Assembly (NCBI GenBank): GCA_041687115.1
Contig: JAWLCP010000002.1
Span: 2,102-66,101 of the forward strand
Reading direction: 5' to 3'
DNA: 64,000 nt
Origin: Anaerolineae bacterium
Lineage (GTDB): Bacteria; Chloroflexota; Anaerolineae; B4-G1
Shown here: in pieces, positions 1 through 64,000 of the stretch
Position numbering within the stretch: position 1 is the first letter of the stretch
How the letters are laid out: every line of letters begins with the position of its first letter
Made by a program: the position numbers and the translations under genes
Notes under the pieces: model-generated
What the model was told of the DNA's origin: nothing
The model's input: the letters and a program-made list of their open reading frames with translations, nothing else
Database searches by the model: none

Positions 1-163
1 CGTACGGTGTCAGGACCGTTTGCTGCACCATCCAGATGGAGAAGGCAGCGGCGCCTACCAGGGCAAGCAGCAGGGCTGCCACGAATGCGCTGAGGAGACA
101 GCTGCGGTCACCGCGGCTGTCGGGCTCCCGGTGGTTTGAGTGCGTCTGTGCGTTCTGACGCAT
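1..163 (-). CDS. Partial CDS (N-terminus only, runs off the 5' window edge): putative membrane protein
   Basis: Manual minus-strand translation from an ATG at about 163 (GAGAGAAG purine tract upstream): MRQNAQTHSNHREPDSRGDRSCLLSAFVAALLLALVGAAAFSIWMVQQTVLTPY. A hydrophilic N-terminus followed by a clear TM helix. Absent from the ORF track because it is truncated. Confidence 0.25.
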   Translation of the reverse strand, partial: MRQNAQTHSNHREPDSRGDRSCLLSAFVAALLLALVGAAAFSIWMVQQTVLTPY

Positions 164-293
164 CGTTCTTCTCTCACGGATTATGTGGTCGCCGTCGGTG
201 ACGTCAAGTATACCACAAGAACTGGCGCCATGCACTTACTGCCATGTACTTGCCGAAAAGGAAAGCGGAACGCTGCTCGTCTCTCGCTGTGGC

Positions 294-1610
294 TTACCGG
301 TGCAGCTTCCAGGGCGTCGTTTCCGCCGCGGGCCTCAGCCCCAGCGCGGTCAGGGCGCCGAGGGAGGCGAGGCCCGTCGTGATTCCGAACAGCGCCGTGT
401 AGGAGGTCGCCTCCAGCAGCCACCCTCCGAGTATGGGAGCCAGCGTCAAGGCGCCCATGATCGTGTTTCCCAGGCCGACGTAGGAGGGTCGCGCGCTGTC
501 CGGCGCGATCTCCAGCAGGTAGTTGTAGAAACCGAGCATCGCCGAGCTCTGGTACGCGGCATAGGCGACGTAGACGAGGGGGTAGGCGCGAATCAGCAGT
601 CCACCGTCCGCGACATGGGCGAGGAGCGCGAAGAGTGGGCCGACGACGGAGAGGACACTGCCGATGCGAATCGTGGAGGCGGGCCCCCAGCGGTCGCTTG
701 CCAGACCCAGGAGGGCCCCGAAGGCGACGCTCGCCACCTGCTGCGCCGCGACGAAGCCACCCACAACCGAGATGGGTAGACTCAAGACGTCGGTCGCGTG
801 GATGACGTAGAATGGCGTCGCCAGCGAGACCATGCCGACCAGGATGCGGCAGGTCATCAGACGGCGGAATGTAGGGTCCTCTCGTAGAGGCGTCAACCAG
901 CCATCTCGGACCTGCTCCTCTGTGTCGGTGTCCGGTCTGGCGAGTTTGGTCTCCCGCAACAGAGCCAGCGCCACGGTGGAGGGGATGAACGCCACGCCTG
1001 CGAGCGTGAATATCCAGGCGTAATCGGTGGGAAATGGGGTCTTGGGGCTGTCCAGGATCAGACCGATGAGGGCACCCACGCCGAGCCCGGCCAGCCCGCT
1101 GAGAATCTGCGATATGCCCATCAGCCGGCCGCGGCGCTTCACGGGGATGGCACGGGCCAGCATGTCGAACCAGGCCACGCTGGCCAGGCCATCGGGGATG
1201 GTGAATAGGCCCAGACAGACGAAGAACAGAAGCAGCATCGCCGCGGGATACTGCCCCATGCCCAGCCAGAGTGCCAGCGCGACAATCCAGAACGCCACTC
1301 GCCCGCTGAGGCCGATCATCAGGTAGGGCTTCTTGCGGGGCTTATCGTTGATGACGCGGGCCGCGACCACCTGGGGGATCAGCCAGCAGCCGTTCCACAC
1401 GGTCGAGACCAGGCCAATGATTGGAGCGGAGCGCGTGAACTCTCCTACGAAGGCTGGAAGCACGCTGCTGGGATTGGCGAAAGAGACAGCTACGCTGAAG
1501 AAGACGTAGTCGACGACAAAAGCGACGAAGTTCCAGCCGTAGTCGGGGGGGGTGATGTCGGAGGGCTCTCCCATAACATCCCAGTCTACCATGAAGCGGC
1601 ACACCGTCAA
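294..1610 (-). CDS. MFS-type transporter (12-TM permease)
   Basis: 438-aa ORF with hydrophobic helices throughout and paired 6+6 topology with a central loop (TKLARPDTDTEEQVRDGW). The true start may be internal (M7 or M13). Confidence 0.8.
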   Translation of the reverse strand: MTVCRFMVDWDVMGEPSDITPPDYGWNFVAFVVDYVFFSVAVSFANPSSVLPAFVGEFTRSAPIIGLVSTVWNGCWLIPQVVAARVINDKPRKKPYLMIGLSGRVAFWIVALALWLGMGQYPAAMLLLFFVCLGLFTIPDGLASVAWFDMLARAIPVKRRGRLMGISQILSGLAGLGVGALIGLILDSPKTPFPTDYAWIFTLAGVAFIPSTVALALLRETKLARPDTDTEEQVRDGWLTPLREDPTFRRLMTCRILVGMVSLATPFYVIHATDVLSLPISVVGGFVAAQQVASVAFGALLGLASDRWGPASTIRIGSVLSVVGPLFALLAHVADGGLLIRAYPLVYVAYAAYQSSAMLGFYNYLLEIAPDSARPSYVGLGNTIMGALTLAPILGGWLLEATSYTALFGITTGLASLGALTALGLRPAAETTPWKLHR

Positions 1611-1837
1611 GACAGGTAGCAGCGAGCAGATGACGGGACGAGATGGCTGCAGAAACAGTCTCTATGAGCGCTTCCTGGGAGCGGGGGCGCAAAGCGCAGG
1701 TTACTCCTGGCGTTCGGAGGTCGTTTGGCAGCTGTGAACAATCTCTGGGGCTGCCGAGAGGGAGCGTGCGCGACTCGCGATGCTGGATTGAGGGGAGACC
1801 CCGGTCAGTCCAGGGTCTCCCTCTGGTAGTCTCAGGC

Positions 1838-2389
1838 TTACTCGAGGAATTTGCCAACAAAGGGCGAGGTCTCTCCGCGCCGAAGGAAATGACCCGACGG
1901 TCCCTCACCTAAGAACTCCGAGAACCACGATTCGTGCTGGATCTCCTCGTGCAAGATAGCCAGCGCTAGGTCGTAGGTACGATGGTCCTTCCCGACGGTC
2001 AGGTTGCAGATCTCCGTGTATCCCCGTACAGCGCATCGTTCGGCTGCCACCAGCACCTCCAGGATAGCCTCGGCGTCCGTTGGATCCTCAGGCAGCCGAG
2101 CAGGGCGGCATGCCGAGATGTCGTGGAACTCCTTCATGTCATCAGGGAGCTTGCCTCCGAGCTCGTAGATACGAGGCACCAGGGCTTCGAAGTGGTTGCG
2201 ATCCTCGATGCGGGCGGACTCGGCAATCTCTTTGATCCCTTCACCTTCCAGCCCAATGAGGTTTGCCCGAAGGATCGTGTAGTAGTAGTAGGTGGTCAGT
2301 TCGGCGGCGGCATTCTTTATCAACAGATCGAGCAGTTGTTCGACGTCTACTCCGGATCGCTCGACCATTTCTCGTGCTACTCTAGCCAT
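1838..2389 (-). CDS. Dps-like (DPSL) ferritin-superfamily peroxide-resistance protein
   Basis: 183 aa; LLDLLIKNAAAELTTYYYYT ferritin-like di-iron helix; conserved Cys pair context (ISACRPAR / ERCAVRGY) typical of the DPSL family; AGGAGA RBS 6 nt before the ATG; lies downstream of a Fur/PerR gene. Confidence 0.8.
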   Translation of the reverse strand: MARVAREMVERSGVDVEQLLDLLIKNAAAELTTYYYYTILRANLIGLEGEGIKEIAESARIEDRNHFEALVPRIYELGGKLPDDMKEFHDISACRPARLPEDPTDAEAILEVLVAAERCAVRGYTEICNLTVGKDHRTYDLALAILHEEIQHESWFSEFLGEGPSGHFLRRGETSPFVGKFLE

Positions 2390-2628
2390 GGTTAGGTCTC
2401 CTTAATCGTAATGCTGAATCGTAGCTCAATGGGGCGCTACCGTTTTCACCTCTCTCAGTGGTCTCCTGTCAGTATTCATCACCTCCTCATTCAGCGCGAG
2501 GCCCTCTGTCGTGAGAGAGCTGAGCCCGTGCACGGTGCATTGTGACCGTGTTTGGCTTGGACTATGGAGGGCAAATCCCTGCAAAAAGGTGCGTTTCGGG
2601 ATAAGACAAGATAACGGGGCTGGCAAAC

Positions 2629-3069
2629 TTACTCGCCGGATTGACAATCGGGGCAGATGCCGTAGAAGTCGAGCCGATGGCCAACCATCTTATACCCGGA
2701 GAGTTCTGTCACCTCCTGCTCCAGACTGTTAACAAGTCTCATTCGCAGGTCGACGATCCTGCGGCAGTGGAGACAGATGAGATGGGGATGCGGATAGGGC
2801 TTGTTCCCATCGTAACGGTTGTCATCCCCGCTGAACCCAAGCTCCAGTACCTCACCCATGTCCTTGAGAATCACCAACGTCTTATAGATAGTCGCCAGAC
2901 TGGTTGTGGGGAACTGCTCCTTGATCTGCTCATGTAAGCTGTTGGCACTGGGATGCCCCTCGCTGGTGGAGAGGAGACGGAGCAGCGCCACGCGCTGCGG
3001 CGTCATGCGATAGCCATGTTGCCGGAATTTGGCCTCTAGCTCTTCGAATCGCTCTTCTGGATCAGCCAT
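2629..3069 (-). CDS. Fur-family metalloregulator (PerR-like)
   Basis: The ORF track runs 2629..3099 with a TTG start; the likely start is the ATG at 3069 (MADPEERFEELEAKFRQHGYRMTPQR...). HTH region plus the HxH / CxxC metal sites (HPHLICLHC...CPDC) characteristic of Fur/PerR. Confidence 0.85.
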   Translation of the reverse strand: MADPEERFEELEAKFRQHGYRMTPQRVALLRLLSTSEGHPSANSLHEQIKEQFPTTSLATIYKTLVILKDMGEVLELGFSGDDNRYDGNKPYPHPHLICLHCRRIVDLRMRLVNSLEQEVTELSGYKMVGHRLDFYGICPDCQSGE

Positions 3070-3075
3070 CGGTTG

Positions 3076-3090
3076 TATATAATCATTATC
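3076..3090 (-). promoter_or_regulatory. Fur/PerR box (7-1-7 inverted repeat; minus-strand reading GATAATGATTATATA) immediately upstream of the fur-family ATG
   Basis: Plus strand TATATAATCATTATC. ATAATCATTATC is identical to half of the B. subtilis Fur box consensus (GATAATGATAATCATTATC). It sits 7 nt upstream of ATG 3069. A TTGACA-16-TATAAG promoter on the minus strand lies at about 3116-3143. Confidence 0.55.
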
Positions 3091-3242
3091 GAGGGACAAT
3101 TATTCTCTATAGAGACTTATATCACACTTCTCTCACTTGTCAAGCGTCCGGATTCAGCGGTGGGGAAAGGACCTTTAGTCCGTCTGCCGCTCTCGCCATG
3201 GGTATTGGTAGGTGCTCTGCGCGACCGCGATGGCGGTTGGCG

Positions 3243-4364
3243 TCAGAAATAGGGTTCGTACCCGGAGATGTCGAGCTCATCTCGCATCGTCTGGAGCTGC
3301 TTTCGGAGGTTGGGGTTGACGGGGATGCCCCGCTCTGGGACGACCTGCTCGTTCTCATATTCCTTTTCTCCCGCCACGTAGATCCGCTCCTGGCCAGGCG
3401 CCTTCCGTGCCTTCTGCAGCGTGCGCATAATGTTGCCGGTGATGCGACGCGAGAGCTCCAGCGGGACGAAGTGCTCGATATCGATCGCCAGGGAAAAATG
3501 CCCCAGCATGTAGGGTCGCCGAGACCCGTCGTCCTCGAAGCCCAGCAGCTCTTTCATGAACACGCCCCCGCATAGAGAGGCGGAGAGAATCTCGACCATC
3601 GCTGCCAGGTCGTATCCCTTGTAACCTGCGAACTCCTCCCCGGCCCCTCCCAGCGGCAGCAGCGCCGCCTGCGCCTCTCCGAACGCCTCCAGGGCCTGAT
3701 CAGGATCGGTGACTGGATTTCCTTCAGCATCGATGACCCAGCCTTCGGGCATGGGCTTCTCGGCGCGGGAGAGTACCTCGACGGCGCCCCGCTGAATGAT
3801 GGACGTCGCGCCGTCGAAGCAGAACGGGTGGTCCATATCGGAGGGGGCGGCGAACGCGATCGGATTGGTGCCCAGCATGGGCTCCGTGCTGAAGGTGGGC
3901 GCAATGGCCGGTCGAGCGTTCGTCACGGTCAGGCCGATCATCCCCTTCTCCGCGGCCATCAGGGAGTAATAGCCTGCGATGCCGAAATGGGTGCCGTTTC
4001 GCACGGCCGCAGCCCCAATGCCGGATGCCCTCGCCTTGTCGATGGCCATCTCCATGGCTCGGTGAGCGATGACGTGACCCATTCCGTGATGTCCGTCAAT
4101 AAGGACCGTGGTCTCGGTCTCCTTGACGATCTCCATCTCGGTCCTGACCCGGTGCTGTCCCCGCTGGATCCGGTCATAATAGTACTTCAGGCGACCTACA
4201 CCGTGCGACTTGATCCCTCTGAGGTCCGCGGCGATGAGTACGTCGGCGCAGATGCGGGCGTCATCCTCGGGCACGCCAAGGGCCTCGAATACGTCCATCA
4301 TGAAGTCCTCGATGACGTTTACAGGGAAGTACGTGATATGTGTATCCTCTGGCATGGTTTCCAT
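3243..4364 (-). CDS. Ldh_2 family (malate/L-lactate/L-sulfolactate-type) NAD(P)-dependent 2-hydroxyacid dehydrogenase
   Basis: 373 aa; conserved Ldh_2 blocks GIKSHGVGRL, HHGMGHV, GTNPIAFAAP. Confidence 0.85.
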   Translation of the reverse strand: METMPEDTHITYFPVNVIEDFMMDVFEALGVPEDDARICADVLIAADLRGIKSHGVGRLKYYYDRIQRGQHRVRTEMEIVKETETTVLIDGHHGMGHVIAHRAMEMAIDKARASGIGAAAVRNGTHFGIAGYYSLMAAEKGMIGLTVTNARPAIAPTFSTEPMLGTNPIAFAAPSDMDHPFCFDGATSIIQRGAVEVLSRAEKPMPEGWVIDAEGNPVTDPDQALEAFGEAQAALLPLGGAGEEFAGYKGYDLAAMVEILSASLCGGVFMKELLGFEDDGSRRPYMLGHFSLAIDIEHFVPLELSRRITGNIMRTLQKARKAPGQERIYVAGEKEYENEQVVPERGIPVNPNLRKQLQTMRDELDISGYEPYF

Positions 4365-4446
4365 TTGTCCTTGAAAATGAGAGTCAAAGCGCTAAACGCG
4401 ATTCTGTCACAGAGTGAGTCGCCCGGCACTGTGCCTGGGTGGGGCC

Positions 4447-5964
4447 TCACTCCACCCAGTCGAACGTTCGGGTGACCGCCTTCTTCCATCCCTCATAGAG
4501 CGCCGCCCGCCTCTCGTCGTCCATTTGCGGTCTCCAGGTCCGGGAGACGTTCCAGTTCTCGCGGAGCGCCTCCACATCGTCCCAGAAACCGACGGCCAGC
4601 CCCGCAGCGTAGGCGGCGCCGAGCGCGGTGGTCTCGGAGACCGTAGGCCGGATGACGGGGACGTTCAAGATGTCGGCCTGGAACTGCATCAGCAGCTCAT
4701 TGTGAGTCATTCCACCGTCGACCTTCAGGGCCTTCAACTCGACCTCGGAGTCCTGTTCCATGGCCTCCAGCACCTCACGGGTCTGGTAGGCGGTGGCCTC
4801 CAGGGCCGCGCGGGCGATGTGGTACTTGGTGATGTAGCGGGTCAGGCCGACGATCGCGCCACGGGCGTCGTGCCTCCAGTGAGGAGCGAACAGGCCGGAG
4901 AAAGCAGGCACGAAGTAGATGCCACCGCTGTTCTCCACCGCGGCGGCGAAGTCCTCGACGTGCTTCGAGAAGTCGAACATATCGAGATTGTCACGCAGCC
5001 ACTGAACGAGGGCGCCGGTGATGGCGATGGATCCCTCGAGCGCGTAGACCGCGGCCTCGCCGCGCATCTTGTAGCCAACGGTCGTGAGCAAGCCACTTTC
5101 GCTGGGCACGGCCTCGGTGCCGGTGTTCAGGAGCATGAAGCACCCCGTGCCATACGTGTTCTTGGCTTCGCCCGGGCTGAAGCAGGTCTGGCCGACCAGG
5201 GCGGCCTGCTGGTCGCCCAGCGCCCCGCAGACGGGGATCTCATCACCGAAGGGTCCGTCGTTACTGGTGTGACCGTAGAGGTCGGGATCGCTGGAAGGGC
5301 GGATCTCCGGCAGCATCTGACGGGGAATGCCCATGATATCCAGGATCTCATGATCCCAGTCGAGTGTCTCCAGGTTCATCAGCATGGTGCGGCTGGCGTT
5401 GGTAACGTCGGTGACGTGGGCGCCGCCGTCCGGGCCGCCGGTCAGGTTCCAGATCTCCCAGGTGTCGACGTTCCCAAAGAAGGCGTCCCCGCGCTCGGCG
5501 GCGGAGCGAAGGCCACGGACGTTGTCCAGCAGCCATTTGATCTTCGGGCCCGAGAAGTAGGTGGCCAGGGGGAGGCCGACCCTGGCACGGAACCGATCCT
5601 GCCCGCCGTCCTCAGCCAGCTGCTTGCAGATCCTGTCGGTGCGGGTGTCCTGCCAGACGACCGCGTTGTGATAAGGCTCGCCCGTGTTCCTGTTCCAGAC
5701 GATGGTGGTCTCGCGCTGGTTAGTGACACCGACCGAGGTGATCTCTTGCGGTCTGACCCCGGTCGCCTGCAGCGCACCCGTGATAACCTCCCCCGTACGC
5801 GCCCAGATCTCCGTCGGGTTGTGCTCCACCCAGCCGGGCTGAGGATAGATCTGCTCGTGCTCCAGCTGGTGCGACCCCACGATCTCACCGCCGTGGGTGA
5901 AGATCATAAAGCGCGTGCTGGTCGTACCTTGATCGATCGCTGCTGCATATCTCTTTCGTGGCAT
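4447..5964 (-). CDS. glpK: Glycerol kinase
   Basis: FGGY kinase; [26 protein letters not shown] motifs. The track ORF extends to 6066; the likely start is M35 (MPRKRY) at 5964, preceded by a GAGAAAGAG RBS. Confidence 0.9.
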
Positions 5965-6062
5965 CTCTTTCTCACCGCCGAGTTCCACTGGCGGATGGCT
6001 TCGCGTCGTGTTTCGCGCGCTTTCCGGCTGGCGAGGGGAGTATACTTGAGTCGGCACGCCTG

Positions 6063-7220
6063 TCAACGAGCTGTCCGGGAGTCCTTCATGACCTCTGCAC
6101 CCCGAGCCGCATTACAGATGTAAATGTTTGGCGCGATTCCCGTGATCTCTTCGTAGCAGGCAGCAACCGCTGGGGAGAAGGTCTCGGCTGCCTGCGCCCG
6201 AACCAGGGCAACCGCGCACCCGCCGAAGCCAGCGCCGGTCATGCGCGCCCCATAGCACACTTCCTGCCGGCGCGCACAGGCTGCCATCGCATCCAGTTCT
6301 CTGCTTGAGACCGCGAAGTCATCCCGCAGGCTGGTGTGGCTCGCGTTCATCAAGCGTCCCATCTCACGTCGATCTCCGCGCCGCATGGCCTCGGCAGCTT
6401 GAAGAGTGCGCGCGTTCTCTGTCACCACGTGGCGGGCCCGGCTGCGGAGGGTATCGTCGAGCTCGTGGGCACGAGCCTCGAACTGAGCCGCACTCACATC
6501 GCGCAGCGCCGGGACCCCGAAGAAGCGGGCGGCAGCTTCACACCCCTCGCGGCGTTCGTTGTAGACGGAGTCGACCAGGCCACGGCGCGTCGCCGTATCG
6601 AGGACGATCACCGCCGTGTCCGGTGGAAGGGGTACCGGCTCCGTGTCGAGGGAACGGCAGTCGATGAGCAGCGCGTGGCCGGGTTGACCGGCTGCGGCGA
6701 TCATCTGATCCATGATGCCGCACTGCACGCCTACCCACTCGTTCTCTGCCCGCTGACAGACCTTCGCCATCTCCGCCGGGTCCCACGGGATCCCCGAGAC
6801 CGCCGAGAAGGCGCGGGCCGTCGCGCACTCCAGGGCTGCCGATGAGGACAGGCCAGCCCCTCTCGGCACGTCTCCGACGAGCACACCCTCCCACCCCTGC
6901 AACTCGTACCCGGCCTCCTGCAGCGACCAGGCGACGCCCTTCAGGTATTCGGCCCACCCCTCGCCCCTGTTCTCCGGTGCGTTGAGGTGGAAGTCGGTGG
7001 CGTCGTCGAGGTCCAGCGCGCGTGCCACGACGCGTCCATCGCCTCGAGGTTGCAGCGCGATCCAGATGGCACGGTTGATCGCCATCGGGAGCGCGAAGCC
7101 GTCGTTGTAGTCCGTGTGCTCGCCGATCAGGTTGACCCGTCCGGGCGCGCGGACGACGAGGGTGGGAGGCTGGCCGAAATCGCGCCTGAAGCCCTGATCG
7201 GCTCGCTGTTGAAGGGACAT
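6063..7220 (-). CDS. galK: Galactokinase
   Basis: [13 protein letters not shown] galactokinase signature; GHMP motif [11 protein letters not shown]. Confidence 0.9.
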
Positions 7221-7336
7221 AGCATGTCCTTGTCAGACCGCTTCCAGTGCCACCGGTTGCCACACAGCTCGACGTGGACAACTCCTCCGCTGCCTCTTCC
7301 TGAGCATATAGGGCCAGGGTGTACAACGCAGATGTC

Positions 7337-7951
7337 TCACGACGATCGAGTCAAGCTGCGTCCGGCGGCTCCATCCATCAACAGGTCCACCGACGCATCG
7401 ATTAGCGTGGGGAGAGGGGCGGGGCGATGACCGTGGTGCCACATGGCTAACTGCTGGAAGAAGAGCGAGCGCAGGGCGGATGCCAGATAGACCGGATCCA
7501 GGTCATCACGGATCTCTCCCGCTGCCTGTGCCTGACGAACCTGCTCGGTCAGCAGATCGCGCAGCGCATGACCGGGGTTGATCTCGCGATGAGCCATGAT
7601 GGCTGCAAATAGCCGCTCAGCCAGGTGGCGCTCGCAGAGCGGGTCCTCGGCCACCAGGCGCAGGGCCAGCTTGATCCGGGCCACCGGGCTCGCAGGCGCC
7701 CCCTGCTCAGGAGTCAGCGCTTCCTCCAGTTGCTCCAATCGGCGCCCTGCGATGGCCGGCAGAATAGCCTCTTTCGTGTCGAAGTAGTTGAAGAAGGTTC
7801 CCTTGGCCACGCCCGCTGCATCGGTGATGTCTTTCACCGTGGTCGCGTCGTAGCCGTTCTCCTGGAACAGGCGGAGGGCCGCTTCCATGAGACTCGCGCG
7901 AGTCTCTCGCTTCTTGCGCTCGCGTCGTGAGAGCTGGCGTTCCGTGCTCAT
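7337..7951 (-). CDS. TetR/AcrR-family transcriptional regulator
   Basis: N-terminal TetR HTH (TRASLMEAALRLFQENGYDATTVKDITDAAGVAKGTFFNYF). Confidence 0.85.
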   Translation of the reverse strand: MSTERQLSRRERKKRETRASLMEAALRLFQENGYDATTVKDITDAAGVAKGTFFNYFDTKEAILPAIAGRRLEQLEEALTPEQGAPASPVARIKLALRLVAEDPLCERHLAERLFAAIMAHREINPGHALRDLLTEQVRQAQAAGEIRDDLDPVYLASALRSLFFQQLAMWHHGHRPAPLPTLIDASVDLLMDGAAGRSLTRSS

Positions 7952-8009
7952 ACCATCACCCCAGAATAAAGATGACCACGATGATAGTATAGTGGACAGC
8001 CCTGCTTTG

Positions 8010-9053
8010 TCAACGGGCCCTGATCTGTTCCATGGCCCAGGCGGCGTGCTCCGCCACCAGGGGATTCGGATCAGATCGAGCGACCTCTAGAGATGGGATC
8101 GCAGCCGGGTTGCCCAGATTGCCAAGCACGACAGCCGCGTTTCGCAGTAGCCCGGCACGCCGGGCACGCCAGAGCGGCGTCTCGCGGAATCGCGCGCGGA
8201 AAGCATCCTCGTCAAGCTCCAGCAACTCGAGCAGGTCGAGTGTGGGGTGGAGAGGCTGGAGGCCAGGCTCGTCGGTAGGGCGGGCGAAACGGCGATTCCA
8301 GGGGCACACCTCCTGGCAGATGTCACAGCCGAACACCCGATCCGCCAACAGCGGGCGGAGTGCCTCCGGGATGGCGCCACGGTGTTCCACCGTCAGGTAC
8401 GAGATGCAGCGGCGCGCGTCGAGGGTATGGGGCGCGACCAGCGCACCGGTGGGACACGCGTCCAGGCAGGCGGTACAGCTCCCGCACCGGTCCTCCGACC
8501 AAGGCGTGTCGGGTTCCAGGTCCAGATCGAGGAGTAACTCCCCCAGGAAGAAGTATGAGCCGTGGTCGGGGTGGACGAGATTGGTGTTCTTCCCGATCCA
8601 GCCCAGGCCGGCCTGATGGGCGAGCGCCCGCTCCAGCAGGGGGCCGGTGTCGACGTACGCGCGGTACGTGAGAGGGCGGGCCATCTGACGATCGATCCAG
8701 CTCGCCAGTTGCTCCAACCTCTCCAACATGAGCTCGTGGTAATCCGCGCCCCAGGCGTAGCGGGATACGCGCCCCACCAGCGCCTCCGCAGGCGGACAAT
8801 CGGCGGGATAATAATCCATGCCCACCACGAGGATGGAGCGGATCTCGGGCATGATGCGCCGGGGATCTGCTCGCTTCGCAACGGCGTCGGGGCGCGCCAG
8901 ATAGTCCATCTCAGCGTGGTAGCCCTGCGCCAGCCAATCGGTGTAGAAGGTCGTGGGGACACCGACGGCAGGATCAGTTATGCCGGCCAGGTTGAGGCCG
9001 AGTCGCCAGGCTTCCGCTTTGATGCCGTCTGCCAGATCCTTCATCGCTGGCAC
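8010..9053 (-). CDS. queG: Epoxyqueuosine reductase (4Fe-4S, cobalamin-dependent) with C-terminal HEAT-like repeats
   Basis: Two ferredoxin-type Cys clusters (CGSCTACLDACP, CDICQEVCPWN); conserved QueG N-terminal region. Confidence 0.9.
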   Translation of the reverse strand: MPAMKDLADGIKAEAWRLGLNLAGITDPAVGVPTTFYTDWLAQGYHAEMDYLARPDAVAKRADPRRIMPEIRSILVVGMDYYPADCPPAEALVGRVSRYAWGADYHELMLERLEQLASWIDRQMARPLTYRAYVDTGPLLERALAHQAGLGWIGKNTNLVHPDHGSYFFLGELLLDLDLEPDTPWSEDRCGSCTACLDACPTGALVAPHTLDARRCISYLTVEHRGAIPEALRPLLADRVFGCDICQEVCPWNRRFARPTDEPGLQPLHPTLDLLELLELDEDAFRARFRETPLWRARRAGLLRNAAVVLGNLGNPAAIPSLEVARSDPNPLVAEHAAWAMEQIRAR

Positions 9054-9117
9054 ACTATAACGTACCGGGCAAAGGGTGTCAACGGGACTCGCTCGGCGCC
9101 AATCCCGTGGATTTTAC

Positions 9118-9146
9118 TTGCGTGTTGCCAGGACCCGTGTTATAAT
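9118..9146 (+). promoter_or_regulatory. Sigma-70-like promoter for nusA (TTGCGT - 17 nt - TATAAT)
   Basis: Read directly from the sequence; position counted from the nusA ATG at 9329. Confidence 0.45.
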
Positions 9147-9190
9147 TTCGTTCGGATACGCGCAGGAAGAGACATAGGCGCAGCGGAGAA

Positions 9191-9213
9191 GTGGGGACCC
9201 CCCACTTTTTTTT
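9191..9213 (+). terminator. Intrinsic-terminator-like hairpin plus T8 in the nusA 5' leader (putative autoregulatory attenuator)
   Basis: GTGGGG-ACC-CCCCAC stem-loop (9191-9205) followed by TTTTTTTT (9206-9213). It lies about 40 nt after the predicted TSS and about 115 nt before the nusA ATG. It is on the same strand as nusA, while the upstream gene queG is on the opposite strand. Confidence 0.5.
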
Positions 9214-9328
9214 GTAGAATGGGTGTGTTGTCCTGTTCGTCGGAGGTTGGGTGCCGACGCTTTGGTGTGAGGGGTGACAGTTAGCCAGCTGAAGGCTAAG
9301 CGGGGAAATCCCGTAGCAGGAGACAAGT

Positions 9329-11302
9329 ATGAAGTCGGAATTCTTGTTGGCGTTTAATGAAATATGCAGTGATCGCGGGCTTCCTAGGGCGGTCGTTATC
9401 GACGCTGTGGAGAAGGCGTTGGTCTCCGCGTATCGGCGCAACATAGATGCCAACACCGTGGAGAACGTCACGGCCGAGATCGACCCGACCAGCGGCGAGG
9501 CACGAATCTACGTCCAGAAGGAGGTCGTTGAGGACGTTACGGACCCGGCGTGGGAGATCGGCCTGGTCGAAGCGCGGGCGATCGATCCGGAGGCTGAGTT
9601 TGGAGACTTGATCACCGTCGAGGACACCCCTGATAACTTCGGCCGCATCGCGGCGCAGACTGCCAAGCAGGTCATTCTTCAGCGCATCCGGGAGGCCGAG
9701 CGCGATGTACAGTACGAGCATTACGTCGAGCAAGAGGGCGAGATTGTCCATGGCACTGTCCAGAGCGTCCGGTCGAATGTGGTACTGGTGAACCTGGGCG
9801 GCGCCGAGGCCATTCTGCCGCGTAGCCAGCAGGTGCCCGGTGAGAGATACCACATCCATCAGCGTCTGCGCGCGTACGTGCTGGAGGTTCGCCATACGAA
9901 CCGTGGGCCGAAGATCGTCCTCTCCCGGAGCCACCCGAAGATGTTGCGCCGGCTCCTTGAGCTCGAGGTTCCGGAGATATTCAATGGGACCGTCGAGATC
10001 AAGGCGATTGCTCGCGAGGCGGGCTCCCGCTCCAAGGTTGCTGTGGCCGCTCGCCAGCCGGGCGTCGACCCCGTGGGTGCCTGCGTTGGCATGCGCGGTG
10101 TGCGCATCAAGTCGATCGTGAACGAGCTCGGTGGCGAGAAGATCGACGTCATCGAGTGGAGTCCGGACGCGGCGACGTTCATCGCCAAGGCGCTCAGTCC
10201 GGCCAAGGTGCTGAGTGTGCAGATGGACGAGGATCCGGATGGGCGGAAATCGGCGAGCGTCGTCGTTCCTGAGGATCAGCTGTCGCTCGCCATCGGTCGA
10301 GCGGGACAGAACGCGCGATTGGCGGCGAAGTTGAGCGATCACCGCATCGACATTCAGGGTGTCACCGAGGCGGCCACCTGGGCCTTGCAGCGCGTCAATG
10401 AGGATGCCGACGTGCTGCCGAGCCTGGGTTCGGCGGCGGAGCTGCTTCCCTCGGTCGCCAACATCCTGCAGCGCCACGAAGAGGAAGAGGACATGCCGTA
10501 CTCCAGTGAGGAGTTGCTGAAGATGCGGCGGGTCATCGAGGCGGTGTGGAACCACTACGCGTCGCTGCGCAGCGCCGAGCGGGAGCGCCAGAAGGCGGAG
10601 GAGGACGCCCGTCTCGAGGCCCTGGAGAAAGTGCGCGAGATCATACCCGATGAGGCCTACGAGACGCCTGTCGAGGACATGGAGCTGGCCACGCGCACCG
10701 TCGGCCGTCTGGAGGGCGTCGGATTGGCGACCGCTGGCCAGGTGATGGAGCGCTTGATCGCTGAGGGCGACGAAGGGCTCCTGGAACTGGACGGGATCGG
10801 GCCCAAGACCGTCGAGCAGGTGAAGCAAGGGATCAGCGAGCTTGGCTTGCTCGAGGGCGAACCCGCTCCGACGGAGGAAGAAGCCGTCGGTGAGGCAGAG
10901 GTGGAAGAGGGTGCCGCCGAGCTTGCTCCGGAGGGCGTGGAGGAAGGGGAAGCCCCCGTTGCCGAGGAAGTGGCGCCCGCAGAGGAAGAGGCACCGGCCG
11001 AAGAAGAGGCCGTGGACAAAGCGGCTGCGCTCGAGAGGGCGATGCGATCCCAGGATGTAGAGCCTGAAGAGGGAGAGGTCGGGGTTGAGGAAGAGGAAGC
11101 CGAGGAAGAGGAATTCGAGGGCGAAGGACCGGAGTACTTCTTCGAAGACGAAGAGCCGATCGACCGTGAGGAGAAGTTGAAGCGAGAGCGGGGCCGCCGC
11201 GTCCAGCTGGTGTACGATGAAGAGACGGGCGAGCTGATCCCGCGCCGTCGCCGGAAGCGAGAAGAGGGCCCCGAGGATTGGCAGGAGTATGTGGACTACT
11301 AG
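9329..11302 (+). CDS. nusA: Transcription termination/antitermination factor NusA with a long acidic (Glu/Ala/Pro-rich) C-terminal extension
   Basis: N-terminal domain, S1 and KH1/KH2 regions ([54 protein letters not shown]). The protein is 657 aa because of a C-terminal tail of about 200 aa rich in E/A/P. GGAGA RBS upstream. Confidence 0.9.
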
Positions 11303-11306
11303 TCCC

Positions 11307-11588
11307 ATGGGCAGGCGGACTGTGAGGCGAAAGCATATTCCGCAGCGGACGTGCGTTGGGTGCCGCACGGTGCGTCCCAAGCGAGAGTTGGTGCGCATCG
11401 TACGCACACCCGAAGGATGTGTGACTGTGGACGAGACGGGCAAGCGCAGTGGTCGCGGCGCCTATCTCTGCCCGGAGCCCAGTTGCTGGGAGAGAGCCCT
11501 GTCGAAGGGCCAGCTGAGCCGCGCACTGCGGACGAATCTGACAGAGGAGGTCCGAGCTCGGCTTCGAGAATACGCGGCCGGTCTTTGA
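11307..11588 (+). CDS. ylxR: YlxR/DUF448 family RNA-binding protein
   Basis: RTCVGCR...RGAYLC signature; conserved position between nusA and infB. The track ORF starts at 11289; the likely start is M7. Confidence 0.8.
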   Translation: MGRRTVRRKHIPQRTCVGCRTVRPKRELVRIVRTPEGCVTVDETGKRSGRGAYLCPEPSCWERALSKGQLSRALRTNLTEEVRARLREYAAGL

Positions 11589-11619
11589 CCAGGGACCGGA
11601 GCTTTGATGAAGGGAGTGG

Positions 11620-13434
11620 GTGAAGATGAATGACGAAGTGAGGATCCGGGAAGAGGGCGTCGTTGAGATCCCAGAGTTCCTGACGGTGCGCGAGCTGGCT
11701 CAGCTCCTTGATGTCAGCCCCATCGACGTGATCAAGGAGCTGATGAGCGCCGGCGTGATGGCGAACATCAATCAGGAGATCGACTACGAGACGGCGGCTA
11801 TTGTGGCGCAGGAGATGGGTTTCGAGCCTGTGGAGGAATCTCAAGTCGCTGTCGAGGAGGTCGCGGAAGAGGGGCCAAGCCCTCTGTGGGAGCGATTCTA
11901 CGCCGGTGAGGCTCCCGAGAATCTGAAACCGCGCCCGCCCGTGGTCACAACTCTGGGACACGTGGATCATGGAAAGACGTCGCTGCTGGATGTCATCCGC
12001 CATACGAACGTGGCCGGCGGCGAGGCGGGGGGGATTACCCAGCATATCGGCGCCTATCAGGTGCAGCACGACGGACAACTCATCACCTTCATTGACACGC
12101 CCGGTCACGAGGCTTTCACGGAGATGCGGGCCCGGGGAGCGCACACCACCGACATCGCCATCCTGGTGGTAGCGGCCGACGACGGCGTCATGCCGCAGAC
12201 CATTGAGGCTATCAATCACGCCCGGGCTGCTCGTGTCCCCATCGTGGTGGCGCTCAACAAGATGGATCTGGCCACCGCTCAACCGGAGAAAACCAAGCAG
12301 GAGCTGGCCGATCAAGGTCTGGTACCTGACGATTGGGGCGGAGAGACGCTCTGCATCCCCGTCTCCGCCAAGGACAAGACAGGCCTGGCGGATCTCCTAG
12401 ACGCCCTCCTGCTCGTGGCGGAGGACTCCGAACAGATCAAGGCGAATCCGGACCGCCCAGCGATGGGCACGGTCCTGGAAGGCCGCCTGGATCGAGCGCG
12501 CGGCGCGACGGCGACGGTGCTGGTGCAGAATGGGACATTGTATATCGGGGATGACATCGTTGCAGGGCTCAGTTGCGGCCGCGTGCGGCAGATGATCGAC
12601 CAGAACGGAGAGCCGATAAGGGAGGCGGGGCCTTCCACGCCTGTTCTGGTTCTCGGTCTGTCCGATGTGCCTGAGGCGGGGGAGATTTTCAAGGTCGTCG
12701 CGGAGTCCTGCATCGCCCGTGAGATCGTCGCCCAGCGTGAGGACGAGCTTGCGGCCGAGGCTCCCGGGCCCTTGCGGACGTTTACGCTCGACGACTTCGC
12801 TAGCCGGATCAAGGCTGGAAGGGCGAAGGAGCTCAACCTCATCATCAAAGCGGACGCACAGGGCTCCATCAGTCCCATCGTCAGCTCGTTGGGGCAATTG
12901 GGCGATGAGGAGTTGAAGGTCAACATCCTCCACGCTGCAACGGGGAGCATTGGCAAGTCGGACGTCAACCTGGCTATCGCCTCTCGGGCGATTATCATTG
13001 GCTTCAACGTGAGGCCAGATCCGGCCGCGCGTAACCTGGCGGAGAGCGAGGGCGTGGACATCCGGACGTATGACATCATCTACAAGCTGATAGATGACGT
13101 CGATCAGGCGCTGAAAGGATTGCTCGAACCCACGTACGTCAAGGTGCTGGTGGGGGAGGCGGAGGTGCGCGATACGTTCCACATCCCCGACCTTGGCACC
13201 GTGGCCGGGTGTTACCTTCGCAAGGGAGAGGCGAGGAGAAACGCCAGGGCCCGGGTCATTCGAGATGGCAATCAGCTGCACGACGGTCCTGTCTCTTCGC
13301 TCAAGCGCTTCGCGGAGGACGTCCGTACGGTTCGGAAGGGCTACGAGTGTGGGGTGGGGCTAGCTGGCTTCAGTGACTTCGAGATTGGCGACGTGATCCA
13401 GTTCTACGAAGAGCGGGAGCAGCAGGCCGAGTAG
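11620..13434 (+). CDS. infB: Translation initiation factor IF-2 (short form lacking the long N-terminal region)
   Basis: [25 protein letters not shown]-domain motifs; 604 aa. Confidence 0.9.
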
Positions 13435-13464
13435 TGCTGCAGAGCTGGAGGGCATTGAATCGCG

Positions 13465-13836
13465 ATGGGCAAAAAGTATCAACGCCGTGTATCGGAGCTC
13501 GTTCACGTCCGCTTGTCCAACCTTCTGGAGCGCGAAGTCAAGGATCCGCGCCTGGATATGGTCACCATCACCGACGTGGTGGTGACGCCCGACGCAGCGC
13601 GCGCCAACGTCTACTTCACCGTGCTGGGTGGAGAAGGGGCGGTCAAGCAGGCTCAGGAGGGGCTGGAAAGCGCGGCCGGTTGGCTGCGTCGTGAGCTGGG
13701 CCGAGAGCTGCGCCTGCGCAGGACACCCGAGCTGGTCTTCCACTACGATCGTTCGGTGGAGAGGGGCGAACGGATCGCTGCAATACTCGACGAGTTGGGA
13801 CTCGGTGACGAAGAGAGCGACACTGAGGCGAGCTAG
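13465..13836 (+). CDS. rbfA: Ribosome-binding factor A
   Basis: RRVSELVHVRLSNLL...VTITDVVVTPD KH-like RbfA fold motifs. Confidence 0.9.
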   Translation: MGKKYQRRVSELVHVRLSNLLEREVKDPRLDMVTITDVVVTPDAARANVYFTVLGGEGAVKQAQEGLESAAGWLRRELGRELRLRRTPELVFHYDRSVERGERIAAILDELGLGDEESDTEAS

Positions 13837-14803
13837 CCAACTCATTCGAGAGGCTGATCAGCCTCTACTCATATGTCACGTCGCCCCGGATGGTGATGCC
13901 CTCGGAAGTCTGACCGGGCTGGCTCGGGCGTTGCGCCGGATCGGTCAGTCGCCAATTGCGGCGTGTGCCGACGGTGTTCCTTCCCGGTTCAACTATGTCC
14001 CGGGTGTCGAGTCGGTCGTTCAGGAAGTGAACGATTTCTTCGATCTGGTGATTGCCGTCGACTGCTCTCACCCGGAGAGGTTGGGGCTGTTTCGTGAGCT
14101 GCCCCACTTCGATCAGCATCCTCTGATCAATATTGACCATCACGTCACCAATGTCGGTTTTGGTGACGTCAATGTGGTCGATCCCCGCGCATCATCCACC
14201 GCTGAAGTCATCCTGGAGTTGCTCGATCACCTCCATGTCAACCTTGACGAATCGTTGGCCACCTCCTTGCTGGTCGGCATCGTCACCGACACGCGTGGAT
14301 TCCGTACCAACAACGTGACGCCGCAGGTACTCCGAGCTGCCTTGCGGTTGATGGAGGCCGGGGCGTCGCTGCCCTATGTCAGCCAACACGGTCTGGATCG
14401 AAGGCCGATGGCTGTCATTCGCTTGTGGGGGGCCGCCCTTTCCCGCCTTCGGTCTGAGGACAGCGTCGTCTGGTGCACTATCCCGTTGAGCATGCGGCGT
14501 GGGGTCGGCTATCAGGGCGGGGGCGACGCCGGGTTGGCGAGTTTCCTGCTGAGTGCCGACGAAGCCGACATCTCCCTCGTTCTCGCCGAGCAGGAGGATG
14601 GCCGAATTGATGTGGGGATGCGTGCCGCTCCTGGTTTCGACGTCGCCCGGTTCGCACTCCGCTTCGGGGGAGGCGGCCATGCCCTTGCTGCCGGCTTCGA
14701 CACGGAGGGGCCACTGGATCAGGCAGAGGAGCGGGTGTTGGATGCCTTGCGGGCCGACCTGACCGATCAGCGGGCGTCCGACGCTGGGACGCCAGACGCC
14801 TAG
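13805..14803 (+). CDS. nrnA: DHH/DHHA1 phosphoesterase (NrnA-like nanoRNase / pAp phosphatase)
   Basis: CHVAPDGDALGS (DHH motif I), DHH (INIDHHVTN), GGGHALAAG (DHHA1). The track ORF 13628..14803 overlaps rbfA; the likely start is the in-frame GTG at 13805. Conserved rbfA-nrnA-truB order. Confidence 0.8.
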   Translation: MTKRATLRRASQLIREADQPLLICHVAPDGDALGSLTGLARALRRIGQSPIAACADGVPSRFNYVPGVESVVQEVNDFFDLVIAVDCSHPERLGLFRELPHFDQHPLINIDHHVTNVGFGDVNVVDPRASSTAEVILELLDHLHVNLDESLATSLLVGIVTDTRGFRTNNVTPQVLRAALRLMEAGASLPYVSQHGLDRRPMAVIRLWGAALSRLRSEDSVVWCTIPLSMRRGVGYQGGGDAGLASFLLSADEADISLVLAEQEDGRIDVGMRAAPGFDVARFALRFGGGGHALAAGFDTEGPLDQAEERVLDALRADLTDQRASDAGTPDA

Positions 14804-14810
14804 ACAAGGG

Positions 14811-15743
14811 ATGCCTCACGGAGTCCTGAACGTCGATAAGCCGCTTGGAGAGACCTCGCACGACGTTGTGGAGCGCGTGCGGGAGCTGACCGGCGTTCGC
14901 CGTGTCGGTCATGCGGGTACCCTGGATCCGCTGGCGACCGGTGTGCTGCTCGTCTGTGTTGGCCGGCCTGCCACCCGTGTCGCCGAGTTTCTGATGGACA
15001 GGCCGAAGACGTATCGCGCGGAGGCTCGGCTGGGGCTCACCACCGATACGTTCGATGCCGAGGGTCGAATCGTCGCCAAATCGCCCGTCGACGTGGGTCG
15101 GGATCAGGTTGAGGAAGCACTGAACCGGTTCCGAGGCTCCATTGAGCAGCTCCCGCCCATGTACTCCGCGGTCAAGCACAAGGGGAAGCCCCTCTATCGC
15201 CTCGCTCGCCAGGGCATCGAGGTGGAGCGTGCCTCGCGTCGAGTTGAGGTCTATCGTCTGGAGCTGGTCGAGTGGGACCCCCCGGACTGCTCGCTGGAGA
15301 TGAGGTGCTCGGCCGGGACCTATGTGCGGGTGCTGGTTCACGAGCTCGGTCAGGCCCTCGGCTGCGGTGCCTACGTGACCGGCCTGACTCGGCTTGCCAG
15401 TGGCTCATTCCGTCTGGAGCATGCGGTAAGCCTGGACCGATTCGCTCACATGGCCAGGGAGAGCCGCTGGCCTCAGTTGCTTCTTCCCATCGACGATGCC
15501 CTCACCGATCAGTTCCCGGCTCTTACGCTGGATGAGGATGCAGCGCGACGGCTGTGCTCCGGACAGATGCTCCAGCGTGGTGGCACGGAGGCCGAAGACG
15601 GGGCATGGGTCCGGGTGTACGGACCGGAGGGTCGCTTCCTGGCGCTGGCCTCCTATGATGCGGGCGATGAGGTCTGGCGTCCGCGGAAGGTGTTCGTCTC
15701 CCCATATCCGGGACCGGGTTCCGAGCTCGACGAACGAGGCTGA
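14811..15743 (+). CDS. truB: tRNA pseudouridine(55) synthase
   Basis: GVLNVDKPLGETSHDVV, GHAGTLDPLATGVL catalytic-Asp motif. Confidence 0.9.
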   Translation: MPHGVLNVDKPLGETSHDVVERVRELTGVRRVGHAGTLDPLATGVLLVCVGRPATRVAEFLMDRPKTYRAEARLGLTTDTFDAEGRIVAKSPVDVGRDQVEEALNRFRGSIEQLPPMYSAVKHKGKPLYRLARQGIEVERASRRVEVYRLELVEWDPPDCSLEMRCSAGTYVRVLVHELGQALGCGAYVTGLTRLASGSFRLEHAVSLDRFAHMARESRWPQLLLPIDDALTDQFPALTLDEDAARRLCSGQMLQRGGTEAEDGAWVRVYGPEGRFLALASYDAGDEVWRPRKVFVSPYPGPGSELDERG

Positions 15744-15746
15744 TCG

Positions 15747-16691
15747 ATGCGCATTGTCCACCGTCTGAGCGAAGTACGTCCACCGTCACGTTCCTACGTC
15801 ACTGTGGGCGTCTTCGATGGGGTACATCGGGGTCACCAGCGGATCATCGGAGGCCTGGTGGATGCAGCCCGCGCCACAGGGAACGACGCGGTCTCCGTTA
15901 CCTTCGACCCTCATCCGGCTGCTGTGCTGAGTGAGACCGCCCCCCTTCTGTTAACCACGATTGGGGAGCGGATCGAGCTGATGGCGGACCTCGGGCTGGA
16001 CACGCTGGTTGTGTTCCCATTCACCGAAGAGGTTGTGCGTACCCCGGCCGCTGATTTCGTGGAGAGCTTGGTGCACCATCTCCGTCTGGCCGAGCTGTGG
16101 GTTGGGCCGGATTTTACCCTTGGCCACGAGTGCGAGGGGGACATCCCGTTCCTGCAAAGCATGGGGTGTCGCCGCGGGTTCAAAGTGCGGGTCGTCGAGC
16201 CGGTGGAGTGGGGAGGCGGTGTCGTCCACAGCAGTCGTGTGCGAGAGGCTCTGCGCCGAGGAGACGTCCGGGAGGCGACCGGTTGCCTGGGCCGTCCCTA
16301 TCGGCTGTCCGGGGTCGTTGTCCATGGGCGCGGAATTGGCCAAGATATCGGCGTGCCCACGGCCAACATCTCACCGCCGCCAAATCGCCTCGTTCCCGCC
16401 GGGGGGGTCTACGCGTGTTGGGCGCACACGGAGCGGTGGGGTACATTCCCGGCGGCGGCCAACATCGGCACCCGCCCGACGTTCACGGCCAATGCCCAGG
16501 GTCTGACAGTGGAAGCGCACTTACTCGATTTCGACCGCCGGCTCTACGACCAGGTGTTGGGGCTCGATTTTGTCAAGCGCTTGCGGGACGAGCGTACCCA
16601 CCCCACGTTGAACGCGTTGGTAGCGCAGCTTCGGGAGGATATCGCGCAGGTCAGAGCGCTTCTGGCTGAGAGAAACCCCGGCGAAGGATAA
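15747..16691 (+). CDS. ribF: Bifunctional riboflavin kinase / FMN adenylyltransferase
   Basis: GVFDGVHRGHQ nucleotidyltransferase motif; C-terminal riboflavin kinase (PTANI...GVY). Confidence 0.9.
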   Translation: MRIVHRLSEVRPPSRSYVTVGVFDGVHRGHQRIIGGLVDAARATGNDAVSVTFDPHPAAVLSETAPLLLTTIGERIELMADLGLDTLVVFPFTEEVVRTPAADFVESLVHHLRLAELWVGPDFTLGHECEGDIPFLQSMGCRRGFKVRVVEPVEWGGGVVHSSRVREALRRGDVREATGCLGRPYRLSGVVVHGRGIGQDIGVPTANISPPPNRLVPAGGVYACWAHTERWGTFPAAANIGTRPTFTANAQGLTVEAHLLDFDRRLYDQVLGLDFVKRLRDERTHPTLNALVAQLREDIAQVRALLAERNPGEG

Positions 16692-16718
16692 GCCCCTCAG
16701 GGCTCGAGGGTAGTCACC

Positions 16719-18092
16719 TCATTCAAGCCCGGCGATCTCAAACGAATACCCCAGCAGCTCAAGCAACGCGGAGTCAGTGCCGGGTCTCTGATACTGGAGT
16801 TCAATCACCTGTTCCTCGCCCGGCTCGATCGACCACGGCAGCGGTGGCGCCGCCGCCATCAGCTCACTCGTACCGCCGGTCGACGAGAGGGTGACGTCAG
16901 CTGTCTCCACGGTGAGGGGCTCCCCCCGACCATTTCGAACCTTGCCCACCACGATGAGCACCTCGTCATCGAGGAAGGCGTCGTCCACCGTCACCTCCAC
17001 CTGTGCAACCGCAGTGCCTATCACGCTCTCATAGGGGATGCCTATCGTCATCTCTTCCGCAGATCCCGGACGCGGCGAGAACGACCACGTGATAGGGCCG
17101 GCCGACAGAGGATCTGGCACGAGGTAGCCGGCGGTGGCGTCCGCTGAGGCGCCGGGGTCGATCTCTCCACTGAGGGGGCCATGGTCGCCAGCCTCGCTGG
17201 CCGAAGGGGAGACGAGGTATGTGTTTCCCAGGGCATCCCGCAGCCGCATGGAGAACAGCCCGGTCGGCAGCGGCACGTCCCCGACGTTCTGCACCGAGAA
17301 CTCCACCAGATAGTACATCGTGCCCGCCGGGAGGCCATCAGCCCGCTCGGCATGGCCCTCCCTGACCGTTACCCGGGCATCACCTGCCCGCACAGGCTGC
17401 CCGAGCTGGGCCGATGGTTCAGAGGAGACGGCCTGTGCCGGATCCTCTTCGGCGACGTAATCCGCCGTGGCGACTTGCCACACGTCGCCCTCGGCCAGGA
17501 TCAGCGTCAAGCCAGGCTGTCGCTGTGCCAGAACCCCCTCGTCGCCCGCCGGTACCTCCTGGCGGCCAACAAAGCGAAAGGGCAGAACGGTGCCATTCGC
17601 CAGTTGGAGCCTGATCCTCTCACCCGGAGTCAGACTCGTCATCAACCCCTCGTTCTCTGGCGTCGGCTCCAGGGCGATGGCGTAGTTCACCACCGTTCCG
17701 CAGACCCACACCGCTACGTCCGATCGATCCGCCGGGTAGTTCCAGGCGTCCTGTTCGGGCACGATTGTCTCCACGGCGAATTGGGCACCCTTGATCGTCG
17801 CCGAGACAGGATGGGCTACGCTCACCTCGACGTTGCCGCTGCTGATGAGTGTCTCGCAGCTCGGGGTTGGCAGGGGAGAGCTGGGGGATGTCGACGTCAT
17901 CTCCACCTCATCCGTTGAGGGCGGTTCATCCGCATTCCCCTCTTCCGATCCCCTCAGCCCAAGGAAGACGATGATGGCGACGGCGGCAAACAACAGGATC
18001 GCGCCCCCCGCGATGGAGAGAATCAACTCTTCACGGCTCTTTGGCGAGCGGGGCTCCGGCGTTCTCTGTGCTCCAGGAATGGGCCCGTCCAT
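16719..18092 (-). CDS. Membrane-anchored extracytoplasmic protein with a DUF4352-like domain (hypothetical)
   Basis: Single N-terminal TM (LILSIAGGAILLFAAVAIIVFL); YYLVEFSVQNVGDVPL beta-sandwich-like motif. The ATG overlaps the upstream stop (ATGA), so the two genes are translationally coupled. Confidence 0.7.
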   Translation of the reverse strand: MDGPIPGAQRTPEPRSPKSREELILSIAGGAILLFAAVAIIVFLGLRGSEEGNADEPPSTDEVEMTSTSPSSPLPTPSCETLISSGNVEVSVAHPVSATIKGAQFAVETIVPEQDAWNYPADRSDVAVWVCGTVVNYAIALEPTPENEGLMTSLTPGERIRLQLANGTVLPFRFVGRQEVPAGDEGVLAQRQPGLTLILAEGDVWQVATADYVAEEDPAQAVSSEPSAQLGQPVRAGDARVTVREGHAERADGLPAGTMYYLVEFSVQNVGDVPLPTGLFSMRLRDALGNTYLVSPSASEAGDHGPLSGEIDPGASADATAGYLVPDPLSAGPITWSFSPRPGSAEEMTIGIPYESVIGTAVAQVEVTVDDAFLDDEVLIVVGKVRNGRGEPLTVETADVTLSSTGGTSELMAAAPPLPWSIEPGEEQVIELQYQRPGTDSALLELLGYSFEIAGLE

Positions 18093-20065
18093 CAGGGGGC
18101 TCCTCCGATACCTGATCGGGGTGGAATGCGAACCTGGATATCGGCCTCTTCACCCACGACCAGGTGGCTTACGCCCAGATAGGGAACGGCGAGGCGCACC
18201 GGTCCCTGCGCTGAGACGCTGAAGGTCAGGCTGCCCTGGGAGTCTGTGTAGTCCTGAGCAAGCAACTCGTTCGTTGCCACCTCGTTGGCCCGCGCAGACA
18301 TGCCGGCGATCCCCTCGCCTGCACCTCGCTGACCATCCCCGTTGGCGTCGTAGTAGACGAGGAGACGGATCGCCACGAAGCGAGGACGGGGTGTCTCAGC
18401 CGGTACCGGTGTGGCCATCGGCCGCACGGACACGGCCTGGGCTTCCGATGCGGGCGTGGCGATGGGGGATCCAGGCTCCGTGGGGGTGGGCGTTGGTGTA
18501 CGCGTGCCCGTCGGAGTTGGCGTGCCCGGCGTGGGGCTCCTAGTCGGCACCGGTGATGGCAGCTTACCCGAAGCATCTGACGTTGGTCTGGGCGTACCGG
18601 TTGCCAGGAAAGGCGTCGTGCTCTTGTCGCAGCGCAGCGTGTAGCTGCTCTCCGATACGTCGCTGGGCGTGCGATCGCCCGTGCCGATGAGCACATACAG
18701 CCAACCCGTATAGTCGGCGAAGAAGCTCAGGGCGCTGTTGAAGTCACAGGGCTCGACGTCGTCGTTCCCCGCGATGGCGGCGTCCCACGACGGACCTCTA
18801 AACATAATCATGTTCGGATCTACGCCCGGCGCCAGATCTGACGTCTCACACCGGTAATGGAGACCGGCCTTGATCCAGACCTTGTAGAAGTCGTTGTCCG
18901 GCCCTTCGCCGAAGGCGGGTACCAGATTGAAGGTCTGGTACTTTCCCAGGGGGATGATACATGCATGCTCGAAGTCGGGGTTTGGCTCACAATCGTCGGC
19001 GCTGGTGCGTGGGGTTGGGGCTGTAGGAGACGGGCCCGGCGTGGGGGCGGCGACTTCATCGATCGTCAGGTTGTAGCTGCCGCTGGAATCGACGTTGTTT
19101 CGGACCACAACGAAGTAGTATCCATCGTAGTCCGCCTTCCAGCTGGCCCGGGACGCAAGGCCTCCGGCGCTGTCGTCGTCCCTCTCGATCCTCTTCTGAT
19201 CTCTATCGTAGATCTCCAGCACCGTGTCGACGCGGTTGAGGTCGCTCGTCGAGGCCTGATACCATCTATCGCTCTTCGTGTAGAACTGGAAGAAATCGCT
19301 GTCCTGTGCCGAATGGAACGTCAGCTCCAGGATAAGCGGCACCTGGATGGGCAGCGTCGGCGCCTGGGCAAAGCTATCATTCGGTTCGTAACCGTCCTCG
19401 CCAGCGACCGGAGCCTCTGTCGGCGTGGGTGTCGCGGTTGGCCCGGTCACGGAGGCGTCGAGATCGTACGTCCTTCCGGTACAAGATGGAGTGATCTGGA
19501 ACACCTGGAAGAAATAAGGACCCTGGCTCTCCGGCTTGAGGGTGACCTTGGCCCGGTTGTTATCCACGGGGTCTGCGTCTGTGATGATCTTCGTCAGGTC
19601 GCGGTCGTAGACGACGATGCCGAGGCTGTAGTTTGTCGTCCTGTTGGGAAGGGCTTCCACCGTATACACCGCGCCAACCTGTGCGTTGTCGAGCCGGAAC
19701 CAATCCGTGTGAACCGGGACCTCTTTCTCCTGGCCTTCTGGCACGGTTGTCTTGGCGACCAGCGCCAGGTCATCGTAATTGGCCAAAGTCACCGCCCGAT
19801 TGATGCACACGCTTGGATCCTCGCCCACGGGGCAGGCGTTGCTGTTGTTCAGGCTGTCCGTCGTGGTGGTCGTGAGCGTGCAGCTGATTTCCTCCGCCTG
19901 ATACAGAGGGGAGAAGCTCAGCCTCAGGAGCTCGTCGAGGGAATCGTGGGTGAGACGGGGTGCGGCCCACGCAGGATCTGAGTGTCTGGGAACGGCAGAG
20001 ATGAGCACCAGCAGCAAAGCGATGGTTGCCACAGTGGTCAGGAGCAGTAGGTGAGATCGCTTCAT
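18092..20065 (-). CDS. Secreted protein with three PPC (pre-peptidase C-terminal) domains, a Pro/Thr-rich linker and a C-terminal SdrD/Cna-B-like domain
   Basis: Signal peptide (MKRSHLLLLTTVATIALLLVLISAV); three PPC-like repeats (first less clear; EPNDSFAQA and EPNPDFEHA motifs in the second and third); linker TPTPTGTRTPTPTPTEPGSP; C-terminal YYDANGDGQRGAGE motif. Confidence 0.75.
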   Translation of the reverse strand: MKRSHLLLLTTVATIALLLVLISAVPRHSDPAWAAPRLTHDSLDELLRLSFSPLYQAEEISCTLTTTTTDSLNNSNACPVGEDPSVCINRAVTLANYDDLALVAKTTVPEGQEKEVPVHTDWFRLDNAQVGAVYTVEALPNRTTNYSLGIVVYDRDLTKIITDADPVDNNRAKVTLKPESQGPYFFQVFQITPSCTGRTYDLDASVTGPTATPTPTEAPVAGEDGYEPNDSFAQAPTLPIQVPLILELTFHSAQDSDFFQFYTKSDRWYQASTSDLNRVDTVLEIYDRDQKRIERDDDSAGGLASRASWKADYDGYYFVVVRNNVDSSGSYNLTIDEVAAPTPGPSPTAPTPRTSADDCEPNPDFEHACIIPLGKYQTFNLVPAFGEGPDNDFYKVWIKAGLHYRCETSDLAPGVDPNMIMFRGPSWDAAIAGNDDVEPCDFNSALSFFADYTGWLYVLIGTGDRTPSDVSESSYTLRCDKSTTPFLATGTPRPTSDASGKLPSPVPTRSPTPGTPTPTGTRTPTPTPTEPGSPIATPASEAQAVSVRPMATPVPAETPRPRFVAIRLLVYYDANGDGQRGAGEGIAGMSARANEVATNELLAQDYTDSQGSLTFSVSAQGPVRLAVPYLGVSHLVVGEEADIQVRIPPRSGIGGAP

Positions 20066-20157
20066 AGGTGCATTCCTCCCCGCCGGTCGACGCGCTTCGT
20101 CGCAGGCTCCACAGGACGACTATACCACAGACGAGGACAGAGTTCAAGCTGCCCTGA

Positions 20158-21102
20158 CTACGGGCTCTTGAACCCCAGACGATCCAGCTGCTGTTCGTCC
20201 TCTCGCCATTTCTTGCGCACCTTCACCCACAGATCGAGATAGACCTTGCCCCCGACCAGGCGCTCAATGGCCCGGCGCGCGTCCGATCCGATCTGACGGA
20301 TCATGCGTCCTCTCCGCCCGATGATGATCCCCTTCTGCGAATCCTTCTCGACGAAGATGCTGGCTCCGATGTACGTCACGTTCTGCGCCCGCTCCTTGAA
20401 CTCCTCCACCAGTACGGCGACTGAGTGTGGGACTTCCTGGTAGGTATGGCGGAGGACCTGCTCTCGAATCAGTTCGGCGACGATCTCGCGCTCGGTCTGG
20501 TCGGTGATGTACTCTCGTGGATAGTAACGCGGGCCCTCTGGGAGCCGGACCACAATCTTTTCCAGCAGCTCACCCAGATTCGCTCCCTGTGTGGCCACAG
20601 TCATCATCCAGTCCTCGTGGAAGGGAGCGAGCTCCCAGTAGGCCTCCGTACGGACCCTGACCTTCTCTGGCGACAGAAGGTCCATCTTGTTCAGCACCAG
20701 AATGATCGGTGCACCCGCCCGCTGCTCGAGGATATCCGCGATCATGTGGTCCTCTTCTGTCGGCGGTACCGACACATCCACCATGAACAACACGACGTCT
20801 GCGTCGGGGATGACGTTGACGGCGGTGTCGACCATGAGTTCCCCCAGCCTGTGAAGAGGACGATGGATTCCTGGGGTATCCACGAAGATCACCTGGAGGT
20901 CTTCTTGGGTCAGAATGCCCAGAACGCGGCTGCGCGTGGTCTGCGGCTTTGACGAGACGATGGCCACCTTCTCGCCCACGTATCGGTTCATCAGCGTGGA
21001 CTTGCCCACGTTGGGCCGGCCGATCACCGCGACGAAGCCCGATCTGTGGCCTTCGGGGACGGCGTACGGATCCGAGAGATCGTGGTTGGCAGTGGTGGAC
21101 AT
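20158..21102 (-). CDS. era: GTPase Era
   Basis: GRPNVGKSTL, DTPG, NKMD G-motifs plus C-terminal KH domain. Confidence 0.9.
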   Translation of the reverse strand: MSTTANHDLSDPYAVPEGHRSGFVAVIGRPNVGKSTLMNRYVGEKVAIVSSKPQTTRSRVLGILTQEDLQVIFVDTPGIHRPLHRLGELMVDTAVNVIPDADVVLFMVDVSVPPTEEDHMIADILEQRAGAPIILVLNKMDLLSPEKVRVRTEAYWELAPFHEDWMMTVATQGANLGELLEKIVVRLPEGPRYYPREYITDQTEREIVAELIREQVLRHTYQEVPHSVAVLVEEFKERAQNVTYIGASIFVEKDSQKGIIIGRRGRMIRQIGSDARRAIERLVGGKVYLDLWVKVRKKWREDEQQLDRLGFKSP

Positions 21103-21183
21103 AGGTAATGTGAACCTCAGCTAACGTATTCGACCGGCGGGATTGCCGAACCCCAGACGCCGACGGCCCGGGTTGAGCGTGCC

Positions 21184-21822
21184 TCACGCTCCGTTTCTGC
21201 CACCCTCAGGCACCAGATAGATGCCCGGCAGGCTGACCAACGTCACCACACCCTTCACGATGATGTTGGACAGGAAGATCGACCACACCGTTGCGCCCGC
21301 GTATCGCCCCCCGAAAGCACCCCAACTGAAGATGAGGCTGTCGAGAGGCACGCTGACTGCGTTGCTGACCAGCACCCGTGTCCACTCCCAGCGTCGCGTC
21401 ACCCGGTTCACCCACAGGTGATAGACCTCCGTGTCCGCGAGCTCGCTGAAGAGCTCGGCCGCGATAGAAGCGATCACGATCCGCCAGACCGGGCTGAGCA
21501 CGGCGGCGAACTCGCCCTGAAGCGGCCAATCCGGATCGGGCGGCAGCCAGGCCGCGAAGCGAAAGAGTAGCGCCATCACCAGATTGATGACGCCAGCGGC
21601 CAGAATGACCGCCCGAGCGGCCGATCGCCCCAGGAGCTTATGGACCAGATCGCGCAGCGTGAACGTGAACGGGTAGATGAACGTGCCGGCATCGATGCTG
21701 AACCCCGCCACGGTGGCGATCTTGAGGCTGAGGACATCGGCCATCATCTGCGCCGCGATGTAGGCAGCGATGACCCACACGCCTGTGATGGACAGGGAGA
21801 TCGCCCGGTTCGCGTTTCTCAT
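21184..21822 (-). CDS. Queuosine-precursor transporter (YhhQ/COG1738, VUT family)
   Basis: About 210-aa polytopic membrane protein with the YhhQ-family pattern. The track ORF extends to 21912; the likely start is M31 (MRNANRAISLSITGVWVIAAY). Confidence 0.7.
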   Translation of the reverse strand: MRNANRAISLSITGVWVIAAYIAAQMMADVLSLKIATVAGFSIDAGTFIYPFTFTLRDLVHKLLGRSAARAVILAAGVINLVMALLFRFAAWLPPDPDWPLQGEFAAVLSPVWRIVIASIAAELFSELADTEVYHLWVNRVTRRWEWTRVLVSNAVSVPLDSLIFSWGAFGGRYAGATVWSIFLSNIIVKGVVTLVSLPGIYLVPEGGRNGA

Positions 21823-21925
21823 CGGAATCTTGCCATCGTACGGACAAACAACAGAGACCCGCTCCGAGAACGGAAGAAGCGAGCCTCGTGTCCTCTCCAA
21901 GTTGCTGGGCAAACGTGTGCGGCTG

Positions 21926-23998
21926 CTAGGAGCTTTGCTCCCGTTGGTGCGCCTCCACGATCTCCTCCGTCAGGTGCGAGGGCACCTGTTCGTAGTGATC
22001 GAACGCCATCGAGTAGAGCCCGCGACCCTGGGTCAAGCTTCGCAAGTCCGTGGCATACCGCTGCATCTCGGCGAACGGGACCAGCGCGTTTATGACGGTC
22101 TTTCCAGCGCTCTGGTCCATCCCCTGGACCTGGGCCCGCCTCGTGTTCAGGTCCCCGATGATGTCACCGGTGTACTCCTCCGGCACGGTGACCGATACCT
22201 TGTATATCGGCTCAAGGAGCACCGGCCCGGCACCTCGGACGACCTTCTTGAACACCTCACGCCCCGCAATCTGGAAGGCGATGTCCTTCGAGTCGACCGG
22301 GTGCTCCTTGCCATCGTAGACGGTGGCCCGAAGATCCACCACGGGATACCCAGCGATGACGCCCTGCTCTATCACCTGCCTGATCCCCTTTTCGATCGAG
22401 CCCTGAAACCCGGTGGATATGGCACCTCCGCTTACCTTCCACTCATACTCGAAGCCGGCGCCGCGGGGCAGTGGCTCGACCCTCAGGTGGACCTCGGCGA
22501 ACTGACCAGCACCGCCGGTCTGTTTCTTGTGGCGATACTGGTCGGCATAGGTGCGCGTGACCGTCTCCCGATAGGGCACCTTCGGCGTCGACGTCTCTAC
22601 TTCCACGTCGAATCGATTCGACATGCGTTGGATGGCGATGTCCAGGTGGGCTCCACCCATTCCCTGAAGGAGCATCTGCTTCGTGCTCGGCTCTTGGTGC
22701 CACTGGAGCGTCGGATCTTCTTCGCAGATTCGGCTCATGGTGGGGCCGAGCTTCGCCTGATCGGCCTTGCTCTTTGGCGAGACGGCCACACTGTAAACGG
22801 GCGACGGGAAGACCGGCCCTGGCAACGTCACGGGATGGTCCTCGTCGCACAGCGTGTCGCCGGTCAGCGTGTTGGCTAGCTTCGCGACTGCGCCGATGTC
22901 TCCAGGTCGGAGGTGGGGCACGCTGATTTGCTCCTTCCCGCGCATCACATATAGCTGGCCGAGTCGCTCCTCTTCATCAGCCCGGCTATTGTACACGCGG
23001 GTGTCCGATCGCATGACGCCGCGGTAGACCCGGAAGTAGGTCAGCTTGCCCACGTAGGGGTCGGCCGTCGTCTTGAAGACCAGCGCGGTCAGCGGACCGT
23101 CTTCATCCGGTCTGATCTCCTCATCCCCGGAGGGGCCTTCCGCCGTGACTGGTTCTCGATCCGCAGGAGATGGAGCGTAGTTGACCACGGCATCGAGCAG
23201 GGCCTTCGTCCCGATGTTCTCCGTAGCTGCTGTGACCATCACCGGCACGGTCGCACCCTCCAGGATTGCCCTTCGAAGCCCGCGCTGGATCTCCTCCTCG
23301 GAAAGGCTCTCCCCCTCGAGGTACTTCATGATCAGCTCATCATCCGCCTCGGCCGCAGCCTCGATCAGTTGAACCCGCGCATCCTCTGCCTGATCGGCCA
23401 TGTCGCTGGGGATATCCGCCACCTTTCCTTCTGTGCCCAGCAGCGCTCGCATGTTCACCAGATCGACCACGCCGGTGCATTTCTCTGCGGTTCCAATCGG
23501 CAGGTGGGTGAGGATGAAGTTCTCCCCAAAGCTCTCCTCAAGTTCTTCCATGATGTGGTCAAGGTGGACATTCTCTCGATTGATCTTGTTGACCACGATC
23601 ATACGCGGGAGGTTCTGCTCGTCAGCGAATTTCCACACCAGCTCGGTTCCCACCTCGACCCCGGACACGGCATCTACCACAACCAGCGCTCCATCCGCTA
23701 CTCGCACTGCGCTCTTGACCTCCCCGACGAAGTCCGTGTAGCCGGGGGTGTCAATCACGTTGATCTTATGCCCTTGCCATTCAACGGGAACCAGGGCCAG
23801 GTTGAGGGAGATGTGGCGGCGTCTTTCCTCTTCGTCGTAGTCGGAGACGGTGGTGCCATCCTCCACGCTTCCCATGCGGTTGATTGCACCACTGGAGTAC
23901 ACCATCGCCTCCGCAAGAGAGGTTTTCCCGGAGCTGCCGTGACCGAGCAGAACAACGTTCCGCAATTGTTCAGTATGATAGTCCTTCGTTGACACCAT
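21926..23998 (-). CDS. Elongation factor G paralog (EF-G-like translational GTPase) with an atypical G1 motif
   Basis: 690 aa with full EF-G five-domain architecture (DTPGYTDF, NKINR, domain IV/V blocks). The P-loop reads GHGSSGKTS instead of the canonical AHIDAGKTT. Confidence 0.85.
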   Translation of the reverse strand: MVSTKDYHTEQLRNVVLLGHGSSGKTSLAEAMVYSSGAINRMGSVEDGTTVSDYDEEERRRHISLNLALVPVEWQGHKINVIDTPGYTDFVGEVKSAVRVADGALVVVDAVSGVEVGTELVWKFADEQNLPRMIVVNKINRENVHLDHIMEELEESFGENFILTHLPIGTAEKCTGVVDLVNMRALLGTEGKVADIPSDMADQAEDARVQLIEAAAEADDELIMKYLEGESLSEEEIQRGLRRAILEGATVPVMVTAATENIGTKALLDAVVNYAPSPADREPVTAEGPSGDEEIRPDEDGPLTALVFKTTADPYVGKLTYFRVYRGVMRSDTRVYNSRADEEERLGQLYVMRGKEQISVPHLRPGDIGAVAKLANTLTGDTLCDEDHPVTLPGPVFPSPVYSVAVSPKSKADQAKLGPTMSRICEEDPTLQWHQEPSTKQMLLQGMGGAHLDIAIQRMSNRFDVEVETSTPKVPYRETVTRTYADQYRHKKQTGGAGQFAEVHLRVEPLPRGAGFEYEWKVSGGAISTGFQGSIEKGIRQVIEQGVIAGYPVVDLRATVYDGKEHPVDSKDIAFQIAGREVFKKVVRGAGPVLLEPIYKVSVTVPEEYTGDIIGDLNTRRAQVQGMDQSAGKTVINALVPFAEMQRYATDLRSLTQGRGLYSMAFDHYEQVPSHLTEEIVEAHQREQSS

Positions 23999-24247
23999 GT
24001 AGACAGTGACTCCTTACATCTAGTCTGTATACGCCAGGCACAACAGACAAGACCGAACTGGTGGCAAACCAGGGTTCCAGTTCACGTCCTATGTCTTGCG
24101 CTGTGGCCGGTTGCACTCAGATCGTCGATGACAATGAGGTATTCTAAACGAGAATGGCGGGCCTGTCAATTGCCCAACCTGATGAACGGTAGTACACTAT
24201 GAGCCACTCGACAGGCGCCACCAGCTGGCAGAAGAAAGGAGACCATC

Positions 24248-25624
24248 GTGGCCGAGTTTCCCATCGAACCGTTCAAGATCAAGGTCGTGGAGCCGATCCG
24301 CAGGACGACGCCCGAGGAGCGAGAGGGGATTCTGAGCACGTCGGGCTACAATCTCTTCGCCGTGCGGGCCGAGGATATCTATATCGACCTCTTGACCGAT
24401 TCCGGCACAGCCGCCATGTCCGATAGTCAGTGGGCAGGGATGATGATTGGCGACGAGAGCTATGCGGGCTGTCGGAACTTCTTGAACCTGGAGGAGGCCG
24501 TCGCATCCATCACCGGCTTTCGCCGTTTTCTGCCCACCCATCAAGGTCGGGCGGCCGAGAACGTCCTTTTCGCGTGCATGGTGGAGTCGGGCGACCGGGT
24601 GCCCAGCAACATGCACTTCGACACCACCCAGGCCAACGTCATCGCCCAGGGAGGCGAGCCGGTCGACCTCGTCGCTGACGAGGGCCTCGATCCCACCAAG
24701 CACGCCGCGTTCAAAGGGAACATAGACCTGGAGAAGCTCGAGGCTTTCATTGAGGAGACCGGGCCCGAGGCCATCCCGTTGGGAATGCTCACGATCACGA
24801 ACAACTCTGGCGGGGGGCAGCCCGTTTCGATGGCGAATATCCGCGCCACCGCCGAGATCCTCCATCGCTACGGCATCCCCTTCTTTCTCGATGCCTGCCG
24901 CTATGCTGAGAACGCCTACTTCATCAAGCTGCGCGATCCCGAGTACGCCGAGACGCCCGTCCTCGAGATCGCTCGGGAGATGTTCTCCTACGCGGATGGG
25001 TGCACGATGTCGGCGAAGAAAGATGCCCTGGTCAATATCGGTGGATTCCTCGCCATGAACGATGAGTGGCTCTTCGAACAAGCCCGCCAGGAGCTGATCA
25101 TCCGCGAGGGCTTCCCCACCTACGGTGGCCTGGCCGGACGCGACCTGGAGGCCGTCGCGCGTGGGCTATGGGAGGGTCTCGACGAGGACTACCTGGCTTA
25201 CCGCATTGCCCACACCAAGTATCTGGCCGATCGCCTGAGCGAGGAGGGCATCCCCATTCTCGAGCCCCCGGGTGGACACGCCGTCTACCTCGACGCCAAG
25301 CGCTTCCTACCGCACATCCCCCAGGGGCACCTGCCTGGCCAGGCACTCGTCTGCGCCCTCTACCTTCAGGGCGGGATTCGGAGTGTGGAGATTGGCAGCG
25401 TCATGTTCGCTCGGGAGGACTCTCGCACCGGCGAGATCATCTACCCGGAGTTGGAGTTGGTCCGTCTGGCCATTCCACGGCGCGTCTACACGCAAGCTCA
25501 CCTCGACTACGTCGCGGAGACGTGCAGGCACCTGTACCAGAACCGGGAGGAGATCAGTGGCCTGCGCTACACGTACGCGCCAAAGCTCCTGCGCCACTTC
25601 ACGGCCCGATTTGAGCCTCTGTAG
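24248..25624 (+). CDS. tnaA: Tryptophanase / tyrosine phenol-lyase family PLP beta-eliminating lyase; specificity residues favour tryptophan indole-lyase
   Basis: PLP-lysine block MSAKKDALVNIGGF. Overall closest to TPL-type blocks (LTDSGTAAMSDSQWAGMMIGDESYAG). Carries Asp in FDTTQ and His in LRHFTARF, the TnaA-type substrate determinants (TPL has Thr and Phe). GTG start with an AAAGGAGA RBS. Confidence 0.8.
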   Translation: MAEFPIEPFKIKVVEPIRRTTPEEREGILSTSGYNLFAVRAEDIYIDLLTDSGTAAMSDSQWAGMMIGDESYAGCRNFLNLEEAVASITGFRRFLPTHQGRAAENVLFACMVESGDRVPSNMHFDTTQANVIAQGGEPVDLVADEGLDPTKHAAFKGNIDLEKLEAFIEETGPEAIPLGMLTITNNSGGGQPVSMANIRATAEILHRYGIPFFLDACRYAENAYFIKLRDPEYAETPVLEIAREMFSYADGCTMSAKKDALVNIGGFLAMNDEWLFEQARQELIIREGFPTYGGLAGRDLEAVARGLWEGLDEDYLAYRIAHTKYLADRLSEEGIPILEPPGGHAVYLDAKRFLPHIPQGHLPGQALVCALYLQGGIRSVEIGSVMFAREDSRTGEIIYPELELVRLAIPRRVYTQAHLDYVAETCRHLYQNREEISGLRYTYAPKLLRHFTARFEPL

Positions 25625-25680
25625 TCGCTCGGCCCTGGTCCCTGCAGGAAGATGAGCCTGAGAGGGGTGCGGGCGGACGT

Positions 25681-26733
25681 CTAGTTCCCTTTGTCCGTGT
25701 GGGACAGGAAGACGAGGGTGAGGATCACGATGACACCGATGCTCACCAGTGCCACCAGCTTCTGCCACGGGGCTGCGACCAGCGCCAGCAATCCGAACCC
25801 AGCGCAGAAGGTCCAATAGACGAAGACGATCGCTCGCTTTGAGAGACCCAGATCGCGCAGGCGATAATGGAGATGGCCCCGATCCCCCTGGACCGGTGAG
25901 CGCTTGTGGCGTACCCGGTCGAAGATCTGCCAGGCAACGTCGACGATGGGCAGTCCCATGACCATCAGCACTGTTGCCGTCCGCCCTCCGGCGATCAGAC
26001 CCAGGGCGGCCAGCGCATAGCCCAGGAAGAAGGCCCCCGTGCTTCCCATGAAAATCCTCGCCGGCGCAATGTTGAACGGGAGGAACCCTACCAACGCGCC
26101 CATCAGCGCCACCGGCAGAAGCGCGGCGCTGGCCTGGGGCTGGGCCGCGCGATAGCGCATGTGGATTGCCAGGACCAGACAGAGGATCGCTCCCACCCCA
26201 GCGGCGAGCCCGTCGAGCCCGTCCAGCCAGTTGACCGTGTTGATCATGCCCATCACCCACAGGGTCGTCAGCGGAACGTAGACAAGCGGGCCCCATGGGT
26301 AGTCGTTCAGCTTGATGGTGCCGAAGAAGGGCAGGGTGAAGCGCTCCAGCCAGAGCAGGGTGGCCAACGCCACCAGCGAGAGGGTGAACTGGAAGGCGAA
26401 CTGCGGCCAGGGGGAGAGGTTGAAGCGATCGTCCACCAGACCGAACAGGAACGCCGCTGCACCGCCGATCAAGAGCCCCTTGAGGCGGAGGATGTCGTTC
26501 GAACCGTAGCCTGCCGTCAGGGTCCCTCGCCACGCAGCCACGCCGACAGCCGCACTGAATGCCACGAACACGGCCACGCCGCCCAGGCGCGGAACGGCGC
26601 CTGTGTGACGTCGGCGCCCTCCCGGGTGGTCCACGATATCGAATCGCCTGGCCAGGCGCCCGGCGATGGGGGCCATCAGTGCGGCCAGGCCAACCGAGGT
26701 GCCGAAGATGAGGGCGTACTGGTAGAGAGGCAT
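25681..26733 (-). CDS. Glycosyltransferase family 4 (WecA/TagO/MraY-like) undecaprenyl-phosphate sugar-1-phosphate transferase
   Basis: 10-11 TM; DDRFNL and NxxNxxDGxDGLA motifs. Confidence 0.85.
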   Translation of the reverse strand: MPLYQYALIFGTSVGLAALMAPIAGRLARRFDIVDHPGGRRRHTGAVPRLGGVAVFVAFSAAVGVAAWRGTLTAGYGSNDILRLKGLLIGGAAAFLFGLVDDRFNLSPWPQFAFQFTLSLVALATLLWLERFTLPFFGTIKLNDYPWGPLVYVPLTTLWVMGMINTVNWLDGLDGLAAGVGAILCLVLAIHMRYRAAQPQASAALLPVALMGALVGFLPFNIAPARIFMGSTGAFFLGYALAALGLIAGGRTATVLMVMGLPIVDVAWQIFDRVRHKRSPVQGDRGHLHYRLRDLGLSKRAIVFVYWTFCAGFGLLALVAAPWQKLVALVSIGVIVILTLVFLSHTDKGN

Positions 26734-26782
26734 GTGAGGATAATTCGAATGGTCTACGCGGGTTTGTGCACGGCCACAGCCG

Positions 26783-27412
26783 TCATCCGGTGCCGAAGAG
26801 CCGATCGCCGGCGTCTCCCAGGCCTGGGACGATCAACCCCTCATCGTTGAGCTGCTCATCCACGGCGGCGAGGAACAGCGGGACATCAGGATGGGCGTCT
26901 GACAGGCGCCGTATCCCCTCGGTCGAGGCGATGACCCCCACGAACTTGATACGTCTGGTTCCCCACTCCTTCAGGATGTCCATCGCCGCTGTCGCTGATC
27001 CGCCGGTAGCCAGCATGGGATCGAGGACGAGGCACACGTCCACCGTTGGGCTGACGGGCAGGCGGGCGTAGTATTCGATTGGCTGAAGCGTCTGCTCGTC
27101 TCGCCGTAGCCCGATGTGCCACACCTCGGCGTTTGGTATCGAGTTCCACACGCCCTCAACCATGCCCAGCCCGGCGCGGAGAATGGGGACCAACCCGACC
27201 CGCTCCACCAGGCGATGTTCGTTCGATTGCCCCAAGGGCGTGATGACCGAAACCTCTTCTGTGGCCAGATCAGCCGTGGCCTCATAGGTCAGCAGGACCG
27301 AGATCTCCCGCAGCAGCTCGCGGAACTTCTTTGGATCGGTGCGCTGGTCACGCAGCAGGCCCATCTTGTGCTTCACCAGTGGGTGGGCTGAGACGTGTGC
27401 TTGGGGTGTCAT
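26783..27412 (-). CDS. upp: Uracil phosphoribosyltransferase
   Basis: PRPP-binding motif [15 protein letters not shown]; conserved Upp N-terminus. Confidence 0.9.
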
Positions 27413-27477
27413 CGTTCACCTCCTAGAGAATAGTGCGCCCATTCTACTCTCCCATCCGTGCCTTGTCAAAGGACCGC

Positions 27478-27505
27478 TTTCCATCTCGACCGTTCCTAGT
27501 ATAAT
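27478..27505 (+). promoter_or_regulatory. Putative promoter (TTTCCA - 16 nt - TATAAT) 10 nt upstream of the ruvB ATG, implying a leaderless or near-leaderless mRNA
   Basis: Perfect TATAAT at 27500-27505 and ATG at 27516; weak -35. Confidence 0.35.
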
Positions 27506-27515
27506 ACCGTCCAGC

Positions 27516-28535
27516 ATGGACGAGAGGATAATCTCACCGGAGCCCGAAGACGACGAGTTCGTCCTCGACCAAGCTCTGCGTCCGCAGCGTCTCCAGGATC
27601 TGATCGGGCAGGACCATGTCTGCGCCAATCTGTCGATCCTCATTCAAGCGGCTCAGAAGCGTGACGAGGCGATCGATCACGTGTTGCTCTACGGGCCCCC
27701 CGGGCTGGGGAAGACGACCCTGGCCCATATCATCGCCAACGAGATGGACGTGCCTATTCGCGTGACCTCCGGACCAGCGATCGAGCGGACCGGGGACCTG
27801 GCAGCCATCCTCAGCAACCTTCGACATAAGGAGGTCTTCTTCATTGACGAAGTCCATCGCCTCGGTCGCGCGGTGGAGGAGATCCTCTATCCGGCGATGG
27901 AGGACTTCGCGCTTGATTTCGTCATCGGCAAGGGACCTAGCGCACGCTCGATCCGGCTCAATCTCCCTCGCTTCACCGTTGTAGGGGCTACCACACGCCT
28001 CGCGCTGCTGACCGCGCCGCTGAGATCGCGCTTCGGTGCCACGTTCCGCGTGGATTTCTACGATCAAGCAGCGTTGACCACCATCGTGCGGCGTGCCGCC
28101 GGTGTCCTGGAGGTGGAGATCGACCAGAGCGGCGCAGCTGAAATCGCCAGGCGTGGCCGAGGGACGCCTCGGGTGGCTCTCCGGCTCCTGAAACGCGTCC
28201 GCGATTTCGCCCAGGTCCGGGCTGATGGCCACGTCAGCGCCGACGTCGCCTGCGAGGCCCTCGAGATGTTGAACGTGGATCAGAAAGGACTGGACGATGT
28301 GGACCGGCGCGTGCTCTGGACCATCATCGACAAGTTCGACGGAGGACCGGTTGGTCTCGACACCATCGCCGCCGCAGTAAGCGAGGAGCCGGACACCATC
28401 ATGGACGTCATCGAACCGTACCTGCTTCGTCTGGGCTTCCTGGACCGCACGCCCCGGGGACGCGTGGCCACCATCCGAGCGTACAGGCACCTCGATCTCC
28501 CCTACGATCGGTCGGAGCAACCTTCCCTGTTGTGA
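27516..28535 (+). CDS. ruvB: Holliday junction branch-migration ATPase RuvB
   Basis: GPPGLGKTT Walker A, FIDEVHRL Walker B, winged-helix C-terminus. The track ORF starts at 27339; the likely start is M60 ([13 protein letters not shown]). No ruvA is adjacent. Confidence 0.9.
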
Positions 28536-28656
28536 CGCCCGGCCCGATATCCAGCGAAATCCGGCAGGGGAGAGGAGCCAAGTCCCCCCTCTCTCAGAAG
28601 AGGAGCCGAATGCCCTCTCCCTCTCAGGGAGAGGGTTAGGGTGAGGGTATTTCTTC

Positions 28657-29976
28657 ATGAAGACAAACCAAGGCCGCAAGTACGAAATCCCATACGGTCG
28701 CTCGACCCTGACCTTCGAACTCCCTCTCGGCATGAAAGGGACGGTCGTGGTCTCCAAGCCGGCACAGCCCCTGGATGATCTCGAGGCGGCTGTCCAGGAG
28801 GCTCTGGCCCATCCCATTGAATCGCCGCCGCTCCGCGAGTTGGCGCGCTCCGGCGACCGCGTCTGTATCGTGTTCACGGACATCACCCGTGCCAGCCCCG
28901 ACCACGTGCTGGTCCCGGCCCTCCTGCGAGAGCTGGAGATCGCCGGCGTGCGTGACGACGACATCACACTCCTCTGCGGCATCGGCATGCACCGGCCCTC
29001 CACAGACGAGGAGAAGGTGGTCAAGCTGGGCCCAGACGTGGTCGAGCGCTATCGGGTGATCGACAACGAGCCACGGAACGACGAGGCCCTCGTCGATCTC
29101 GGCACCACCCGGGGGGGCGTGCCCGTGTCCGCGCATCGTGCAGCCGTGCACGCCGACCTGCTGATCGCCACCGGGCTGGTGGAGCCGCACCAGTACGCTG
29201 GCTACTCCGGTGGGCGGAAGACCGTGGCCGTGGGGGCGGCGGGAGAGGAGCTCATCGCATATACCCATGGACCCGGTTTCGTCGACCATCCCGCCACTCG
29301 GCTGGGGCGCATCGAGGGGAACCCTTTCCACGAGGCGATCACGGAGGCGGCGGACCGCGCAGGATTGGACTTCATCCTCAACGTGGTCTTGGACGACGAA
29401 AAGCGGGCGGTGTGTGTCAAGGGCGGGGAGCCGGTGGAGACGCATCGGCAGCTGGTGGGTTTCGCTCGCTCGATCTACGAGGTACCGATCCCTCACCAAT
29501 ACGACGCGGTCATCGGTGGGGTGGGGTATCCCAAGGACGCCAATCTCTATCAGGCCAGCCGGGCAGCCTCTTATCTTTTCTTCGCGCCGACGCCGGTGGT
29601 AAAGCCCGGAGGGACCGTCATTGTCCCTGCCCCGTGTGAGGAGGGGGCGGGGGAGGGAGTGGGCGAACAACGCTTCCTCGAAGCGATGCGAGATGCTCCC
29701 GACGTTCAGGGTATTCTCTGCGACGCGCGTGAGCACGGCTATCCACCTGGACAGCAGCGTGCCTTTGTCATGGCGAAGGTGTTGGAGAAAGCGAATGTGA
29801 TCATTGTGGGCAGCGAGTGCCCCGAGGTGGTCGCCGCCTGCAAGATGAAGCCGGCGGAGACCGTGGAGCAGGCGCTGGAGTGGGCCGCGGAGGATCTTGG
29901 ACGGGATCTTGAGGTACTCATCGTGCCCCACGCCCTGCTCACACTGCCCGTGGTCAGTTTGGAGGAGCCAGCGTGA
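28657..29976 (+). CDS. LarA-family (DUF2088) nickel-pincer-nucleotide-dependent 2-hydroxyacid racemase/epimerase homolog
   Basis: 439 aa; GIGMHR (first catalytic His), AGYSGGRK (the Lys that tethers the NPN cofactor in L. plantarum LarA), HGPGFVDHP...GNPFH (second His region). Confidence 0.85.
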   Translation: MKTNQGRKYEIPYGRSTLTFELPLGMKGTVVVSKPAQPLDDLEAAVQEALAHPIESPPLRELARSGDRVCIVFTDITRASPDHVLVPALLRELEIAGVRDDDITLLCGIGMHRPSTDEEKVVKLGPDVVERYRVIDNEPRNDEALVDLGTTRGGVPVSAHRAAVHADLLIATGLVEPHQYAGYSGGRKTVAVGAAGEELIAYTHGPGFVDHPATRLGRIEGNPFHEAITEAADRAGLDFILNVVLDDEKRAVCVKGGEPVETHRQLVGFARSIYEVPIPHQYDAVIGGVGYPKDANLYQASRAASYLFFAPTPVVKPGGTVIVPAPCEEGAGEGVGEQRFLEAMRDAPDVQGILCDAREHGYPPGQQRAFVMAKVLEKANVIIVGSECPEVVAACKMKPAETVEQALEWAAEDLGRDLEVLIVPHALLTLPVVSLEEPA

Positions 29977-30854
29977 TGCGAGATCACTTTCTGAGCCGTT
30001 TACGGTCCGGCGACGTCATCGTTGCCGATGGTGCCATGGGCACGATGCTGCAGGAGGCGGGCCTCCCCCCTGGCACGCCTCCCGAAGGCTGGCTGCTGGA
30101 GAGACCTGAGGCCGTGGTCCGGGTCCACCAAGCCTACGTCGAGGCGGGAGCGGATCTGATCCTCACCTGCACGTTCGGCGCCACCCGGCCGCGGCTGGAA
30201 CGGAGTGGGCTCGGCGACCGCCTGGGCGAGATCAACCGGCGGGCTGTGGAGATCGCCCGGGAGGCCGCTGGCCGGGACGGACTTGTGGCTGGCGATATCG
30301 GTCCCACGGGCGAGTTTCTGGCCCCCCTTGGTCGGTTGAGCTACGAGGAAGCCGTCGACATCTTCGCCGAGCAGGCCGAGGCGTTGGCCGATGCCGGTGT
30401 GGACGTCCTCTACATCGAGACGATGGCTGCCCTGGAGGAAGTGAGGGCGGCTGTGGAGGGGGCCCTGCAGGCGGGGGAGGGTACGCCCGTAACTGCGACG
30501 CTCTCCTTTGATAGCCATGGGCGGACCAACATGGGGGTGCGTCCAGAGGAGGCAGCCGAGGCGCTTCTCGAGCTGGGTGTCGACGCCCTCGGCGGCAACT
30601 GCGGCGCGACCCTCGATATGACGCTGGGCGCGGTACAGGCGATGCGCGAGGTCGCGCCCCGGACGCCGCTCATCGTCAAGCCAAACGCCGGCAAGCCCCG
30701 GATGGTCGAGGATGAGGTCGTCTACGATGCGACCCCGGAGGACATGGCCGCCTACGCACGCAAGTTCGTGGATCTGAGGGCCAGAATCGTCGGCGGCTGC
30801 TGCGGTTCAACCCCGGAGCACATCGCCGCCATCGCTCGAGCCGTCCGCTCGTGA
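29973..30854 (+). CDS. Homocysteine/thiol S-methyltransferase domain protein (PF02574-like, zinc-dependent)
   Basis: 293 aa; Zn-ligand Cys motifs GGNCG and GGCCGSTPEH; (beta/alpha)8 pattern. Its ATG overlaps the larA-family stop (ATGA). Confidence 0.8.
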   Translation: MMRDHFLSRLRSGDVIVADGAMGTMLQEAGLPPGTPPEGWLLERPEAVVRVHQAYVEAGADLILTCTFGATRPRLERSGLGDRLGEINRRAVEIAREAAGRDGLVAGDIGPTGEFLAPLGRLSYEEAVDIFAEQAEALADAGVDVLYIETMAALEEVRAAVEGALQAGEGTPVTATLSFDSHGRTNMGVRPEEAAEALLELGVDALGGNCGATLDMTLGAVQAMREVAPRTPLIVKPNAGKPRMVEDEVVYDATPEDMAAYARKFVDLRARIVGGCCGSTPEHIAAIARAVRS

Positions 30855-30890
30855 GCCGGAGCCCGTGCGGGCCGCATGGTGCGGGGCCCG

Positions 30891-32375
30891 TCACGGCCTC
30901 TCGTGAGCCTGCATGTCGCGCTGCCGCTGACGGATCAGAAGGCGCCGCATCCGGGCGTGACGGAGCCGTGTGATGGGGTAGAACCAGGCGACTGTGATGG
31001 CACCGATCAGAAGTGCCGCGCCTATCGGCCCCGTCATCACCCGAATCGCCCACAGAGTCGCGGTCGACTGGCTGAACTGCGTGGCGGATTCGGGCGGCGC
31101 TTGATAGCCGAACCAGCCGAGCGCCTGAAGCCCCAAGAAGATGGCCACTGCGCCGGCCAGCTTGCGGATGAAGTTCTTTGCCCCGTAGTAGACGCCCTCG
31201 TGGCGGCGTCTCGTGCGCAGCTCGTCCCACTCGATCACGTCGGGGAATATCGCGTCGGGCAGGACGTGCGCCGTGGAGACGCTGAGGCCGGCCAGAATCG
31301 CCAGCACCAGGATGAACGTGACCTGACCCGGCTGCACGAAGATCACCAACATCTGGACGACGGCCCAGAAGCTCATCCCCATCACGTAGGCGATGCGCTT
31401 GCTCAGTCTCTGTGCTAGCCAGGTCCAGACGGGGAGCGCCGCAACCGCCGTGATCAACATCAGACCCAGCACCGCGGACTCCAGCGCGACTTCTGCCCCG
31501 AAGAGGGTCGCCGTGGCCAGCAGATCCCCGCCGGCAACCCAATACGTCAGCATGAACGGCAGCATCAGGGCCACCAGGTCAAACGTGATCCAGTTCAGGA
31601 CGTAGATGCCCGTGGCGAAGCGGAATGGCACGTTTCTCCAGGCGGTGCGGGCGACCGACCGGAAACTCGACGACCTCGCCCCCCGCTGATCGAAGCGCTC
31701 TCGGACGACGAAGAACATCACGATGAAAGGCACTGCTGCCAATCCCCCGAACAACGCCGCGACCGTGAGGTAGCCCTGGCGCAGCGTCAAGCCCGCCCTC
31801 AGCGCTCCGTCCACGATCAGTGGCGCCGAGACCGCTGTTGCCAGGGATGCCAGCAGGTTGAAGAGCATCCGATAGCCGGTGAGCGCCGTTCTCTCGTCAT
31901 AGTCAGGCGTGATCTCCGGCGTCAGCGCATAGAATGGCACCGAGACCAGGGTCTGCAGGGTGTCGCTGATCATGTAGGCCAGTGTGATGTGCACCGTCAA
32001 TCCCAGCTGGCTCTGCCAAGGGGGTGCCCACCAGAGAAGCAGGAACCCGATGCCGAAGGGGATGGAGAACAGCAGCAAGAAGGGCCGCCGGCGACCCCAG
32101 CGCGTGCTGACCCGATCGCTCAGCGCTCCCACGAGAGGGTCATTGATCGCGTCCCAGATGACGCCCAGCAAGGCGGCTATTGATGCCAGACGCGGTTCCA
32201 ATCCCACCGCATCGGTCAGGAAGATGGCGTAGAAGATCTGACGTAGCGTGCCGAAGCTCGCCAACGACCAGTCGCCGCTGCCGTAGACCACCTTCGTCCA
32301 GAGGGACAGCGTCTCGTCGCCAGGGCTGGCAGGTCTTGCAGCCACAGCCTCGTTATCCGAGAGTCCAGATGCCAT
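30891..32375 (-). CDS. MFS transporter of the GPH / MFS_2 (glycoside-pentoside-hexuronide-like) type
   Basis: The track ORF (to 32840) has a 155-aa Arg/Gly-rich N-terminal extension. The likely start is M156 (MASGLSDNEAV) at 32375, which overlaps the upstream stop (TAATG). 12 TM; GPH-like WGRRRPF motif. Confidence 0.8.
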   Translation of the reverse strand: MASGLSDNEAVAARPASPGDETLSLWTKVVYGSGDWSLASFGTLRQIFYAIFLTDAVGLEPRLASIAALLGVIWDAINDPLVGALSDRVSTRWGRRRPFLLLFSIPFGIGFLLLWWAPPWQSQLGLTVHITLAYMISDTLQTLVSVPFYALTPEITPDYDERTALTGYRMLFNLLASLATAVSAPLIVDGALRAGLTLRQGYLTVAALFGGLAAVPFIVMFFVVRERFDQRGARSSSFRSVARTAWRNVPFRFATGIYVLNWITFDLVALMLPFMLTYWVAGGDLLATATLFGAEVALESAVLGLMLITAVAALPVWTWLAQRLSKRIAYVMGMSFWAVVQMLVIFVQPGQVTFILVLAILAGLSVSTAHVLPDAIFPDVIEWDELRTRRRHEGVYYGAKNFIRKLAGAVAIFLGLQALGWFGYQAPPESATQFSQSTATLWAIRVMTGPIGAALLIGAITVAWFYPITRLRHARMRRLLIRQRQRDMQAHERP

Positions 32376-33520
32376 TATTGTGTCTGCTTCATGTGAGCTT
32401 CCTGTAGTCCCCGCCGGTGGGTGCGGTGGCGCTTGTACCACTCCCCGCCCACAGCCGCCACCTCGCCCAAGCTTTCGATGTTGGTATCTGCCACCTGGAC
32501 TAGGTCTGCGTGTTCGAAGCCGAACTCCAACGTGCTCTTCGCCAACTCGGTGTACAGCACGGCGTTCGCCCCCACCCCCTGATGCTCCGGAAGCAGCCCC
32601 ACGCCGTTGAAGTTGACCCACTTCGTGCGCTTGAACTCGAGGAGGATGTGTATCCAGCCGAACGGCCAGAGCCGACCGTTCGCTCGCTGGATCCCCGCCG
32701 AGACGTCCGGGTATCCGATGACGAAGCCTACCACCTTCTCCCCCTTCATCACCAGCTTGATCAGCCGGGGATCTGCGGCCAGCAGCATGCGATCGGCGAT
32801 GGCGCTGGCCTCGGCCTCGTCGATGGGGAAGTAGCCCCAACCGTCGGTGAAGGCTTCATTGTTCACGCGCTGGACCCCCGGCACCCATCTGCGCAGTTCG
32901 CGCTTGCTGGTGAACGATTTCACCCGGAACCCGCGGCGCTCCTTGACCTTCTCGGCGATATCGTAGAAGCGCGGCGGGAGGTCGTACTTCCCGCTCAGGT
33001 GGGCGGACAGGAAGTCGATCTCTTTCTCGAATCCCAGCTCTTCCAGGAAAGAGGCATAGTAGGGAGGGTTGTATGGGATGCCCATGGCCGGTCGATGTTC
33101 GAAGCCCTCCACGAGCAGCCCATGCCCGTCGGCTCGCAGGAGCCCGCGAGGGCCCACCACCTCATCCAGACCACGATCCAGAGCCCATTCGAAGACGGCG
33201 TTGAACAGGGCGCGGGCCACCTCAAAATCCTGTACCACCTCGAAGTAGTAGAAGAACGCGGTACGGCAGCCGTGATACTCATTGTACCGTCGGTTGTGGA
33301 TCGCCGTGATGCGACCCAGCGTCCGGTCCCCCTCCTCGGCGACGAAGAAGTCAGCTTCCGAATGGCGATAGAAGGGATACCGGTCCCGATTCAGGGCCAG
33401 CTTCATATCTGGCACGAGTGGCGGCACCCACTGAGGGCAGTCGCCATACAGTTCAAACGGAAAGTTGATGAATTGCCGCACGTCTTGAGCTTGGGAGGTG
33501 TCGATCTTTCGGATAGGCAT
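32375..33520 (-). CDS. Tandem GNAT-fold acyl/acetyl-transferase family protein (about 380 aa, two-lobed)
   Basis: C-terminal GNAT core (VVGFVIGY...NGVGLLPEHQGVGANAVLYTEL); N-terminal lobe with FINFPFELY; GGAGCG RBS. Confidence 0.7.
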   Translation of the reverse strand: MPIRKIDTSQAQDVRQFINFPFELYGDCPQWVPPLVPDMKLALNRDRYPFYRHSEADFFVAEEGDRTLGRITAIHNRRYNEYHGCRTAFFYYFEVVQDFEVARALFNAVFEWALDRGLDEVVGPRGLLRADGHGLLVEGFEHRPAMGIPYNPPYYASFLEELGFEKEIDFLSAHLSGKYDLPPRFYDIAEKVKERRGFRVKSFTSKRELRRWVPGVQRVNNEAFTDGWGYFPIDEAEASAIADRMLLAADPRLIKLVMKGEKVVGFVIGYPDVSAGIQRANGRLWPFGWIHILLEFKRTKWVNFNGVGLLPEHQGVGANAVLYTELAKSTLEFGFEHADLVQVADTNIESLGEVAAVGGEWYKRHRTHRRGLQEAHMKQTQ

Positions 33521-33535
33521 GTTCGCTCCGCTCGG

Positions 33536-34378
33536 CTAATCGGCGACGAAGAAGGCCACCGCCAGCACGCCGGGCCCGGCGTGCGTGACGATGGCGGGCG
33601 GCACGTCCAGGATTGGCACGGAAGGGAGGTCCAGGCTGGCGCGCAGGTCCTCTGCCAGGGCGCGTGCCTCGTCGGGGGCAGATGCGTGCATCACGGAGAG
33701 GTGACCGCTCCCATCCCCCGGGATCTGCTCCAGCACCAGCTCCTTCAGACGGGCGATAGCCCGCCCCTGCGTTCGGGTCCGTTCGAGCTGATCCGCGCGT
33801 CCGTCTCGCAGCGTGAGGATCGGCTTCACCCGCAGCACGCTCCCCAGCAGGGCGGCCGCGCCACCGATGCGCCCGCCTTTGGCCAGGTATTCGAGCGTTG
33901 CCACCAGGAAGTAGATACGACAGCGGGGGATCAGGTCCCGAACCCGTGCCTCAATCGTGTCGGCGTCCACGCCCTCCGCGCTCCACTCGGCCGCCAGCGT
34001 CACCAGCGTGGCCAGGGGGCTGCCGATCACCCGGGTGTCGATCACCCGGATGTCGGCATCAGGGAACTTGGCCGCTGCAACGGTGGCCGAGCGGACCGTC
34101 CCGCTCAGCTCGCTTGAGGGATGGATGCACATGATCGGGTCCCCCTCGGGCACCAGATGTTCGAACTCCTGAGCGAAGAGTTCCGGGGGTGGCGCCGAGG
34201 TCTTCGGCAGATCGTCCGATTGCTCCAACTGCTCCATGAATGTGGCGTGGTCGATCTCCTGTCCCTCGAGATAGGAATCAGATCCGAGAATGATCACCTG
34301 TGGAATGACGGGTATGTCGTATCGTCTTGCGACTTCATCCGGCAGGCCTGCCGTCGTGTCGGTGATGATCTTGACCAT
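33536..34378 (-). CDS. degV: DegV-family fatty-acid-binding protein (FakB-like)
   Basis: MVKIITDTTAGLP N-terminus; EDD-fold blocks. The track ORF extends to 34717; the likely start is M114, preceded by a strong GGAGGAGAGAG RBS. Confidence 0.85.
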   Translation of the reverse strand: MVKIITDTTAGLPDEVARRYDIPVIPQVIILGSDSYLEGQEIDHATFMEQLEQSDDLPKTSAPPPELFAQEFEHLVPEGDPIMCIHPSSELSGTVRSATVAAAKFPDADIRVIDTRVIGSPLATLVTLAAEWSAEGVDADTIEARVRDLIPRCRIYFLVATLEYLAKGGRIGGAAALLGSVLRVKPILTLRDGRADQLERTRTQGRAIARLKELVLEQIPGDGSGHLSVMHASAPDEARALAEDLRASLDLPSVPILDVPPAIVTHAGPGVLAVAFFVAD

Positions 34379-34861
34379 ACTCTCTCCTCCTTGGGGTTCT
34401 GCGTTGATGGACCTCCTTGCGCCGTACAGCCGACTGGCTAAAGGATCCGCCGGTCCCGCCCCTCCGGGCCGCCCATCTTGAGCTGTGTCTGGGTGACCGC
34501 TCAGCGGAGTGCGGACTTGTTTCCTTCGCTGTCTCCGTCTCTCTGCTGAGAGCTCATATATCAGTCTCTCCACGCGCCGCTGTTCCGTGGGAAGGTTAGC
34601 CAATGATACCATGGGATGACGTCCGAGACGAATCATCCCGCGGCCCCAACCCCTCTCGGCCAGGCAACGCAGTAGACGCTCGTCTCGGTGACCCCAACCG
34701 AAGCGGTACGGACGCACACCGTCCTTCGATCCGGACCGGGCACAGAGGTCCCCCTCTGCTCTGAGTTGACGCCCCCATCATGGGTGGACGCGAGAGGCCA
34801 GCTCTGCCAGCGCAGCTTCTCTGATGGGCGAGTGGGCCACCGACTGAACCGTGTTGCTAAC

Positions 34862-37800
34862 CTATCTCGAAACAAGCGGAAGAAAGACAGACGACATCTC
34901 ATCTTGCTCCGCGTCTTCGACTGTGAGGGTGAAGGACTGTGTGGCATGTGGGTCGACACCGTTGCTGGCTTCGAGCGTCAGGGGCCAGACACCATCCGTG
35001 CCAGCATCTGGCGTGCCAGACAGAATCGCTGTGGCGTCTCCGTTGTCGGTGAAGGTGACACCGGAAGGCAGCTCGCCGGTTCCTGAGATTGCTGGGGTCG
35101 GAATACCTGTTGCAGTGATGGTGAAGGTCCCTACTTCGCCAACAGTGAAGGTTGTGTTGTCGTCGCTGGTGATAGCTGGCGCTGTGACGAGTATCGTATT
35201 CAGGACCGCTTCAAGTACAGAACCAGAGCCGTTGAACTTACCAGTTCCACCATAGCCGCGCGCGCGGATCCATAGATTCTGTCCGTCGGGCAGTGACAAC
35301 CCAGTCAGGCGCCAGCCACCCTCTATGCGTGTCGCACCACCGAGCGGTGTGTAATGGATCCCATCCGTGGACAGCTCGAAGGTCACGCGCCAGACTTCCG
35401 GGCTTGCGCCGCCACGCAGCCAGGTGATCCCTTGGCCATTGGGATAGACGGACAGTGTTTGCCCGGCAGCGGTGTTGTTCGAGATTCGGGCGAAGTAGTT
35501 ATGTGGATGACCGTTCACCTCGGTGAAGCAGCCCCCCACCAGGATTCTGCCATCCGCTTCCATTGCCAGGGCCAAGACATAAGAGCCAGAACCGCTGGCA
35601 TCGAGGTCGAAGTCGATGTCGAGCTTTCCGTTGGACTCCAGCCGGCCGATGTTGTTGCTTGACCCGCCGCCTATTTCCGTGAACTGCCCCCCCACCAGGA
35701 TCTTCCCGTCCACTTGTACTGCCAGTGTGCTGACATAGTCGCCGACCACATCCGGGAGGAAATCCCCATCCAGGTCGCCGTCGGGGGACAGCCGGGCAAT
35801 TCCGATCTGTTTCGTTTCATTCACCTCCTTGAACGTCCCTCCCATCAGGATCCCACCGTCCGCCTGCACTGCCAAGGCCATGACAGAGACCCCCACCACG
35901 TCCGGTTTGAAGTACTCATCCACGCTGCCATCGGGGTGCAGTCGAGCGATACGTTCGCGTGTCCGTCCGTTCACTTCGCTGAAGCGGCCACCTATCAGGA
36001 TCTTGCCGTCCGCCTGTACAGCCAGGGTCCAAACAACGTCGTTCGCATCGGGATTGAAGCTGGCATCCAGGGTGCCGTCAGGGTCCAGTCGGGCGAGCCT
36101 CTGAATTGTCACCCCGTCCAACTCGGTGAATGGACCTGCAACTAGAATCTTGCCGTCCGGTTGCACTACCATAGCATTGATGTAAGCATCTGCCCCAGGG
36201 TCGAAGGCGGTGTCCAGATTGCCATCTGAGTCCAGCCGGGCGATGCGGTTACGTGCCTCCCCGCTCATCTGGTTGAATGCGCCCCCGACCAAGATCTTCC
36301 CGTCAGGTTGGACTGCCAGGGCGTCGACACGGCCGTTCGCACTCGGATTGAAGCTGGTGTCCAGGCTGCCGTCAGCGTTCAGCCGGGCGATGTGGTTTCG
36401 TTCCACTCCATTTACTTGCGTAAAATAGCCTCCTATCAGGATCCGACCGTCCGCCTGTACCGCCAACGCCGCGACAGTATCGTCCGGACCCGGTATTGTG
36501 GAGGGCGGTTCTCCCAGATACAGCCGGCCGTGTCCGTAGATATCATCCATCCCTGCCCCGCCCATGTCGACAGCGCGGTCCTCCAGGAAGCTCTGCAATT
36601 GGTCAGGGGGGTACGAAGGGTGAGCGCTCAAGACCAGTGCAGCGGCACCGGCCACGTGAGGCGTCGCTGACGATGTGCCGTTGAACTTCGATCCTTCTTC
36701 CGTACCATAGCTGACGGTATTCACGTTGGCAAAGGCGGCGATGTCGGGTTTGGTGAAACCACCCGATGCCGTACCACCAGATCCATTGGTTGGGCCTTCA
36801 GAGCTGTATACCTCTTGAGGGTACGGAGAACTCACATCCAGTGCTGCCACCGTCACTGCGGACGGCGCGTCTGCCAGGTTCTCCAGGCTGCGGGCGTGCA
36901 AGAGGTACTCGAGACGCGCAACCTTTGGTGCAAACACCTCAAGATTAACATCTCTGTCGCTATCGTACCGCACGATCTGGAATCCGTAGGCAGCTTCTTG
37001 GTCTGTGACGTAAGAAATCTGTTCAGTCGGCCACGGATAGCCACCGGATTGGTCGTTCTCACTCGCAGCTACCTGAACCCATGCAGCACCGTCCAATCGA
37101 AACAGATATAGATCGTAGTCCTGATCGACGTCCGTCCAATCATCCCAGCGCAGGTAGACATTGATCGGCCAGCCTGCTCTGATGAGGTACGCAGTCCATT
37201 CATCACCAGGGCCGAAGTAGTTGACGTTCTGGGTGAGTGAGAAGTAGTGAGTATTGTCGTCGTCCGCTGTATATGAGGGGTTGTTGAAAGGCCCACCCCA
37301 GTGGGCCTCGCGATCATTTCCAGCCGCCGTGAGCCACAGGATGCCGGCATCCCGCGCCTCCTGGACAAGATCTTCAAACTGCCCAGTCCCGTCACCGGGT
37401 GTCAGGTTGAACCAACCCATTGAGGTGGAGATGATATCCACTTGGTGTGTGTCCTTCAGCCAGGCCACAGCCTCTGCCAGATCCAGGTTGGTATTGACCT
37501 TGGCCAGGTACAGGCTTGCCTCGGGTGCGATGTCGTGGATTATTTCAGCACAAGCAGTACCGTGCTCCGTCGTACCATTGACCTGCGCATCGCTTTCACC
37601 ATCCACGAAGTTCTTGACATCCACCGATGGTGGAAGATCGCTGCTCAGCAGGCCTGCATAGCCCAGAAAACCACCATCGATGACGCCAATCTTCACACCA
37701 GCACCGCGATAACCGGCGCCATGCCAGGCTTCGCCGTTGATCACCGTCAGTCCTTCTGTCGTTTGACTTCCGGTACGTTCAACCTCCAAGAGGATGGCCT

Positions 37801-38344
37801 CCGCAGGGCGACGGATGAGATGAATATCATCGTGCGCGGCGACAACCTCGAGCTTATCGATGGGCAGCCATCCCTGGATCAAATTCCCGTCTCTGCTGGT
37901 CTTTGTTACCTCTCCGCCTGCCCCATGGACTGCCTCAATCGCCCCCTGCAAGCTGTCACCATCCGTCACAATCTGGACGTGCACCTGGTCACCTGACATT
38001 CTCAGCGACCGCGACTTGATGAGTGCCCCCTTCGCAGCGGCATCCCCAGCTCCTGCCAGGTCACCCAAGGTTGAATCAAGTTTGGGGTTCCTTGAATCGC
38101 GCGCGGGCTGATCGATGAAATCGCGGTGCCCGGTGAGCGCCTCTGGCGGCAGGGATATGGTCTGAAACGGCTGGTCTTGCTGGGGAATAGGCGCTCCCAT
38201 GCTTTGTGCGTTGCCGAACAGGAGCGTTAATGCCGCCAGGGCAATGAGTCCACGACCGACAATGCGATCTCTATGACCATGCAGGTTCGAGTCCATCTTG
38301 CTTTCCCCCTTCTGAATATAGTATCTGAGCTGTTCAGGCACCAC
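34862..38344 (-). CDS. Secreted subtilisin-like S8 serine peptidase: I9 propeptide + S8 catalytic domain + 7 delta-60 (beta-propeller) repeats + C-terminal putative Ig (He_PIG-like) domain
   Basis: Catalytic triad blocks VIDGG (Asp), HGTACAE (His), GTSSATPHVAG (Ser). Signal peptide after M17; the likely start is near 38296, with an AAGGGGGAAAG RBS. The seven repeats have the pattern ALAVQxDGKILVGGxFTxVNGxxRxxIARLxxDGSLD. Confidence 0.85.
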   Translation of the reverse strand: MVPEQLRYYIQKGESKMDSNLHGHRDRIVGRGLIALAALTLLFGNAQSMGAPIPQQDQPFQTISLPPEALTGHRDFIDQPARDSRNPKLDSTLGDLAGAGDAAAKGALIKSRSLRMSGDQVHVQIVTDGDSLQGAIEAVHGAGGEVTKTSRDGNLIQGWLPIDKLEVVAAHDDIHLIRRPAEAILLEVERTGSQTTEGLTVINGEAWHGAGYRGAGVKIGVIDGGFLGYAGLLSSDLPPSVDVKNFVDGESDAQVNGTTEHGTACAEIIHDIAPEASLYLAKVNTNLDLAEAVAWLKDTHQVDIISTSMGWFNLTPGDGTGQFEDLVQEARDAGILWLTAAGNDREAHWGGPFNNPSYTADDDNTHYFSLTQNVNYFGPGDEWTAYLIRAGWPINVYLRWDDWTDVDQDYDLYLFRLDGAAWVQVAASENDQSGGYPWPTEQISYVTDQEAAYGFQIVRYDSDRDVNLEVFAPKVARLEYLLHARSLENLADAPSAVTVAALDVSSPYPQEVYSSEGPTNGSGGTASGGFTKPDIAAFANVNTVSYGTEEGSKFNGTSSATPHVAGAAALVLSAHPSYPPDQLQSFLEDRAVDMGGAGMDDIYGHGRLYLGEPPSTIPGPDDTVAALAVQADGRILIGGYFTQVNGVERNHIARLNADGSLDTSFNPSANGRVDALAVQPDGKILVGGAFNQMSGEARNRIARLDSDGNLDTAFDPGADAYINAMVVQPDGKILVAGPFTELDGVTIQRLARLDPDGTLDASFNPDANDVVWTLAVQADGKILIGGRFSEVNGRTRERIARLHPDGSVDEYFKPDVVGVSVMALAVQADGGILMGGTFKEVNETKQIGIARLSPDGDLDGDFLPDVVGDYVSTLAVQVDGKILVGGQFTEIGGGSSNNIGRLESNGKLDIDFDLDASGSGSYVLALAMEADGRILVGGCFTEVNGHPHNYFARISNNTAAGQTLSVYPNGQGITWLRGGASPEVWRVTFELSTDGIHYTPLGGATRIEGGWRLTGLSLPDGQNLWIRARGYGGTGKFNGSGSVLEAVLNTILVTAPAITSDDNTTFTVGEVGTFTITATGIPTPAISGTGELPSGVTFTDNGDATAILSGTPDAGTDGVWPLTLEASNGVDPHATQSFTLTVEDAEQDEMSSVFLPLVSR
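35482..36487 (-). repeat. Tandem coding repeats of about 150 nt (7 copies) encoding the delta-60 repeat array within the S8 peptidase gene
   Basis: Protein-level periodicity over aa 620-955. This explains the cluster of spurious plus-strand ORFs at 35.3-36.7 kb. Confidence 0.7.
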
Positions 38345-38387
38345 TAGAGCGCCACAGACGTTCTACCCGCTGGCAGGGCTGTTGCTG

Positions 38388-38969
38388 CTACGGAAGCACA
38401 GCTTGAGCGGCCGGGCGGACTGCCAGTACCGCGTCCAGATTCGCGAGCTCGCAGAGCTGGTCAAAAGGTGCGAAGCCCTGTACTTGATTGCCAGACTGTG
38501 ACCCCAGCTCTACACCGTAATCCAGCAAGAAGCCTGTCTCTTCCCCCGCCAGGACAAACAAGACCTGTACCTTGTCGTCCTTCACCCTGAAGCCCAATTG
38601 CTCGGCCACCAGTGGCGGATCATCAGTCTGAGTCAGCTGATGAAGCTGGCTCTCCAGAGCTGGGCAGCAGTCATTTGGTTCGCGAGACGGTATCGTCTCC
38701 GGATCTCTGCTAAGGTCGCCTTCGACAATCTCGCGTTCACTCATTTGACCATCCCTACCCGGGTGAGGAGCGGACGTCCAGGTACACGCTCCCGTCAATG
38801 CTAAGGAAAAGGCTGCTGTCGCGCTGATCAACAGCAGCCTGACTCCTGATTGCGTCTGACGTGCCTCTGGGAAGCTTCCGTTGTTCTTGGGTGTCAGAAC
38901 TTCCTCCTCGCGTACGCCTCCGGCGTCATCCTGAGGTTCAACGAGAGGGACCACCATCCAGTATCTCAT
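38388..38969 (-). CDS. Hypothetical lipoprotein/secreted protein
   Basis: Hydrophobic signal-like segment ending ...SLALTGAC, then an acidic region with a CC pair. The real start is probably internal, near the LLL codons around 38.84 kb, which would remove the overlap with the next small ORF. Confidence 0.5.
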   Translation of the reverse strand: MRYWMVVPLVEPQDDAGGVREEEVLTPKNNGSFPEARQTQSGVRLLLISATAAFSLALTGACTWTSAPHPGRDGQMSEREIVEGDLSRDPETIPSREPNDCCPALESQLHQLTQTDDPPLVAEQLGFRVKDDKVQVLFVLAGEETGFLLDYGVELGSQSGNQVQGFAPFDQLCELANLDAVLAVRPAAQAVLP

Positions 38970-39189
38970 CCGGATGAGCCGTTTGAGCGTCGGTCCTAAG
39001 CGTCACTTCCTGCAAGAAGGCCTTCAGTGCCACCCAATCACGGAAGTAACGTGCTTCGCCGCTCGACACGTGCTGGACCTTGCCACGCAGTTCAGTCTGC
39101 CCGCCACCCAGGCCTTCTCGCCATAACCGCAGCGTGAACAGGTGTGAGCGGTGCGTGGGTTGCTCTGGATCCACGGTCAGTCCCATCAT
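38938..39189 (-). CDS. Small hypothetical protein (83 aa) with conserved-looking Trp/Arg-rich core
   Basis: ATG-ATG start 6 nt after a GGAGA RBS. Globular composition unlike the GC-shadow ORFs; motif LFTLRLWREG...LRGKVQHVSSGEARYFRDWVALKAFL. Confidence 0.45.
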   Translation of the reverse strand: MMGLTVDPEQPTHRSHLFTLRLWREGLGGGQTELRGKVQHVSSGEARYFRDWVALKAFLQEVTLRTDAQTAHPDEILDGGPSR

Positions 39190-39255
39190 GACGGTCTCCG
39201 TGTATGCACCTGGGTTGTTTTGAATCTCACGGACAATGACCTTGGGGGAGTTCCC

Positions 39256-39927
39256 TCACTCCTCTTCGGCCATTCTTGATTCGACCAGCCGGCCCAGCGA
39301 CAGAAGCCGGTCTGAACTCGGGGGCATCGCAGCTTTCGTTATGGTGACATACGCAACCGCATGTCCTTCTTGCCACAGGAGTTGACCGGCATTCATCTGC
39401 GTCAATTCGACCAGCCTGCTCTGTTGACCGATCCTGGGTGCCCCGGAATCGACCTCGCCCCCGATGTACGCGGCGATGGCATGGTATGCATCGCGAGCAG
39501 CCTCGACGTTGCCGAAGAGGACGACCCCGCTGGAAATCTGCTCCCAATAATAATACCCGCCACCTCGATAGTCGTAGACAACGACGTGCGCCTTGACCAC
39601 GTGCTCATGCGCCTCTGGCACATCCGGGTACACCTCTGCCCAATCCTTGACCGCACGAGTGTTGAACCTGTCGGGCACATCATCATCCTGCAGGGCAATC
39701 CTCGATGGATCCTGCTTCTCCAGCTGGGGACCAGCAGGAGTCCGCGTGGGGTCCGCTGGGGTTGCTTCCCTGATGGCAGTTGGGCCCTCTGTCCCGGTTG
39801 GATCAGGAGCAACCGTCTCCTCTACTGTACTGGTGGGTGGGGCCGCTGTTCGGGTGACCGTCGCGAAGGGTGATGACGGCCCGCAGGCGGCAAGGAGAAT
39901 GACAGTCGCGGGAGCCAGGACGGCCAT
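39256..39927 (-). CDS. Hypothetical lipoprotein
   Basis: The likely start is M40 (MAVLAPATVILLAACGPSS, lipobox LLAAC). Pro/Thr-rich linker, then a globular domain (YDYRGGGYYYWEQ). Confidence 0.65.
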   Translation of the reverse strand: MAVLAPATVILLAACGPSSPFATVTRTAAPPTSTVEETVAPDPTGTEGPTAIREATPADPTRTPAGPQLEKQDPSRIALQDDDVPDRFNTRAVKDWAEVYPDVPEAHEHVVKAHVVVYDYRGGGYYYWEQISSGVVLFGNVEAARDAYHAIAAYIGGEVDSGAPRIGQQSRLVELTQMNAGQLLWQEGHAVAYVTITKAAMPPSSDRLLSLGRLVESRMAEEE

Positions 39928-40220
39928 TCTCCAGTCAGCTGGTCCCCTCGGCTGGCCTCCATGCTCCTTCGACGTTGCGCCCGGATCCAGCCTTCGAGCC
40001 AAAGCCCTGAGCGTCCCTTCCGTGCCTAAGGGAGCCCCTGCCATCTTTGGACCGTGGGCTGCGTGACTGACGGGTCGGCTCTGTGTGTCACCTGGCCTTG
40101 AACAAGGCCTGCGGGTGGAGAGATGGAGGCCAGGATAAGCATCGGTTTGACAGAGGCCAGCTGCGCTGAGGATGGATTCTGAGCCATAGTCAGCCCCAGT
40201 TCGAGTTCTATTCTCTCCGT

Positions 40221-41819
40221 TTACGGAAGCCCCCCCACCACCTGGAACGTGTCGACGATCCGCACGAATGCGTCCATATCGGCATCGCTGACAAGCTGGG
40301 CAAGAACGAAGACGAGGAAAGACCCGTCCTCAGGCTCTGCCGCAATGTTGACGATGGTGCTCAGCCCGCCGCCGCAGTCGGTGTACAGGTCGTAGTATCC
40401 GACGTAGTACCCATCGTCGTAGTCGTATCGCCCATCGTACAGGCAGCCGCCGGCAAAGTTGAAGGCGTCGAGGAGGCTGTACAGGTCGTATTCCGCGATA
40501 ATCACCCTGGATGCACCGAAGAAGAGCCCGGGCGTATCCCAGGTGTCGTTGAAGCCCACCAGGTCGGTAGAGGCAGACACGGCTGCTCCGATCTCTCTGC
40601 CCTCCATCATCCAGGCGCCGCCGTCGATATCGTTCCATTCCCGGGGAACCTCCACCTGCAGGAGTCCGTAGTCGTCGGCAATGAGGACATAACCCGCATA
40701 GCCCGGAGAGGTAGGCTCACCCTCGGCCACAGCCGGGGTCGGGACCACGGGGAGAGATACCACCTCGAGTTCGCGCCCGTTGAGCTGCCCCTCGAGCCTC
40801 TCGCCGGTCTCAAAGCGGAACACGTCGACACTGAGGACGTCGCCGGGGTCGTGGCTGCGCAAGATGTCGCAGTAGTCCGACATGGTACCATCCGTGGCCA
40901 GGATCAGGCCCTCGACGCGGTAGATGATGTCCCCGCCGCGAATACCGGCCTGGTCGGCCGGCGAGCCCGACTCGACCGATGAGACCCAGATGCCGGAGAG
41001 CCCCTCGCCGTCGTTCACGGCCACGCCGTTGACCCCGATCGACGTCACATCCTGGCCAGCACGCAGCTGGTCGATCACCTTGAGGGCCTCGTCGCGGGCA
41101 ATGGCGAAGCACTGGTCGGACAGGTCCGCGCTGCGGCGGGCCCTGTAGTGGATGCCCACCACATTTCCATCTTCTGTCACAAGCGCCCCCCCCGAGTTGC
41201 CCGGGTTGGCGCCTGCATCGTGTTGGATGACCGTGTCGACTGAAGCCCAGTTTGTCTCACCGTCAGCCCGCTCCTTGGCGACGATGCCACGAACCAGGGT
41301 GTACTCGGGGTCGCCCAGCGGGAAGCCAGCCACATAGATGTCGAGACCGGCCGAGACTGGGCCGTCGTACCATTCGAGATAGGGGAATCCGTCGCCGTCG
41401 ATATCGATGATCGCCAGATCGGAGCACTCGGACACGGCCACGACTTTGGCATTGCGGGGCTCGCTCTCGCCACCCACCCAGACTTTGAGCAGCGCCGCCC
41501 CGGTGACGACGTGGTTGTTGGTCACGGCGATCCCTGATTCGTCGATGATGAAGCCAGAACCACGACCGGCCACGTTCATCTGGGTGCCAACGCCGGGCTC
41601 GACGAAACTGCCCTGCGCTTCGATCTGGACGACTGCGCTCTTGACGTCTTCGAGCGTCGTCACCGCTGCGGATGGCGTCTCGGTGGGGGGTGGGGCTTGA
41701 GTCGCTGGTGGGGGCTCAGTGGGCTCCGGAGCCTCAGTGGGCGCTGCGTCTCCGCCACATCCCGCAAGGGCCAGGACCAACACCCAGATCCACATAGACT
41801 TAGAACGGCTGGCACTCAT
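40221..41819 (-). CDS. Trypsin-like S1C (HtrA/DegP-type) serine protease lipoprotein with a PDZ domain and an unusual Tyr/Asp-rich C-terminal domain
   Basis: Lipobox LALAGCGG. Catalytic His (TNNHVV), Asp (DLAIIDI), Ser (GNSGGALV). PDZ region (GIWVSSVESGSPADQAGIRGGDII). The C-terminal 150 aa (YDGRYDYDDGYYVGYYDLYTDCGGG) matches no family I recognise. Confidence 0.8.
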   Translation of the reverse strand: MSASRSKSMWIWVLVLALAGCGGDAAPTEAPEPTEPPPATQAPPPTETPSAAVTTLEDVKSAVVQIEAQGSFVEPGVGTQMNVAGRGSGFIIDESGIAVTNNHVVTGAALLKVWVGGESEPRNAKVVAVSECSDLAIIDIDGDGFPYLEWYDGPVSAGLDIYVAGFPLGDPEYTLVRGIVAKERADGETNWASVDTVIQHDAGANPGNSGGALVTEDGNVVGIHYRARRSADLSDQCFAIARDEALKVIDQLRAGQDVTSIGVNGVAVNDGEGLSGIWVSSVESGSPADQAGIRGGDIIYRVEGLILATDGTMSDYCDILRSHDPGDVLSVDVFRFETGERLEGQLNGRELEVVSLPVVPTPAVAEGEPTSPGYAGYVLIADDYGLLQVEVPREWNDIDGGAWMMEGREIGAAVSASTDLVGFNDTWDTPGLFFGASRVIIAEYDLYSLLDAFNFAGGCLYDGRYDYDDGYYVGYYDLYTDCGGGLSTIVNIAAEPEDGSFLVFVLAQLVSDADMDAFVRIVDTFQVVGGLP

Positions 41820-42037
41820 AGTTCTCCTCCTTACGTTGGTACATGTGCAGACAACCTCGTCGTCCCTTTCTCCGTCAGGGACTGGAGAGAAAGCCGGAAC
41901 GCCCGATGTCCACTCATCATACCAGAGGGGGCGTTTGTAGAGCGTTTGGTGGGGCGCTTACTGTGGCGCTGTCGTGGGGAAAAGCGAATCAGAGGGGCCT
42001 GGGCCAGCTACTCTACAGGAGAGGCTTCTGGGTTTCG

Positions 42038-45000
42038 CTACAGGTAGCCCATCTCGCGGGCCAATTCCAGGGCGCGATTCATGTGCGAACGTGCCACCGC
42101 CGCGTCACCGGCGACTCTCCCCTGAATCGCTGCCTCCAGAGCGCCGCTCAGTTCATCGGGCAGGCGTTGTTGTGGAGGGTCGAGCAGCGCCTGCGCATGC
42201 GCCCATGCCTCGTGCTCCCGGCCTCGCGCCAGCGCCACGGCGATCAGGGGCCACAGGGCCTGCCATTGAAAGGGGTACACGAGGGGCGTCTGTTCCCAGA
42301 GCGCAATCGCTTCCTGGCCGAGTTGCTCCGCTGCGGAGAGGTCCCCTCTGCGCCAGGCGTGCCACGCCTGGTTACCCCTGGCCGCAGCCACATAGTCGGG
42401 CATCTCGGCTGCCTCCGCGCCCTCCTGGGCACGGGCTGCGTAATCCAAGACCGCATCCAGCTGATCCCGGAAGCGGTACAGCACGGTCAGATAAGTTAGA
42501 CTGAGGACTTGCATCGGCACAATTCCGGAGCTTTCGGCCAGCTCGAGGGCGGCTTGCAGGTGCTCCTCAGCCTCATTGAGTTCGTGCCGCCACAGGTGGA
42601 GAAATCCGAGCTCGAACTCACTTTCAACCCGAATTCTCGGGCTGTCCATCCCCTGGCTCAAAGCGAGCGATTCACGCGAGTTTGCCAGCATCCCGTCCGA
42701 TACTGCATACCGTTCCCTCCGCAAGCGCATCATGCAGGAGACCATCAGCAAGCGCTGGCGGCTGGCAGCGCTTTCGCGGGCCTGCACGACCGGCTCTACC
42801 TTCTTCACCAACTCGTCCATCTCTGGCAGCTGGCACAACCAGTAGTGCACCCAAACCTGCTGAATTTGCACTTCAATCCATTCTTCCCACCAGCGGCTGC
42901 TCTCCTCGTCTGGTTGCCTGCCCAGCGTGGCCTCGGCTCGACGGCACGCATCCAACGCCTCCACATAGCGCCTCTGCTCGCAGAGGACCGCTCCCGACTT
43001 GCGATTGAGCCGGGCCCGTCTCATTCGATCGATGCAGCGAACGTCGGCCCCGGCGTCTTGGTACGCCTGCAGAGCTTCAGCGTGGCGTGCCGTGAGTTCG
43101 AGAACGTCACCCAGCCTCTCCCAGAGATCTGCTGCAAGCTCACAGGCGAGCTCCCCCCCTCCTGTCCTTGCCCTATCTTCTTCGAGAAGCATCAGACCAC
43201 GCTGCAGCAGCCCGATGGCGTCCTCGTTGGCATAGACCTGCCGTGCCACCTCGGCCGCGCGTAAGTAGTAGGGCACTGCTCGTCCTGGCAGACCGGCACG
43301 TTCATAGTGGGTCGCCACCTGGTAGCTGACAGGGCCCGTGTCTCGGGCATGGAGCGTCTCCAGGGCCCGGGCCACGCGTTCATGCAGCAGTCGTCGTCGC
43401 CCTGAGCTCAAGCAGTTGTAGGCCACCTCCCGGAGCTTGTCATGGCTGAAGTCGTAGGCGTCGGTGCCGCGCTCTCGCACGATGCCCCGCTTCCACAGCT
43501 CGTCGATCTCGTGGATCAGTGTATCTTCATCACAATCGCTGGCCTGGGCGAGTAACTGGAAACTGAACTCCCGGCCGATCGTGGCCGCGAGCTCCGCCCG
43601 TTCCCGCGCAGAAGACGAGACCTGAGCCAGGCGCGCTTCAAGCACCAGCTGCACCTTGCGAGGGAGAGCTAGATCACCGGACAGATAGTCGTGCGGCGAT
43701 CCTTGCGCCGCAGCGGCATCCAGCCTTGGGCCGCCCGTGGGCAGTCCAGCCCGCAGGGTCTCAACCACGAACAGGGGGTTGCCCTCCGTCTCCCGGTAGA
43801 GGAACTGAGCTGTCTCCATGTCCAGCTCTCTGCCGGCCACGCCCTCCGCCAGCGCCTGCGTGGCGCCCTCGCTGAGTGGGCGCAGGTGGAACTCCGTCAC
43901 CTGTTCGTCACGACGAAGTGCTTGGAGCAGGGACATCAGCGCATGGCTGTCCCCAACCTCCTCCGGTCGGTAGGTGCCGATGACCAGCAGCCGGGCAGCA
44001 GGGTCGAATCGCAGCAGGAAATGGAGCCAGTGCAGGGTGTCCCGATCGCACCACTGGAGGTCGTCGATCGTCAGCAGGAGGGGCTGATTTCCGCCCAAGA
44101 CGGAGCGCGACAGTGCTTCAAAGAGGCGCTGTCGCTGCCAGGCCTCGGTTAGTGGGCCCAGCCGAGGCAGGTCCGGTCGATCGCCCAACACCTCTGGCAG
44201 CAGCCGCGCTACCTCCGCGAGCCAGACATCCTCCAGAGGTGGCAGCGGATGGGCCCGCAGCCAGGCGGTAACCGGTGCGTAGGCCAGCTCGCCCTCAGCC
44301 GCATAGCAGCAGGCATTGGCGGTAGTGATCCCCTGGCGATCCGCCCACTGAAGCAGCTCCTCAGCGAGTCTGGTCTTGCCGATTCCCGCTTCTCCACGCA
44401 CCAGCACAAGATGGGATCCCCCATCTGCCGCAACCAGTCGCCAGGCCCATTGCAGCTGCCTCCATTCCTCGTCTCGCTCCACCAGCGGAGATCTGCCAGG
44501 CGAGGCGAGTATTGGTGGAGGCCAGGCCTCCATGTCGAGCAAGCGCTCGTACGCTTCCTGAGTCGGGCGACTGGGCTCCACACCCAGCTCGCGCTCCAGG
44601 ACGGTAGCGCATTCGTGATAGACCCGCAGTGCACCGGCGCGGTTACCGTTGAGGTCGTGGAGGCGGATGAGACGTCGATACGTCGCCTCGTGCAAGGGAT
44701 CGTCCCGCAACAAGCGCCGGGCGTAGACAATGGCCGCCTGGAAGTCGCGCTGTTCTTCCATCATCCAAACCAGTCGTTCCAGAGCGGCCAGATAGCGCTG
44801 ACGCAGTTCTTCACGGTGGGGGATGATCCAGTCGTCGTAGCAGCTGGGTAGCAAGTCACCCCTGTACAGGGCTATTGCCCGCTCCAACGCCTCTTGAGCT
44901 GGGGCCGAATCGCTCGCTCTGCGCGCCTTCTCTGCCTGCGCGAGCGCGGCATAGAAGTCGGCCACGTCCAGGGTGAACGCGGCGCCCGGCCGCCACTGCA

Positions 45001-45322
45001 GCGTCAATACGTCCGCGTGGAGGAGAGCATCTGCATCCGGTAAGGCACGGCGCAGGTGATAGAGCACGTGGCGCAGGTTAGCTCGGGCCTGGGCTTCGCT
45101 CGATTCAGGCCAGAAGAGAAAGGCCAGATGGGCGCGCGATTGGGAGGCCTCGCTGTGCAGCAGCAGATAGGCCAGCAGTGATTGGAGGCGCGGTGTATCG
45201 ACGCCGGGGACGGGCGTTTCGTCGTCTGTAATGCGAAAACCGCCCAATAGCGAAACGCTCAGCATTGAGGTGGAGTCCCATCGTTCCCGGCCCTTGGTCG
45301 TTACGGAGCCAGGAGGCGACAC
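42038..45322 (-). CDS. SARP/AfsR-family STAND regulator: OmpR-type winged-helix DNA-binding domain + BTAD + NB-ARC/AAA ATPase + TPR array (1094 aa)
   Basis: LLGGFRITDDETPV...RLQSLLAYLLLH (SARP DNA-binding), BTAD block (YRRLIRLHDLNGNRAGALRVYHEC), Walker A GEAGIGKTRL, long TPR/helical C-terminal half. The likely start is M20 at 45265. Confidence 0.85.
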   Translation of the reverse strand: MSPPGSVTTKGRERWDSTSMLSVSLLGGFRITDDETPVPGVDTPRLQSLLAYLLLHSEASQSRAHLAFLFWPESSEAQARANLRHVLYHLRRALPDADALLHADVLTLQWRPGAAFTLDVADFYAALAQAEKARRASDSAPAQEALERAIALYRGDLLPSCYDDWIIPHREELRQRYLAALERLVWMMEEQRDFQAAIVYARRLLRDDPLHEATYRRLIRLHDLNGNRAGALRVYHECATVLERELGVEPSRPTQEAYERLLDMEAWPPPILASPGRSPLVERDEEWRQLQWAWRLVAADGGSHLVLVRGEAGIGKTRLAEELLQWADRQGITTANACCYAAEGELAYAPVTAWLRAHPLPPLEDVWLAEVARLLPEVLGDRPDLPRLGPLTEAWQRQRLFEALSRSVLGGNQPLLLTIDDLQWCDRDTLHWLHFLLRFDPAARLLVIGTYRPEEVGDSHALMSLLQALRRDEQVTEFHLRPLSEGATQALAEGVAGRELDMETAQFLYRETEGNPLFVVETLRAGLPTGGPRLDAAAAQGSPHDYLSGDLALPRKVQLVLEARLAQVSSSARERAELAATIGREFSFQLLAQASDCDEDTLIHEIDELWKRGIVRERGTDAYDFSHDKLREVAYNCLSSGRRRLLHERVARALETLHARDTGPVSYQVATHYERAGLPGRAVPYYLRAAEVARQVYANEDAIGLLQRGLMLLEEDRARTGGGELACELAADLWERLGDVLELTARHAEALQAYQDAGADVRCIDRMRRARLNRKSGAVLCEQRRYVEALDACRRAEATLGRQPDEESSRWWEEWIEVQIQQVWVHYWLCQLPEMDELVKKVEPVVQARESAASRQRLLMVSCMMRLRRERYAVSDGMLANSRESLALSQGMDSPRIRVESEFELGFLHLWRHELNEAEEHLQAALELAESSGIVPMQVLSLTYLTVLYRFRDQLDAVLDYAARAQEGAEAAEMPDYVAAARGNQAWHAWRRGDLSAAEQLGQEAIALWEQTPLVYPFQWQALWPLIAVALARGREHEAWAHAQALLDPPQQRLPDELSGALEAAIQGRVAGDAAVARSHMNRALELAREMGYL

Positions 45323-46072
45323 CGGAGAGCCGCTTCATCCTGCCGGTCGTGGGCCGCGGGCCAAGATGGCACCGGAAAACCTTCGTGGCGGCTATGATAC
45401 TACAGATCGGACGTAGGACAAGACGCGATGGGGGGTCGGATGTCCTCGGGTAATCTCCCCGTCGACGGCCACAGGCGTCCCCGTGCGTCGATTCGTAGCC
45501 TCGCTGACAAGGTTTCCACCGGGTTAGCAGACAGCGCGTCAAGTCAACAGATGCGAGGGGCGCGAGCTCCCCTCGGCAACGCTGACCGAATGAAATCGGT
45601 GGCTTGCCAGGGGACTCCTTTGAGAGCAGCATCCGGCGCCAGGCCCTCACAGCGTTCACACGCCAGCGGCCGATGCCGACTTCGCCAGCGAATTGGGCAA
45701 TCTGGTGACGGAGCGGTACGTCGCGGCGTCGCTCGCTGACCAGGGCTGGTTCGACCATGGGCTGGTGTTCGGCCGCGCAGCCCACTACCAGGCTGTGCCT
45801 TCCACCCCCGGTGCCGCTGCGCCGAGGAGTGCCGCAGGGAGGGGGTGGCTCCGCCACGACCCATTGGAGGTCAGGATCATCTGTCTGCCTGTTACTTCCC
45901 AGATCGGGCGTCAGGTGTGATGGTGACGATAGATGTGCGGGAGGGGGCCGAGTCCAGTGACACGCCATCTGGACGAGTGCCCGTGCTGGACGCGCCGGGG
46001 CTTTCCGTGTATACTTCTCCCTGCGATGCCCGTTTCAGACACCGATACCATGCACTCCTCAACGCGCGATTC

Positions 46073-47344
46073 GTGTTCTGTACGTGCGGCCCCGGGTGCC
46101 ATCCATCCGGAGGCTGGGCTCTGATCCCGCTGCTCAAGCTGATTCTCGTCTTCGCGGGCATCGTTCTGCTTATCAGCCGCAAGTGGAATCTCGGTCTGGT
46201 GTTGCTGCTCGCTACCGTCGTGACCGGTCTGTTGTTTGGGCATCCCCTGACGGCGGTCGGGGTTGACGTCGTCTTAGCCAGCGTCGATATCCTCACCCTC
46301 CGCTTGGCGCTCGCCGTGGTACTCATTATGACGCTGAGCGAGTTGCTGCGCGAGACGGCCAGCCTCCACCGGATGGTGGAGGCGCTGCAGGTGCTGATCC
46401 CGAGTGGTCGCCTGGTCATTGCAGCGCTTCCCTCGCTCATTGGGCTCCTGCCCATGGTCGGCGGAGCGATGTTCTCGGCGCCGATGGTGGATGAGGTCGG
46501 GGACCGACTGGGTCTAGATCGGGAGCGGAAGACGTTTGTCAACTACTGGTTTCGACATATCTGGGAGTATGTCTTCCCCCTCTACCCTTCCTTCATGCTC
46601 GCGGCTGCTCTCATGAATCTGGAGCCGTTGCGGCTGGCCAGCGCGACGTGGCCGCTGACGGCAGGCGCTGTGGTGAGCGGGGTGATCTTCGGATTGTTGG
46701 GCATCTCGGAGAACTCGGACGATGGGCCATCTTCTTCCCGCCTCGAGAGCGTTCAACCGTTGCTGGTGAGCATCTGGCCCGTTATGCTGGTAATCGTCCT
46801 GTCGTTGACGCTGCCCGTGGACGAGCGTGCTACCTTGATCCTGAGTCTGGTCGTCACCATCGGGCTGATGATGGGAGTCAATCGGATTTCACTGGGCAAG
46901 CTGGGAGTGGTTCTGCGTCAGCGAATTCCCTGGCCGACGATCGGTGTCCTCTTCGGCGCCTTGATCTTTCGTCGCGTCTTGGACAACAGCGGCGCGGTTC
47001 ACGCCGTCTCCGAGGCTCTGGCTCAACCATACGTCCCTGTGCCGGTGGTCACGTTCTTCATCCCCTTTATCGCTGGCTTGCTCACCGGGCTTTCCGCCGG
47101 TGCCTTCAGCATCGGGTTGCCCGTCGTCGTCCCCCTGGTTGTCGCTGATGGGGGTACCCTCTCATCCGGATGGGCCGCTTGGCTGATGGCCGGGGGATTC
47201 CTGGGCGTGATGTGCTCTCCGCTCCATCTCTGCCTCTCCCTGACGCGCGTATACTTTGAGGCGGAGTGGGGACCGATCTATCGGCGCATCGTTCCCTCGA
47301 GCATCGTTGTGGCCGTCATCGCGGTGGTCCTGTTGCTCATCTGA
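46073..47344 (+). CDS. Polytopic membrane protein, putative permease (DUF401 / ion-transporter-superfamily-like)
   Basis: 10+ TM; LPSLIGLLPMVGGAMFSAPMV motif. The track ORF starts at 45845, but its first 76 aa are non-hydrophobic; a GTG at 46073 just precedes TM1. The start is uncertain. Confidence 0.6.
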   Translation: MFCTCGPGCHPSGGWALIPLLKLILVFAGIVLLISRKWNLGLVLLLATVVTGLLFGHPLTAVGVDVVLASVDILTLRLALAVVLIMTLSELLRETASLHRMVEALQVLIPSGRLVIAALPSLIGLLPMVGGAMFSAPMVDEVGDRLGLDRERKTFVNYWFRHIWEYVFPLYPSFMLAAALMNLEPLRLASATWPLTAGAVVSGVIFGLLGISENSDDGPSSSRLESVQPLLVSIWPVMLVIVLSLTLPVDERATLILSLVVTIGLMMGVNRISLGKLGVVLRQRIPWPTIGVLFGALIFRRVLDNSGAVHAVSEALAQPYVPVPVVTFFIPFIAGLLTGLSAGAFSIGLPVVVPLVVADGGTLSSGWAAWLMAGGFLGVMCSPLHLCLSLTRVYFEAEWGPIYRRIVPSSIVVAVIAVVLLLI

Positions 47345-47599
47345 CCACGCCCTCCAATCCAGCCATAGGGGCGCTCGGCAGGTGGGGTTTCTTCCAGCGG
47401 CCAGCATGCCGGACAACCGCGCTCGGCCGGACGCTCCAAGTCCGTGCCGGTCGACTTCGGAAGTCTGGCGCTCGCAGTTTCCCTATGTCAATGCCCTCAC
47501 CGGGCTCGGTCTGAGGCTCCCCGACGCGGCCGAGCCAACCCCACTTGCGGAGTTCCGTGGTTCGTGTTACAACTACCTCGCAAAGGAAAAGGAGACCGG

Positions 47600-47968
47600 A
47601 TGCCACTCATTCCACCCACTGTGCTCAAGAAGCTCTACGTCAAGGGCTCGCTGAGGCGCGAGGACGAAGGCTTCGCCTTCGACCTGAAGAACCTTATCGC
47701 ACCCGCCACCATCACGAGCCTGGAGGGCCTCGAGGTGGATGGGGAGCAGGTCGATGGCTCCCGTGTGACCATCGTGCCCCCAAGCGGCAACGCCCGGCCC
47801 ATAGAACGAATCTCGTCTGCCAGGCCGCTCAATTTCCCGGTCGGAGTCGTCGTCACCCTTCACGTGTCCGGTGAGACACTGGAGCCGGGCAAGCACGACC
47901 TGGCCCTCCGCGTGAACGTGAAGGAAATTGGCTGGCTTGATATTCCCGTATCCGACCGCATCGCCTGA
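47600..47968 (+). CDS. Hypothetical protein (122 aa)
   Basis: ATG with an AAGGAAAAGGAGA RBS; the track ORF 47444..47968 has an N-terminal extension. Globular composition (MPLIPPTVLKKLYVKGSLRREDEGFAFDLKNL...). Confidence 0.6.
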   Translation: MPLIPPTVLKKLYVKGSLRREDEGFAFDLKNLIAPATITSLEGLEVDGEQVDGSRVTIVPPSGNARPIERISSARPLNFPVGVVVTLHVSGETLEPGKHDLALRVNVKEIGWLDIPVSDRIA

Positions 47969-48150
47969 CGAGCCCCCAAGAATCGTCCACCATCTCAACC
48001 TCAGTCTGGTCAAGGGGGTCTCTTCCCCACCGGAGGGCTCGGTCGCGAGATCTCACACGATCTTGCTCCGCCTCTCCCCGCTCCTTTCCTCCTTCTTACC
48101 CTCCTCCTCTCTGCCGATGAACTGGGCGTCACGGTCATCGGCCGCGGTGC

Positions 48151-50982
48151 ATGTCGATGGATAGCAGCCGCCGCCGTGGCTGGACGTTCGCCGTTGGCCT
48201 CCTGGTTGTCTGTCTTGCAGCAGCCGCGCTGCGCTTCTACCGCCTGTCCGACCTGCCCGTGGGTATGCACTATGATGAGGCAGCCAACGGCATCCTGGCT
48301 GGAGAGATTGCCAGGGGTGTCAGGAGACCGATCTTCATCCCGGCCTACACCGGCAAGGAGGTTCTGTTCTTCTACTGGGCGGCTCTGTGGATGAAGGTTC
48401 TGGGCATCACGCCCTTCGCGCTCCGGCTCGCGGCAGCTTCAATCGGCACAGCAACCGTCGCGGCGACCGTCTGGACGGTCTACGAGCTCCTCTACGAGCG
48501 CGATGAGGGACTGTGGATCGCGCTCGGTGCTGCGGCGTTCCTTGCGGTCTCCTTCTGGCACCTCGTCCTCAGTCGTTATGGATTTCGGGCCGTCACGCAG
48601 CCCCTGCTCCAGGCGCTCACGGTTGCTGCCCTGTGGCGCGGGCTGCGAACCGCGGAGAGGGGCTGGTTGGTGGCGGCGGGTCTCTTCTGCGGCCTGACCG
48701 CCTACACCTATCTGGCCGCCCGCGCCTTTCCCGTCCCGCTCACCGTAGCGCTCGCGGTTCTCCTCGTCGCCGATCGAGACCAGAGACGGGAGCGTCTCCT
48801 GCAGCTGGCGATCTTCGCCGCCGCTGCTGCGCTTGTGCTGGCGCCTCTGGCTCACTATTGGCTGACCCATCCGGGCACCTTCATGGTCCGCGCCAGGCAG
48901 GTTGCTGCCGACACCTGGGGGGAGGCCTGGAGGGGCTTCCTGGCCTGCCTCCAGATGTTCTTCCTCCGCGGTGATCCCTACGTGCGCTTCAACCTGCCTC
49001 ATCGCCCGCTCTTCCTGCCTGGTGCCGCGGCTTTCCTCGTGGTCGGCGTTGGGCTGGCGGCGTGGCGGTTCGTGCATCTGTGGCAGGCTCGGGTACGTCG
49101 GTCTTCTTCTCTCCCCCTGGCGTCGTACGCCTTTCTTCTCGCCTCGATGCCCGTGATGCTCGTGCCCAGCGCGCTGGCCACTGGGGAGATCACGCCAAGC
49201 AACCTCCGCACCGTCGGTCTCCTTCCGTTCGTGGTCGTGTTTCCGGCGCTGGGGTTGTTTGCTCTGAAGTCGTGGCTGTGGCGCGCGGTCCAGCGAGGCA
49301 GCAGGGAGCAGGGGGGTCCGGCAACCAGACGGGCGCTCCAGCTCCTGCTCGTCGGTCTGGTGCTCGCGGTGGGCACGCCTGCAACCGCTGCCGCCTACTT
49401 CCGAGACTGGGCGTCGTCCCCGGCGTTGTACGAGGCGGCTGACGGTGACCTGGCTCACGTGGCCGACTACCTCAGTCGGGCGGATCTCGCGTCGATGGAG
49501 CCGTACGTCGCCAGCCAACACTATCGCCACCCCACGTTGGCTTTCCTCGCCCACGACTACGACGCGGTGCGCTGGCTCGTCGGAGGACAGACTCTCGTAT
49601 TCCCCGCCGATGGGGATGCGCTCCTCATCCTTCCACGCTCGGCGGCAGCCGATCTGGACTGGGTGGACTCGATGTTGCCCGGTGATGCTCTGGTCGGCTC
49701 CCCGTCGGGCCCTGATCGATCTCCCGACTTCCACGCCTATCGGGTGAGTGGCGAGCACGATCCGACGCCGGCACGATCGCAGGCCGCGAATTTCGGCGAC
49801 GTGGTCCACTTGCTGGGCTACACCGTTCTTGTCCAATCTCGCTCCGGCGACTGCGTGGAGCTGACGCTGTGGTGGAAGGTGGTCGACCTCCCGGATCGCC
49901 ATGACTATCGCCCCATCCTGCGTTTCGTTGATCGGGAGGGCTTCCTGTGGGGGGAGAGCCAGCCCTTTCACTACCCTTCTGAGCAGTGGCTGCCCGGGCA
50001 GGTGGTCGTGGATCACATCTCGATCCCTGTCGCCGCTGGTGCACCACCGGGCGACTACCTTGTACGTCTTGGGTTCTACTCGCCGGGTGCCGACGCTCGA
50101 ATGCCTCTACTCGACGACGGCGGGGCGTACGCAGGGGCGTACGTCGAGCTCCCGGTCTCTCTGGCCCGTGCGAAGGAGCCTCCTCCTGTCGGTGCCCTCG
50201 ACATCCACAATCCCTTGGGCGTCGACGTGGACGGCCTGACGCTGCTCGGGGCCACGGTAGAGGCGACGACGATCCGGCCCGGAGAGCGGCTCCGGCTGAC
50301 ACTCTTCTGGCGCGCGGATGCCGGGGAACTGCCGTCGAACCCGGTCTCTCTCTGGTTAGGTGATACGAAGCTCTACGACGGCGACCCCGTGCGCGGGACC
50401 TATCCCTTCGGCGTCTGGTCAGTGGGAGAGGTCGTCGGCGATCGCTACGCCCCCCGCATACCCCTCGACACCCGCCCCGGCGAGCACCGTCTCCAGGTTC
50501 GGATGGCTGACACCACCGTAGACCTGGGTCGTGTTACCGTTCAGGAGACGGACCGGTCGTTCGAGGTGCCGTCGCTGTCGCATCTGATCGGCGTCTCGCT
50601 CGGGAATCGCGTCGAGTTGCTGGGATATGACCTCTCGGCCGGTTCGGTCGCGCCCGGGGAGACGCTCGTCCTCACCCTCTACTGGCGCGCGCTGACCGAG
50701 ATGAGCAGGGAGTACACGGTCTTCACGCATCTGCTCGCGCCCGATGGCTCGATGACCGGGCAGCAGGACAACCAACCGGTCAGGGGCAGCTATCCCACCA
50801 CTCTGTGGCTGCCAGGTGAGGTCGTTGCCGATGCCTACGAGATCTCTGTCCGCCCCGACGCTGCCGGGGGCGAGCATCGGTTGGAGGTTGGGATGTACGA
50901 GCCGGAGACCGGAACCCGCCTTCCCGTTGCCGGGCGCGCGGATAATGCGGTCCCCCTGCAGGTCGTCCGCGTCGTAGAGTGA
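48151..50982 (+). CDS. GT-C fold glycosyltransferase (PMT_2/ArnT-like, family 39/83 type) with a large extracytoplasmic C-terminal domain containing three internal repeats
   Basis: Multi-TM N-terminal half with GMHYDEAANG (DE motif of GT-C enzymes). C-terminal repeats each ending in TLxWRA (ELTLWWKVV, LRLTLFWRA, LVLTLYWRAL). Confidence 0.8.
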   Translation: MSMDSSRRRGWTFAVGLLVVCLAAAALRFYRLSDLPVGMHYDEAANGILAGEIARGVRRPIFIPAYTGKEVLFFYWAALWMKVLGITPFALRLAAASIGTATVAATVWTVYELLYERDEGLWIALGAAAFLAVSFWHLVLSRYGFRAVTQPLLQALTVAALWRGLRTAERGWLVAAGLFCGLTAYTYLAARAFPVPLTVALAVLLVADRDQRRERLLQLAIFAAAAALVLAPLAHYWLTHPGTFMVRARQVAADTWGEAWRGFLACLQMFFLRGDPYVRFNLPHRPLFLPGAAAFLVVGVGLAAWRFVHLWQARVRRSSSLPLASYAFLLASMPVMLVPSALATGEITPSNLRTVGLLPFVVVFPALGLFALKSWLWRAVQRGSREQGGPATRRALQLLLVGLVLAVGTPATAAAYFRDWASSPALYEAADGDLAHVADYLSRADLASMEPYVASQHYRHPTLAFLAHDYDAVRWLVGGQTLVFPADGDALLILPRSAAADLDWVDSMLPGDALVGSPSGPDRSPDFHAYRVSGEHDPTPARSQAANFGDVVHLLGYTVLVQSRSGDCVELTLWWKVVDLPDRHDYRPILRFVDREGFLWGESQPFHYPSEQWLPGQVVVDHISIPVAAGAPPGDYLVRLGFYSPGADARMPLLDDGGAYAGAYVELPVSLARAKEPPPVGALDIHNPLGVDVDGLTLLGATVEATTIRPGERLRLTLFWRADAGELPSNPVSLWLGDTKLYDGDPVRGTYPFGVWSVGEVVGDRYAPRIPLDTRPGEHRLQVRMADTTVDLGRVTVQETDRSFEVPSLSHLIGVSLGNRVELLGYDLSAGSVAPGETLVLTLYWRALTEMSREYTVFTHLLAPDGSMTGQQDNQPVRGSYPTTLWLPGEVVADAYEISVRPDAAGGEHRLEVGMYEPETGTRLPVAGRADNAVPLQVVRVVE

Positions 50983-51037
50983 CCCGGTGGCAGCAGAACG
51001 TTGTTGTTCGTCGACTCATTGACCCACGGAGCGACTC

Positions 51038-52612
51038 ATGAGCGCACTGTTTGACTGGTTCCTTGCCTTCGCGCCCGTCCTGGTCGTCCTCATCCTGATG
51101 CTCCGCTACCGCTGTGGCGGCGCTCGAGCGGGCGCTGTGGGGTGGGGCGTCGCCCTCGTCGTGGCTGGTCTCCGCTTCGGCGCGGGAGTCCGCGTCCTCG
51201 GCTATGCCCAGATCAAGGGGCTGCTTCTCATGCTCTTCGTGCTCTACATCATCTGGGGAGCGCTGCTGTTCTATCGGGTGGCCGACGAGGCGGGCGCAGT
51301 CGACGGCATCGGCGAGGGGCTCTCCCGGCTCACGCCGGACCGCGGCATGCAGGCGTTGCTGCTGGGCTGGGTCTTCACCACCTTTCTGCAGGGGATCGGG
51401 GGATTCGGCGTGCCGGTCGCCGTCACCGCGCCGCTGTTGGTGGGACTGGGGTTTCCCCCCCTGGCGGCCGTCGTCATTCCGTCGGTGGGGTTCTCCTGGG
51501 CGGTAACCTTCGGCTCCCTGGGCTCGTCGTTCTTCGCGCTGATGGCAGCTACAGGACGGAGCGGGGAGTCGCTGGCACCCTGGAGTGCGGTCCTGCTGGG
51601 GCTGGCTTGCCTGGGCTGCGGCGCGGCCACGCTCTGGGCCGCCGGCGGCAGGCGGACACTCAGATCGGAGCTCGGCGCGTTGCTCGTTATCGCCGCCGTC
51701 ATGGGCGCCACCCAGTATCTGGTGGTCACCAATGGGCTTTGGCCCATCGGCGCGATGACGGCCGGGCTGGCAGGACTGGTTATCGGTGTCCTGTGGGCAC
51801 GCTGGCGGGCCAGGGATTGGCAGGCCGTTTCTGCACCCCTGGGTGTGCCCTCCTGGCGGCAAGACGGTGGTTCAACGGTGTCTCTCCGCTGGGCCCTGGT
51901 TCCCTACGTGCTGTTGATCGCTATCGTCCTCGCGGCTCAATTCGTGCCCCCCATCCGTGACCTCCTTGGTCAGGTCGTGCTCCGTGTCCAGTTCCCGGAG
52001 CTAACCACCGCCCGCGGCTGGGTGACGCCCGCGGAGGAAGGACGTACGATTGAGGTCTTCGGTCACCCTGGAGCCCTGTTGGTGTACGCTTCTCTGGTGG
52101 CATATGCGCTGTTCGCGTGGCGTGGGGCGTACGGCCCCGAGACGCCGCGACGCATCGCCCACGGCGTGGCGAGCCGCGCCACCCGATCCAGCCTCGGCAC
52201 GGCGGCCATGGTCGGCATGGCGGTGACTATGGAGCATGCGGGGATGACGCACCTCCTGGCTGAGGGTGTCGCGGGCGTGGCCGGACCTGCGTTCCCGTTG
52301 GCAGCTCCCTTCGTTGGCGCGCTGGGTGCCTTTATGACCGGCTCCAACACCAACTCCAACGTGATTTTCGGAGATCTGCAGCAGCGTGTGGCGGGATTGG
52401 TCGGCGTCAACCCGCTGGTGATCCTGGCCGCGCAGACGGCCGGGGGAGCCATCGGCTCGTCGTTCGCTCCCGCCAAGGTCATCGTTGGATGCAGCACCGT
52501 GGACGCGGACGAGAGCCTGGCACTTCAGGCTGCGATGCGCTACGGGCTTGCCATCGTAGCCGTTCTCGCTCTCGCCACCGGCGCGGTGATCTACGTGTGC
52601 GGACGCACCTGA
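51038..52612 (+). CDS. lctP: L-lactate permease family (LctP) transporter
   Basis: 524 aa; LctP-family blocks (LFYRVADEAGAVDGI, FLQGIGGFGVPVAV, GSNTNSNVIFG). Confidence 0.8.
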   Translation: MSALFDWFLAFAPVLVVLILMLRYRCGGARAGAVGWGVALVVAGLRFGAGVRVLGYAQIKGLLLMLFVLYIIWGALLFYRVADEAGAVDGIGEGLSRLTPDRGMQALLLGWVFTTFLQGIGGFGVPVAVTAPLLVGLGFPPLAAVVIPSVGFSWAVTFGSLGSSFFALMAATGRSGESLAPWSAVLLGLACLGCGAATLWAAGGRRTLRSELGALLVIAAVMGATQYLVVTNGLWPIGAMTAGLAGLVIGVLWARWRARDWQAVSAPLGVPSWRQDGGSTVSLRWALVPYVLLIAIVLAAQFVPPIRDLLGQVVLRVQFPELTTARGWVTPAEEGRTIEVFGHPGALLVYASLVAYALFAWRGAYGPETPRRIAHGVASRATRSSLGTAAMVGMAVTMEHAGMTHLLAEGVAGVAGPAFPLAAPFVGALGAFMTGSNTNSNVIFGDLQQRVAGLVGVNPLVILAAQTAGGAIGSSFAPAKVIVGCSTVDADESLALQAAMRYGLAIVAVLALATGAVIYVCGRT

Positions 52613-52752
52613 TCCGTCATGCGGCGGTTGGGTCCTGGTGGCCCGCAGGAGCGTGACCGCGACGCTTTCTTGCGGCACTGCCCTTGTTGGTCGGCTTGGG
52701 GTCCGCGGGATGGCCCGTCTGTGGCTGACGTCCGTTTTCGCTCAACGTCGGG

Positions 52753-54534
52753 TCACTCGTCCGATCCCTCAGGGGGATCATAGCCGGGGCCGTAGTGATA
52801 GGCAGCCCGTCGGGGCTCGAACTTGCTCACGAACGTATCGTCGTACACCACCTCGCCGTTTGCGTCGGTGACTCGACGCTTGATGGTCGCCGTCAGGCCG
52901 TCCACCGCCGACTGCCACTTCGTGACCGTTCCCGGCGCCAGATCCTCGTCCAGCTCGTAGATTGGCGGACCCGGCGCGGTCCGGCCCGTGATCTCCGGGC
53001 CTTCCATCTCCACGGTGCGCCCGTCATCGGTGGAGTAGAAGCGGAAGATCAGGCGATGGGTCGCCTCTTCGACCTCAGTCTCGATCAGCAGGGGGGCTGG
53101 GCGATCGTTCACGAACTTGAGGTCGACGTGAGGGGAATAGATTGTTGCGTCCATCCCCACCTCGCCGCCGCGCAGTTCGTAATAGGCAACGCGCTGCGAG
53201 TGTGCCCAGCGCTCCGTGATCGGGTACCCGCCCCAGAACGCGGCGCGGAACGCCGTCGTGCTGACCTGACAGATGCCGCCGCCGACGCCCATCGCCAGCT
53301 GCTCGCCCGCGGTGATAAACGATCTGTCGTAGCCGGCGTCGGCCGTGATCTCCCCCAGATGCTCATTGAACGAGAATGTCTCGCCTGGCGGAATCACCAG
53401 GCCATCGAACTGGCTTGCCGCCAGTCGGATGTTGTGGTCACGGCCGGAGGGGGATCCGATGAAGTAGGACTCGCCCGTGGCCACGCGGTCGACGATCCCC
53501 AGTTCCTCGGCGCTGGCGGTATCGGGGTAATCTGGTGGTACTTGCTTCACCACCAGCAGCACCTCCCGCTCCCCGCCCTCCAGTTTCTGAACGATCGTCG
53601 TGACGGTCGCTTCCACATCCAGCATGCGTCCTTGCTCGCTGGCCGTGATGGGCTCCAATGCTCCTGTCAACTCGTTGAAGTGGAAGCGCGCGTCAACGGG
53701 CTCGATTCGCAGGGCCGGAGCGATCTTCTCCACGTACAAGCGGAGCATCTCCATATCTATGGTCGTGTGGAGCACGCCTTCCTCTATGTGCAGCTTCAGC
53801 ATCCCCACCAGCTCTTCGGGCAGGATCACCCAGGGGCCGGGGTCCTCTTCGAGGGGCTCTGCCAGGGCCAGGGTCAGGGGCCCATCGAGCAATCTCTCCG
53901 CCTCAGCCCGCGCCGGCTCGGCGTCTGCCACGTCGGGGGGCACCTCTTCCACCACCAGGGGTACCGTCGCCGGCTTGAGCCGGGTGACGGCCGGGGAGAG
54001 GGCCGCCAGGGTCTGCTCCACGGCCAACCGCTGGCCGGGCATGGATGGCTTGACCACGGGCGTGGTTCCCTCCAGCGTCAGCTCGGCGTCCACAGGGGGG
54101 ACGTCCACCTGTTCGGACAGGGCCTCCAGGTACCGCCGCGCTTCGGACTCGTCGTACGTGATCACCGGTGGGAGAGTGGCGCCGAAGGCGAGAAGCTCCA
54201 GCCGGGAGACCACATTGTCAACCCATGAGCCCTCTCGCCCTGCCTCATAGGCTCGCGACAGCGTCGACGCGGACTCCAACCGAAGTCCCAGGTCGGCCGG
54301 GCGGACGTCCCAGGAGCCGTCGGGCCCGCTCAGGGTGATGAGCGGCTCGTGGAGCGTGGAGTTGTTCTCCAATCTGGCGGCGGCCCTCTCTGGCACCATG
54401 CCGCCTACCTCGATGCCCCATACGGAGACGCCCGGGTAGATTCGATTGGCGTGCACCACCTCAAATGCGGCCACAGAGCCAATCACCAGGACGACCAGAA
54501 TCAGCAGCAGGCAGCCTGGAACGCGCGCGCTCAT
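52753..54534 (-). CDS. VanW-family protein with YoaR-like peptidoglycan-binding region and a C-terminal G5 domain
   Basis: N-terminal TM; VanW core (RLAASQFDGLVIPPGETFSFNEHLG, GGGICQVSTT). Confidence 0.8.
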   Translation of the reverse strand: MSARVPGCLLLILVVLVIGSVAAFEVVHANRIYPGVSVWGIEVGGMVPERAAARLENNSTLHEPLITLSGPDGSWDVRPADLGLRLESASTLSRAYEAGREGSWVDNVVSRLELLAFGATLPPVITYDESEARRYLEALSEQVDVPPVDAELTLEGTTPVVKPSMPGQRLAVEQTLAALSPAVTRLKPATVPLVVEEVPPDVADAEPARAEAERLLDGPLTLALAEPLEEDPGPWVILPEELVGMLKLHIEEGVLHTTIDMEMLRLYVEKIAPALRIEPVDARFHFNELTGALEPITASEQGRMLDVEATVTTIVQKLEGGEREVLLVVKQVPPDYPDTASAEELGIVDRVATGESYFIGSPSGRDHNIRLAASQFDGLVIPPGETFSFNEHLGEITADAGYDRSFITAGEQLAMGVGGGICQVSTTAFRAAFWGGYPITERWAHSQRVAYYELRGGEVGMDATIYSPHVDLKFVNDRPAPLLIETEVEEATHRLIFRFYSTDDGRTVEMEGPEITGRTAPGPPIYELDEDLAPGTVTKWQSAVDGLTATIKRRVTDANGEVVYDDTFVSKFEPRRAAYHYGPGYDPPEGSDE

Positions 54535-54535
54535 C

Positions 54536-55285
54536 CTATCGCCACTGATCGTCCTGCCAGGGGTGATAGCGACCCGCGTAATGGGCCGTTGGGCGGGATG
54601 CGATGAGGCGGATCACGGCCAATCCGAACACGAATCCGCCGATGTGGGCCCACCACGCCACGCCGCCGCTCTGGAACACGTCGGCAGCGGCCAGGGCGAA
54701 GAGCCCGTTGAACAGCTGGGAGATGAACCAGAACCCCAGGTAGACCACGGCCGGGATCTCAATCAGGCGAACGAAGTAGAAGACGGGCACCAAGGTCAGC
54801 ACGCGGGCCTGGGGGTAGAGCATCAGGTACGCCCCCAGCACGCCCGCGATTGCGCCGCTCGCCCCCACTGTCGGCAGCGTCGATTCCGCATAGGCGACCA
54901 GATGGGCTCCCGCCGCCGCCAGGCCGCTGAGAAGGTAGAAGAAGAGGTAGCGCAGATGGCCCACGCGGTCTTCTATGTTGTCACCGAAGATGTAGAGGGC
55001 GAGCATGTTGGAGATCAGGTGCCACCAGCCGCCATGGAGGAACATGGAGGTGAACAGCGTGAGCCACGAGTGAGGGCCCCCCACCTGCCAGAACCTGGCG
55101 GGGACGAGCCCCCAGGTGAAAGCGAATCGATTGAGCGGATCCGATCCCAGGAATGCACTCTCGAGCAGGAAGATCAACACGTTGAGGACGATCAGGGTCG
55201 TGTTGACGATGGGAAAACGGTGCGACGGGATATTGTCCCGCAGTGGAATCACGTCTGGGCCTCCAGATGAAGCACCCAGGGACAA
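54536..55285 (-). CDS. Rhomboid-family intramembrane serine protease
   Basis: GASGAIAG catalytic Ser and AHIGGF catalytic His in TM4/TM6; 6 TM. Confidence 0.85.
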   Translation of the reverse strand: MSLGASSGGPDVIPLRDNIPSHRFPIVNTTLIVLNVLIFLLESAFLGSDPLNRFAFTWGLVPARFWQVGGPHSWLTLFTSMFLHGGWWHLISNMLALYIFGDNIEDRVGHLRYLFFYLLSGLAAAGAHLVAYAESTLPTVGASGAIAGVLGAYLMLYPQARVLTLVPVFYFVRLIEIPAVVYLGFWFISQLFNGLFALAAADVFQSGGVAWWAHIGGFVFGLAVIRLIASRPTAHYAGRYHPWQDDQWR

Positions 55286-55489
55286 CTTTCACGCTCACGC
55301 CGGAGTTGTTCTTGGATGCGGCCGAACCGACACGCAGACCCTGTGCAAGGTCTGCTCCATTGTACCCGGAGAAATGGGAGTTGCAAGTGAACCTGCCTGC
55401 TTTTGACCTGCTCACCAACATGCCCTATACTCTCCCTTAGGATGTTTTGCTTCGGTCGTGCTCAGGTCCAATCACCAAAGGAGAGCAAC

Positions 55490-56449
55490 ATGGCTGACGA
55501 TAGGATTCCTCACGATTCGGCCCGTCCATCTCGGTTGGCTCATACGTTCTCCATCGTCGCCCGCGATCCGGGCAGCGGTCGGATGGGCGTCGCCGTGCAG
55601 TCACACTGGTTCTCGGTCGGCTCGGTGGTCACGTGGGCCGAGGCCGGGGTGGGCGCCGTAGCGACGCAAGCGCTGGTCGAGGTCAGCTATGGACCGCTGG
55701 GGCTGGATCTGATGCGCGGGGGACGATCTGCATCTGGAGCGCTGAAGGCGTTGCTGGCTGCCGATGACGGGCGGGCGCTGCGTCAGGTGGCGATGATCGA
55801 TGCTGAGGGGTGCACAGCCACCCACACCGGCGAGCGCTGCATTGCCGACGCCGGTCACGTTGTTGGCGAGGGCTTTTCGGTCCAGGCGAACATGATGGCC
55901 TCCCCGGATGTTTGGCGGGCTATGGCCGATGCGTATCGCAGGTCGAGCGGCGACCTACCTGAGCGCATGCTCGCGGCTCTTGAGGCCGGACAGAGGGCCG
56001 GGGGCGATCTTCGCGGGCGTCAGAGCGCCGCTATTCTGGTCGTGGAGGCAGGGGCGACCGGCCGGCCGTGGGCCGATACGGTCATGGACCTGCGTGTCGA
56101 GGATCACCAGGAGCCTATCGAGGAGCTCCGTCGTCTGGCGACGCTCCATCGAGCGTATCAGCACATGAACCGAGGGGATGAACTCCTTGGCTCTGGGCAG
56201 GTCGAGGACGCCCTGGAAGCCTACCGCACCGCCGCGCAGATGGTCCCCGAGATTGACGAACTCCCGTTCTGGCACGCCGTCACCCTCGCGGACCTCGGGC
56301 GTGTGGAAGAGGCCCTCCCCATCTTCCGCCAGGTCTTCGCGGAGAACGATGCCTGGGCCACCCTCGTGCAGCGTCTGCCCCCGGTGGGCATGCTGCGTGA
56401 AGATCCCGAGATGATGGATCGAATTCTGGCGGTGCGACCGGGGTCCTGA
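55490..56449 (+). CDS. DUF1028-family (Ntn-hydrolase-like) protein
   Basis: TFSIVARDPGSGRMGVAVQSHWFSVGS N-terminal nucleophile-type block; AAAGGAGAG RBS. The track ORF starts at 55403. Confidence 0.7.
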   Translation: MADDRIPHDSARPSRLAHTFSIVARDPGSGRMGVAVQSHWFSVGSVVTWAEAGVGAVATQALVEVSYGPLGLDLMRGGRSASGALKALLAADDGRALRQVAMIDAEGCTATHTGERCIADAGHVVGEGFSVQANMMASPDVWRAMADAYRRSSGDLPERMLAALEAGQRAGGDLRGRQSAAILVVEAGATGRPWADTVMDLRVEDHQEPIEELRRLATLHRAYQHMNRGDELLGSGQVEDALEAYRTAAQMVPEIDELPFWHAVTLADLGRVEEALPIFRQVFAENDAWATLVQRLPPVGMLREDPEMMDRILAVRPGS

Positions 56450-56456
56450 GATAGCG

Positions 56457-57248
56457 TCAGTCGCTGCCCTGCAGCGCGTCCTGCAGCGCGTCCAGCAGAT
56501 CCTCGTGGATCAGCCCGTTCGTGGCCGCGCAGCGCGGGAGGCTGATGTCGTATGCGCTGCCATCGTACGTCGTGTATCGCCCACCTGCCTCGGCGACGAG
56601 CAACACAGCGGCTGCCGCGTCCCACGGGTGGAGCGCAAGGTGGAAGTATCCCTCAAGCCAGCCTGCTGCCACGTATGTCAGGCCCAGCGCCGCCGAGCCC
56701 ATTGAGCGTACCGTGTGACAGAGGGGGGCAACGCGCTCCAGCTTGGAGAGCACCTGGTTGCGGGCCTCCACGCCGCGTGCCCAGTCGAAGCCCACCAGCG
56801 AATGCTCAAGCTCCACGATGGTGCTGACCTGTAACGGCTCATCATTGAGTGTTGCCCCGCTTCCTCGTTGCCCCGCAAACAGGTGCTCCCGCATCGGGTC
56901 GTAGACGACGCCGATGATGGGATCGCCCTGCTCCAGCACAGCGATGGACACCGAGAAGATCGGCAGGCGGTGGGCATAGTTGCTCGTCCCGTCCAGGGGA
57001 TCGATCACCCACGTGTAGCCTGCGCCGATCTCTCCCCCCGCCGCCTCCTCGGAGAGAACGGCGTGGTCAGGGAAGCGCTGATGGATCAGCTCGAGGATCG
57101 TCTCCTCGGCAGCGATGTCGGTCTCGGTGACCAGATCCCGGTATCCCTTGTGCGAAACGTCCCGCGCAGTGGGATACTGCTCGGCGATCAGTTGCCCGGC
57201 TCGACGGGCGGCCTCCACGGCGGTCTCTAGCAAGGTCTCTCCTCTCAC
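56457..57248 (-). CDS. Inositol monophosphatase family protein (SuhB/IMPase-like)
   Basis: DPLDGT and WDAAAG motifs of the FIG/IMPase fold. Confidence 0.85.
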   Translation of the reverse strand: MRGETLLETAVEAARRAGQLIAEQYPTARDVSHKGYRDLVTETDIAAEETILELIHQRFPDHAVLSEEAAGGEIGAGYTWVIDPLDGTSNYAHRLPIFSVSIAVLEQGDPIIGVVYDPMREHLFAGQRGSGATLNDEPLQVSTIVELEHSLVGFDWARGVEARNQVLSKLERVAPLCHTVRSMGSAALGLTYVAAGWLEGYFHLALHPWDAAAAVLLVAEAGGRYTTYDGSAYDISLPRCAATNGLIHEDLLDALQDALQGSD

Positions 57249-57934
57249 AATAGGTCGACGGTGATCTGTTCAGCGACCGCGATCGCCTGCTCGCTCACTT
57301 CGCACCCCCAGGCGTGCACCGCTACCCCGGCTGCGGCGGCGCGCCGAAGCGCCCTGCCGAAGAGGGGATCCGCGCCATCGTGGGGGGTGAAGCGGCGAGC
57401 GTCGGGCCGCTGGACGATGAACACAATCGCGGCCCGAGCCCCCTCGCTGACCACTCGGGTCAACTCCTCGACATGGCGCGTGCCGCGAGCGGTGGGAGCG
57501 TCGGGGAACAGGGCCACGCCCTCCTCCACCAGCGTGACCGACTTCGTTTCGACCCACAGGATACCTCGCGGCTTCATCAGGCGGAAATCGATGCGGCTCT
57601 TGCCCAGCGATGCCTCTCGCTCGAACCTGTGATATGCTCGGAAGGGGGCCAGTTGCCCCTGCTCCAGAGCCTCGGCTAAGAGCGGGTTGGGCAGTCGGGC
57701 GTCGACCGAGACCAGGACGTCCCCATACTCGACGAGCTTGAGGTCGTAATTGGTCTTCCGACCCGCGCTGCTCCTCGGGTCCAGCCAGCAGGGACGTCCT
57801 GGGGTCAACAGCTCCCTCAGGCGCCCCGAGTTGGGCAGGTGCGCGTCGACTGAATGTCCGTCGACGGTGACCGTGACGCGGAAGCGATTGACCCGCTGTT
57901 CAAACCGACCTGCGACCAGCGACGGTAGCTTCAT
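57245..57934 (-). CDS. sfsA: SfsA-family (sugar fermentation stimulation) protein
   Basis: MKLPSLVAGRFEQRVNRFRVTV N-terminal OB-like region plus nuclease-like C-terminus. The track ORF extends to 58201; the likely start is M90. It overlaps the downstream gene by 4 nt. Confidence 0.8.
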   Translation of the reverse strand: MKLPSLVAGRFEQRVNRFRVTVTVDGHSVDAHLPNSGRLRELLTPGRPCWLDPRSSAGRKTNYDLKLVEYGDVLVSVDARLPNPLLAEALEQGQLAPFRAYHRFEREASLGKSRIDFRLMKPRGILWVETKSVTLVEEGVALFPDAPTARGTRHVEELTRVVSEGARAAIVFIVQRPDARRFTPHDGADPLFGRALRRAAAAGVAVHAWGCEVSEQAIAVAEQITVDLL

Positions 57935-58163
57935 CGGGCGGTTCTGAGGAGGGTCAGGTGACCCGCTCCGAAGATGACACCGGTCACCGGGGCGAACACC
58001 CCTCCGGCGAGCAATCTCCCAGGCCTTCCCCGCCGCAAGTCGCGTACGGCGCTCGCCAGGACTGGAGCACTGATGAGTTGGAGAACTGATAGAGATCGTA
58101 AGAGCACCCAGGGGTTGTCCACGATGTGCCTCATTATAGCGTGCCTGCCCCGGCTGATCAAGA

Positions 58164-58192
58164 TTGACAGACGCTGTCTCCCATGCTAGCAT
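58164..58192 (+). promoter_or_regulatory. Sigma-70-like promoter for proS (TTGACA - 17 nt - TAGCAT)
   Basis: Perfect -35 hexamer; coordinates counted from the proS ATG at 58374. Confidence 0.45.
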
Positions 58193-58319
58193 ACGGCTCA
58201 ACCCGGAGAGCGCAGGGTGGAGTCCTGTTGCATCCGGGCCTGGTCGGCCGCAGCCGTGTCCCTCTTCCCGTCAGCGGCTCGGCTGGTTCTGTCTGGTCTG
58301 GTCAGTGGTCGGCCCATTG

Positions 58320-58353
58320 CCAGCCTTCCGGTCCCGAAGGCTGGTTTTGTCTT
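58320..58353 (+). terminator. Terminator-like hairpin (CCAGCCTTC-CGGTCCC-GAAGGCTGG) followed by TTTTGTCTT in the proS leader, ending about 20 nt before the proS RBS (putative attenuator)
   Basis: Perfect 9-bp GC-rich stem plus a U-rich tract on the coding strand of proS, between the predicted promoter and the AGAAGGAGG RBS. Confidence 0.5.
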
Positions 58354-58373
58354 GCAGTAGAAGGAGGCTGTCG

Positions 58374-60101
58374 ATGCAGAGGATGTCCCAGCTCTTTGGA
58401 CGGACGTTGCGCAAGGCCCCCACCGGTACAGAGCTGACCAGTCACAAGCTGGCGCTCCGCGCCGGATTGGTACGCTTCCTGGGCGCAGGACTCTACAGCT
58501 ATCTTCCCCTTGGGTGGAGGGTTGCCCGGAATATCGAGGCAATCCTCCGTCAGGAGATGGACGCCCTTGGCGCTCAGGAGATGAAGATGCCCGTTCTTAA
58601 CCCGGCTGAGCTCTGGAAAGCCACTGGACGGTGGGACAGCGTCGGGCCCGCGCTGATGCGCGTGACCGATCGGGGGGACCGGGAGTACGCCCTGGCCATG
58701 ACCCATGAGGAGGTCGTCGCTGAGTTGGCCCGCCAGGAGATTCAGTCGTACCGCGATCTGCCCCGGGTGGTCTATCACATTCAAACCAAGTTGCGGGACG
58801 AGCCGCGTCCGCGGGGAGGGCTCCTGAGAGTCCGGGAGTTTCGGATGAAGGATGCCTACAGCCTCGACAGGGATCGCGCAGGGCTGGACGCGTTCTATCC
58901 ACGGATGATGGAGGCCTACCAGCGCGTCTTCGCGCGCTGCAGGCTCGATCCTGTTTCTGTGGAAGCTGACACAGGCATGATGGGTGGGGCCGATTCGCAC
59001 GAGTTCATGCTGCCGCACCCTGACGGTGAGGATACGTTCATCCGCTGTGGGACGTGCGACTACGCCGCCAATGCAGAGCGGGCCGAGTTCCAGCTGCCGG
59101 AGGTCGAATCTGAACCGCTGGAGGAACCGGAGCAGGTGGCCACCCCTGGCTGCGAGACCATCGCCGACGTGGCCGACTTCGTAGGCGTTCCCACCAGGAA
59201 GACACTGAAGGCGGTCTTCTACACCCGAGGTGACGGAGAGCTGGTGCTCGTCCTCATCCGGGGAGATCTGGAGGTCAATGAGACGAAGCTGGCGAACCTC
59301 CTCGATGGTGCGACGCTCGAGCCGGCGCTCGAGGAGGACGTCCGACGAGCGGGTGCCGAGCCGGGATACGGCTCGCCGGTCGGGCTGAACGTGCGAGGGT
59401 CCCTTGACGATGTCGGTGTGCTGGTTGTGGCGGACCGTTCGATTGAGAAGGGGAGAAACTTCGTGGCGGGTGCGAATCGGCCCGGATATCACCTGGTGGG
59501 CGTCAACTACCCACGCGACTTCGCTGTCACCACCCTCGACGACATTGCCCAGGCCAAGGACGGGTATCTCTGCCCCAGATGCGAGGGGACCCTGATCGCG
59601 GAGGCGGCGATTGAGCTGGGCCACTGCTTCAAACTGGGCACCCACTACGCGGAGGCGGTCGGGGCTACCTTCCTCGATCCCGATGGAGAGGAGCACCCCG
59701 TCGTGATGGGCTCGTATGGGATCGGCGTCGGCCGGCTCATGGCTGCCGTCGTTGAGGAGCATCACGACGACTACGGGATCATCTGGCCCCCAGCCCTGGC
59801 CCCCTTCGATGTCTATCTACTCACGTTGGGGACGGACGAGGAGACGCAGGAGCGAGCCGATTTGTTCTGTGCGGAGCTGGAGGATGCCGGTCTGGACGTC
59901 CTCTTCGACGACCGGGAGGAGAGCGCCGGGGTCAAGTTCACCGACGCCGACCTGATCGGCTGTCCGGTGCGGGCCACGGTCAGTCGGCGTAGCCTGGAGC
60001 AGGGTGGCGTCGAGTTGAAGGCGCGCTGGACGAGGGACGCGCAGGTGGTGCGGATTGAGGACTTGGCCGCCGCGGTGAACGCGCTGATCAGCACCTTCTA
60101 G
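58374..60101 (+). CDS. proS: Proline--tRNA ligase (bacterial type)
   Basis: Class II aaRS motifs (FRMKDAYS, GGADSHEFM, GSYGIGVGRL) and a C-terminal anticodon-binding domain. The track ORF starts at 58164 (TTG); the likely start is M71 with an AGAAGGAGG RBS. Confidence 0.9.
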   Translation: MQRMSQLFGRTLRKAPTGTELTSHKLALRAGLVRFLGAGLYSYLPLGWRVARNIEAILRQEMDALGAQEMKMPVLNPAELWKATGRWDSVGPALMRVTDRGDREYALAMTHEEVVAELARQEIQSYRDLPRVVYHIQTKLRDEPRPRGGLLRVREFRMKDAYSLDRDRAGLDAFYPRMMEAYQRVFARCRLDPVSVEADTGMMGGADSHEFMLPHPDGEDTFIRCGTCDYAANAERAEFQLPEVESEPLEEPEQVATPGCETIADVADFVGVPTRKTLKAVFYTRGDGELVLVLIRGDLEVNETKLANLLDGATLEPALEEDVRRAGAEPGYGSPVGLNVRGSLDDVGVLVVADRSIEKGRNFVAGANRPGYHLVGVNYPRDFAVTTLDDIAQAKDGYLCPRCEGTLIAEAAIELGHCFKLGTHYAEAVGATFLDPDGEEHPVVMGSYGIGVGRLMAAVVEEHHDDYGIIWPPALAPFDVYLLTLGTDEETQERADLFCAELEDAGLDVLFDDREESAGVKFTDADLIGCPVRATVSRRSLEQGGVELKARWTRDAQVVRIEDLAAAVNALISTF

Positions 60102-60578
60102 CTAGTCGCTGGACGAATCCTCCGCCAGCGACACGATCCGCGGGTAGCCCTCGTCGATCAGCTGCTCCAGTTCTCGGGCGACGGTAGTGTACTCGAGCCG
60201 TGTTCCCCCGTAAGGGTCCCAGATGTCGTGGGATTCCCCGACCAGCTCGCTCAGCATGTTAACCTTGTCGGCGTAATCGGGGAACGCCGCCGAGAGGGCC
60301 TCGGCGTGGTTTCGGGTCATCACCAGCACAAGGTCTGCCTCTGCCATCACCTGCTCGTTCACGCTGCGTGATCGGTGGGCGCGTATGTCGATTCCCCGAT
60401 CGGCCATCTCTGCCACGGAACACTCGCTCGCCGGACGCCCCTCGGCGGCCCAGGTACCGGCTGAAAGGACGCGCCAGCCGTGACGCTCTGGGTCGTCCTC
60501 CAGCCGGCGCCGGAGTAACCCTGCCGCCATCGGCGAACGGCAGATGTTTCCCGTGCACACGAACAGGATGGTCGTCAC
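60102..60578 (-). CDS. Low-molecular-weight protein-tyrosine phosphatase (arsenate-reductase fold)
   Basis: CTGNICRSP P-loop and a DP motif (DIWDPYG). GTG start at 60578 overlaps the upstream stop (GTGA). Confidence 0.8.
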   Translation of the reverse strand: MTTILFVCTGNICRSPMAAGLLRRRLEDDPERHGWRVLSAGTWAAEGRPASECSVAEMADRGIDIRAHRSRSVNEQVMAEADLVLVMTRNHAEALSAAFPDYADKVNMLSELVGESHDIWDPYGGTRLEYTTVARELEQLIDEGYPRIVSLAEDSSSD

Positions 60579-61822
60579 TGCTGGCTCCCCTCGTCCGGAG
60601 CGGGGGTGACCGCCCTCCGCGCCTCCGTCAATGCCATCAGGCCCCCGGCCACCACCGAATGCCCACCCATCACCACTGGGACAGGGGCATCCGCTGCGGC
60701 GCGAGTGAGGCGGCGCAAGAAGGGGTCGTCCACATGGTGCCAGCGGTAGAGATCCGCATGGAACCGGTCGATCGCCGATGGCCACAGGTTTCTGGCCGCC
60801 AGAATGACCCGGTTGTCGAGTAGGATCGCGTTGGCAAGCCCCCCCAATCCTTCGAAGAACCCCTCAATCCCCACCAGATCGAGGTAGTCGGCCAGGAGGG
60901 AGCGCACCGCTCCACTCGCCTGCCGCCCACTCGCTCGCATTCCTCGTTCCTCGGCGAACACCCGCACCCAGCACTGAGTGCTTTCTTCGAGGGAGCGCCA
61001 AGCTGCCGAGGAGGCGCGACCCGCCACGATCAGGCTTCCGCCCTCGCGTCCCATCTCGCTCAGCACACCATCCAGTTGGGGGCACTGCCAATCGAGTCTG
61101 TCCAGGTGCCTGCGCAAGTGTGGGCCGATCCCTGGGTGACGGTGTGCGATCAGCAAGTCCGCTGGGGTGTCGATGTCGAACCGCGAGCTGGCTGACGCTT
61201 TCATATCCTCCGCGGGAAATCCAGCCTCGTGAGCCAGTGCCCAGGCGATAGCGTTGTCGTTCACCTGGTCGGCGATCAGCCAGCAAGCCTCCTCGGACGG
61301 CGTGAAGGCAGCCCAGTCGGAGGAATGCACGTTGTTCGTGATCACCAGGCGCTTCGCCCGCCCTAGCCTGTCCACGACCCTGGCCCACTCGTTCCCCTTC
61401 AACAGTGGCGCAGAGCCACCTCCTGTGTAGAGCACCCGGTCCGCATCATATCGCTCGATCAACTCCGCCAGGCGCCGCCCGAAGTGAAAAGGCTCATTGA
61501 CGGGGTCCAGGTCTACCTCCACCGGAAGATCGGCCAGGGTGGTGGTCCAGGATGGATCATCGGTGGCGACGACGGCGAGACCGATCGATGGGATGGGCAA
61601 GAGCGTCTCCAGCAGATCCCGGGCGGCTGCGCGGTGGGCGCCGTCTACAGCTTGCTCCACCTCGCTGTTCCCCGATCCTCCGGTCAGGAGGAAGAGTGTT
61701 GTCTTTCCCATGCCCGCGCCCTGTTCACGCAAACTGCCTTCATCAGCAAGAGGGGGCTCGCTCGCCGACCCCCCTCTCTGTCTATCCTGGCGCTCCCAGG
61801 CTCTCTTGGCGTTTGTGATCAA
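60575..61822 (-). CDS. Hypothetical two-domain protein, probably about 380 aa starting at MGKTTLFLLTGGSGNS
   Basis: Globular composition; translationally coupled to hpf upstream (4-nt overlap) and to the LMW-PTP downstream. I recognise no family. Confidence 0.55.
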   Translation of the reverse strand: MITNAKRAWERQDRQRGGSASEPPLADEGSLREQGAGMGKTTLFLLTGGSGNSEVEQAVDGAHRAAARDLLETLLPIPSIGLAVVATDDPSWTTTLADLPVEVDLDPVNEPFHFGRRLAELIERYDADRVLYTGGGSAPLLKGNEWARVVDRLGRAKRLVITNNVHSSDWAAFTPSEEACWLIADQVNDNAIAWALAHEAGFPAEDMKASASSRFDIDTPADLLIAHRHPGIGPHLRRHLDRLDWQCPQLDGVLSEMGREGGSLIVAGRASSAAWRSLEESTQCWVRVFAEERGMRASGRQASGAVRSLLADYLDLVGIEGFFEGLGGLANAILLDNRVILAARNLWPSAIDRFHADLYRWHHVDDPFLRRLTRAAADAPVPVVMGGHSVVAGGLMALTEARRAVTPAPDEGSQQ

Positions 61823-62358
61823 CCCACCTGGGGCTGAAGCAGCCCGTAGTTGCCATCTCTTCGCTTGTAGACGGTGTTGATCGTGCCTTCCTCAGCGTTC
61901 AGAAAAACGAAAAAATGATGCCCCAGAAGCTCCATCTGCTCGATGGCTTCCTGGGGCGTCATCGGTCGCACCTCGAACCGCTTGACGCGGACGATCTCTC
62001 CCTCGGCCTCTTCCTCGACGGGCTCTTCAAGGGGGAGTGCCTCGACCCGTGACTGCCAGCGGTCCTGGCGCTTTCCCTTGTAACGCGCGATCTGCCGGTA
62101 CATCTTGTCCAGGACCGCGTCGATGGAGGCGAAAATGTCGCCTGTCCGCTCCTCCGCCCGCAGGATCGTACCGCGCGTCCACACCGTCAGCTGCGCTACC
62201 TGTCGGTCCTCATCGCTGCGTGTGTCCTCCACTTCCAGATCCAGCCGCGCCTCGTCGATGGTGGGCAGATAGCGATCCAGCTTCTCGACCTTGCTCTCTG
62301 CGTATTCCTGCAGACGCGGCGTCATCTCTAGCTTGCGGGTGAAGATAGATAGTTCCAT
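61819..62358 (-). CDS. hpf: Ribosome hibernation-promoting factor, long form (HPF/YvyD)
   Basis: MELSIFTRKLEMTPRLQEYAESKVEKLDRY N-terminal RaiA fold plus C-terminal dimerization domain (FVFLNAEEGTINTVYKRRDGNYGLL). Confidence 0.9.
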   Translation of the reverse strand: MELSIFTRKLEMTPRLQEYAESKVEKLDRYLPTIDEARLDLEVEDTRSDEDRQVAQLTVWTRGTILRAEERTGDIFASIDAVLDKMYRQIARYKGKRQDRWQSRVEALPLEEPVEEEAEGEIVRVKRFEVRPMTPQEAIEQMELLGHHFFVFLNAEEGTINTVYKRRDGNYGLLQPQVG

Positions 62359-62406
62359 CGGTGCCCTCCTTATATGAAAACCCTGTAGACAACCCGTAAT
62401 CTTGTT

Positions 62407-63114
62407 TCAGCGTGCGCGGGCCAGGGTCAGTGCCTGTACGCTGTCCACTCCCCCTCCTCGTAGCGCCACAGCGCACGCCTCCAGCGTCGAGCCGCTCGTA
62501 CACACGTCATCGATGAGCAGCACCTGCCTGTTCGCGAGCCTCCTGCTGGTACACCGAAAAGCGTCCTGCACGTTGGCCTTTCTCTGTTCGACATCGAGTC
62601 CCACCTGGGAGGCCGTCGCCCGATGGCGCACCAATGTGGTGTCGTCCATGGCCAGGTTGGTTCGTTCCGACAGCTCGCCGGCCAACAGCCTTGCCTGGTT
62701 GAACCCCCGCTTGCGGACGCGCTCCCTGTGCAGCGGGACGGGTACGATCATATCACTTTGCATCGGATGCGTCAACCAGTGCTCGGCCATCAGGCGACCC
62801 AGAGGTGGCGCCAGAGCGGTGATTCCGTCGTACTTGAGTCTGTGAATGGCCTCGCGGATGACGCCTTCGAAGGTGAATACCGAGCGTATGCGCTCGATCT
62901 TGAGTGGGGCGGCCCGACACTGAGGGCAGAGAGTTGAGGCTGGATCGTCCAACTTCCGTCCACAGCGGATGCAGAAGGGGGGTTCCACCCGGGCTGTCTG
63001 ATGGATGCATCGCTGACACAACCAGGTGCCGGCCTCGCCGCAGCCCACGCAGCGCGGAGGAAAGAGAAGGTCGAGCGTTGACCTCCACAGGCGTTGAACT
63101 GTCACCAGGGCCAA
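62407..63114 (-). CDS. comF: ComF-family protein (double zinc-ribbon + phosphoribosyltransferase domain)
   Basis: FPPRCVGCGE...CQRC / CIRCG...CPQC zinc ribbons; PRT motif LLIDDVCTSGST. Lies adjacent to hpf, as in the Bacillus comFC-yvyD neighbourhood. Confidence 0.8.
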   Translation of the reverse strand: MALVTVQRLWRSTLDLLFPPRCVGCGEAGTWLCQRCIHQTARVEPPFCIRCGRKLDDPASTLCPQCRAAPLKIERIRSVFTFEGVIREAIHRLKYDGITALAPPLGRLMAEHWLTHPMQSDMIVPVPLHRERVRKRGFNQARLLAGELSERTNLAMDDTTLVRHRATASQVGLDVEQRKANVQDAFRCTSRRLANRQVLLIDDVCTSGSTLEACAVALRGGGVDSVQALTLARAR

Positions 63115-63255
63115 GGGGGGCCGTCCACCTCTCGGTTCTCAGACTCCAGCCGGTTCCGTGACCTGGGGATTGTACGCCTTCTCGGCGGGGTCGGCAAGCA
63201 GCGCGAGGGCAACGGCTGCGCCGAGAGGGATCCGATGGTTGTGGGTCGACGCTGC

Positions 63256-63963
63256 CTAGGGCAGACCGCCGCCCAGGCCGCCTATGTTCAATGTCATGAT
63301 CCGGAGGACGGCTGGTCCGAGCAACACGACGAAGATAGCGGGGAAGATCAGGAAGGCGATGGCGGGCAGCATCTTGATCGGGGCCTGTCGAGCCAGCTCC
63401 TCGGCCCGCTGGCGCCGTCGCCGGCGCATCTCGTCCGCCTGAATGCGCAGCACCTTGGCGATACTGACTCCCAGCTCCTCCGCCTGGACGATGGCCGCAA
63501 CGAACGTCGATACCTCCGGCACCTCTATGCGGTTCGCCATGTTCCGCAGCGCCTCACGGCGGAGTTTCCCGAGTTGGATCTCCTGGAGGACCCGTCTGAA
63601 CTCTCGGCTCAGCTCATTGTCCCACTTCTCCGCCACCCGAGCGATGGCGGCGTCAAACCCAAGCCCCGCTTCCACGCAGATCGTCAGCAGGTCAAGCGCG
63701 TCGGGCAACGATCTCCTGATCTCCCGCTGGCGGCTGCTCGTCTTGCTCCGCAACCACAGTGACGGCAGGTAGTACCCGCCCACGGCCATAACGCCGGTCA
63801 GGGCGACGCGGCGTGGAAGTCCCACGCCCTTCGCCAGCACCAGCACCACCAGCCCCAATCCGCCCAACAGCAGTGCTGCTAGGAGACGGAAGCCCACAAA
63901 CTGCATGGGGCTCCATCCATAGGGGTTCCCCGCCAGGTCGAGGTTGTGCTGGATGTTCTCCAT
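63256..63963 (-). CDS. tadC: Type II secretion system F-domain protein (TadC/TadB-like Flp pilus assembly membrane protein)
   Basis: T2SSF domain (LPDALDLLTICVEAGLGFDAAIARV...) flanked by TM helices. Confidence 0.75.
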   Translation of the reverse strand: MENIQHNLDLAGNPYGWSPMQFVGFRLLAALLLGGLGLVVLVLAKGVGLPRRVALTGVMAVGGYYLPSLWLRSKTSSRQREIRRSLPDALDLLTICVEAGLGFDAAIARVAEKWDNELSREFRRVLQEIQLGKLRREALRNMANRIEVPEVSTFVAAIVQAEELGVSIAKVLRIQADEMRRRRRQRAEELARQAPIKMLPAIAFLIFPAIFVVLLGPAVLRIMTLNIGGLGGGLP

Positions 63964-64000
63964 GCCCCCCTGGGGATTGATGCGCGTCGCGAGATCGGCC

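Follow-up and report, generated by a model that had tools for sequence, protein, structure and literature searches.

A probable rimP-leader-type attenuator directly upstream of nusA in an Anaerolineae bacterium

The nusA locus

The window, i.e., the whole 64,000-nt stretch of Anaerolineae DNA analyzed here (~63% G+C), carries a co-directional block composed of nusA, ylxR, infB, rbfA, a DHH-family (nrnA-like) gene, truB, and ribF. The first-pass annotation of this DNA had listed these genes in the same order, which is confirmed by the ORF list and Pfam, and had noted that the usual rimP gene is absent upstream of nusA. The latter point is borne out within the window, as an HMM built from 50 RimP sequences does not find RimP in the 64 kb or in the nusA loci of 12 relatives. 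A rimP gene could be encoded elsewhere in the genome.

The nusA ORF (9329–11302) encodes a protein of 657 residues that contains NusA_N, S1, and KH domains according to Pfam. The KH domains are followed by a highly acidic, low-complexity extension of ~300 residues (residues ~350–657), which does not match Pfam and includes a single HhH-like stretch. For some relatives, the alignment with NusA of the window is limited to residues 1–508.

The gene on the other side of the leader, queG, is divergent and starts leftward at 9043 or 9053, ruling out that the leader hairpin described below is the terminator of an upstream gene. On the minus strand, queG is preceded by a near-consensus promoter (TTGACA-17-TATAGT; promoter and ATG together occupy 9041–9082). 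The queG ATG (9043–9041) is only 10 nt past its own −10 element in the window; the queG mRNA therefore probably has little or no leader. Promoter and ATG are arranged likewise in four of the relatives' loci (L003, L007, L008, and L009).

The nusA leader and the downstream operon comprise the following features, each given with the evidence for it.

9118–9146, + strand: predicted σ70-type promoter (sequence reading; conservation in 12 of 12 relatives)
9156–9191, + strand: 5′ leader segment with a tandem duplication of ~17 nt (alignment with relatives)
9189–9213, + strand: P1, predicted rimP-leader terminator, with stem AAGUGGGG/CCCCACUU, loop ACC, and then U8 (folds, CM R1, and conservation)
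9238–9269, + strand: P2, second hairpin CGUCGG...CCGACG (9238–9259), and then an interrupted U-tract CUUUGGUGUG (terminator scan and conservation)
9281–9286 and 9294–9299, + strand: P3, clade-specific small hairpin UUAGCC/GGCUAA (seen by eye)
9301–9304 and 9310–9313, + strand: P4, clade-specific small hairpin CGGG/CCCG (RNAalifold consensus)
9315–9331, + strand: ribosome-binding site GGAG (9319–9322) and nusA start codon (9329–9331) (invariance in relatives)
9329–16691, + strand: co-directional block from nusA to ribF (ORF list and Pfam)

All features proposed in the first pass are found, including a TTGCGT-17-TATAAT promoter and a GC stem-loop followed by eight Ts before nusA, but some of the coordinates were wrong by at most one base.

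Promoter and terminator-like hairpin

The promoter reads as a −35 element TTGCGT (9118–9123) and a −10 element TATAAT (9141–9146) separated by a 17-nt spacer. The −10 element is of the extended type (TGtTATAAT, 9138–9146), with the TG at 9138–9139. The position of the promoter predicts a start site at ~9154.

The core of P1 is composed of GTGGGG (9191–9196), the loop ACC (9197–9199), and CCCCAC (9200–9205), and two flanking A-U pairs extend the stem to 9189–9207. The T8 run occupies 9206–9213, and 115 nt separate it from the nusA ATG (9329). The hairpin and its flanks (9180–9216) fold with an energy of −17.6 kcal/mol (z = −3.7), and none of 200 shuffled sequences is as stable, indicating that the folding energy of the stem-loop proposed in the first pass is not negligible. 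The energy of the core stem by itself is −11.3 kcal/mol, and that of the clade consensus is −8.4 kcal/mol.

Neither the promoter nor P1 is flagged by a consensus promoter and terminator scan of the window. The promoter is missed because TTGCGT matches TTGACA at only three of six positions. P1 is probably missed because its purine-rich 5′ flank (GAGAAG) can pair with the T-tract and so consume the tail.

The T8 run is the sole T-run of at least five on the + strand of the 64 kb. Canonical long-U-tract terminators seem nearly absent from the genome. The window also has five A-runs of at least five, and the sole A-run of at least six (61910–61915) is inside a coding region.

The leader segment 5′ of P1 is only ~35 nt long. 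No alternative pairing with the terminator arms is conserved in a 16-sequence consensus fold, and the long-range pairs of the single-sequence MFE structure are not conserved.

Conservation in Anaerolineae relatives

A protein-guided scan of species-representative genomes yields 12 Anaerolineae/Thermoflexales MAGs, whose NusA proteins are 77–91% identical to that of the window over the best-matching segment. All 12 relatives have TTGCnn-17-TGnTATAAT followed by an invariant ATAG, and all 12 have GAAGTGGG, a loop, CCCCAC, a T-run, and then [G/A]TAG. Ten relatives have T8 at this position, one has T7, and one has TTCT6. This run is the sole T-run of at least six on the nusA strand of each locus, except for a second terminator in L004. 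The stem of P1 is invariant and its loop is variable, and the sequences 5′ of the −35 element and 3′ of the T-run diverge freely. The element is not a chance occurrence, given that it is kept in 12 of 12 relatives with diverging flanks and that CM R1 (described below) matches only P1 in the window. As the stem does not vary, covariation is absent from the clade, and the pairing of P1 in the clade variant therefore rests on family-wide covariation.

The 5′ leader segment contains two copies of the duplicated sequence, ATACGCGCAGGAAGAG (9156–9171) and ATAGGCGCAGCGGAGAAG (9174–9191). Among the aligned relatives, the extra copy is found only in the window and its closest relative, L099 (13370–13552, minus strand). 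The distance between the −10 element and the hairpin is 24 nt without the duplication, and increases to 41 nt in the window and 37 nt in L099.

A clade-conserved AUAG is located in the 5′ leader segment (9174–9177 in the window) and is invariant across the clade. The idea that (A/G)UAG is a site for the KH domains of NusA reportedly originates from an M. tuberculosis NusA–RNA structure, and the (A/G)UAG 5′ of the hairpin is a possible candidate for such a site. Across the family, (A/G)UAG is weakly enriched (73 of 121 segments, with 57.8 expected; z = 2.7 without correction for 64 trinucleotides), and the 5′ segment is not conserved family-wide. The motif lies ~10 nt 5′ of the hairpin, and it is common as AUAGUAG or GUAGG in Oscillospiraceae and is seen in some published Firmicutes leaders.

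P2 is detected by the terminator scan, and its tract is interrupted (CUUUGGUGU). Eleven of the 12 relatives keep P2, in which one compensatory change and two G-U changes are seen. In L004 (~2895–2935) and L160, P2 is followed by T7 plus GTAG, constituting a second full terminator in tandem. In the remaining relative, L007, P2 is gone as part of a deletion that spans the whole interval from the first T-run to the ribosome-binding site, and the T-run is ~30 nt from the ATG. To judge from its sequence, P2 may be a weak second terminator or a pause site. We also considered P2 as a tRNA-like structure or a mimic of the initiator-tRNA anticodon stem (UCGGG...CCCGA) and rejected both, since the loops are 7–10 nt long, variable, and devoid of CAU.

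P3 and P4 (9281–9313) are directly 5′ of the ribosome-binding site. The arms of P3 are TTAGCC/GGCTAA in the window and TTGGCC/GGCCAA in L001, and the RNAalifold consensus shows changes on both sides at two of the four pairs of P4. The sequence of the ribosome-binding site (GCAGGAGA) and the ATG are unchanged in all relatives.

Association of the motif with nusA

We scanned metagenome contigs with the exact pattern GAAGTGGGNNNNCCCCACTTTTTT (GAAGTGGG-N4-CCCCAC-T6) and obtained 109 copies, compared with ~1 copy expected by chance for 20 specified bases according to a rough estimate. We examined 80 of the loci. In 68 of them, nusA is downstream on the same strand (NusA 34–94% identical to the query), and in seven others the motif is followed by a rimP gene and the contig breaks off inside this gene or shortly past it. 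Altogether, 75 of the 80 copies precede nusA or rimP-nusA. Four copies are on contigs that end too soon for the context to be judged, and only one is elsewhere (L158, 4813–4836). The motif is thus tied to nusA across loci, unlike a generic terminator. The L158 copy is inside a larger inverted repeat and has no promoter-like element.

The 68 loci fall into two classes. In 15 loci, rimP is located between the motif and nusA. In the other 53, the motif is 35–165 nt from nusA and RimP is undetectable anywhere in the examined DNA.

P1 belongs to the rimP-leader family

The rimP-leader (Naville & Gautheret 2010, Genome Biol 11:R97; PMC2965389), termed the most ubiquitous transcription attenuator, is described as a terminator that is short, highly conserved, and located in the 5′ UTR of rimP-nusA-infB in most bacteria. 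Its stem has an unusual conserved GGGc...gCCC motif followed by a U-stretch, and an antiterminator is not visible in the leaders as described there (PMC2965389). NusA has been proposed as the likeliest feedback factor, and RimP as an alternative (PMC2965389).

P1 resembles the single-hairpin form of this family (Fig. 2b and Supplementary data 1 of PMC2965389) in its G-rich 5′ arm, C-rich 3′ arm, and GGG/CCC core. A U-stretch follows directly 3′ of the hairpin (here U8, 9206–9213), the hairpin is in the leader of a nusA-infB operon at a distance of 115 nt from the first gene (4–130 nt from the gene start in the published leaders), and the window leader likewise has no antiterminator. The published rimP-leaders of Chlorobium (GAAAGTGGGGGATCCCCACTTTTTTG), Nostoc (GGAAGTGGGTTAATGCCCACTTTTTTT), and Syntrophobacter (AGAAGTGGGTTTACCGGCCCGCTTTTTTT) are nearly identical to the window hairpin (PMC2965389). 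The window element differs from the rimP-leaders as published in several respects. The first gene is nusA instead of rimP, which the window does not contain; the U-tract (U8) has no interruption and is of unusual length; and the clade-specific P2 and then the small hairpins P3 and P4 follow. The host class here is Anaerolineae, and no Chloroflexota member appears in the published list of rimP-leaders (Naville & Gautheret 2010).

We built CM R1 from an alignment of 43 published rimP-leader members only, so that it is independent of the window and of the relatives' data. In an unfiltered search of both strands of the 64 kb, R1 matches 9182–9215 on the + strand (25.8 bits, E = 0.0037), and this is the only match with E < 5. 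The other matches (E > 5) are the mirror image of the same hairpin and 61904–61944. The latter, which is the second-best match, is rejected as a terminator because it is within an HPF-like ORF. This ORF (61819–62358, minus strand) has, by eye only, the C-terminal sequence typical of a long hibernation-promoting factor (EAIEQMELLGHHFFVFLNAEEG). In 80 control loci selected by NusA protein similarity, and hence unbiased for the motif, R1 matches at the expected upstream position in 72, and only two off-site matches occur in the 533 kb of these loci.

At the three core positions, 41, 37, and 38 of the 43 published members have a G-C pair, and the orientation is never reversed. The outer pairs covary in the published alignment, e.g., from A-U to G-C in 15 sequences. 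Oscillospiraceae stems show a like pattern (GAGTGGGG/CCCCACTC, GACTGGGG/CCCCAGTC, GAGAGGGG/CCCCTCTC, and GTGGAC/GTCCGC).

The Rfam family RF01770, "Gammaproteobacteria rimP leader", is a 102-position, two-terminator model. It gives no match at E ≤ 10 in window 8900–9500 or with an 86-nt query (9150–9235) (threshold 47 bits). As a positive control, the E. coli metY-rimP spacer scores 102 bits. RF01770 misses the window element because it covers only the gammaproteobacterial two-terminator form, and Rfam has no model for the general single-hairpin form. The 3′ hairpin of the E. coli metY-rimP-nusA leader (CUGGGCU..GGCCC-U7) is nonetheless a terminator of the GGG/CCC type upstream of the same operon; the difference is that the RF01770 form adds an upstream CCCCG/CGGGG terminator and sits after a tRNA-fMet gene. 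An Rfam gathering-threshold scan of 18 related loci detects only tRNAs.

From these comparisons, we consider it probable (~80%) that the window leader is a rimP-leader-type attenuator of the nusA operon, in which termination at P1 and feedback by NusA are inferred. The first-pass reading of the hairpin as a candidate attenuator is supported, but it did not recognize the known, near-universal rimP-leader, and the element is less novel than it implied.

Proposed mechanism and alternatives

RNA polymerase would start at ~9154 from the TTGC-17-TGnTATAAT promoter and transcribe, ~35 nt on, the short G-rich/C-rich hairpin and U8. A fraction of the polymerases would terminate at ~9210–9214, releasing an RNA of ~60 nt (~45 nt in relatives without the duplication), and the remaining polymerases would read through into nusA-ylxR-infB-rbfA-nrnA-truB-ribF. 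Since an antiterminator structure is absent, a protein must set the terminated fraction. NusA, as the most likely factor, would stimulate hairpin-dependent termination and thereby exert negative feedback on its own operon. P2 with its interrupted U-tract may serve as a second checkpoint.

NusA of B. subtilis controls its own expression by stimulating termination in its 5′ leader (Mondal et al. 2016, via PMC12288461), and E. coli NusA represses its operon (Plumbridge 1985 and Nakamura 1985, cited in PMC2965389). The window leader is like the B. subtilis leader in having an intrinsic terminator in the 5′ leader of a NusA-encoding operon and in the proposed negative-feedback logic. The B. subtilis leader is ~180 nt long and precedes rimP (ylxS) (PMC2965389), whereas nusA comes first here; and NusA dependence, which is proposed from sequence here, has been demonstrated by experiment only for the B. 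subtilis leader. Together with the NusA feedback proposed for the family, the B. subtilis precedent supports in kind the NusA attenuator put forward in the first pass.

The statement that P1 is exactly of the type required for NusA-stimulated termination was overstated. In B. subtilis, terminators that depend on NusA are typically marked by a suboptimal hairpin or by interruptions in the distal U-tract (PMC8060035). The short, modest stem of P1 (−8.4 to −11.3 kcal/mol) is loosely like them, but the perfect U8 is not, and substantial factor-independent termination is therefore possible. Termination at P1 could even be largely factor-independent. By the same comparison, the profile of a weak terminator would suit P2, with its interrupted tract, better than P1.

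It is accordingly conceivable, albeit unlikely, that P1 is a real attenuating terminator whose sensor is not NusA. Such a terminator would constitutively dampen a strong promoter or would respond to another factor, which could be NusG, RimP encoded elsewhere, YlxR, RbfA, or NTP/UTP levels at the U-tract. By B. subtilis criteria, the perfect U8 and the fully paired stem look fairly factor-independent, and the terminal A-U pairs and the T-rich non-template strand resemble features of NusG-stimulated termination (PMC8060035). RimP was considered by Naville & Gautheret, too (PMC2965389), but the sequence of the motif is unchanged in the window and in the 53 of 68 loci without detectable rimP. The rimP-less context favors NusA over RimP as the factor served by the element and its putative sensor, because rimP is absent from the window, the loci of the 12 relatives, and the 53 metagenome loci. 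In addition, NusA-stimulated leader termination has been shown in B. subtilis (PMC12288461), and a GGG/CCC core with a fixed orientation across phyla suggests specific recognition, which argues against a generic terminator.

The strong-looking promoter, the canonical terminator within ~60 nt, and the clade-conserved AUAG in the 5′ segment would also fit a separate small RNA gene of ~45–60 nt with its own promoter and terminator, in which case a different promoter, or incidental read-through, would account for most nusA expression. We consider this very improbable. Comparison of the relatives reveals no conserved second promoter between P1 and nusA, and the T-run of L007 is only ~30 nt from the ATG. 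Moreover, the element accompanies nusA or rimP-nusA across phyla, the 5′ segment lacks family-wide conservation, and Rfam has no relevant sRNA match for the region.

Finally, 5′-proximal hairpins can protect mRNAs, and P1 is near the predicted 5′ end, but a stem-loop that stabilizes or processes the mRNA, or a coupling pause site, without release of the transcript is hardly credible, since the T-run that directly follows the stem is conserved to the same degree as the stem and is otherwise unique in a 63% GC genome, which is the signature of termination and not of stabilization.

The rimP-leader-type attenuator is a known family and not a new mechanism, and the established picture is unchanged. 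Three points are modestly new: a Chloroflexota instance of the rimP-leader directly before nusA in a context lacking rimP, a promoter–hairpin spacing that is consistent and common with Oscillospiraceae, and the retention of U8 in a genome almost without long T-tracts. The most widespread bacterial attenuator is thus present, nearly unchanged in sequence, in uncultured Anaerolineae as well, and the U8 underlines the strength of selection on it. Whether nusA or rimP is the target of the element was left open by the original description, and there is now a comparative argument for nusA. The annotation of the locus is refined, and the coverage of Rfam, limited to the gammaproteobacterial form, is shown to have a gap.

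Promoter–hairpin spacing

Forty-eight motif-bearing loci have a good promoter, and in 29 of them the −10 element ends 23–25 nt before GAAG, i.e., 26–28 nt before the GTGG core. In Oscillospiraceae, 47 of 50 loci have a TTG(C/A)-type −35 element (TTGC in 43), a 17-nt spacer, and TAnnnT, and the distance from the −10 element to the GTGG core is 21–32 nt (median 29, with one outlier at 12). The Oscillospiraceae rimP-leader differs from that of the window clade in its longer stem and interrupted U-tract (CUCUUUCUUGUUG) but has the same promoter and leader architecture. The conserved spacing suggests a testable mechanistic constraint. We find no discussion of promoter-to-hairpin spacing in the portion of Naville & Gautheret 2010 used here (PMC2965389).

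Very tentatively, the promoter and hairpin could be one ancient cassette common to Chloroflexota and Oscillospiraceae, with the orientation-fixed GUGGG/CCCAC stem as a sequence-specific operator for NusA and not RimP; we consider this proposal as a whole possible but doubtful. The cassette may consist of a TTGC-type −35 element, a 17-nt spacer, an often extended −10 element, and the G-rich arm at a fixed 27–32 nt. NusA is not known to recognize a specific sequence. If the proposal is true, the fixed position puts the U-tract at approximately +45 to +55, where termination could report the loading of NusA on the early elongation complex, and the terminator would be a direct gauge of free NusA.

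In the Oscillospiraceae loci L014–L080, cTTGCA-17-TGnTATAAT is found ~500–650 nt upstream of nusA, followed by 27–32 nt to the GTGG core.

Follow-up and report, generated by a model that had tools for sequence, protein, structure and literature searches.

The window analyzed here, 64,000 nucleotides of DNA from an Anaerolineae bacterium (Chloroflexota), contains six minus-strand ORFs encoding, in order, a large regulator (REG), an HtrA/DegP-like protease, a lipoprotein, an 83-aa protein (SM), a second lipoprotein and a secreted S8 subtilase. A sequence-only reading of this DNA had described them as a co-directional run of six genes. All six were confirmed at its coordinates, but the run itself is longer, with DegV, GNAT and MFS genes next on the same strand. 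The starts given in Table 1 for REG, the 262-aa ORF and the subtilase are the likely true ones, and after this correction the intergenic gaps measure 218, 293, 66 and 91 nt.

The neighbors of REG encode proteases, lipoproteins, DegV, GNAT, MFS, DUF401 and lactate permease. No biosynthetic enzyme domains were found in the interval 30891-52612, which runs from the MFS gene through the lactate-permease gene, so that by Pfam domains and neighboring genes the run holds no biosynthetic genes, as had been claimed. The window contains no Rfam RNA family and no tRNA, and the 262-, 83- and 193-aa ORFs have no match in Pfam or NCBIfam.

Table 1. Genes and predicted signals of the locus, in window coordinates.
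Feature	Position	Strand	Basis or description
Candidate REG promoter, sigma-70-like, TTGTCC-16-TATCAT	45394..45421	-	Consensus scan only; weak
REG, 1075 aa	42038..45265	-	SARP domain, AAA_16 STAND ATPase and TPRs; ORF opens at GTG 45322
Predicted SARP operator and promoter	41916..41971	-	Read from sequence; regex, PWM and phased-heptamer scan
HtrA/DegP-like serine protease, 532 aa	40221..41819	-	Pfam Trypsin_2, PDZ; first gene behind the box
Lipoprotein, 223 aa from ATG 39927 (262-aa ORF)	39256..39927	-	ORF; signal MAVLAPATVILLAAC
SM, 83 aa, cytoplasmic, conserved	38938..39189	-	Predicted fold: beta-hairpin, strand, helix
Lipoprotein, 193-aa ORF, lipobox LTGAC	38388..38969	-	C-terminal ~85 residues with subtilase-propeptide (I9-like) fold
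Hairpin, 12-bp stem then TTTTCCTT (T-tract)	38810..38840	-	Terminator scan
Secreted subtilase, 1144 aa from ATG 38296 (1160-aa ORF)	34862..38296	-	Pfam and NCBIfam

REG joins a SARP domain to a STAND-type ATPase and TPRs

[quoted passage not shown] Pfam matched BTAD (E 4e-22) and AAA_16 (E 3e-21), with Trans_reg_C weak (E 0.008), and TPR_12 (E 3.5e-9), TPR_2 and TPR_1 matched the C-terminal TPRs, about residues 900-1010. Using phmmer against the PDB, we found that residues 6-245 match AfsR (8HVR, 8K60, 8JKE) and EmbR (2FEZ) at E values of 1e-12 to 5e-9 (1.4e-12 for 8HVR, 5e-9 for 2FEZ); the full-length AfsR chains 8K60 and 8JKE align to REG over the SARP domain only. Residues 253-685 match the ATPase region of TIGR03903, a TOMM kinase/cyclase fusion family (NCBIfam, E 3e-54), and the ATPase motifs are intact (Walker A GEAGIGKT, Walker B LLLTIDDLQWCD). 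The sequence-only reading had called REG an OmpR-wHTH, BTAD, NB-ARC and TPR protein. Its wHTH, BTAD and TPR hold, but Pfam gave no NB-ARC match at E<=0.01 and instead AAA_16, AAA_22 and a sub-threshold NACHT, an AAA_16/LAL-like ATPase; a GerE/LuxR match was also lacking in Pfam. We conclude from these matches that in REG a true SARP DNA-binding domain is joined to a STAND-type ATPase and TPRs. Upstream of REG, regex, PWM and generic phased-heptamer scans detected no SARP box. An anti-phage STAND (Avs-like) defense role was rejected for both REG and SM, as neither had a PADLOC match.

A single predicted SARP operator follows REG

The gap between REG and the HtrA-like gene holds four phased heptamers, CAGCGCC (41971-41965), AAGCGCC (41959-41953), AAACGCT (41947-41941) and AAACGCC (41936-41930), spaced by 12, 12 and 11 nt. 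The last is followed by an 8-nt spacer and then TATGAT (41921-41916), which together with a preceding TG forms an extended -10 (TGgTATGAT); the proximal part thus reads AAACGCT-N4-AAACGCC-N8-TATGAT (41916-41947), and the promoter has no -35-like hexamer. This predicted operator, or box, lies 66 nt past the REG stop codon and 96 nt ahead of the HtrA-like gene. Its PWM score is 43.2 bits, compared with 1.8 for the second-best site in the 64 kb, its regex matched once where 0.005 matches are expected per window, and the gap has 8 phased heptamer pairs against a shuffle mean of 1.1. The repeats and the -10 are unchanged in two sister strains, the surrounding gap differing by 5.5%; one sister strain has a spacer of 7 nt, not 8.

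In SARP promoters the repeats recur every 11 or 22 bp, with 8 bp between the 3' one and the -10 (PMC10936776), and the operators of SARPs and SARP-LALs are typically heptamers with 4-bp spacers (PMC3367932). Because the geometry found here in silico equals the published SARP rule (PMC10936776), we predict that the operator is of SARP type. A search for direct repeats had been proposed for four gaps, and it succeeded in one (41820-42037), where the SARP geometry includes the 11-nt period and the 8 nt to the -10; in the other three, phased repeats were at shuffle level and neither regex nor PWM found a box. From the HtrA-like gene to the subtilase gene, the gaps contained no promoter-like site or box in consensus, PWM and phased-heptamer scans.

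Proteases and lipoproteins behind the operator

The HtrA-like gene has an AGGAGG ribosome-binding site ahead of its ATG, and its product shows Pfam matches to Trypsin_2 (E 1e-24) and PDZ_6 and an extra C-terminal region of about 190 aa; matches to NCBIfam Do/HtrA models fall below their cut-offs (TIGR02037, 130 bits against 416). The earlier label of HtrA-like S1 protease is supported by Trypsin_2 and PDZ, with the correction that the protein is also a lipoprotein with a lipobox of its own (LALAGC). No recognized signals occur in the 293-nt gap that separates it from the 223-aa lipoprotein gene. A sister strain of 97.5% identity differs from the 262-aa ORF at 7 sites from codon 39 onward (1.0%, against 3.5-4% upstream), and 5 of these mismatches fall at third codon positions; the likely start ATG is codon 40. 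This start is uncertain, the gene caller having given only 140 aa on the sister contig.

The 193-aa ORF belongs to a real lipoprotein family found elsewhere. Its start is also uncertain (ATG 38969 or 38957, or TTG), and a GTG start near 38843 was rejected, the codon there being GTC. In contrast to subtilase pro-domains and I9 inhibitors, this lipoprotein is separate and lipid-anchored, and the subtilase keeps its own propeptide-like N-terminal region. That region is preceded by a signal peptide and followed by Peptidase_S8, a 7-bladed DUF5122/delta-60 propeller and a He_PIG Ig domain; a GGGGGA ribosome-binding site accompanies the ATG of the subtilase gene.

Few of these genes recur with REG. 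Related loci gave only weak matches to the HtrA-like gene, on the opposite strand or distant (L001, L116, L134), and none to the 262-aa lipoprotein beyond near-identical sister strains, the only places where the two genes occur in the REG/box arrangement. The 193-aa ORF had no match in related REG/SM loci, and the subtilase, besides propeller-only matches, was found in L016 and L018 only. A 65-aa ORF beside a paralogous lipoprotein-subtilase pair in L167 was considered as an SM and rejected as a transposase fragment.

The box is linked to REG and SM across Chloroflexota

REG has more than 6,500 homologs of about 1070-1076 aa, and those with names are from Anaerolineae/Chloroflexota; named homologs or loci come from Anaerolineae, Caldilineae, Ardenticatenia, Chloroflexia and Ktedonobacteria. 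The box architecture recurs in related loci at 109 distinct sites, and 1.24 Mb of these loci contain 79 boxes against 4.1 in shuffles. In 64 of 110 genes for REG homologs a box lies 3' of the stop codon, between -60 and +600 nt from it (30 of 53 SM-seeded and 34 of 57 REG-seeded genes) and typically at 30-140 nt; such boxes also occur in loci without SM. For 62 of 87 copies of SM there is a same-strand box within 3 kb upstream, at most 300 nt away in 35 of them. We conclude that the box is statistically linked to REG and SM across the phylum. Its consensus across loci is aAACGCT, and sites that the regex leaves free are still conserved in the PWM (T at repeat positions +5/+6/+7, TG before the -10). 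The heptamer varies by REG subfamily (AACGCT, AGCGCT, AACGTT...TAACGCC), a pattern that fits co-evolution with the adjacent regulator. Boxes of distant REG relatives precede other genes (FAD oxidase, SnoaL-like, methyltransferase), and the genes behind the box in relatives often encode exported proteins.

The sequence-only reading had treated the 83-aa ORF as a minor item, yet it alone among these genes accompanies the regulator and the box from locus to locus. With 95 word-indexed homologs and 3,379 cluster representatives at 50% identity, a family without a name, this ORF is a real gene. The core of SM reads SHLFTLRLWxEgLGGGQTelRGKVQHVsSGEARYFRDWvaLkAFL; identity across classes is 45-60%, with invariant R/W/E/G positions. 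A folded core is predicted with confidence, the predicted fold had no informative structural match, and the protein has neither a signal peptide nor a hydrophobic N-terminus. Longer matches, examined as domain fusions, proved to be tandem duplications or probable frameshift fusions with an adjacent SnoaL-like gene.

Among 61 full-flank SM-seeded loci, REG lies upstream on the same strand in 41 and a SARP-type regulator anywhere in the locus in 51; the other 10 have no regulator within 10 kb. SM was downstream of REG in five of six informative REG-seeded protein look-ups. Among 58 REG-seeded metagenome loci from more distant REG relatives that have at least 1.5 kb of downstream flank, only 8 yielded an SM, and thus SM is not obligatory for the regulator class. 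It is often one to three genes away from REG, the genes around it vary between loci and often encode exported proteins, and the REG/box/SM module occurs in multiple copies per genome. Judged by this comparison of loci, the 83-aa SM, and not the proteases, is the conserved partner of the regulator and box, and REG, box and SM form an evolutionarily conserved unit that is phylum-wide in Chloroflexota.

A model for the REG switch

We think it probable that REG is a PimR/AfsR-like STAND activator that drives a single box promoter, the conserved unit being REG, box and SM. We infer that REG binds the box, how it activates, how far the operon reaches and what SM does. REG would be a SARP-type activator whose STAND ATPase and TPR sensor control the DNA-binding domain, in the SARP-LAL layout of PimR and SanG. 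Once activated by a signal, its SARP domains would bind side by side to the phased heptamers at 41930-41971, which would stand in for a -35 element, 8 nt from the extended -10. Bound there, REG would bring in RNA polymerase, in the way shown for AfsR at the afsS promoter. This one promoter, just 3' of the REG stop, would drive the HtrA-like lipoprotein, the 223-aa lipoprotein and SM, and read-through beyond the hairpin into the propeptide-lipoprotein/subtilase pair may occur. Genes other than those for REG and SM would be interchangeable cargo, often exported, that different genomes put behind the box. Since REG, box and SM are conserved and the other genes interchangeable, SM would be the constant output of the switch. 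By analogy, SM most probably acts downstream as an effector like AfsS or feeds back on the regulator as its partner, a role that is a guess because the SM fold matches nothing informative.

A broader proposal, which we advance tentatively as falling a little short of probable, is that the cassette is phylum-wide and multi-copy and that a non-actinobacterial SARP-LAL STAND switch requires SM (typically 65-120 aa) as its second component. SM would then act on the transcription machinery as an AfsS-like output, or feed back on the switch as a ligand of its TPRs, and the interval between box and SM would be a portable socket.

Alternative explanations

The SARP-driven transcript might instead stop at the hairpin after SM. 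The propeptide-lipoprotein and subtilase would then be an independent unit, and REG would control only the HtrA-like protein, the 223-aa lipoprotein and SM. The hairpin, with its T-tract, lies 98 nt past the SM stop codon (RNA fold z = -2.7), and the lipoprotein-subtilase pair is conserved elsewhere without REG, SM or box. However, the hairpin falls within the signal-peptide codons of the lipoprotein, which homologs indicate to be real coding sequence, and it may terminate or attenuate transcription in part, or be there by coincidence. Between SM and the subtilase there is no promoter-like site or box, the lipoprotein overlaps SM by 32 nt if its first ATG is used, and in L016 and L018 a subtilase homolog (first about 600 residues, 50-64% identity) directly follows SM after a gap of about 110 nt. 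We regard a transcript ending at SM as possible, if rather doubtful.

A different owner of the box is a very unlikely reading. Phased direct repeats at 11 nt that overlap the -35 are also typical of OmpR/PhoB-family response regulators. In addition, PhoP competes with AfsR at the afsS site, which the two share (PMC10972967), and so another protein could use the box. The repeats would then be the operator of, for example, a PhoB/OmpR-family response regulator, with REG adjacent by chance and acting elsewhere. Against this, 64 of 110 independent regulator genes have the box within a few hundred nucleotides of their stop codon, loci without SM also show it after REG, and its heptamer variants differ between REG subfamilies.

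The sequence-only reading had favored a dedicated extracellular-proteolysis or surface-remodeling regulon, with a SARP box possibly in front of each gene. The intergenic gaps are long enough for promoters and the products are exported proteases and lipoproteins, but the 64 kb contain a single box, in one of the four gaps (43 bits, against at most 1.8 elsewhere). The exported character of the module survives in part, as genes behind the box in relatives often encode exported proteins; the protease set itself is not conserved, the HtrA-like and 262-aa lipoprotein genes being missing from about 160 related loci except in near-identical strains and the lipoprotein-subtilase pair occurring elsewhere without regulator or box. 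We consider one box per gene very improbable.

In RRNPP quorum-sensing systems (Rap/Phr, NprR/NprX, PlcR/PapR) a small ORF follows the gene for a TPR regulator. That SM is likewise a secreted signaling pro-peptide sensed by the TPR domain of REG is scarcely credible despite its same-strand position near a TPR regulator, because SM lacks an export signal, has a confidently predicted compact core, often lies one to three genes from REG and, unlike rapidly diverging pro-peptides, keeps its identity and invariant residues across classes.

Comparison with known systems

AfsS is a short repeat-containing protein, whereas SM is a predicted beta-hairpin/helix domain and by these descriptions is set apart from it. 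The preferred model, a REG-driven box promoter with SM as partner, nonetheless resembles AfsR-AfsS of Streptomyces, in which the gene for a small cytoplasmic protein lies beside afsR behind an AfsR-controlled promoter (PMC10972967). The N-terminal SARP domain of REG matches AfsR structures, with a STAND ATPase and TPRs behind it; in both, direct repeats stand where a -35 would be, 8 bp separating the proximal one from the -10 (PMC10936776); and SM, also small and cytoplasmic, is encoded near the regulator and behind the box promoter. The systems differ in ATPase (AAA_16/LAL-like in REG, NB-ARC in AfsR), host (Chloroflexota, Actinobacteria) and repeat (AAACGCT, CGTT(T/C)ATCG), and here exported-protein genes would share the promoter, no biosynthetic cluster is present and the module is multi-copy per genome.

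SARP-LAL regulators of Streptomyces (PimR, SanG, PolR, FilR/PteR) combine a SARP domain with an ATP-binding half homologous to guanylate-cyclase/LAL ATPases and have no LuxR HTH (PMC3367932). REG, with AAA_16 and TIGR03903 matches and no GerE match, is assigned to this class by domain description, and the two share operators of two or three heptameric direct repeats with 4-bp spacers and a target promoter adjoining the regulator gene. PimR, from another phylum, differs in that its target is the regulator gene pimM, part of an antibiotic cluster, and its site lies clear of the -35, whereas the REG site is in a class-II-like position and its predicted targets are exported proteins and SM. REG also shares an AAA_16-type P-loop and a helical-repeat sensor controlling a DNA-binding domain with the MalT/GutR-type STAND activators, whose DNA-binding domain is C-terminal and LuxR-type rather than N-terminal and OmpR/SARP-type. 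The established model for these activators has ligand and ATP driving their oligomerization on arrayed repeat sites.

Implications

Reviews describe SARPs as confined to actinobacteria and tied to antibiotic clusters (PMC10972967), and we found nothing relevant in the literature on SARP or BTAD in Chloroflexi or Anaerolineae. The restriction does not appear to hold for the REG family, judging from the homologs that Chloroflexota classes carry: a kind of switch-type regulator so far described only in antibiotic-producing actinomycetes is here in Chloroflexota. The result is a SARP-LAL-type family with thousands of Chloroflexota members, a sharply defined predicted operator, a target promoter adjacent to its own gene and a large small-protein family as constant partner. 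As a probable second, independent case of the poorly understood AfsR-to-AfsS logic, it could help explain such small proteins.

The aAACGCT box offers a ready regulon predictor for Anaerolineae and Caldilineae, groups that are difficult to grow yet plentiful in wastewater and sediments; in the window, it predicts which exported proteases would answer one signal. The box promoter may also serve as a natural socket for synthetic control. If the broader proposal is true, the socket would be portable, any gene between box and SM (here proteases and lipoproteins) coming under the same signal, and a phylum-wide cassette would overturn the view of SARPs as an actinomycete specialty linked to antibiotic clusters.

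Genes and domains of the minus-strand run

The six minus-strand ORFs described in an earlier sequence-only reading, from the SARP-type regulator gene (REG) to an S8 protease gene, were all found where it had placed them; homologues named at NCBI identify the source as an Anaerolineae MAG. The same-strand run extends beyond them into DegV, GNAT and MFS genes. Pfam searches identified BTAD, AAA_16 and TPR domains in REG, with a weak match to Trans_reg_C; Trypsin_2 and PDZ in the 532-aa HtrA-like protein, which also carries a lipobox; and Peptidase_S8, seven DUF5122 blades and He_PIG in the 1160-aa ORF. The 262-, 83- and 193-aa ORFs had no match in Pfam or NCBIfam. The NB-ARC domain that had been assigned to the regulator returned no match; its P-loop module is AAA_16 instead and matches TIGR03903 over the ATPase region of that family (E 3e-54). 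Matches to the solved AfsR and EmbR chains were confined to REG residues 6-245.

The intergenic stretch after the HtrA-like gene contains no box (the predicted SARP operator and promoter), promoter or Rfam match, and diverges from the sister strain by 3.5-4%, the intergenic rate. AT skew is strongly negative across the plus-strand genes at 46000-52000, one of which encodes a membrane protein that has no Pfam match and an N-terminus resembling ArnT/PMT-type glycosyltransferases.

Coordinates of features in the window and in related loci (L numbers; L165 and L166 are sister-strain contigs).
Feature	Position	Strand	Description
REG	42038..45265	-	1075 aa from likely ATG 45265; ORF as first called, 1094 aa
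Box	41916-41971	-	218-nt gap 3' of regulator gene; CAGCGCC-N5-AAGCGCC-N5-AAACGCT-N4-AAACGCC-N8-TATGAT, read from sequence
Intergenic stretch	39928-40220		293 nt between HtrA-like gene and likely start of 223-aa lipoprotein
262-aa ORF		-	likely ATG 39927, giving the 223-aa lipoprotein
SM	38938..39189	-	83-aa small-protein ORF
S8 protease gene		-	likely ATG 38296
AT-skewed region	46000-52000		minimum -0.31
Membrane protein gene	48151-50982	+	943 aa, polytopic
Spacer deletion	L165:2810 (window 41922-41929)		1 nt, in C-run
Regulator gap	L166 (window 42226-42929)		~700 nt missing, TPR-coding part
Box, then different conserved ORF	L133:7057-7434; L133:9469-10053; L134:7868-8416		MYYRVAIQVDPLPTWQWRSTVLSSL...
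Tandem regulators	L173:1057-11285		three paralogues in a row
Double SM	L173:11681-12244		two SM domains in one polypeptide
Tandem units	L073:341-445	-	five 26-nt units (AGCGGCGCCAAAGCGCCGCAAGCY)
72-aa ORF	L003:2751-2969		YTIRIKGHLDARWSAWFAGL...DQSALHGLLARVRDLNLTLEAV

A predicted SARP operator behind the regulator gene

The box begins 66 nt past the REG stop. Its repeats start 12, 12 and 11 nt apart, its -10 element is preceded by TG, and no -35-like hexamer was found in its promoter. Published SARP promoters have an 8-bp distance between the 3' repeat and the -10, and a repeat periodicity of 11 or 22 bp (PMC10936776). As read from its sequence, the box has this geometry. Heptamers separated by 4 bp have been reported for SARP operators as well (PMC3367932).

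Scanning the 64-kb window with a regular expression (two A[AG]CG heptamers, 7-9 nt, TAnnnT) gave one match versus 0.005 expected. With a position weight matrix from 109 related sites, the box scored 43.2 bits and every other site at most 1.8, and when phased heptamer pairs were counted without a motif, only the box gap exceeded shuffles (8 versus 1.1). SARP-type direct repeats had been suggested for four intergenic gaps; all three scans bore this out for 41820-42037, were negative in the other three, and detected no box upstream of the regulator. L165 retains the window's repeats and -10 unchanged; its spacer deletion shortens the distance between the proximal repeat and the -10 from 8 to 7 nt.

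The box recurs behind REG relatives

Homologues of REG number more than 6,500, most of them 1070-1076 aa long, and JGI automatic annotation already labels REG-type proteins 'SARP family'. In two independent locus sets, a box lay within a few hundred nt past the regulator stop in 30/53 and 34/57 regulator genes. Neighbors varied among three homologues that we looked up; two have a small downstream ORF with the same SHLFTLRLWxEdLGGG..WRGKVQHVnSGEaRYFrDW pattern as the window's 83-aa ORF, and the contig of the third stops 2.7 kb past the regulator. SM, as we call this ORF and its family, is present with nearly every close, full-length REG relative, and more distant relatives keep the box in front of different genes (FAD oxidases, SnoaL-like proteins, methyltransferases, secreted proteins). 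The ORF behind the box in distant relatives L133 and L134 may be another partner family.

The L166 contig is 98% identical to the window and its regulator gene, shortened to 802 aa, could reflect natural truncation or an assembly artefact. Tandem regulator paralogues and multiple copies were noted among L173, L061, L062, L074, L017 and L068; in several loci the box or SM is present two or three times, and many MAGs contributed two or three separate SM loci.

SM is a widespread family linked to REG and the box

Word-indexed SM homologues numbered 95, all 'hypothetical' and without Pfam match; representatives of 50%-identity clusters numbered 3,379 at E<=1e-3 and 922 at E<=1e-10. Six positions are invariant and 18-19 nearly so. 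SM is a real, large family.

A genome scan seeded with SM only returned 80 loci, almost all from Chloroflexota (Anaerolineae, Caldilineae, Ardenticatenia, Chloroflexia and Ktedonobacteria). Among the 61 whose upstream flank spans at least 6.5 kb, a REG homologue lay upstream on the same strand in 41, immediately downstream in 4 and divergent in 3, and was absent in 10. A same-strand box was found within 3 kb upstream of 62 of 87 SM copies, and within 300 nt in 35 of these; SM-seeded loci held 79 boxes versus 4.1 in shuffles.

Two SM domains share one polypeptide in P0228 as well as L173. The L073 tandem units, which adjoin an SM gene, were matched by a loose form of the box expression, although their type differs from the SARP box. 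The L003 ORF adjoins two MalT/LuxR-type STAND regulators.

Cargo genes are exchangeable

Loci of the nearest subfamily usually read REG, box, a ~150-aa secreted protein, a 300-aa NmrA-like protein and SM, with 10-16 nt between the last two. Outside it, SM comes first behind the box and the next gene differs in most loci. By a simple heuristic, about half of the genes after SM encode a hydrophobic N-terminal segment or lipobox; families seen there include CarboxypepD_reg, LVIVD, PAP2, beta-lactamase, SdrD_B, CBM96/beta-helix and lipoproteins. The HtrA-like and 223-aa lipoprotein genes between box and SM are specific to this lineage, being common to the near-identical L165 and L166 and absent from that slot in ~160 other related loci. 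In L016 and L018 the gene directly 3' of SM is homologous to the S8 catalytic part.

The 193-aa lipoprotein gene lies upstream of a Peptidase_S8 gene in three other loci, directly so in L169 and in L167, a paralogous locus from GCA_046497135.1. None of the three contains REG, SM or box. The two genes thus make up a module of their own, in which the lipoprotein is probably a membrane-anchored trans-propeptide or inhibitor for the protease. In the window this pair sits downstream of the SARP unit, from which it may be separated by a 12-bp hairpin with a T-tract, 98 nt past SM. However, the hairpin falls in the part of the lipoprotein gene that encodes the signal peptide, and nothing promoter-like was detected past it.

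A model for REG action

What we observed is anatomy and statistical linkage; from these we infer REG binding, activation, operon extent and a role for SM, taking AfsR at afsS (PMC10936776) and PimR at pimM (PMC3367932) as models. By analogy, the SARP domains of REG would bind the phased AAACGCY repeats, which would stand in for a -35 element, and bound REG would recruit RNA polymerase to the extended -10 promoter. The AAA_16/TPR part would gate binding or recruitment on a ligand or modification. The transcript would begin ~90 nt upstream of the HtrA-like gene and take in SM, the putative constant product of the switch, which may act as an effector or feedback partner.

In silico, REG has the sequence and operator geometry of a SARP and the architecture of the SARP-LAL subclass, but is not of the AfsR type by the NB-ARC search, which gave no match. 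SARPs have been described as 'exclusively found in actinobacteria' and as controlling biosynthetic clusters (PMC10972967); REG lies outside both the taxonomic and the functional limit, and in the library that could be searched we found no literature linking SARP or BTAD regulators with Chloroflexota. The sequence-only reading was right about the gene run and partly right in its interpretation; its protease regulon is not the conserved object. We conclude that the object of interest is the REG-box-SM cassette. The SARP activator principle is already known; the phylum is new, as are the operator defined here, the promoter next to the regulator's own gene, the still unnamed family of small partner proteins and the exchangeable cargo of exported proteins.

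Follow-up and report, generated by a model that had tools for sequence, protein, structure and literature searches.

This locus raises the question of what kind of protein is made when a subtilase is joined to a set of delta-60 repeats, and whether such a gene is genuine. In the window, that is, the whole 64,000-nucleotide stretch that was analyzed, an ORF scan exposed an uninterrupted ORF at 34862..38344 on the minus strand. Translation likely starts at the ATG at 38296 and not at 38344, the start in the earlier note, which we replaced given the Shine-Dalgarno-like AAGGGGGAAAG upstream of this ATG and the agreement of the NCBI and Logan gene calls.

34862..38296, minus strand: subtilase gene from its most likely start codon, 1144 aa and a stop (38344 being the limit of the longest ORF)

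The 1144-aa product was identical in the gene calls of four NCBI metagenome-assembled genomes (MAGs) and one Logan assembly, and an NCBI entry for it already exists as an Anaerolineae "S8 family serine peptidase". Moreover, the same 3435-nt gene with the same flanks was recovered, at 0-1 differences (SNP), from the four separately deposited MAGs and the Logan assembly of a public run. These five assemblies represent populations that are 99.9-100% identical, i.e., near-clonal, and therefore exclude an assembly artefact while testing strain variation only weakly. The gene is real and intact, from an uncultured Anaerolineae bacterium, and its protease-propeller fusion is fairly ordinary. The domain order read earlier, from signal peptide through prodomain, S8 domain and propeller to an Ig-like domain, was borne out by Pfam, NCBIfam, the AF2 model and the family alignment, beginning with the following features of the N-terminal half, or head.

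38201..38296, minus strand: Sec-type signal peptide, aa 1-32, MDSNLHGHRDRIVGRGLIALAALTLLFGNAQS, read from sequence
37781..38179, minus strand: prodomain, from AF2 secondary structure, Foldseek matches and family-profile alignment
37277..37756, minus strand: S8 catalytic domain, first part, aa 181-340, from PF00082, the BPN' alignment and alignment A1
37676-37678, minus strand: D207, aligned to subtilisin BPN' D32
37562-37564, minus strand: H245, aligned to BPN' H64
37316-37318, minus strand: oxyanion N327, aligned to BPN' N155
36857..37276, minus strand: beta-sandwich insertion in the S8 domain, about 140 aa (aa 341-480), after the oxyanion Asn and before the catalytic Ser
36497..36856, minus strand: S8 catalytic domain, second part, aa 481-600, from Pfam, the BPN' alignment and family conservation
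36671-36673, minus strand: catalytic S542, in GTSSATPHVAG, aligned to BPN' S221

The n-region of the signal peptide is basic, its hydrophobic core spans 11 residues and its c-region has AQS; the peptide forms a lone N-terminal helix in the AF2 model, and a hydrophobic N-terminus is kept in the head family consensus. The next segment had been called an I9 propeptide, which holds at the level of fold and profile but not in Pfam, as the Inhibitor_I9 model gave no match in a Pfam scan of the protein. Specifically, Foldseek matched pro-subtilisin E in its unprocessed form (3whi), as well as Pro-Tk-subtilisin, Tk-SP and CspB/CspC/CspA, and alignment of the head family profile extends into the propeptide of subtilisin E. 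Peptidase_S8 (PF00082) was found at 93 bits (cut-off 21.8), and the complete D-H-S set reported earlier was recovered by alignment with BPN' together with the oxyanion Asn, all four residues being invariant or at least 90% conserved among 51 family members (alignment A1).

The S8 matches to Pfam and PDB fall into two stretches that flank the insertion, which had been overlooked in the first reading. In the AF2 model it is all-beta with high pLDDT, it is conserved family-wide with W384 and W387 invariant, and no Pfam model or PDB sequence matched it. The His-to-Ser spacing is 297 aa here, 311 in CspB and 157 in BPN'. The head was modeled at pLDDT 84, and its best Foldseek matches were CspA/CspC/CspB (E 5e-18 to 1e-16), pro-subtilisin E and Tk-SP. 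The model thus shows a head layout, in which the S8 domain is interrupted between His and Ser by a predicted beta-sandwich of about 140 aa, that is common to the clostridial Csp subtilases; the likeness of the insertion to the Csp jelly-roll reflects whole-chain Foldseek ranking and spacing, at TM scores of only 0.45-0.55 that are insufficient to prove homology of the two insertions.

The C-terminal half, or tail, comprises a propeller and the modules that follow it.

35483..36490, minus strand: seven-bladed delta-60 (DUF5122 / TIGR02608) beta-propeller, aa 603-938, seven repeats of 48-52 aa
35192..35467, minus strand: conserved beta-sandwich without a family model, aa 944-1035 (about 92 aa), directly after the propeller
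34916..35176, minus strand: He_PIG Ig-like domain, aa 1041-1127, PF05345
34865..34915, minus strand: disordered C-terminal tail, aa 1128-1144, pLDDT 35
34865-34885, minus strand: FLPLVSR motif at the C-terminal end, abutting the stop codon

Counting confirmed the seven repeats of 48-52 aa in the earlier note, and both repeat models exceeded their cut-offs (DUF5122, seven stretches, 277 bits; TIGR02608 delta_60_rpt, 207 bits, cut-off 76.5), while AF2 modeled the seven blades as a confident closed ring. The beta-sandwich between propeller and He_PIG, also overlooked in the first reading, was modeled at a pLDDT of about 95, matched no Pfam model even at E<=10, and recurred in 67 of the top 120 delta-60 proteins, being visible in the A2 consensus. 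The putative Ig domain was recognized as He_PIG just over the threshold (24.9 bits, cut-off 24) and is a beta-sandwich in the AF2 model (pLDDT 70-84).

Head and tail have separate distributions. A total of 461 proteins matched at E<=1e-10; the head homologues span only about 50% of the query and differ in their C-terminal Pfam domains, carrying DUF11, TIG, fn3, Big_9, PPC, sortilin/BNR-type or DNRLRE-type modules. Relatives were encoded in 562 of 600 metagenome candidate stretches, and the same MAG has two further head genes with different tails. These comparisons show that the head of about 600 aa is what stays conserved in a large family of Chloroflexota proteins (hundreds of relatives) with differing tails. 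The S8 and delta-60 combination was rare (2/120 head homologues, 0/120 tail homologues). P0125, a stand-alone secreted delta-60 protein, has 53% identity over 99% of the tail, showing that the architecture of propeller, beta-sandwich and He_PIG recurs in stand-alone secreted delta-60 proteins. With the head shared across relatives, the tails differing and this tail also found alone, the binding role that the earlier note gave the propeller is a reasonable one, and the seven-bladed propeller is probably an accessory binding module of the protease.

The gene directly upstream, which the earlier note left aside and which is thus new relative to it, encodes a candidate partner.

38388..38969, minus strand: partner gene, 193 aa as longest ORF, lipoprotein-type signal plus prodomain paralogue
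38784-38786, minus strand: partner lipobox Cys, aa 62, invariant among partners
38391-38666, minus strand: partner prodomain-like part, aa 102-193, stand-alone paralogue of the protease prodomain

A gap of 91 nt separates the partner stop from the downstream protease ATG; the partner length of 193 aa is that of the longest ORF, the start codon being uncertain, and the NCBI call is a 118-aa product without a signal peptide. The partner had 31% identity to the protease prodomain (BLASTP, E 1e-6), and 19 partners aligned to the head family with 99.1% probability (hhalign, E 1.6e-18). In these partners the lipobox Cys is invariant and an additional Cys pair co-varies. No Pfam or NCBIfam model reached match level for the partner; two partner proteins had a weak match to Pfam CspB_prodomain. 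Of 70 testable loci, about 20 (~30%) had a homologue immediately before the head gene, and homologues were also seen upstream of P0002 and in another cassette of the same MAG, a genome in which some paralogues have a degenerate partner copy, so that the partner is not essential to the family. Scans for promoters and terminators, which bear on whether partner and protease are co-transcribed, found no signal exceeding that of shuffled sequence. The partner ends at the position equivalent to the prodomain C-terminus, and it is probably a membrane-tethered inhibitor or docking partner of the mature protease, as judged from its sequence; stand-alone propeptide-like subtilase inhibitors have precedent (PMC6993865).

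The protein ends in ...SSVFLPLVSR, as quoted in the earlier note, which did not recognize a recurrent motif there; the recurrence is new relative to that note. FLPLVSR is an instance of [YF]LPL[VI]x[KR] and the only strict-pattern match in all six frames of the window. The motif was terminal in 36 of 120 head homologues and located after the head in 63 of 120, versus 3 matches when the N-terminal 560 aa of every one of the 120 were scanned. Among 120 delta-60 proteins it was terminal in nine and found nowhere else in 103,494 residues. In 804 kb of loci, to which L093 was admitted because one of its genes had the motif, it ended 17 of 574 crudely called ORFs versus 0.27 expected, the pattern having been derived from the same protein family before it was applied to the neighboring genes; eight of 499 non-S8 ORFs had it (P about 2e-10), six of these eight with signal-like N-termini (Fisher P 0.005). 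Terminal copies are followed by 0-3 residues, with no transmembrane helix or basic tail, and internal copies occur in exposed Pro/Thr-rich linkers of multi-module subtilases. Many head proteins, including P0013 and P0024 of the same genome, have no copy. None of the NCBIfam sorting-signal models matched, and no description of the motif was found in the literature searched. Across the proteins compared, the motif is limited to C-termini and module boundaries of Chloroflexota proteins that appear to be secreted, and is lineage-specific; our favored guess is a retention or maturation signal.

Taken together, the gene product is probably a secreted, catalytically competent, modular subtilase with a targeting tail, a tethered partner and a lineage-specific end motif, where we infer secretion, autoprocessing, activity and the propeller ligand all from sequence and models. 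The subtilase would be exported by Sec, its prodomain would assist folding, and the enzyme would then process itself, while the propeller/Ig tail would direct it to a polymeric substrate or surface. The upstream partner would be part of the unit, as a lipoprotein whose globular part, the prodomain paralogue, ends at the would-be prodomain cleavage point; tethered to the membrane, it would most probably inhibit the mature enzyme in the manner of a reaction product or serve as its docking partner. The terminal [YF]LPL[VI]x[KR] peptide could be a linear mark of ends and module boundaries in secreted proteins.

Two other explanations turn on the repeats. Repeat-containing genes are a known source of chimera and collapse errors in metagenome assemblies, and the rarity of the S8 and delta-60 combination would also fit S8 and delta-60 genes joined, or an array compressed or expanded, by the assembler. 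However, we consider this extremely improbable, given the recurrence of gene and flanks in five assemblies, the continuous ORF with a sensible head-propeller linker (EPPSTIPGPDD), the closure of the blades into a confident ring, and repeats that at 59% identity are too diverged to confuse an assembler. The earlier note had described tandem DNA repeats of 150 nt that extend over about 1 kb, similar enough to recombine and to vary in blade number between strains, from which a contingency-type locus with a variable binding module might follow. A periodicity of 147-156 nt at 60-75% identity, in seven copies, is indeed visible in the DNA; moreover, delta-60 proteins differ widely in blades over evolutionary time (~4-14 motif matches each), giant ones with many propellers exist, and P0002 has three repeats only. 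Yet TRF reported no tandem repeat in the gene even at minimum score 30, codon-aligned nucleotide identity between blade copies averaged 59% (maximum 67%), and the longest exact word common to them is 14 nt, which contradicts a recombination-prone array. Nor are blades more alike within the protein (28-61% aa identity) than between proteins (up to 69%), and the closed seven-blade ring implies a constrained copy number. Variation in blade number likewise failed to appear, the gene being identical or one SNP apart in the five assemblies, although these are near-clonal and a weak test. Plus-strand ORFs of at least 80 aa, attributed earlier to the repeats, are spread along the whole gene (34.85 to 38.1 kb) and arise from its GC-rich antisense frames, the repeats not being their cause. 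The contingency reading is therefore largely refuted already and highly improbable; the seven repeats are blades that diverged long ago within a ring of fixed size, and not an unstable DNA array.

The remaining alternatives concern function. Two pseudoproteases, CspC and CspA, are among the top structural matches of the head, and a retained prodomain can hold Csp-type enzymes inactive (PMC3567191), so the fold might be scaffold or sensor only, in a non-catalytic receptor of the CspC/CspA type. This is highly unlikely, as Asp, His, oxyanion Asn and Ser all lie in canonical, conserved motifs, the CspBA model scored 21 bits against a cut-off of 1250, and the protein has a secretion signal in a non-sporulating lineage context. 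Very unlikely, too, is a bifunctional enzyme in which the propeller, in place of binding, would catalyze a reaction of its own, such as the lyase or hydrolase reactions of other enzymes with seven-bladed propellers. A dedicated maturation protease, with Csp-like heads that cleave or transpeptidate [YF]LPL[VI]x[KR] on secreted proteins (their own included), the tail picking clients and the partner anchoring, is unlikely but would draw together several observations: the motif is exactly at the head/tail boundary or end in the 63 head proteins, it is found in exposed linkers, the partner is a lipoprotein, and unrelated signal-peptide proteins ending in the motif adjoin several head genes (L009, L021 with two genes, L049, L089 and L094). 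However, adjacency is confounded by the selection of these loci for having a head gene, L093 has three motif proteins with no head gene within 9 kb, many heads are without the motif, and a generalist nutritional protease is a simpler account of a large paralogous family.

For the modular subtilase that we favor, the closest known systems to the head are the clostridial Csps (CspB, CspA and CspC; 4i0w, 9pr8/9pr9, 6mw4), with CspB features described in PMC3567191, where the central jelly-roll was called unique to Csps. These share a prodomain and a subtilase interrupted from His to Ser by a beta-barrel of about 130-140 aa, at comparable spacing (297 versus 311 aa), and were the top matches over about 600 aligned columns. 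In contrast, sequence similarity is negligible (the CspBA score above, and an insertion without a sequence match), and the window protein, which is from Anaerolineae, carries a secretion signal and a propeller/Ig tail of 540 aa. Pro-subtilisins (subtilisin E/BPN' with I9 propeptide; Tk-subtilisin, Tk-SP) have the same catalytic fold and residues, and the family profile aligns with pro-subtilisin E (3whi) from propeptide through catalytic domain; they differ in that the window prodomain is longer, with an extra N-terminal segment and no Inhibitor_I9 match, and in the large catalytic-domain insertion and long C-terminal extension found here.

Stand-alone delta-60 proteins (P0125 and the tandem neighbors in L093) have the propeller repeats, the following beta-sandwich, the terminal motif and, in some, He_PIG, but they lack a protease domain and most often have at least two propellers (10-14 blades). 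The partner resembles the MEROPS I9 stand-alone inhibitors (Pleurotus POIA1, yeast PBI2, Arabidopsis SPI-1, Toxoplasma MIC5, Plasmodium SUB1-ProM) as a small separate prodomain mimic, here a paralogue encoded directly upstream of the subtilase; the Plasmodium inhibitor is likewise encoded beside subtilase genes and inhibits the mature enzyme, although the inhibitors listed are all eukaryotic and soluble (PMC6993865). Unlike these, the putative inhibitor in the window is bacterial, its lipoprotein signal includes an invariant Cys, and its resemblance to the prodomain of its neighbor is demonstrably one of homology, not of possible convergent mimicry.

We know of no processing enzyme for the [YF]LPL[VI]x[KR] motif. 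Like LPXTG/sortase, PEP-CTERM/exosortase and T9SS CTD signals, it is a short, family-independent C-terminal signature of signal-peptide proteins in one lineage; it differs from them in having neither a transmembrane helix nor a basic tail in the 0-3 residues after it, and in occurring internally, in linkers of multi-module subtilases. It comprises about 7 residues and not a domain of about 80 aa like that of the T9SS, yet it takes the same position as the C-terminal T9SS sorting domain (PF18962) that Bacteroidota delta-60 homologues have in its place.

The ORF at 34862..38344 (minus strand) was present without interruption. Translation likely starts at the ATG at 38296, downstream of AAGGGGGAAAG, a strong Shine-Dalgarno-like sequence, which gives a product of 1144 aa and is also the gene call of public assemblies; the longest ORF instead opens with a GTG at 38344, which is probably not the true start. 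In NCBI the identical protein is deposited as "MAG: S8 family serine peptidase [Anaerolineae bacterium]". An earlier note had described an S8 subtilase fused to a delta-60 propeller and an Ig-like domain, and for this already deposited protein the description proved correct by Pfam, NCBIfam and residue alignment, the HMM searches recovering the S8 domain and the delta-60 repeat family, and the alignment the catalytic residues.

The protease head, that is, the first ~600 residues, matched Peptidase_S8 (PF00082) in two stretches at 93.3 bits (cut-off 21.8), and PDB subtilisins were retrieved at E 1e-15, or at 4e-25 when the family profile was used. Specifically, D207, H245, N327 and S542 aligned with D32, H64, N155 and S221 of subtilisin BPN', reproducing the Asp-His-Ser order and the oxyanion Asn. 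When 51 family members were aligned, D207 did not vary, and the other three were each conserved in at least 90%. Structural models of the head (mean pLDDT 84) and of the tail (mean pLDDT 90) provided the following features:

N-terminal helix: signal peptide, head model
Residues 174-180: linker, low confidence, head model
Residues ~341-480: all-beta insertion within the subtilase fold, head model
35192-35467, minus strand: beta-sandwich of ~92 aa after the propeller, modelled with pLDDT ~95

The I9 propeptide proposed in the earlier note was recovered at the level of fold but not by Pfam. No Inhibitor_I9 match came up at E<=0.1 with the whole protein, or at E<=10 with its N-terminal region alone. 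In the predicted model, the N-terminal region adopts an I9-type fold comprising elements E104-110, H113-125, E129-133, E139-145, H146-153 and E160-162, and Foldseek matched unprocessed pro-subtilisin E at a target-normalised TM of 0.72, alongside Pro-Tk-subtilisin, Tk-SP and CspB. The family profile alignment also extended into the propeptide residues of pro-subtilisin E (3whi). Neither the prodomain nor the insertion, when isolated, had sequence relatives in PDB or Pfam.

In the tail, seven repeats of 48-52 aa each were recognized by the delta-60 repeat model TIGR02608 (207.3 bits, cut-off 76.5) and by DUF5122 (PF17164; 276.8 bits, cut-off 27, seven stretches). These are predicted to form a closed beta-propeller, modelled at pLDDT 96-98. 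The beta-sandwich behind it had no match in Pfam or PDB when searched as an isolated domain sequence. Of the 120 best relatives, 67 have the same domain behind a delta-60 propeller, which makes it a candidate new domain family. It is followed by a marginal He_PIG match (PF05345; 24.9 bits, cut-off 24), modelled as a beta-sandwich at pLDDT 70-84, and He_PIG-like domains were found in five of 120 tail relatives. The last 15 residues were disordered in the model. Literature searches returned nothing on the "delta-60 repeat" and, for DUF5122, only a structure-prediction survey.

The similarity of the repeats at the DNA level had been taken as a sign of about 1 kb of tandem 150-nt repeats prone to recombination, such that blade number might vary. 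The periodicity is real, seven copies with a period of 147-156 nt and 60-75% identity being located at 35511-36477 by seed-and-extend repeat search, and is visible only to that approach and to codon-aware alignment. Tandem Repeats Finder detected no ~150-nt array, either by default or with a minimum score of 30. When codon-aligned, the copies shared on average only 59% of nucleotides (maximum 67%) and 47% of amino acids, and the longest exact word common to two copies was 14 nt. Identity between blades was 28-61% within the protein and reached 69% against blades from other proteins; taken with the copy identities, this means that their likeness reflects a strongly conserved repeat consensus and not recent duplication. 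Nor did array length vary among five further assemblies, all near-identical to the window. A hypervariable tandem-repeat locus was thus rejected on the negative Tandem Repeats Finder result, the mean identity, the short maximum word and the constant length; a contingency locus with variable blade number, for which the periodicity is what could speak, was accordingly scored low, and unstable blade number is unsupported. The same assemblies bear on whether the gene is an assembly chimera, as a repeat-bearing fusion might be. They match the window at 99.9-100% identity over 5-23 kb and carry the same gene, identical in four and with one SNP in the fifth; their near-identity excludes an assembly artefact, for the array as for the gene, and hardly informs on divergent strains. 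The repeats had also been held responsible for a stack of plus-strand ORFs, which turned out otherwise: ORFs of at least 80 aa span the whole gene, beyond its repeat part, because they are the antisense of GC-rich coding DNA.

Two other alternatives concern where, if anywhere, catalysis takes place. A pseudoprotease was given a low score; the sequence shows every feature of an active, putatively exported subtilase whose multi-domain tail is non-catalytic. A catalytic propeller, in the manner of virginiamycin lyase, was likewise scored low, and the corresponding match fell below cut-off. Under the preferred reading, an active and exported subtilase, the protein would leave the cell by Sec, fold with the assistance of its prodomain and then process itself; the propeller/Ig tail would direct the enzyme to a polymer or surface, and a lipoprotein partner, described below, would control or tether it.

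Whole-protein homologues agreed with the window protein over no more than its N-terminal ~600 residues, where identity was 50-67%. Beyond this point their Pfam domains varied (DUF11, TIG, fn3, Big_9, PPC, sortilin/BNR-type and DNRLRE-type), and many had no annotated tail domain at all. The head family is large: the head alignment, used to scan metagenome sequence, yielded at least 562 relatives among 600 candidate stretches, and a genome-contig scan with a single head sequence yielded three loci, from an Anaerolineae MAG, Thermoanaerobaculales and Wenzhouxiangella. The window's MAG, GCA_046497135.1, encodes two more heads with other tails on another contig. Only one other head homologue, P0002, bore delta-60 repeats. 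Its complete gene (locus L089, 6001-10335) encodes, in order, the head, a PT linker, the terminal motif treated below, a second PT linker, another domain and three C-terminal repeats, which are too few alone for a closed propeller. The combination of head and delta-60 repeats is therefore rare and, given the different architecture of this sole other case, has probably arisen more than once.

The tail aligned across 99% of its length with P0125, at 53% identity. P0125 is a secreted, stand-alone delta-60 protein and is encoded by one of three such genes in tandem. The simplest history suggested by these sequences is that a propeller/beta-sandwich/Ig cassette of this kind was joined onto a head of the family. 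Neither an S8 head nor the motif was present among the top 150 representatives in the full-protein search, which is dominated by giant multi-propeller proteins and does not bear on how rare the fusion is. Taken by itself, the gene adds one further secreted subtilase of modular build. The fusion is a new combination inside a well-known kind of enzyme: a conserved Anaerolineae protease head pairs with interchangeable binding tails, here with a cassette common to delta-60 propeller proteins.

Directly upstream of the protease, and ending 91 nt before its start codon, was an ORF of 193 aa (38388..38969, minus strand) without a Pfam or NCBIfam match, which we refer to as the partner. Its C-terminal 70 residues shared 31% identity with the prodomain of the protease itself (BLASTP, E 1e-6), and a profile of 19 partners aligned with the prodomain region of the head family at 99.1% probability (hhalign, E 1.6e-18, 119 columns), the partners ending few residues past the segment aligned with the prodomain end. 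Partner homologues were located directly upstream of head genes, on the same strand, at ~20 of the 70 loci with enough upstream sequence, and also precede P0002 and a further head homologue, P0013, in GCA_046497135.1. In all 19 aligned partners a hydrophobic segment ended at a lipobox-like site with an invariant Cys. Two further Cys occurred together in 15 partners and were jointly missing in four, a pattern that makes a disulfide possible. Publicly, partners are annotated as hypothetical proteins, and the NCBI call for the one in the window, at 118 aa, leaves out the signal peptide. Two further cassettes were found in the same MAG:

L094 (GCA_046497135.1, contig JAWOGD010000129.1), 5816-14991: two further cassettes in tandem

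The first consists of a degenerate 137-aa partner-like gene followed by an 817-aa S8 protein, and the second of a 165-aa partner with a canonical lipobox (LMGGC) followed by a 1470-aa S8 protein; both S8 proteins are missing the motif end.

We infer that the partner probably acts on the mature enzyme from the membrane, to which it would be tethered, either as an inhibitor or as a docking partner. Like I9-type inhibitors, it is a separate small gene product with homology to a prodomain. Stand-alone propeptide-like proteins that inhibit subtilases are known, and one paper names five, every one of them eukaryotic (PMC6993865). If this reading is true, a bacterial, lipoprotein-anchored prodomain paralogue would present a simple case of trans-acting self-protection or surface tethering.

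A hairpin with a 12-bp stem followed by a T-rich run was picked up by the terminator scan within the signal-peptide coding region of the partner (38810-38840, minus strand). It is probably due to chance because total terminator counts were not above those of shuffles; across 34.5-40.3 kb neither promoters nor terminators were counted more often than in shuffles, so that the scan was uninformative on operon structure. Other features in the surroundings were:

34024-34055: 15-nt unit CGATCACCCGGATGT repeated 2.1 times, within a long 5' extension of the DegV ORF and upstream of the publicly called DegV start
38938-39189, minus strand: upstream ORF of 83 aa with no Pfam match, called in all five related assemblies
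39256-40044, minus strand: ORF of 262 aa with no Pfam match and a lipoprotein-like ...LLAACGPSS segment; the five related assemblies have a shorter 140-aa gene called at this position
40221-41819, minus strand: serine protease of the HtrA-like trypsin-PDZ type, its N-terminus lipoprotein-like
42038-45322, minus strand: large BTAD-AAA_16-TPR regulator
48151-50982, plus strand: polytopic membrane protein of 943 aa with weak, below cut-off matches to GT-C-type glycosyltransferases (PMT_2, GtrII)

The AT skew is strongly negative at 46-54 kb, where the last of these lies, probably as a result of that gene's hydrophobic codon content.

The protein end, which had been quoted correctly as ...SSVFLPLVSR, proved to hold a recurrent pattern. 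The last seven residues, FLPLVSR (34865-34885, minus strand), abut the stop codon and conform to a consensus of a hydrophobic residue, [YF], L, P, L, [VI], any residue and [RK], followed by zero to three residues, often Asn (none in 19 cases, one in 15, two in five and three in four). A loose version of the pattern ended 36 of the 120 head homologues. The strict version occurred past the head in 63, lying no more than nine residues from the end in 28 and internally in 35; the internal copies were always in Pro-rich linkers between modules. Across all 120 proteins, residues 1-560 contained only three strict matches. Among 120 protease-free delta-60 proteins the motif was at the end in nine and 23 residues before the end in one, and it occurred nowhere else in their 103,494 residues.

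The pattern had been derived from the head family before it was applied to neighbouring genes. Related loci totalling 804 kb contained 574 non-overlapping ORFs, 17 of which ended in it, where 0.27 would be expected. Eight of the 17 carriers were not subtilases (P about 2e-10), and six of the eight had signal-peptide-like N-termini, compared with 25% of other ORFs (Fisher P 0.005), with both ORF calling and the signal-peptide test being crude. At locus L093 (743-8820), which was included because of a motif carrier, three tandem delta-60 genes encode proteins of 976, 736 and 939 aa, all with signal peptides, which end in FLPLVMR, YLPLLLK and FLPLILR. Directly after P0002 comes a gene for an unrelated protein of 482 aa that has a signal peptide and the C-terminus AYLPLVVRVE, and a 156-aa TIG-domain gene at L094 (3627-4097), in the window's own MAG, ends in HIYLPLILK; carriers were also present at loci L021 and L049. 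Relatives outside Chloroflexota were without the motif, and Bacteroidota delta-60 proteins had a T9SS domain in its place. On these sequence patterns, the motif appears almost confined to C-termini and Pro-rich boundaries of secreted proteins on Chloroflexota-type contigs.

Known types of signal did not account for it. A sortase- or exosortase-type signal was rejected, as no transmembrane helix follows the motif and only zero to three residues come after it, and NCBIfam models of known sorting signals had no match. The ~80-aa T9SS C-terminal domain (Por_Secre_tail, PF18962) was found in ~25 Bacteroidota-type tail homologues but not in the window protein. No description of the motif was found in the literature searched, where its strings matched only frog temporins and unrelated peptides. 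A maturation site and a docking or retention peptide are both live options. More speculatively, [YF]LPL[VI]x[KR] might, without needing a transmembrane helix, signal sorting, retention or maturation in the Anaerolineae/Chloroflexota secretome and be read or cleaved by machinery that includes Csp-like heads, which lipoprotein partners would hold at the membrane; we regard this as an improbable proposal. Were it true, the window gene would be more than a nutritional protease, namely a client-selecting member of a lineage-specific system for processing the secretome. Lineage-bound end signatures of this sort have previously led to new sorting systems, and the envelope biology of Chloroflexota is poorly understood.

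The Csp-like head family, the lipoprotein paralogue of the prodomain and the lineage-specific terminal motif are all computational descriptions, drawn from sequences and predicted structures. In the case of the head, the closest known counterparts by fold were the Csp proteases, with Foldseek ranking CspA, CspC and CspB first (E 5e-18 to 1e-16), ahead of pro-subtilisin E and Tk-SP. Distinctive features of Csp proteases are a retained prodomain and a central jelly-roll insertion of ~130 aa; their prodomain stays bound after autoprocessing, and they have a role in activating the spore cortex hydrolase (PMC3567191). With a triad of D126, H183 and S494, CspB has 311 aa between His and Ser, the window protein has 297 and BPN' has 157. 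Based on this spacing, the Foldseek ranking and the insertion, the layout of the head is Csp-like. The insertion, a possible counterpart of the Csp jelly-roll, is modelled as all-beta, approximates it in size and likewise falls between His and Ser; the two share no sequence similarity. By sequence the window protein is not a Csp member, since the NCBIfam CspBA model matched only locally, scoring 21.3 bits (cut-off 1250), and, unlike the Csp proteases with their setting in germination, it has a secretion signal and comes from an Anaerolineae MAG. The Csp-type layout, which has been described as exclusive to the Csp germination proteases of clostridia, appears to be standard among the secreted subtilases of a very large Chloroflexota family, from which the Csp proteins would gain a broader evolutionary context.

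Follow-up and report, generated by a model that had tools for sequence, protein, structure and literature searches.

The 64,000-nt stretch of Anaerolineae DNA analysed here (the window) carries a bacterial-type proline-tRNA ligase gene, proS (58374–60101, starting with ATG; NF006625, 682 bits), whose upstream neighbour, the divergent minus-strand gene sfsA, starts with the ATG at 57934. The two genes are separated by an intergenic gap of 439 nt, and the segment 58164–58373 of this gap is the proS promoter and leader (Table 1). A first-pass annotation of the sequence had placed a promoter 210 nt upstream of the proS ATG and a leader of roughly 175 nt between the two, and both are borne out. A consensus scan found the −35 element TTGACA at 58164–58169 and the −10 element TAGCAT at 58187–58192, separated by a 17-nt spacer; a TG at 58184–58185 makes the latter an extended −10, and transcription is predicted to start near 58199. 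The same promoter, in the form TTGACA-17-TGCTAnnAT, is kept at the equivalent position in all relatives described below.

The terminator-like hairpin and U-tract that had been noticed before the proS ribosome-binding site are also present, the hairpin at 58319–58345 and the U-tract reaching 58353. The arms of this hairpin (T), GCCAGCCUUC and GAAGGCUGGU, form ten pairs, nine of which are perfect, around a 7-nt loop (−16.7 kcal/mol), and are followed by the interrupted U-tract UUUUGUCUU. From the end of the U-tract to the proS ATG there are only about 20 nt in the window, which leaves no room for a second promoter between them. All transcription of proS would thus pass through a terminator-based attenuator in this copy.

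Folding also recovered a first stem-loop (P0), at 58202–58238 and not at the previously proposed 58211–58237. It consists of CCCGGA (58202–58207) paired with UCCGGG (58233–58238) plus an inner 8-bp helix, and it encloses both a Shine-Dalgarno (SD)-like GGAGAG (58205–58210) and a GTG at 58217. P0 is not conserved in relatives, in which the matching alignment columns are variable.

Taken from the window alone, the evidence for the promoter and hairpin is weak, barely above chance. A scan of 57000–61000 returned two promoter-like matches against 0.4 expected and two terminator-like matches, both at the proS leader hairpin, against 1.2 expected; the minimum-free-energy z-score of the leader is 0.0, a value that is uninformative in GC-rich sequence. 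Both elements count as real because they recur, together with the block between them, ahead of proS in some 23 related lineages and because the leader is identical in two independent assemblies.

Table 1. Features of the proS promoter and leader in the window, with representative leader peptides of relatives
Feature	Coordinates	Strand	Remarks
Sigma-70-type promoter	58164..58192	+	10/12 consensus score
5' stem-loop P0	58202..58238	+	−19.7 kcal/mol; specific to the window's lineage
GGG where the leader ORF of the family starts (GTG/ATG in relatives)	58215..58217	+	Colinear alignment A2, ORF tables
Alternative 47-codon uORF, other frame	58217..58360	+	GTG start; MESCCIRAWSAAAVSLFPSAARLVLSGLVSGRPIASLPVPKAGFVLQ, stop; passes through the terminator
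H1', homologue of the family leader hairpin (region 1:2)	58242..58314	+	16/20 homologous H1 pairs kept; HMM match 58247–58348
GGCUGGU, 5' strand of the best antiterminator pairing (AT3)	58281..58287	+	Pairs with GCCAGCC, 58319–58325
Alternative hairpin AT'	58295..58325	+	−14.8 kcal/mol
Intrinsic-terminator-like hairpin T with U-tract	58319..58353	+	Family-conserved sequence including the loop CCGnnCCC
proS RBS AGAAGGAGG and ATG	58360..58376	+	RBS 58360–58368; ATG 58374
Leader peptide, L009			MMGYILPAPSSPQPYPFRGFG, stop
Leader peptide, L010			MTAYTRTVPSSPQPPPPLGSG, stop
Leader peptide, L081			MIQIVAITPSSPQPHRFPPLGVG, stop
Leader peptide, L086			MIPSIPDSLQSPVPPGPYPAPPTIPGFG, stop
Leader peptide, L091			MMSMLPIPSKPFKRTLIGFG, stop

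The leader is not a recognisable T-box

Control of proS by a T-box is known from many Firmicutes, and a divergent T-box, in which uncharged tRNAPro would bind the leader and stabilise an antiterminator, had been raised as a possibility for this locus. The presence of a terminator with an alternative pairing would suit such a device, as would the occurrence of AGGGUGGAG at 58214–58222 and of UGGU at 58284–58287. Against it, neither the T-box model RF00230 nor any other Rfam family (release 15) matched at gathering score anywhere in the 64-kb window. The search with T-box and leader models that had been proposed as a check, run on 58000–58500 with permissive filters, gave only noise up to E ≤ 10 and nothing relevant, and the leader of a relative with an intact ORF (L009) likewise yielded nothing relevant at E ≤ 10. 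T-boxes were absent from all 40 Chloroflexota proS loci searched with Rfam (L001–L040); as a positive control, the same searches of Chloroflexota loci detected a SAM riboswitch and a tRNA-Sec.

At the level of motifs, nothing within 58193–58373 comes within three mismatches of the T-box core AGGGUGGNACCGCG, in agreement with the earlier failure to see a consensus by eye, and the 36 matches across the window compare with 39 expected by chance. The GGGUGG of the window sits 100 nt from the terminator, within the lineage-specific hairpin. Nor is there a Stem I with a Pro-codon specifier loop and a distal platform for the tRNA elbow: relatives show no RNA-level conservation of the leader's 5' half (columns 1–48 of family alignment A1), which in them encodes the variable N-terminus of an ORF product. 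Within the reach of sequence and structure models a T-box, the divergent form included, is thereby refuted, and we regard it as extremely improbable.

A family of proS leaders in Anaerolineales

ProS-based scans of genome and metagenome collections gave 160 loci, the closest of which are all from Anaerolineales or Anaerolineae assemblies; among the 120 best matches listed, none has a ProS 87–96% identical to that of the window. A homologous leader is found 5' of proS in about 23 Anaerolineales lineages with ProS proteins approximately 62–86% identical to the window's. These relatives have in common the promoter, a variable stretch, a conserved block (..CCCUAGCAGCCCGCAGCCG..GGGUUCGGUUAGCGCUGCCUGGG..) and a conserved hairpin, CCAGCCUUCCGAnCCCGGAGGCUGG, with a U-tract behind it. 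The terminator occurs in 16 of the 16 relatives aligned (−16 to −28 kcal/mol) and lies about 20–40 nt 5' of the proS ATG in most members, so that transcription of proS must pass through it.

We defined this Anaerolineales proS leader family by the alignment A1 and a covariance model (R1), and we also built a profile HMM from 16 leaders. The HMM (nhmmer) matches the window at 58247–58348 with E = 2.8e-6, and R1 (cmsearch) matches 58200–58349 over its full length (model positions 1–147; 44.5 bits, E of about 6e-10). With a full-length profile match between the conserved promoter and proS, the window leader falls within the family, and on these sequence comparisons it is very probably homologous to the other members. 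Neither model has a further match in the window or any match at more distant proS loci, and no convincing Pro-rich upstream ORF was seen at more distant Chloroflexota proS loci (L012–L080). One locus, L008, retains the hairpin only. A repeated element as the source of the conserved hairpin was rejected, the pattern being found once per locus and always before proS.

A proline-rich leader ORF in relatives

The conserved block makes up the latter half of a short ORF. The start codon of this ORF usually follows a GAGGA-like SD sequence, and its stop codon is the UAG within GGUUAG. In 18 of the approximately 23 lineages the ORF is canonical, with 20–31 codons of which 3–10 are proline codons, and in most of these 18 both an SD and a start codon (GTG or ATG; examples in Table 1) can be recognised. 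Three lineages have altered yet Pro-rich ORFs: that of L005 is shortened to MPRPVPRLPDSP before its stop, that of L166 has a late frameshift, and that of L165 has lost its stop and continues past the terminator as far as a TGA that overlaps the proS ATG. The remaining two, the window's lineage and L002, have no such ORF.

Proline is the commonest residue of the peptides (81 of 362, or 22%), and its codons fall within the 5' strand of leader hairpin H1 (region 1, below). CCN triplets make up 20.6% of codons in frame versus 11% and 17% of triplets in the other two frames, the 5' strand being C-rich; part of the proline enrichment is thus compositional, since CCN is also frequent out of frame. 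The conserved CCU-AGC-AGC codons precede the stop by 39, 42, 45, 51 or 69 nt, and translation of the leader ORF is argued for by the fact that all five spacings are multiples of three. Several members carry PP motifs (FPPL, APPL, PPPP), which makes sensitivity to EF-P possible as well.

Competing helices and a proposed mechanism

Three regions of the relatives' leaders can form mutually competing helices. In H1, region 1 is the 5' strand with the Pro codons, and region 2 is the 3' strand, which includes the final codons (G-F-G), the stop codon and, after the stop, another 12 nt that are conserved. Region 2 reads GGGUUCGG-UUAG-CGCUG, the stop codon included, and region 3 reads CAGCC-UU-CCGAnCCC, comprising the 5' arm and loop of the terminator. 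Region 2 is complementary both to region 1 and to region 3. For H1 and T together, 84.8% of alignment cells are paired, as against 28–52% in slid controls, and none of 500 shuffles exceeded their covariation.

The antiterminator is a 13-bp interrupted helix in which GGG/UCGG/AG/GCUG pairs with CAGC/CU/CCGA/CCC. It is 89% paired, versus 27–55% when slid, and its covariation is sparse given the high conservation, with one pair showing a double change. Three separate short antiterminator registers had been considered and were rejected when duplex analysis revealed them to be parts of one extended interrupted helix. The duplex between region 2 and the 5' half of the terminator has a mean z of −2.2 against shuffled region 2, and the conservation of the terminator loop is explained by the pairing of region 2 with the loop as well. 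In L091 and L092 the terminator stem is a different one (GCGCCCG/CGGGCGC); here the sequence after the stop codon has changed (GGCGC) to fit the new arm, and the GGGUUCGG:CCGAACCC pairing is retained.

We also folded the leaders with ribosome positions masked. The share of the terminator 5' arm that paired with upstream sequence was 0.46 with no ribosome, 0.81 with a ribosome at the best Pro stall and 0.42 with a ribosome at the stop codon. The trend fits the attenuation model, and it is noisy, the arm being paired even without a ribosome in several leaders.

An independent small-protein gene with its own terminator, having nothing to do with proS control, would account for the conservation of the ORF, its C-terminal G-F-G motif and its hydrophobic N-terminus. 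Conservation is at the nucleotide level, however, and extends 12 nt beyond the stop codon; the conserved codons coincide exactly with the strands of the competing helices; most members have no room for a proS promoter past the terminator; and no Pfam or NCBIfam family matched the peptides. We therefore consider a separate small-protein gene very improbable.

From the 1:2 / 2:3 / 3:4 arrangement and the proline-rich leader ORF we infer that the family regulates proS by attenuation that senses Pro-tRNAPro, and a ribosome-mediated mechanism of this kind appears quite likely. When Pro-tRNAPro is scarce, a ribosome would stall at the Pro codons in region 1 and leave region 2 free to sequester region 3, so that RNA polymerase would read into proS and more ProRS would be made. 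A ribosome that reaches the stop codon would cover region 2, leaving region 3 free, and the terminator would form and stop transcription. With no ribosome on the leader, region 2 would stay paired with region 1, region 3 would again be free and termination would be the predicted outcome. The suggestion that the locus might use an attenuation mechanism other than a T-box thus gains support for the family, which has the terminator, the antiterminator pairing and the Pro-rich ORF; in the window, the leader ORF is disabled.

The window copy has lost the leader ORF

The window leader is colinear, without indels, with those of the nearest canonical relatives, L081 and L082. GGG stands in place of the family start codon, the alternative ATG that the closest clade has further upstream is missing too, and TGG at 58284–58286 replaces the family stop TAG. 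The Pro-rich frame consequently lacks a canonical start codon past the predicted transcription start; with no stop ahead of proS, it is open in frame into that gene. Of the parts of a leader-peptide attenuator, the window copy has the terminator at 58319–58353 and lacks a short translatable ORF with SD and start codon. An assembly or sequencing error behind the missing ORF was rejected, because the changes are two substitutions, not indels, and occur in two independent assemblies: L161 (GCA_041684945.1), with a ProS 99% identical to the window's, and L162 (the Logan assembly of SRR26901928), with a ProS 97% identical.

The pairings have largely been kept, with 16 of 20 H1 pairs, 10 of 13 antiterminator pairs and 11 of 12 terminator pairs present at homologous positions. 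H1' is a three-way structure (−29.3 kcal/mol) that includes the relic Pro-rich frame (..SPVASGPGRPQPCPSS..) without a start codon, and it would act as an anti-antiterminator. The best antiterminator pairing, AT3, in which GGCUGGU pairs with GCCAGCC, is complete at 7 of 7 pairs (duplex of −14 kcal/mol), in part owing to the change from UAG to UGG. In addition, the alternative hairpin AT' is predicted to pair the 5' arm of the terminator in the transcript before the 3' arm exists. The duplex of the window's region 2 with the terminator is no better than shuffles (z = −0.44). Mutually exclusive terminator and antiterminator folds, which had been called for as a check on an attenuator, are found in the window leader. 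The terminated fold (−69.5 kcal/mol) is favoured over the antiterminated ones (−56 to −60 kcal/mol) by 9.5–13 kcal/mol, so that, unless a trigger intervened, termination ahead of this essential gene would be expected to be constitutive.

Despite the loss of the ORF, the leader is constrained. It is identical in the window, L161 and L162 over 58193–58357, and L161 has a single change, T58358C, just downstream of this identical block. Between the window and L162 there are no differences in the 181 nt of leader (58193–58373), as against 17 in 229 (7.4%) in the adjacent spacer 57935–58163 (Fisher p = 5e-5 versus the leader) and 24 in 576 at third codon positions of proS (Fisher p = 0.002 versus the leader). 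The contrast with the spacer indicates purifying selection on the leader, and simple decay of the window leader was rejected on the same ground.

We favour, as fairly likely, the reading that the window carries a diverged member of a lineage-specific proS transcription attenuator that is still based on a terminator and in which canonical Pro sensing has been lost or rewired. Loss or rewiring of canonical leader-peptide sensing is suggested by the disappearance of both the start (GGG) and the stop (TGG) of the family ORF. Whether this copy would still be a regulated switch or a fixed partial terminator is, in our judgement, nearly balanced, leaning slightly against the switch.

A fixed, unregulated partial terminator would be a relic of the attenuator that damps a strong promoter, with P0 as a 5' stabiliser. 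The absence of both the start and the stop of the leader ORF, the strongly favoured terminated fold and the retention of only the hairpin in L008 all fit such a relic, and the interruption of the U-tract makes read-through plausible. On the other hand, the entire 181-nt leader is unsubstituted relative to L162 while the flanking spacer differs by 7.4%, the H1 and antiterminator pairings have been kept and AT3 has been improved to 7 of 7 pairs. We consider the relic rather unlikely.

Alternatively, control might have been rewired to the uORF that begins with the GTG at 58217, whose translation across H1', the antiterminator and the terminator would open these structures or couple to proS. This 47-codon uORF ends 1 nt before the proS SD, has the SD-like GGAGAG 6 nt 5' of its GTG, and contains a Pro codon in the apical loop of H1' (58268) and two more in the terminator (58328 and 58334). 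L165 offers a parallel: its long Pro-rich ORF likewise crosses the terminator, and its stop overlaps the proS ATG. However, the SD and GTG of the window uORF are buried in P0, its stop codon is removed in the 99%-identical L161, and none of the three frames has a stop within the conserved terminator, which leaves an open frame there with little weight. The significance of this uORF is doubtful, and rewiring to it seems improbable.

The strong purifying selection on a leader without a usable family ORF, together with its mutually exclusive folds, could also point to an ORF-independent riboregulator, in which the binding of a ligand, a protein (e.g. ProRS) or a tRNA would shift the balance between H1' with the terminator and the antiterminator. 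Against this stand the lack of a match to any known aptamer in Rfam, the minimum-free-energy z-score of zero, and the fact that a single evolutionary distance is informative, so that there is no covariation for a structure of the window type. Its probability, too, we judge to be low. One version of such control, to which we give still less credence, is that the window holds a former leader-peptide attenuator that lost its ORF and would now sense directly as RNA, under purifying selection, with uncharged tRNAPro, ProRS or a metabolite as the signal. Besides removing the stop, the UAG-to-UGG change completes the antiterminator pairing and gives rise to a UGGU that could pair with the ACCA end of a tRNA. 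If true, a ribosome-sensing attenuator would here be in the course of evolving into a riboregulator.

Relation to known systems

No prior description of a proline-codon attenuator of proS, or of any such element in Chloroflexota, was found in Rfam 15, Pfam, NCBIfam or the searchable literature. Literature searches surfaced only work on the proline leaders mgtL and mgtP of Salmonella and surveys of T-boxes or of attenuators in general; leader peptides of proS did not feature. Rfam release 15 contains no proline leader of the trpL/hisL type, and its Trp, His, Phe, Thr and Leu leader models match neither the window, nor 58000–58500, nor the L009 leader. The elements described here would form a small and well-defined family of about 23 lineages, a candidate addition to RNA and leader-peptide annotation. 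They suggest that an Anaerolineales clade would handle the homeostasis of tRNAPro charging via a ribosome sensor; the 40 Chloroflexota proS loci scanned showed no T-box. The occurrence of an intact ORF, a truncated ORF, a terminator-crossing ORF and an ORF-less but constrained copy points to a sensor that turns over quickly while its scaffold is conserved. An open leader frame that is in frame with proS also brings a risk of ProS annotations that are over-extended at the N-terminus.

The family resembles the proS T-box (RF00230) of Firmicutes in the regulated gene and in a choice between terminator and antiterminator that would report tRNAPro charging. It differs in the sensor, which in the T-box is tRNA binding at Stem I and the T-box bulge, neither of these defining features being present here. 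A count of T-boxes in the ProRS context is listed in PMC2836559.

Short leader ORFs with proline codons also precede two Salmonella operons, mgtL before mgtA and mgtP before mgtCBR, in which the progress of the ribosome over the Pro codons depends on Pro-tRNAPro and EF-P and selects between alternative stem-loops (PMC3641672; PMC6460261). The Anaerolineales leaders are like them in having short ORFs with Pro codons, including PP motifs in some family members. They bear no sequence relationship to them, however, and the target here is proline tRNA ligase, whereas mgtL and mgtP regulate Mg2+ transport and virulence genes and integrate other signals.

Leader-peptide attenuation is textbook knowledge for the amino-acid biosynthetic operons of Proteobacteria and for pheST, and in E. 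coli pheM-pheST an aminoacyl-tRNA synthetase operon is under the control of a Phe-rich leader-peptide attenuator. In both pheM-pheST and the family a synthetase gene lies behind a short ORF with numerous codons for its own amino acid, followed by a terminator and a competing antiterminator, and for the family too we would expect low levels of charged tRNA to cause stalling and read-through. The differences are that the family concerns Pro and belongs to Chloroflexota with no sequence relationship to pheM, that its Pro codons are dispersed and not in a run, and that the window copy is without the ORF. With trpL, hisL, pheL, thrL and leuL the family shares the 1:2 / 2:3 / 3:4 architecture and a stop codon positioned so that a terminating ribosome would block region 2; those leaders control biosynthetic operons, whereas the family would control a tRNA ligase.

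Leader variants among proS relatives

The leader ORF upstream of proS has been altered in different ways among relatives. L165 (537-707), with a ProS 85% identical to the window's, no longer has the stop codon of this ORF; its 56 codons, nine of them Pro, cross the terminator hairpin and end at a TGA overlapping the proS ATG (ATGCTGA). Such a layout may represent a form of the attenuator that works by translational coupling. At L008:2345-2461 (ProS 73% identical), the preceding gene extends nearly to proS, the conserved terminator hairpin alone is retained and the leader ORF is absent.

The clade closest to the window carries an extra in-frame ATG (ATGGAAG..) in the leader ORF (L081:1029, L082:1029, L163:530 and L166:530), and in L082 this upstream ATG is the sole remaining start. 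Because it lies only ~10 nt 3' of the -10 box, its position suggests that the leader ORF has a near-leaderless start in this clade alongside the internal start preceded by an SD.

Annotation of the proS start

The proS frame has no stop over the entire leader, and the ORF listing gives a 645-aa 'ORF' from TTG 58164 (58164-60101). Annotated ProS lengths in database relatives are 578-589 aa (e.g. P0005, P0017 and P0022), and we suspect that these annotations start too early, with N-termini over-extended into leader or terminator sequence.

Regions flanking proS

In L161 and L162 (ProS 99% and 97% identical to the window's), the proS stop codon immediately adjoins that of a gene convergent with proS, which encodes a 158-aa low-molecular-weight phosphatase (LMWPc). 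Neither a spacer nor a terminator separates the two genes. In L025, an unrelated Anaerolineae MAG, two RNA elements lie just 3' of proS.

Features flanking proS
Feature	Location	Direction	Basis
LMWPc gene next to proS	window 60101-60578	convergent to proS	L161, L162 loci
Second promoter-like site, TTGATC-17-TATAAT	58133-58161	minus strand, towards sfsA	promoter consensus scan
SAM riboswitch	L025:4325-4434		77 bits
tRNA-Sec	L025:4861-4953		78 bits

On the sfsA side of the divergent spacer, the TATAAT of the second promoter-like site is kept in L081, L082, L163 and L166. If sfsA is read from this site, its position implies a 5' UTR of ~190 nt (57935-58132), and the inverted repeat GGTGACC..GGTCACC near 57958-57988 would lie within this predicted UTR. 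Between the window and L162, the sfsA-side spacer differs by 7.4%, a much faster divergence than that of the proS leader.
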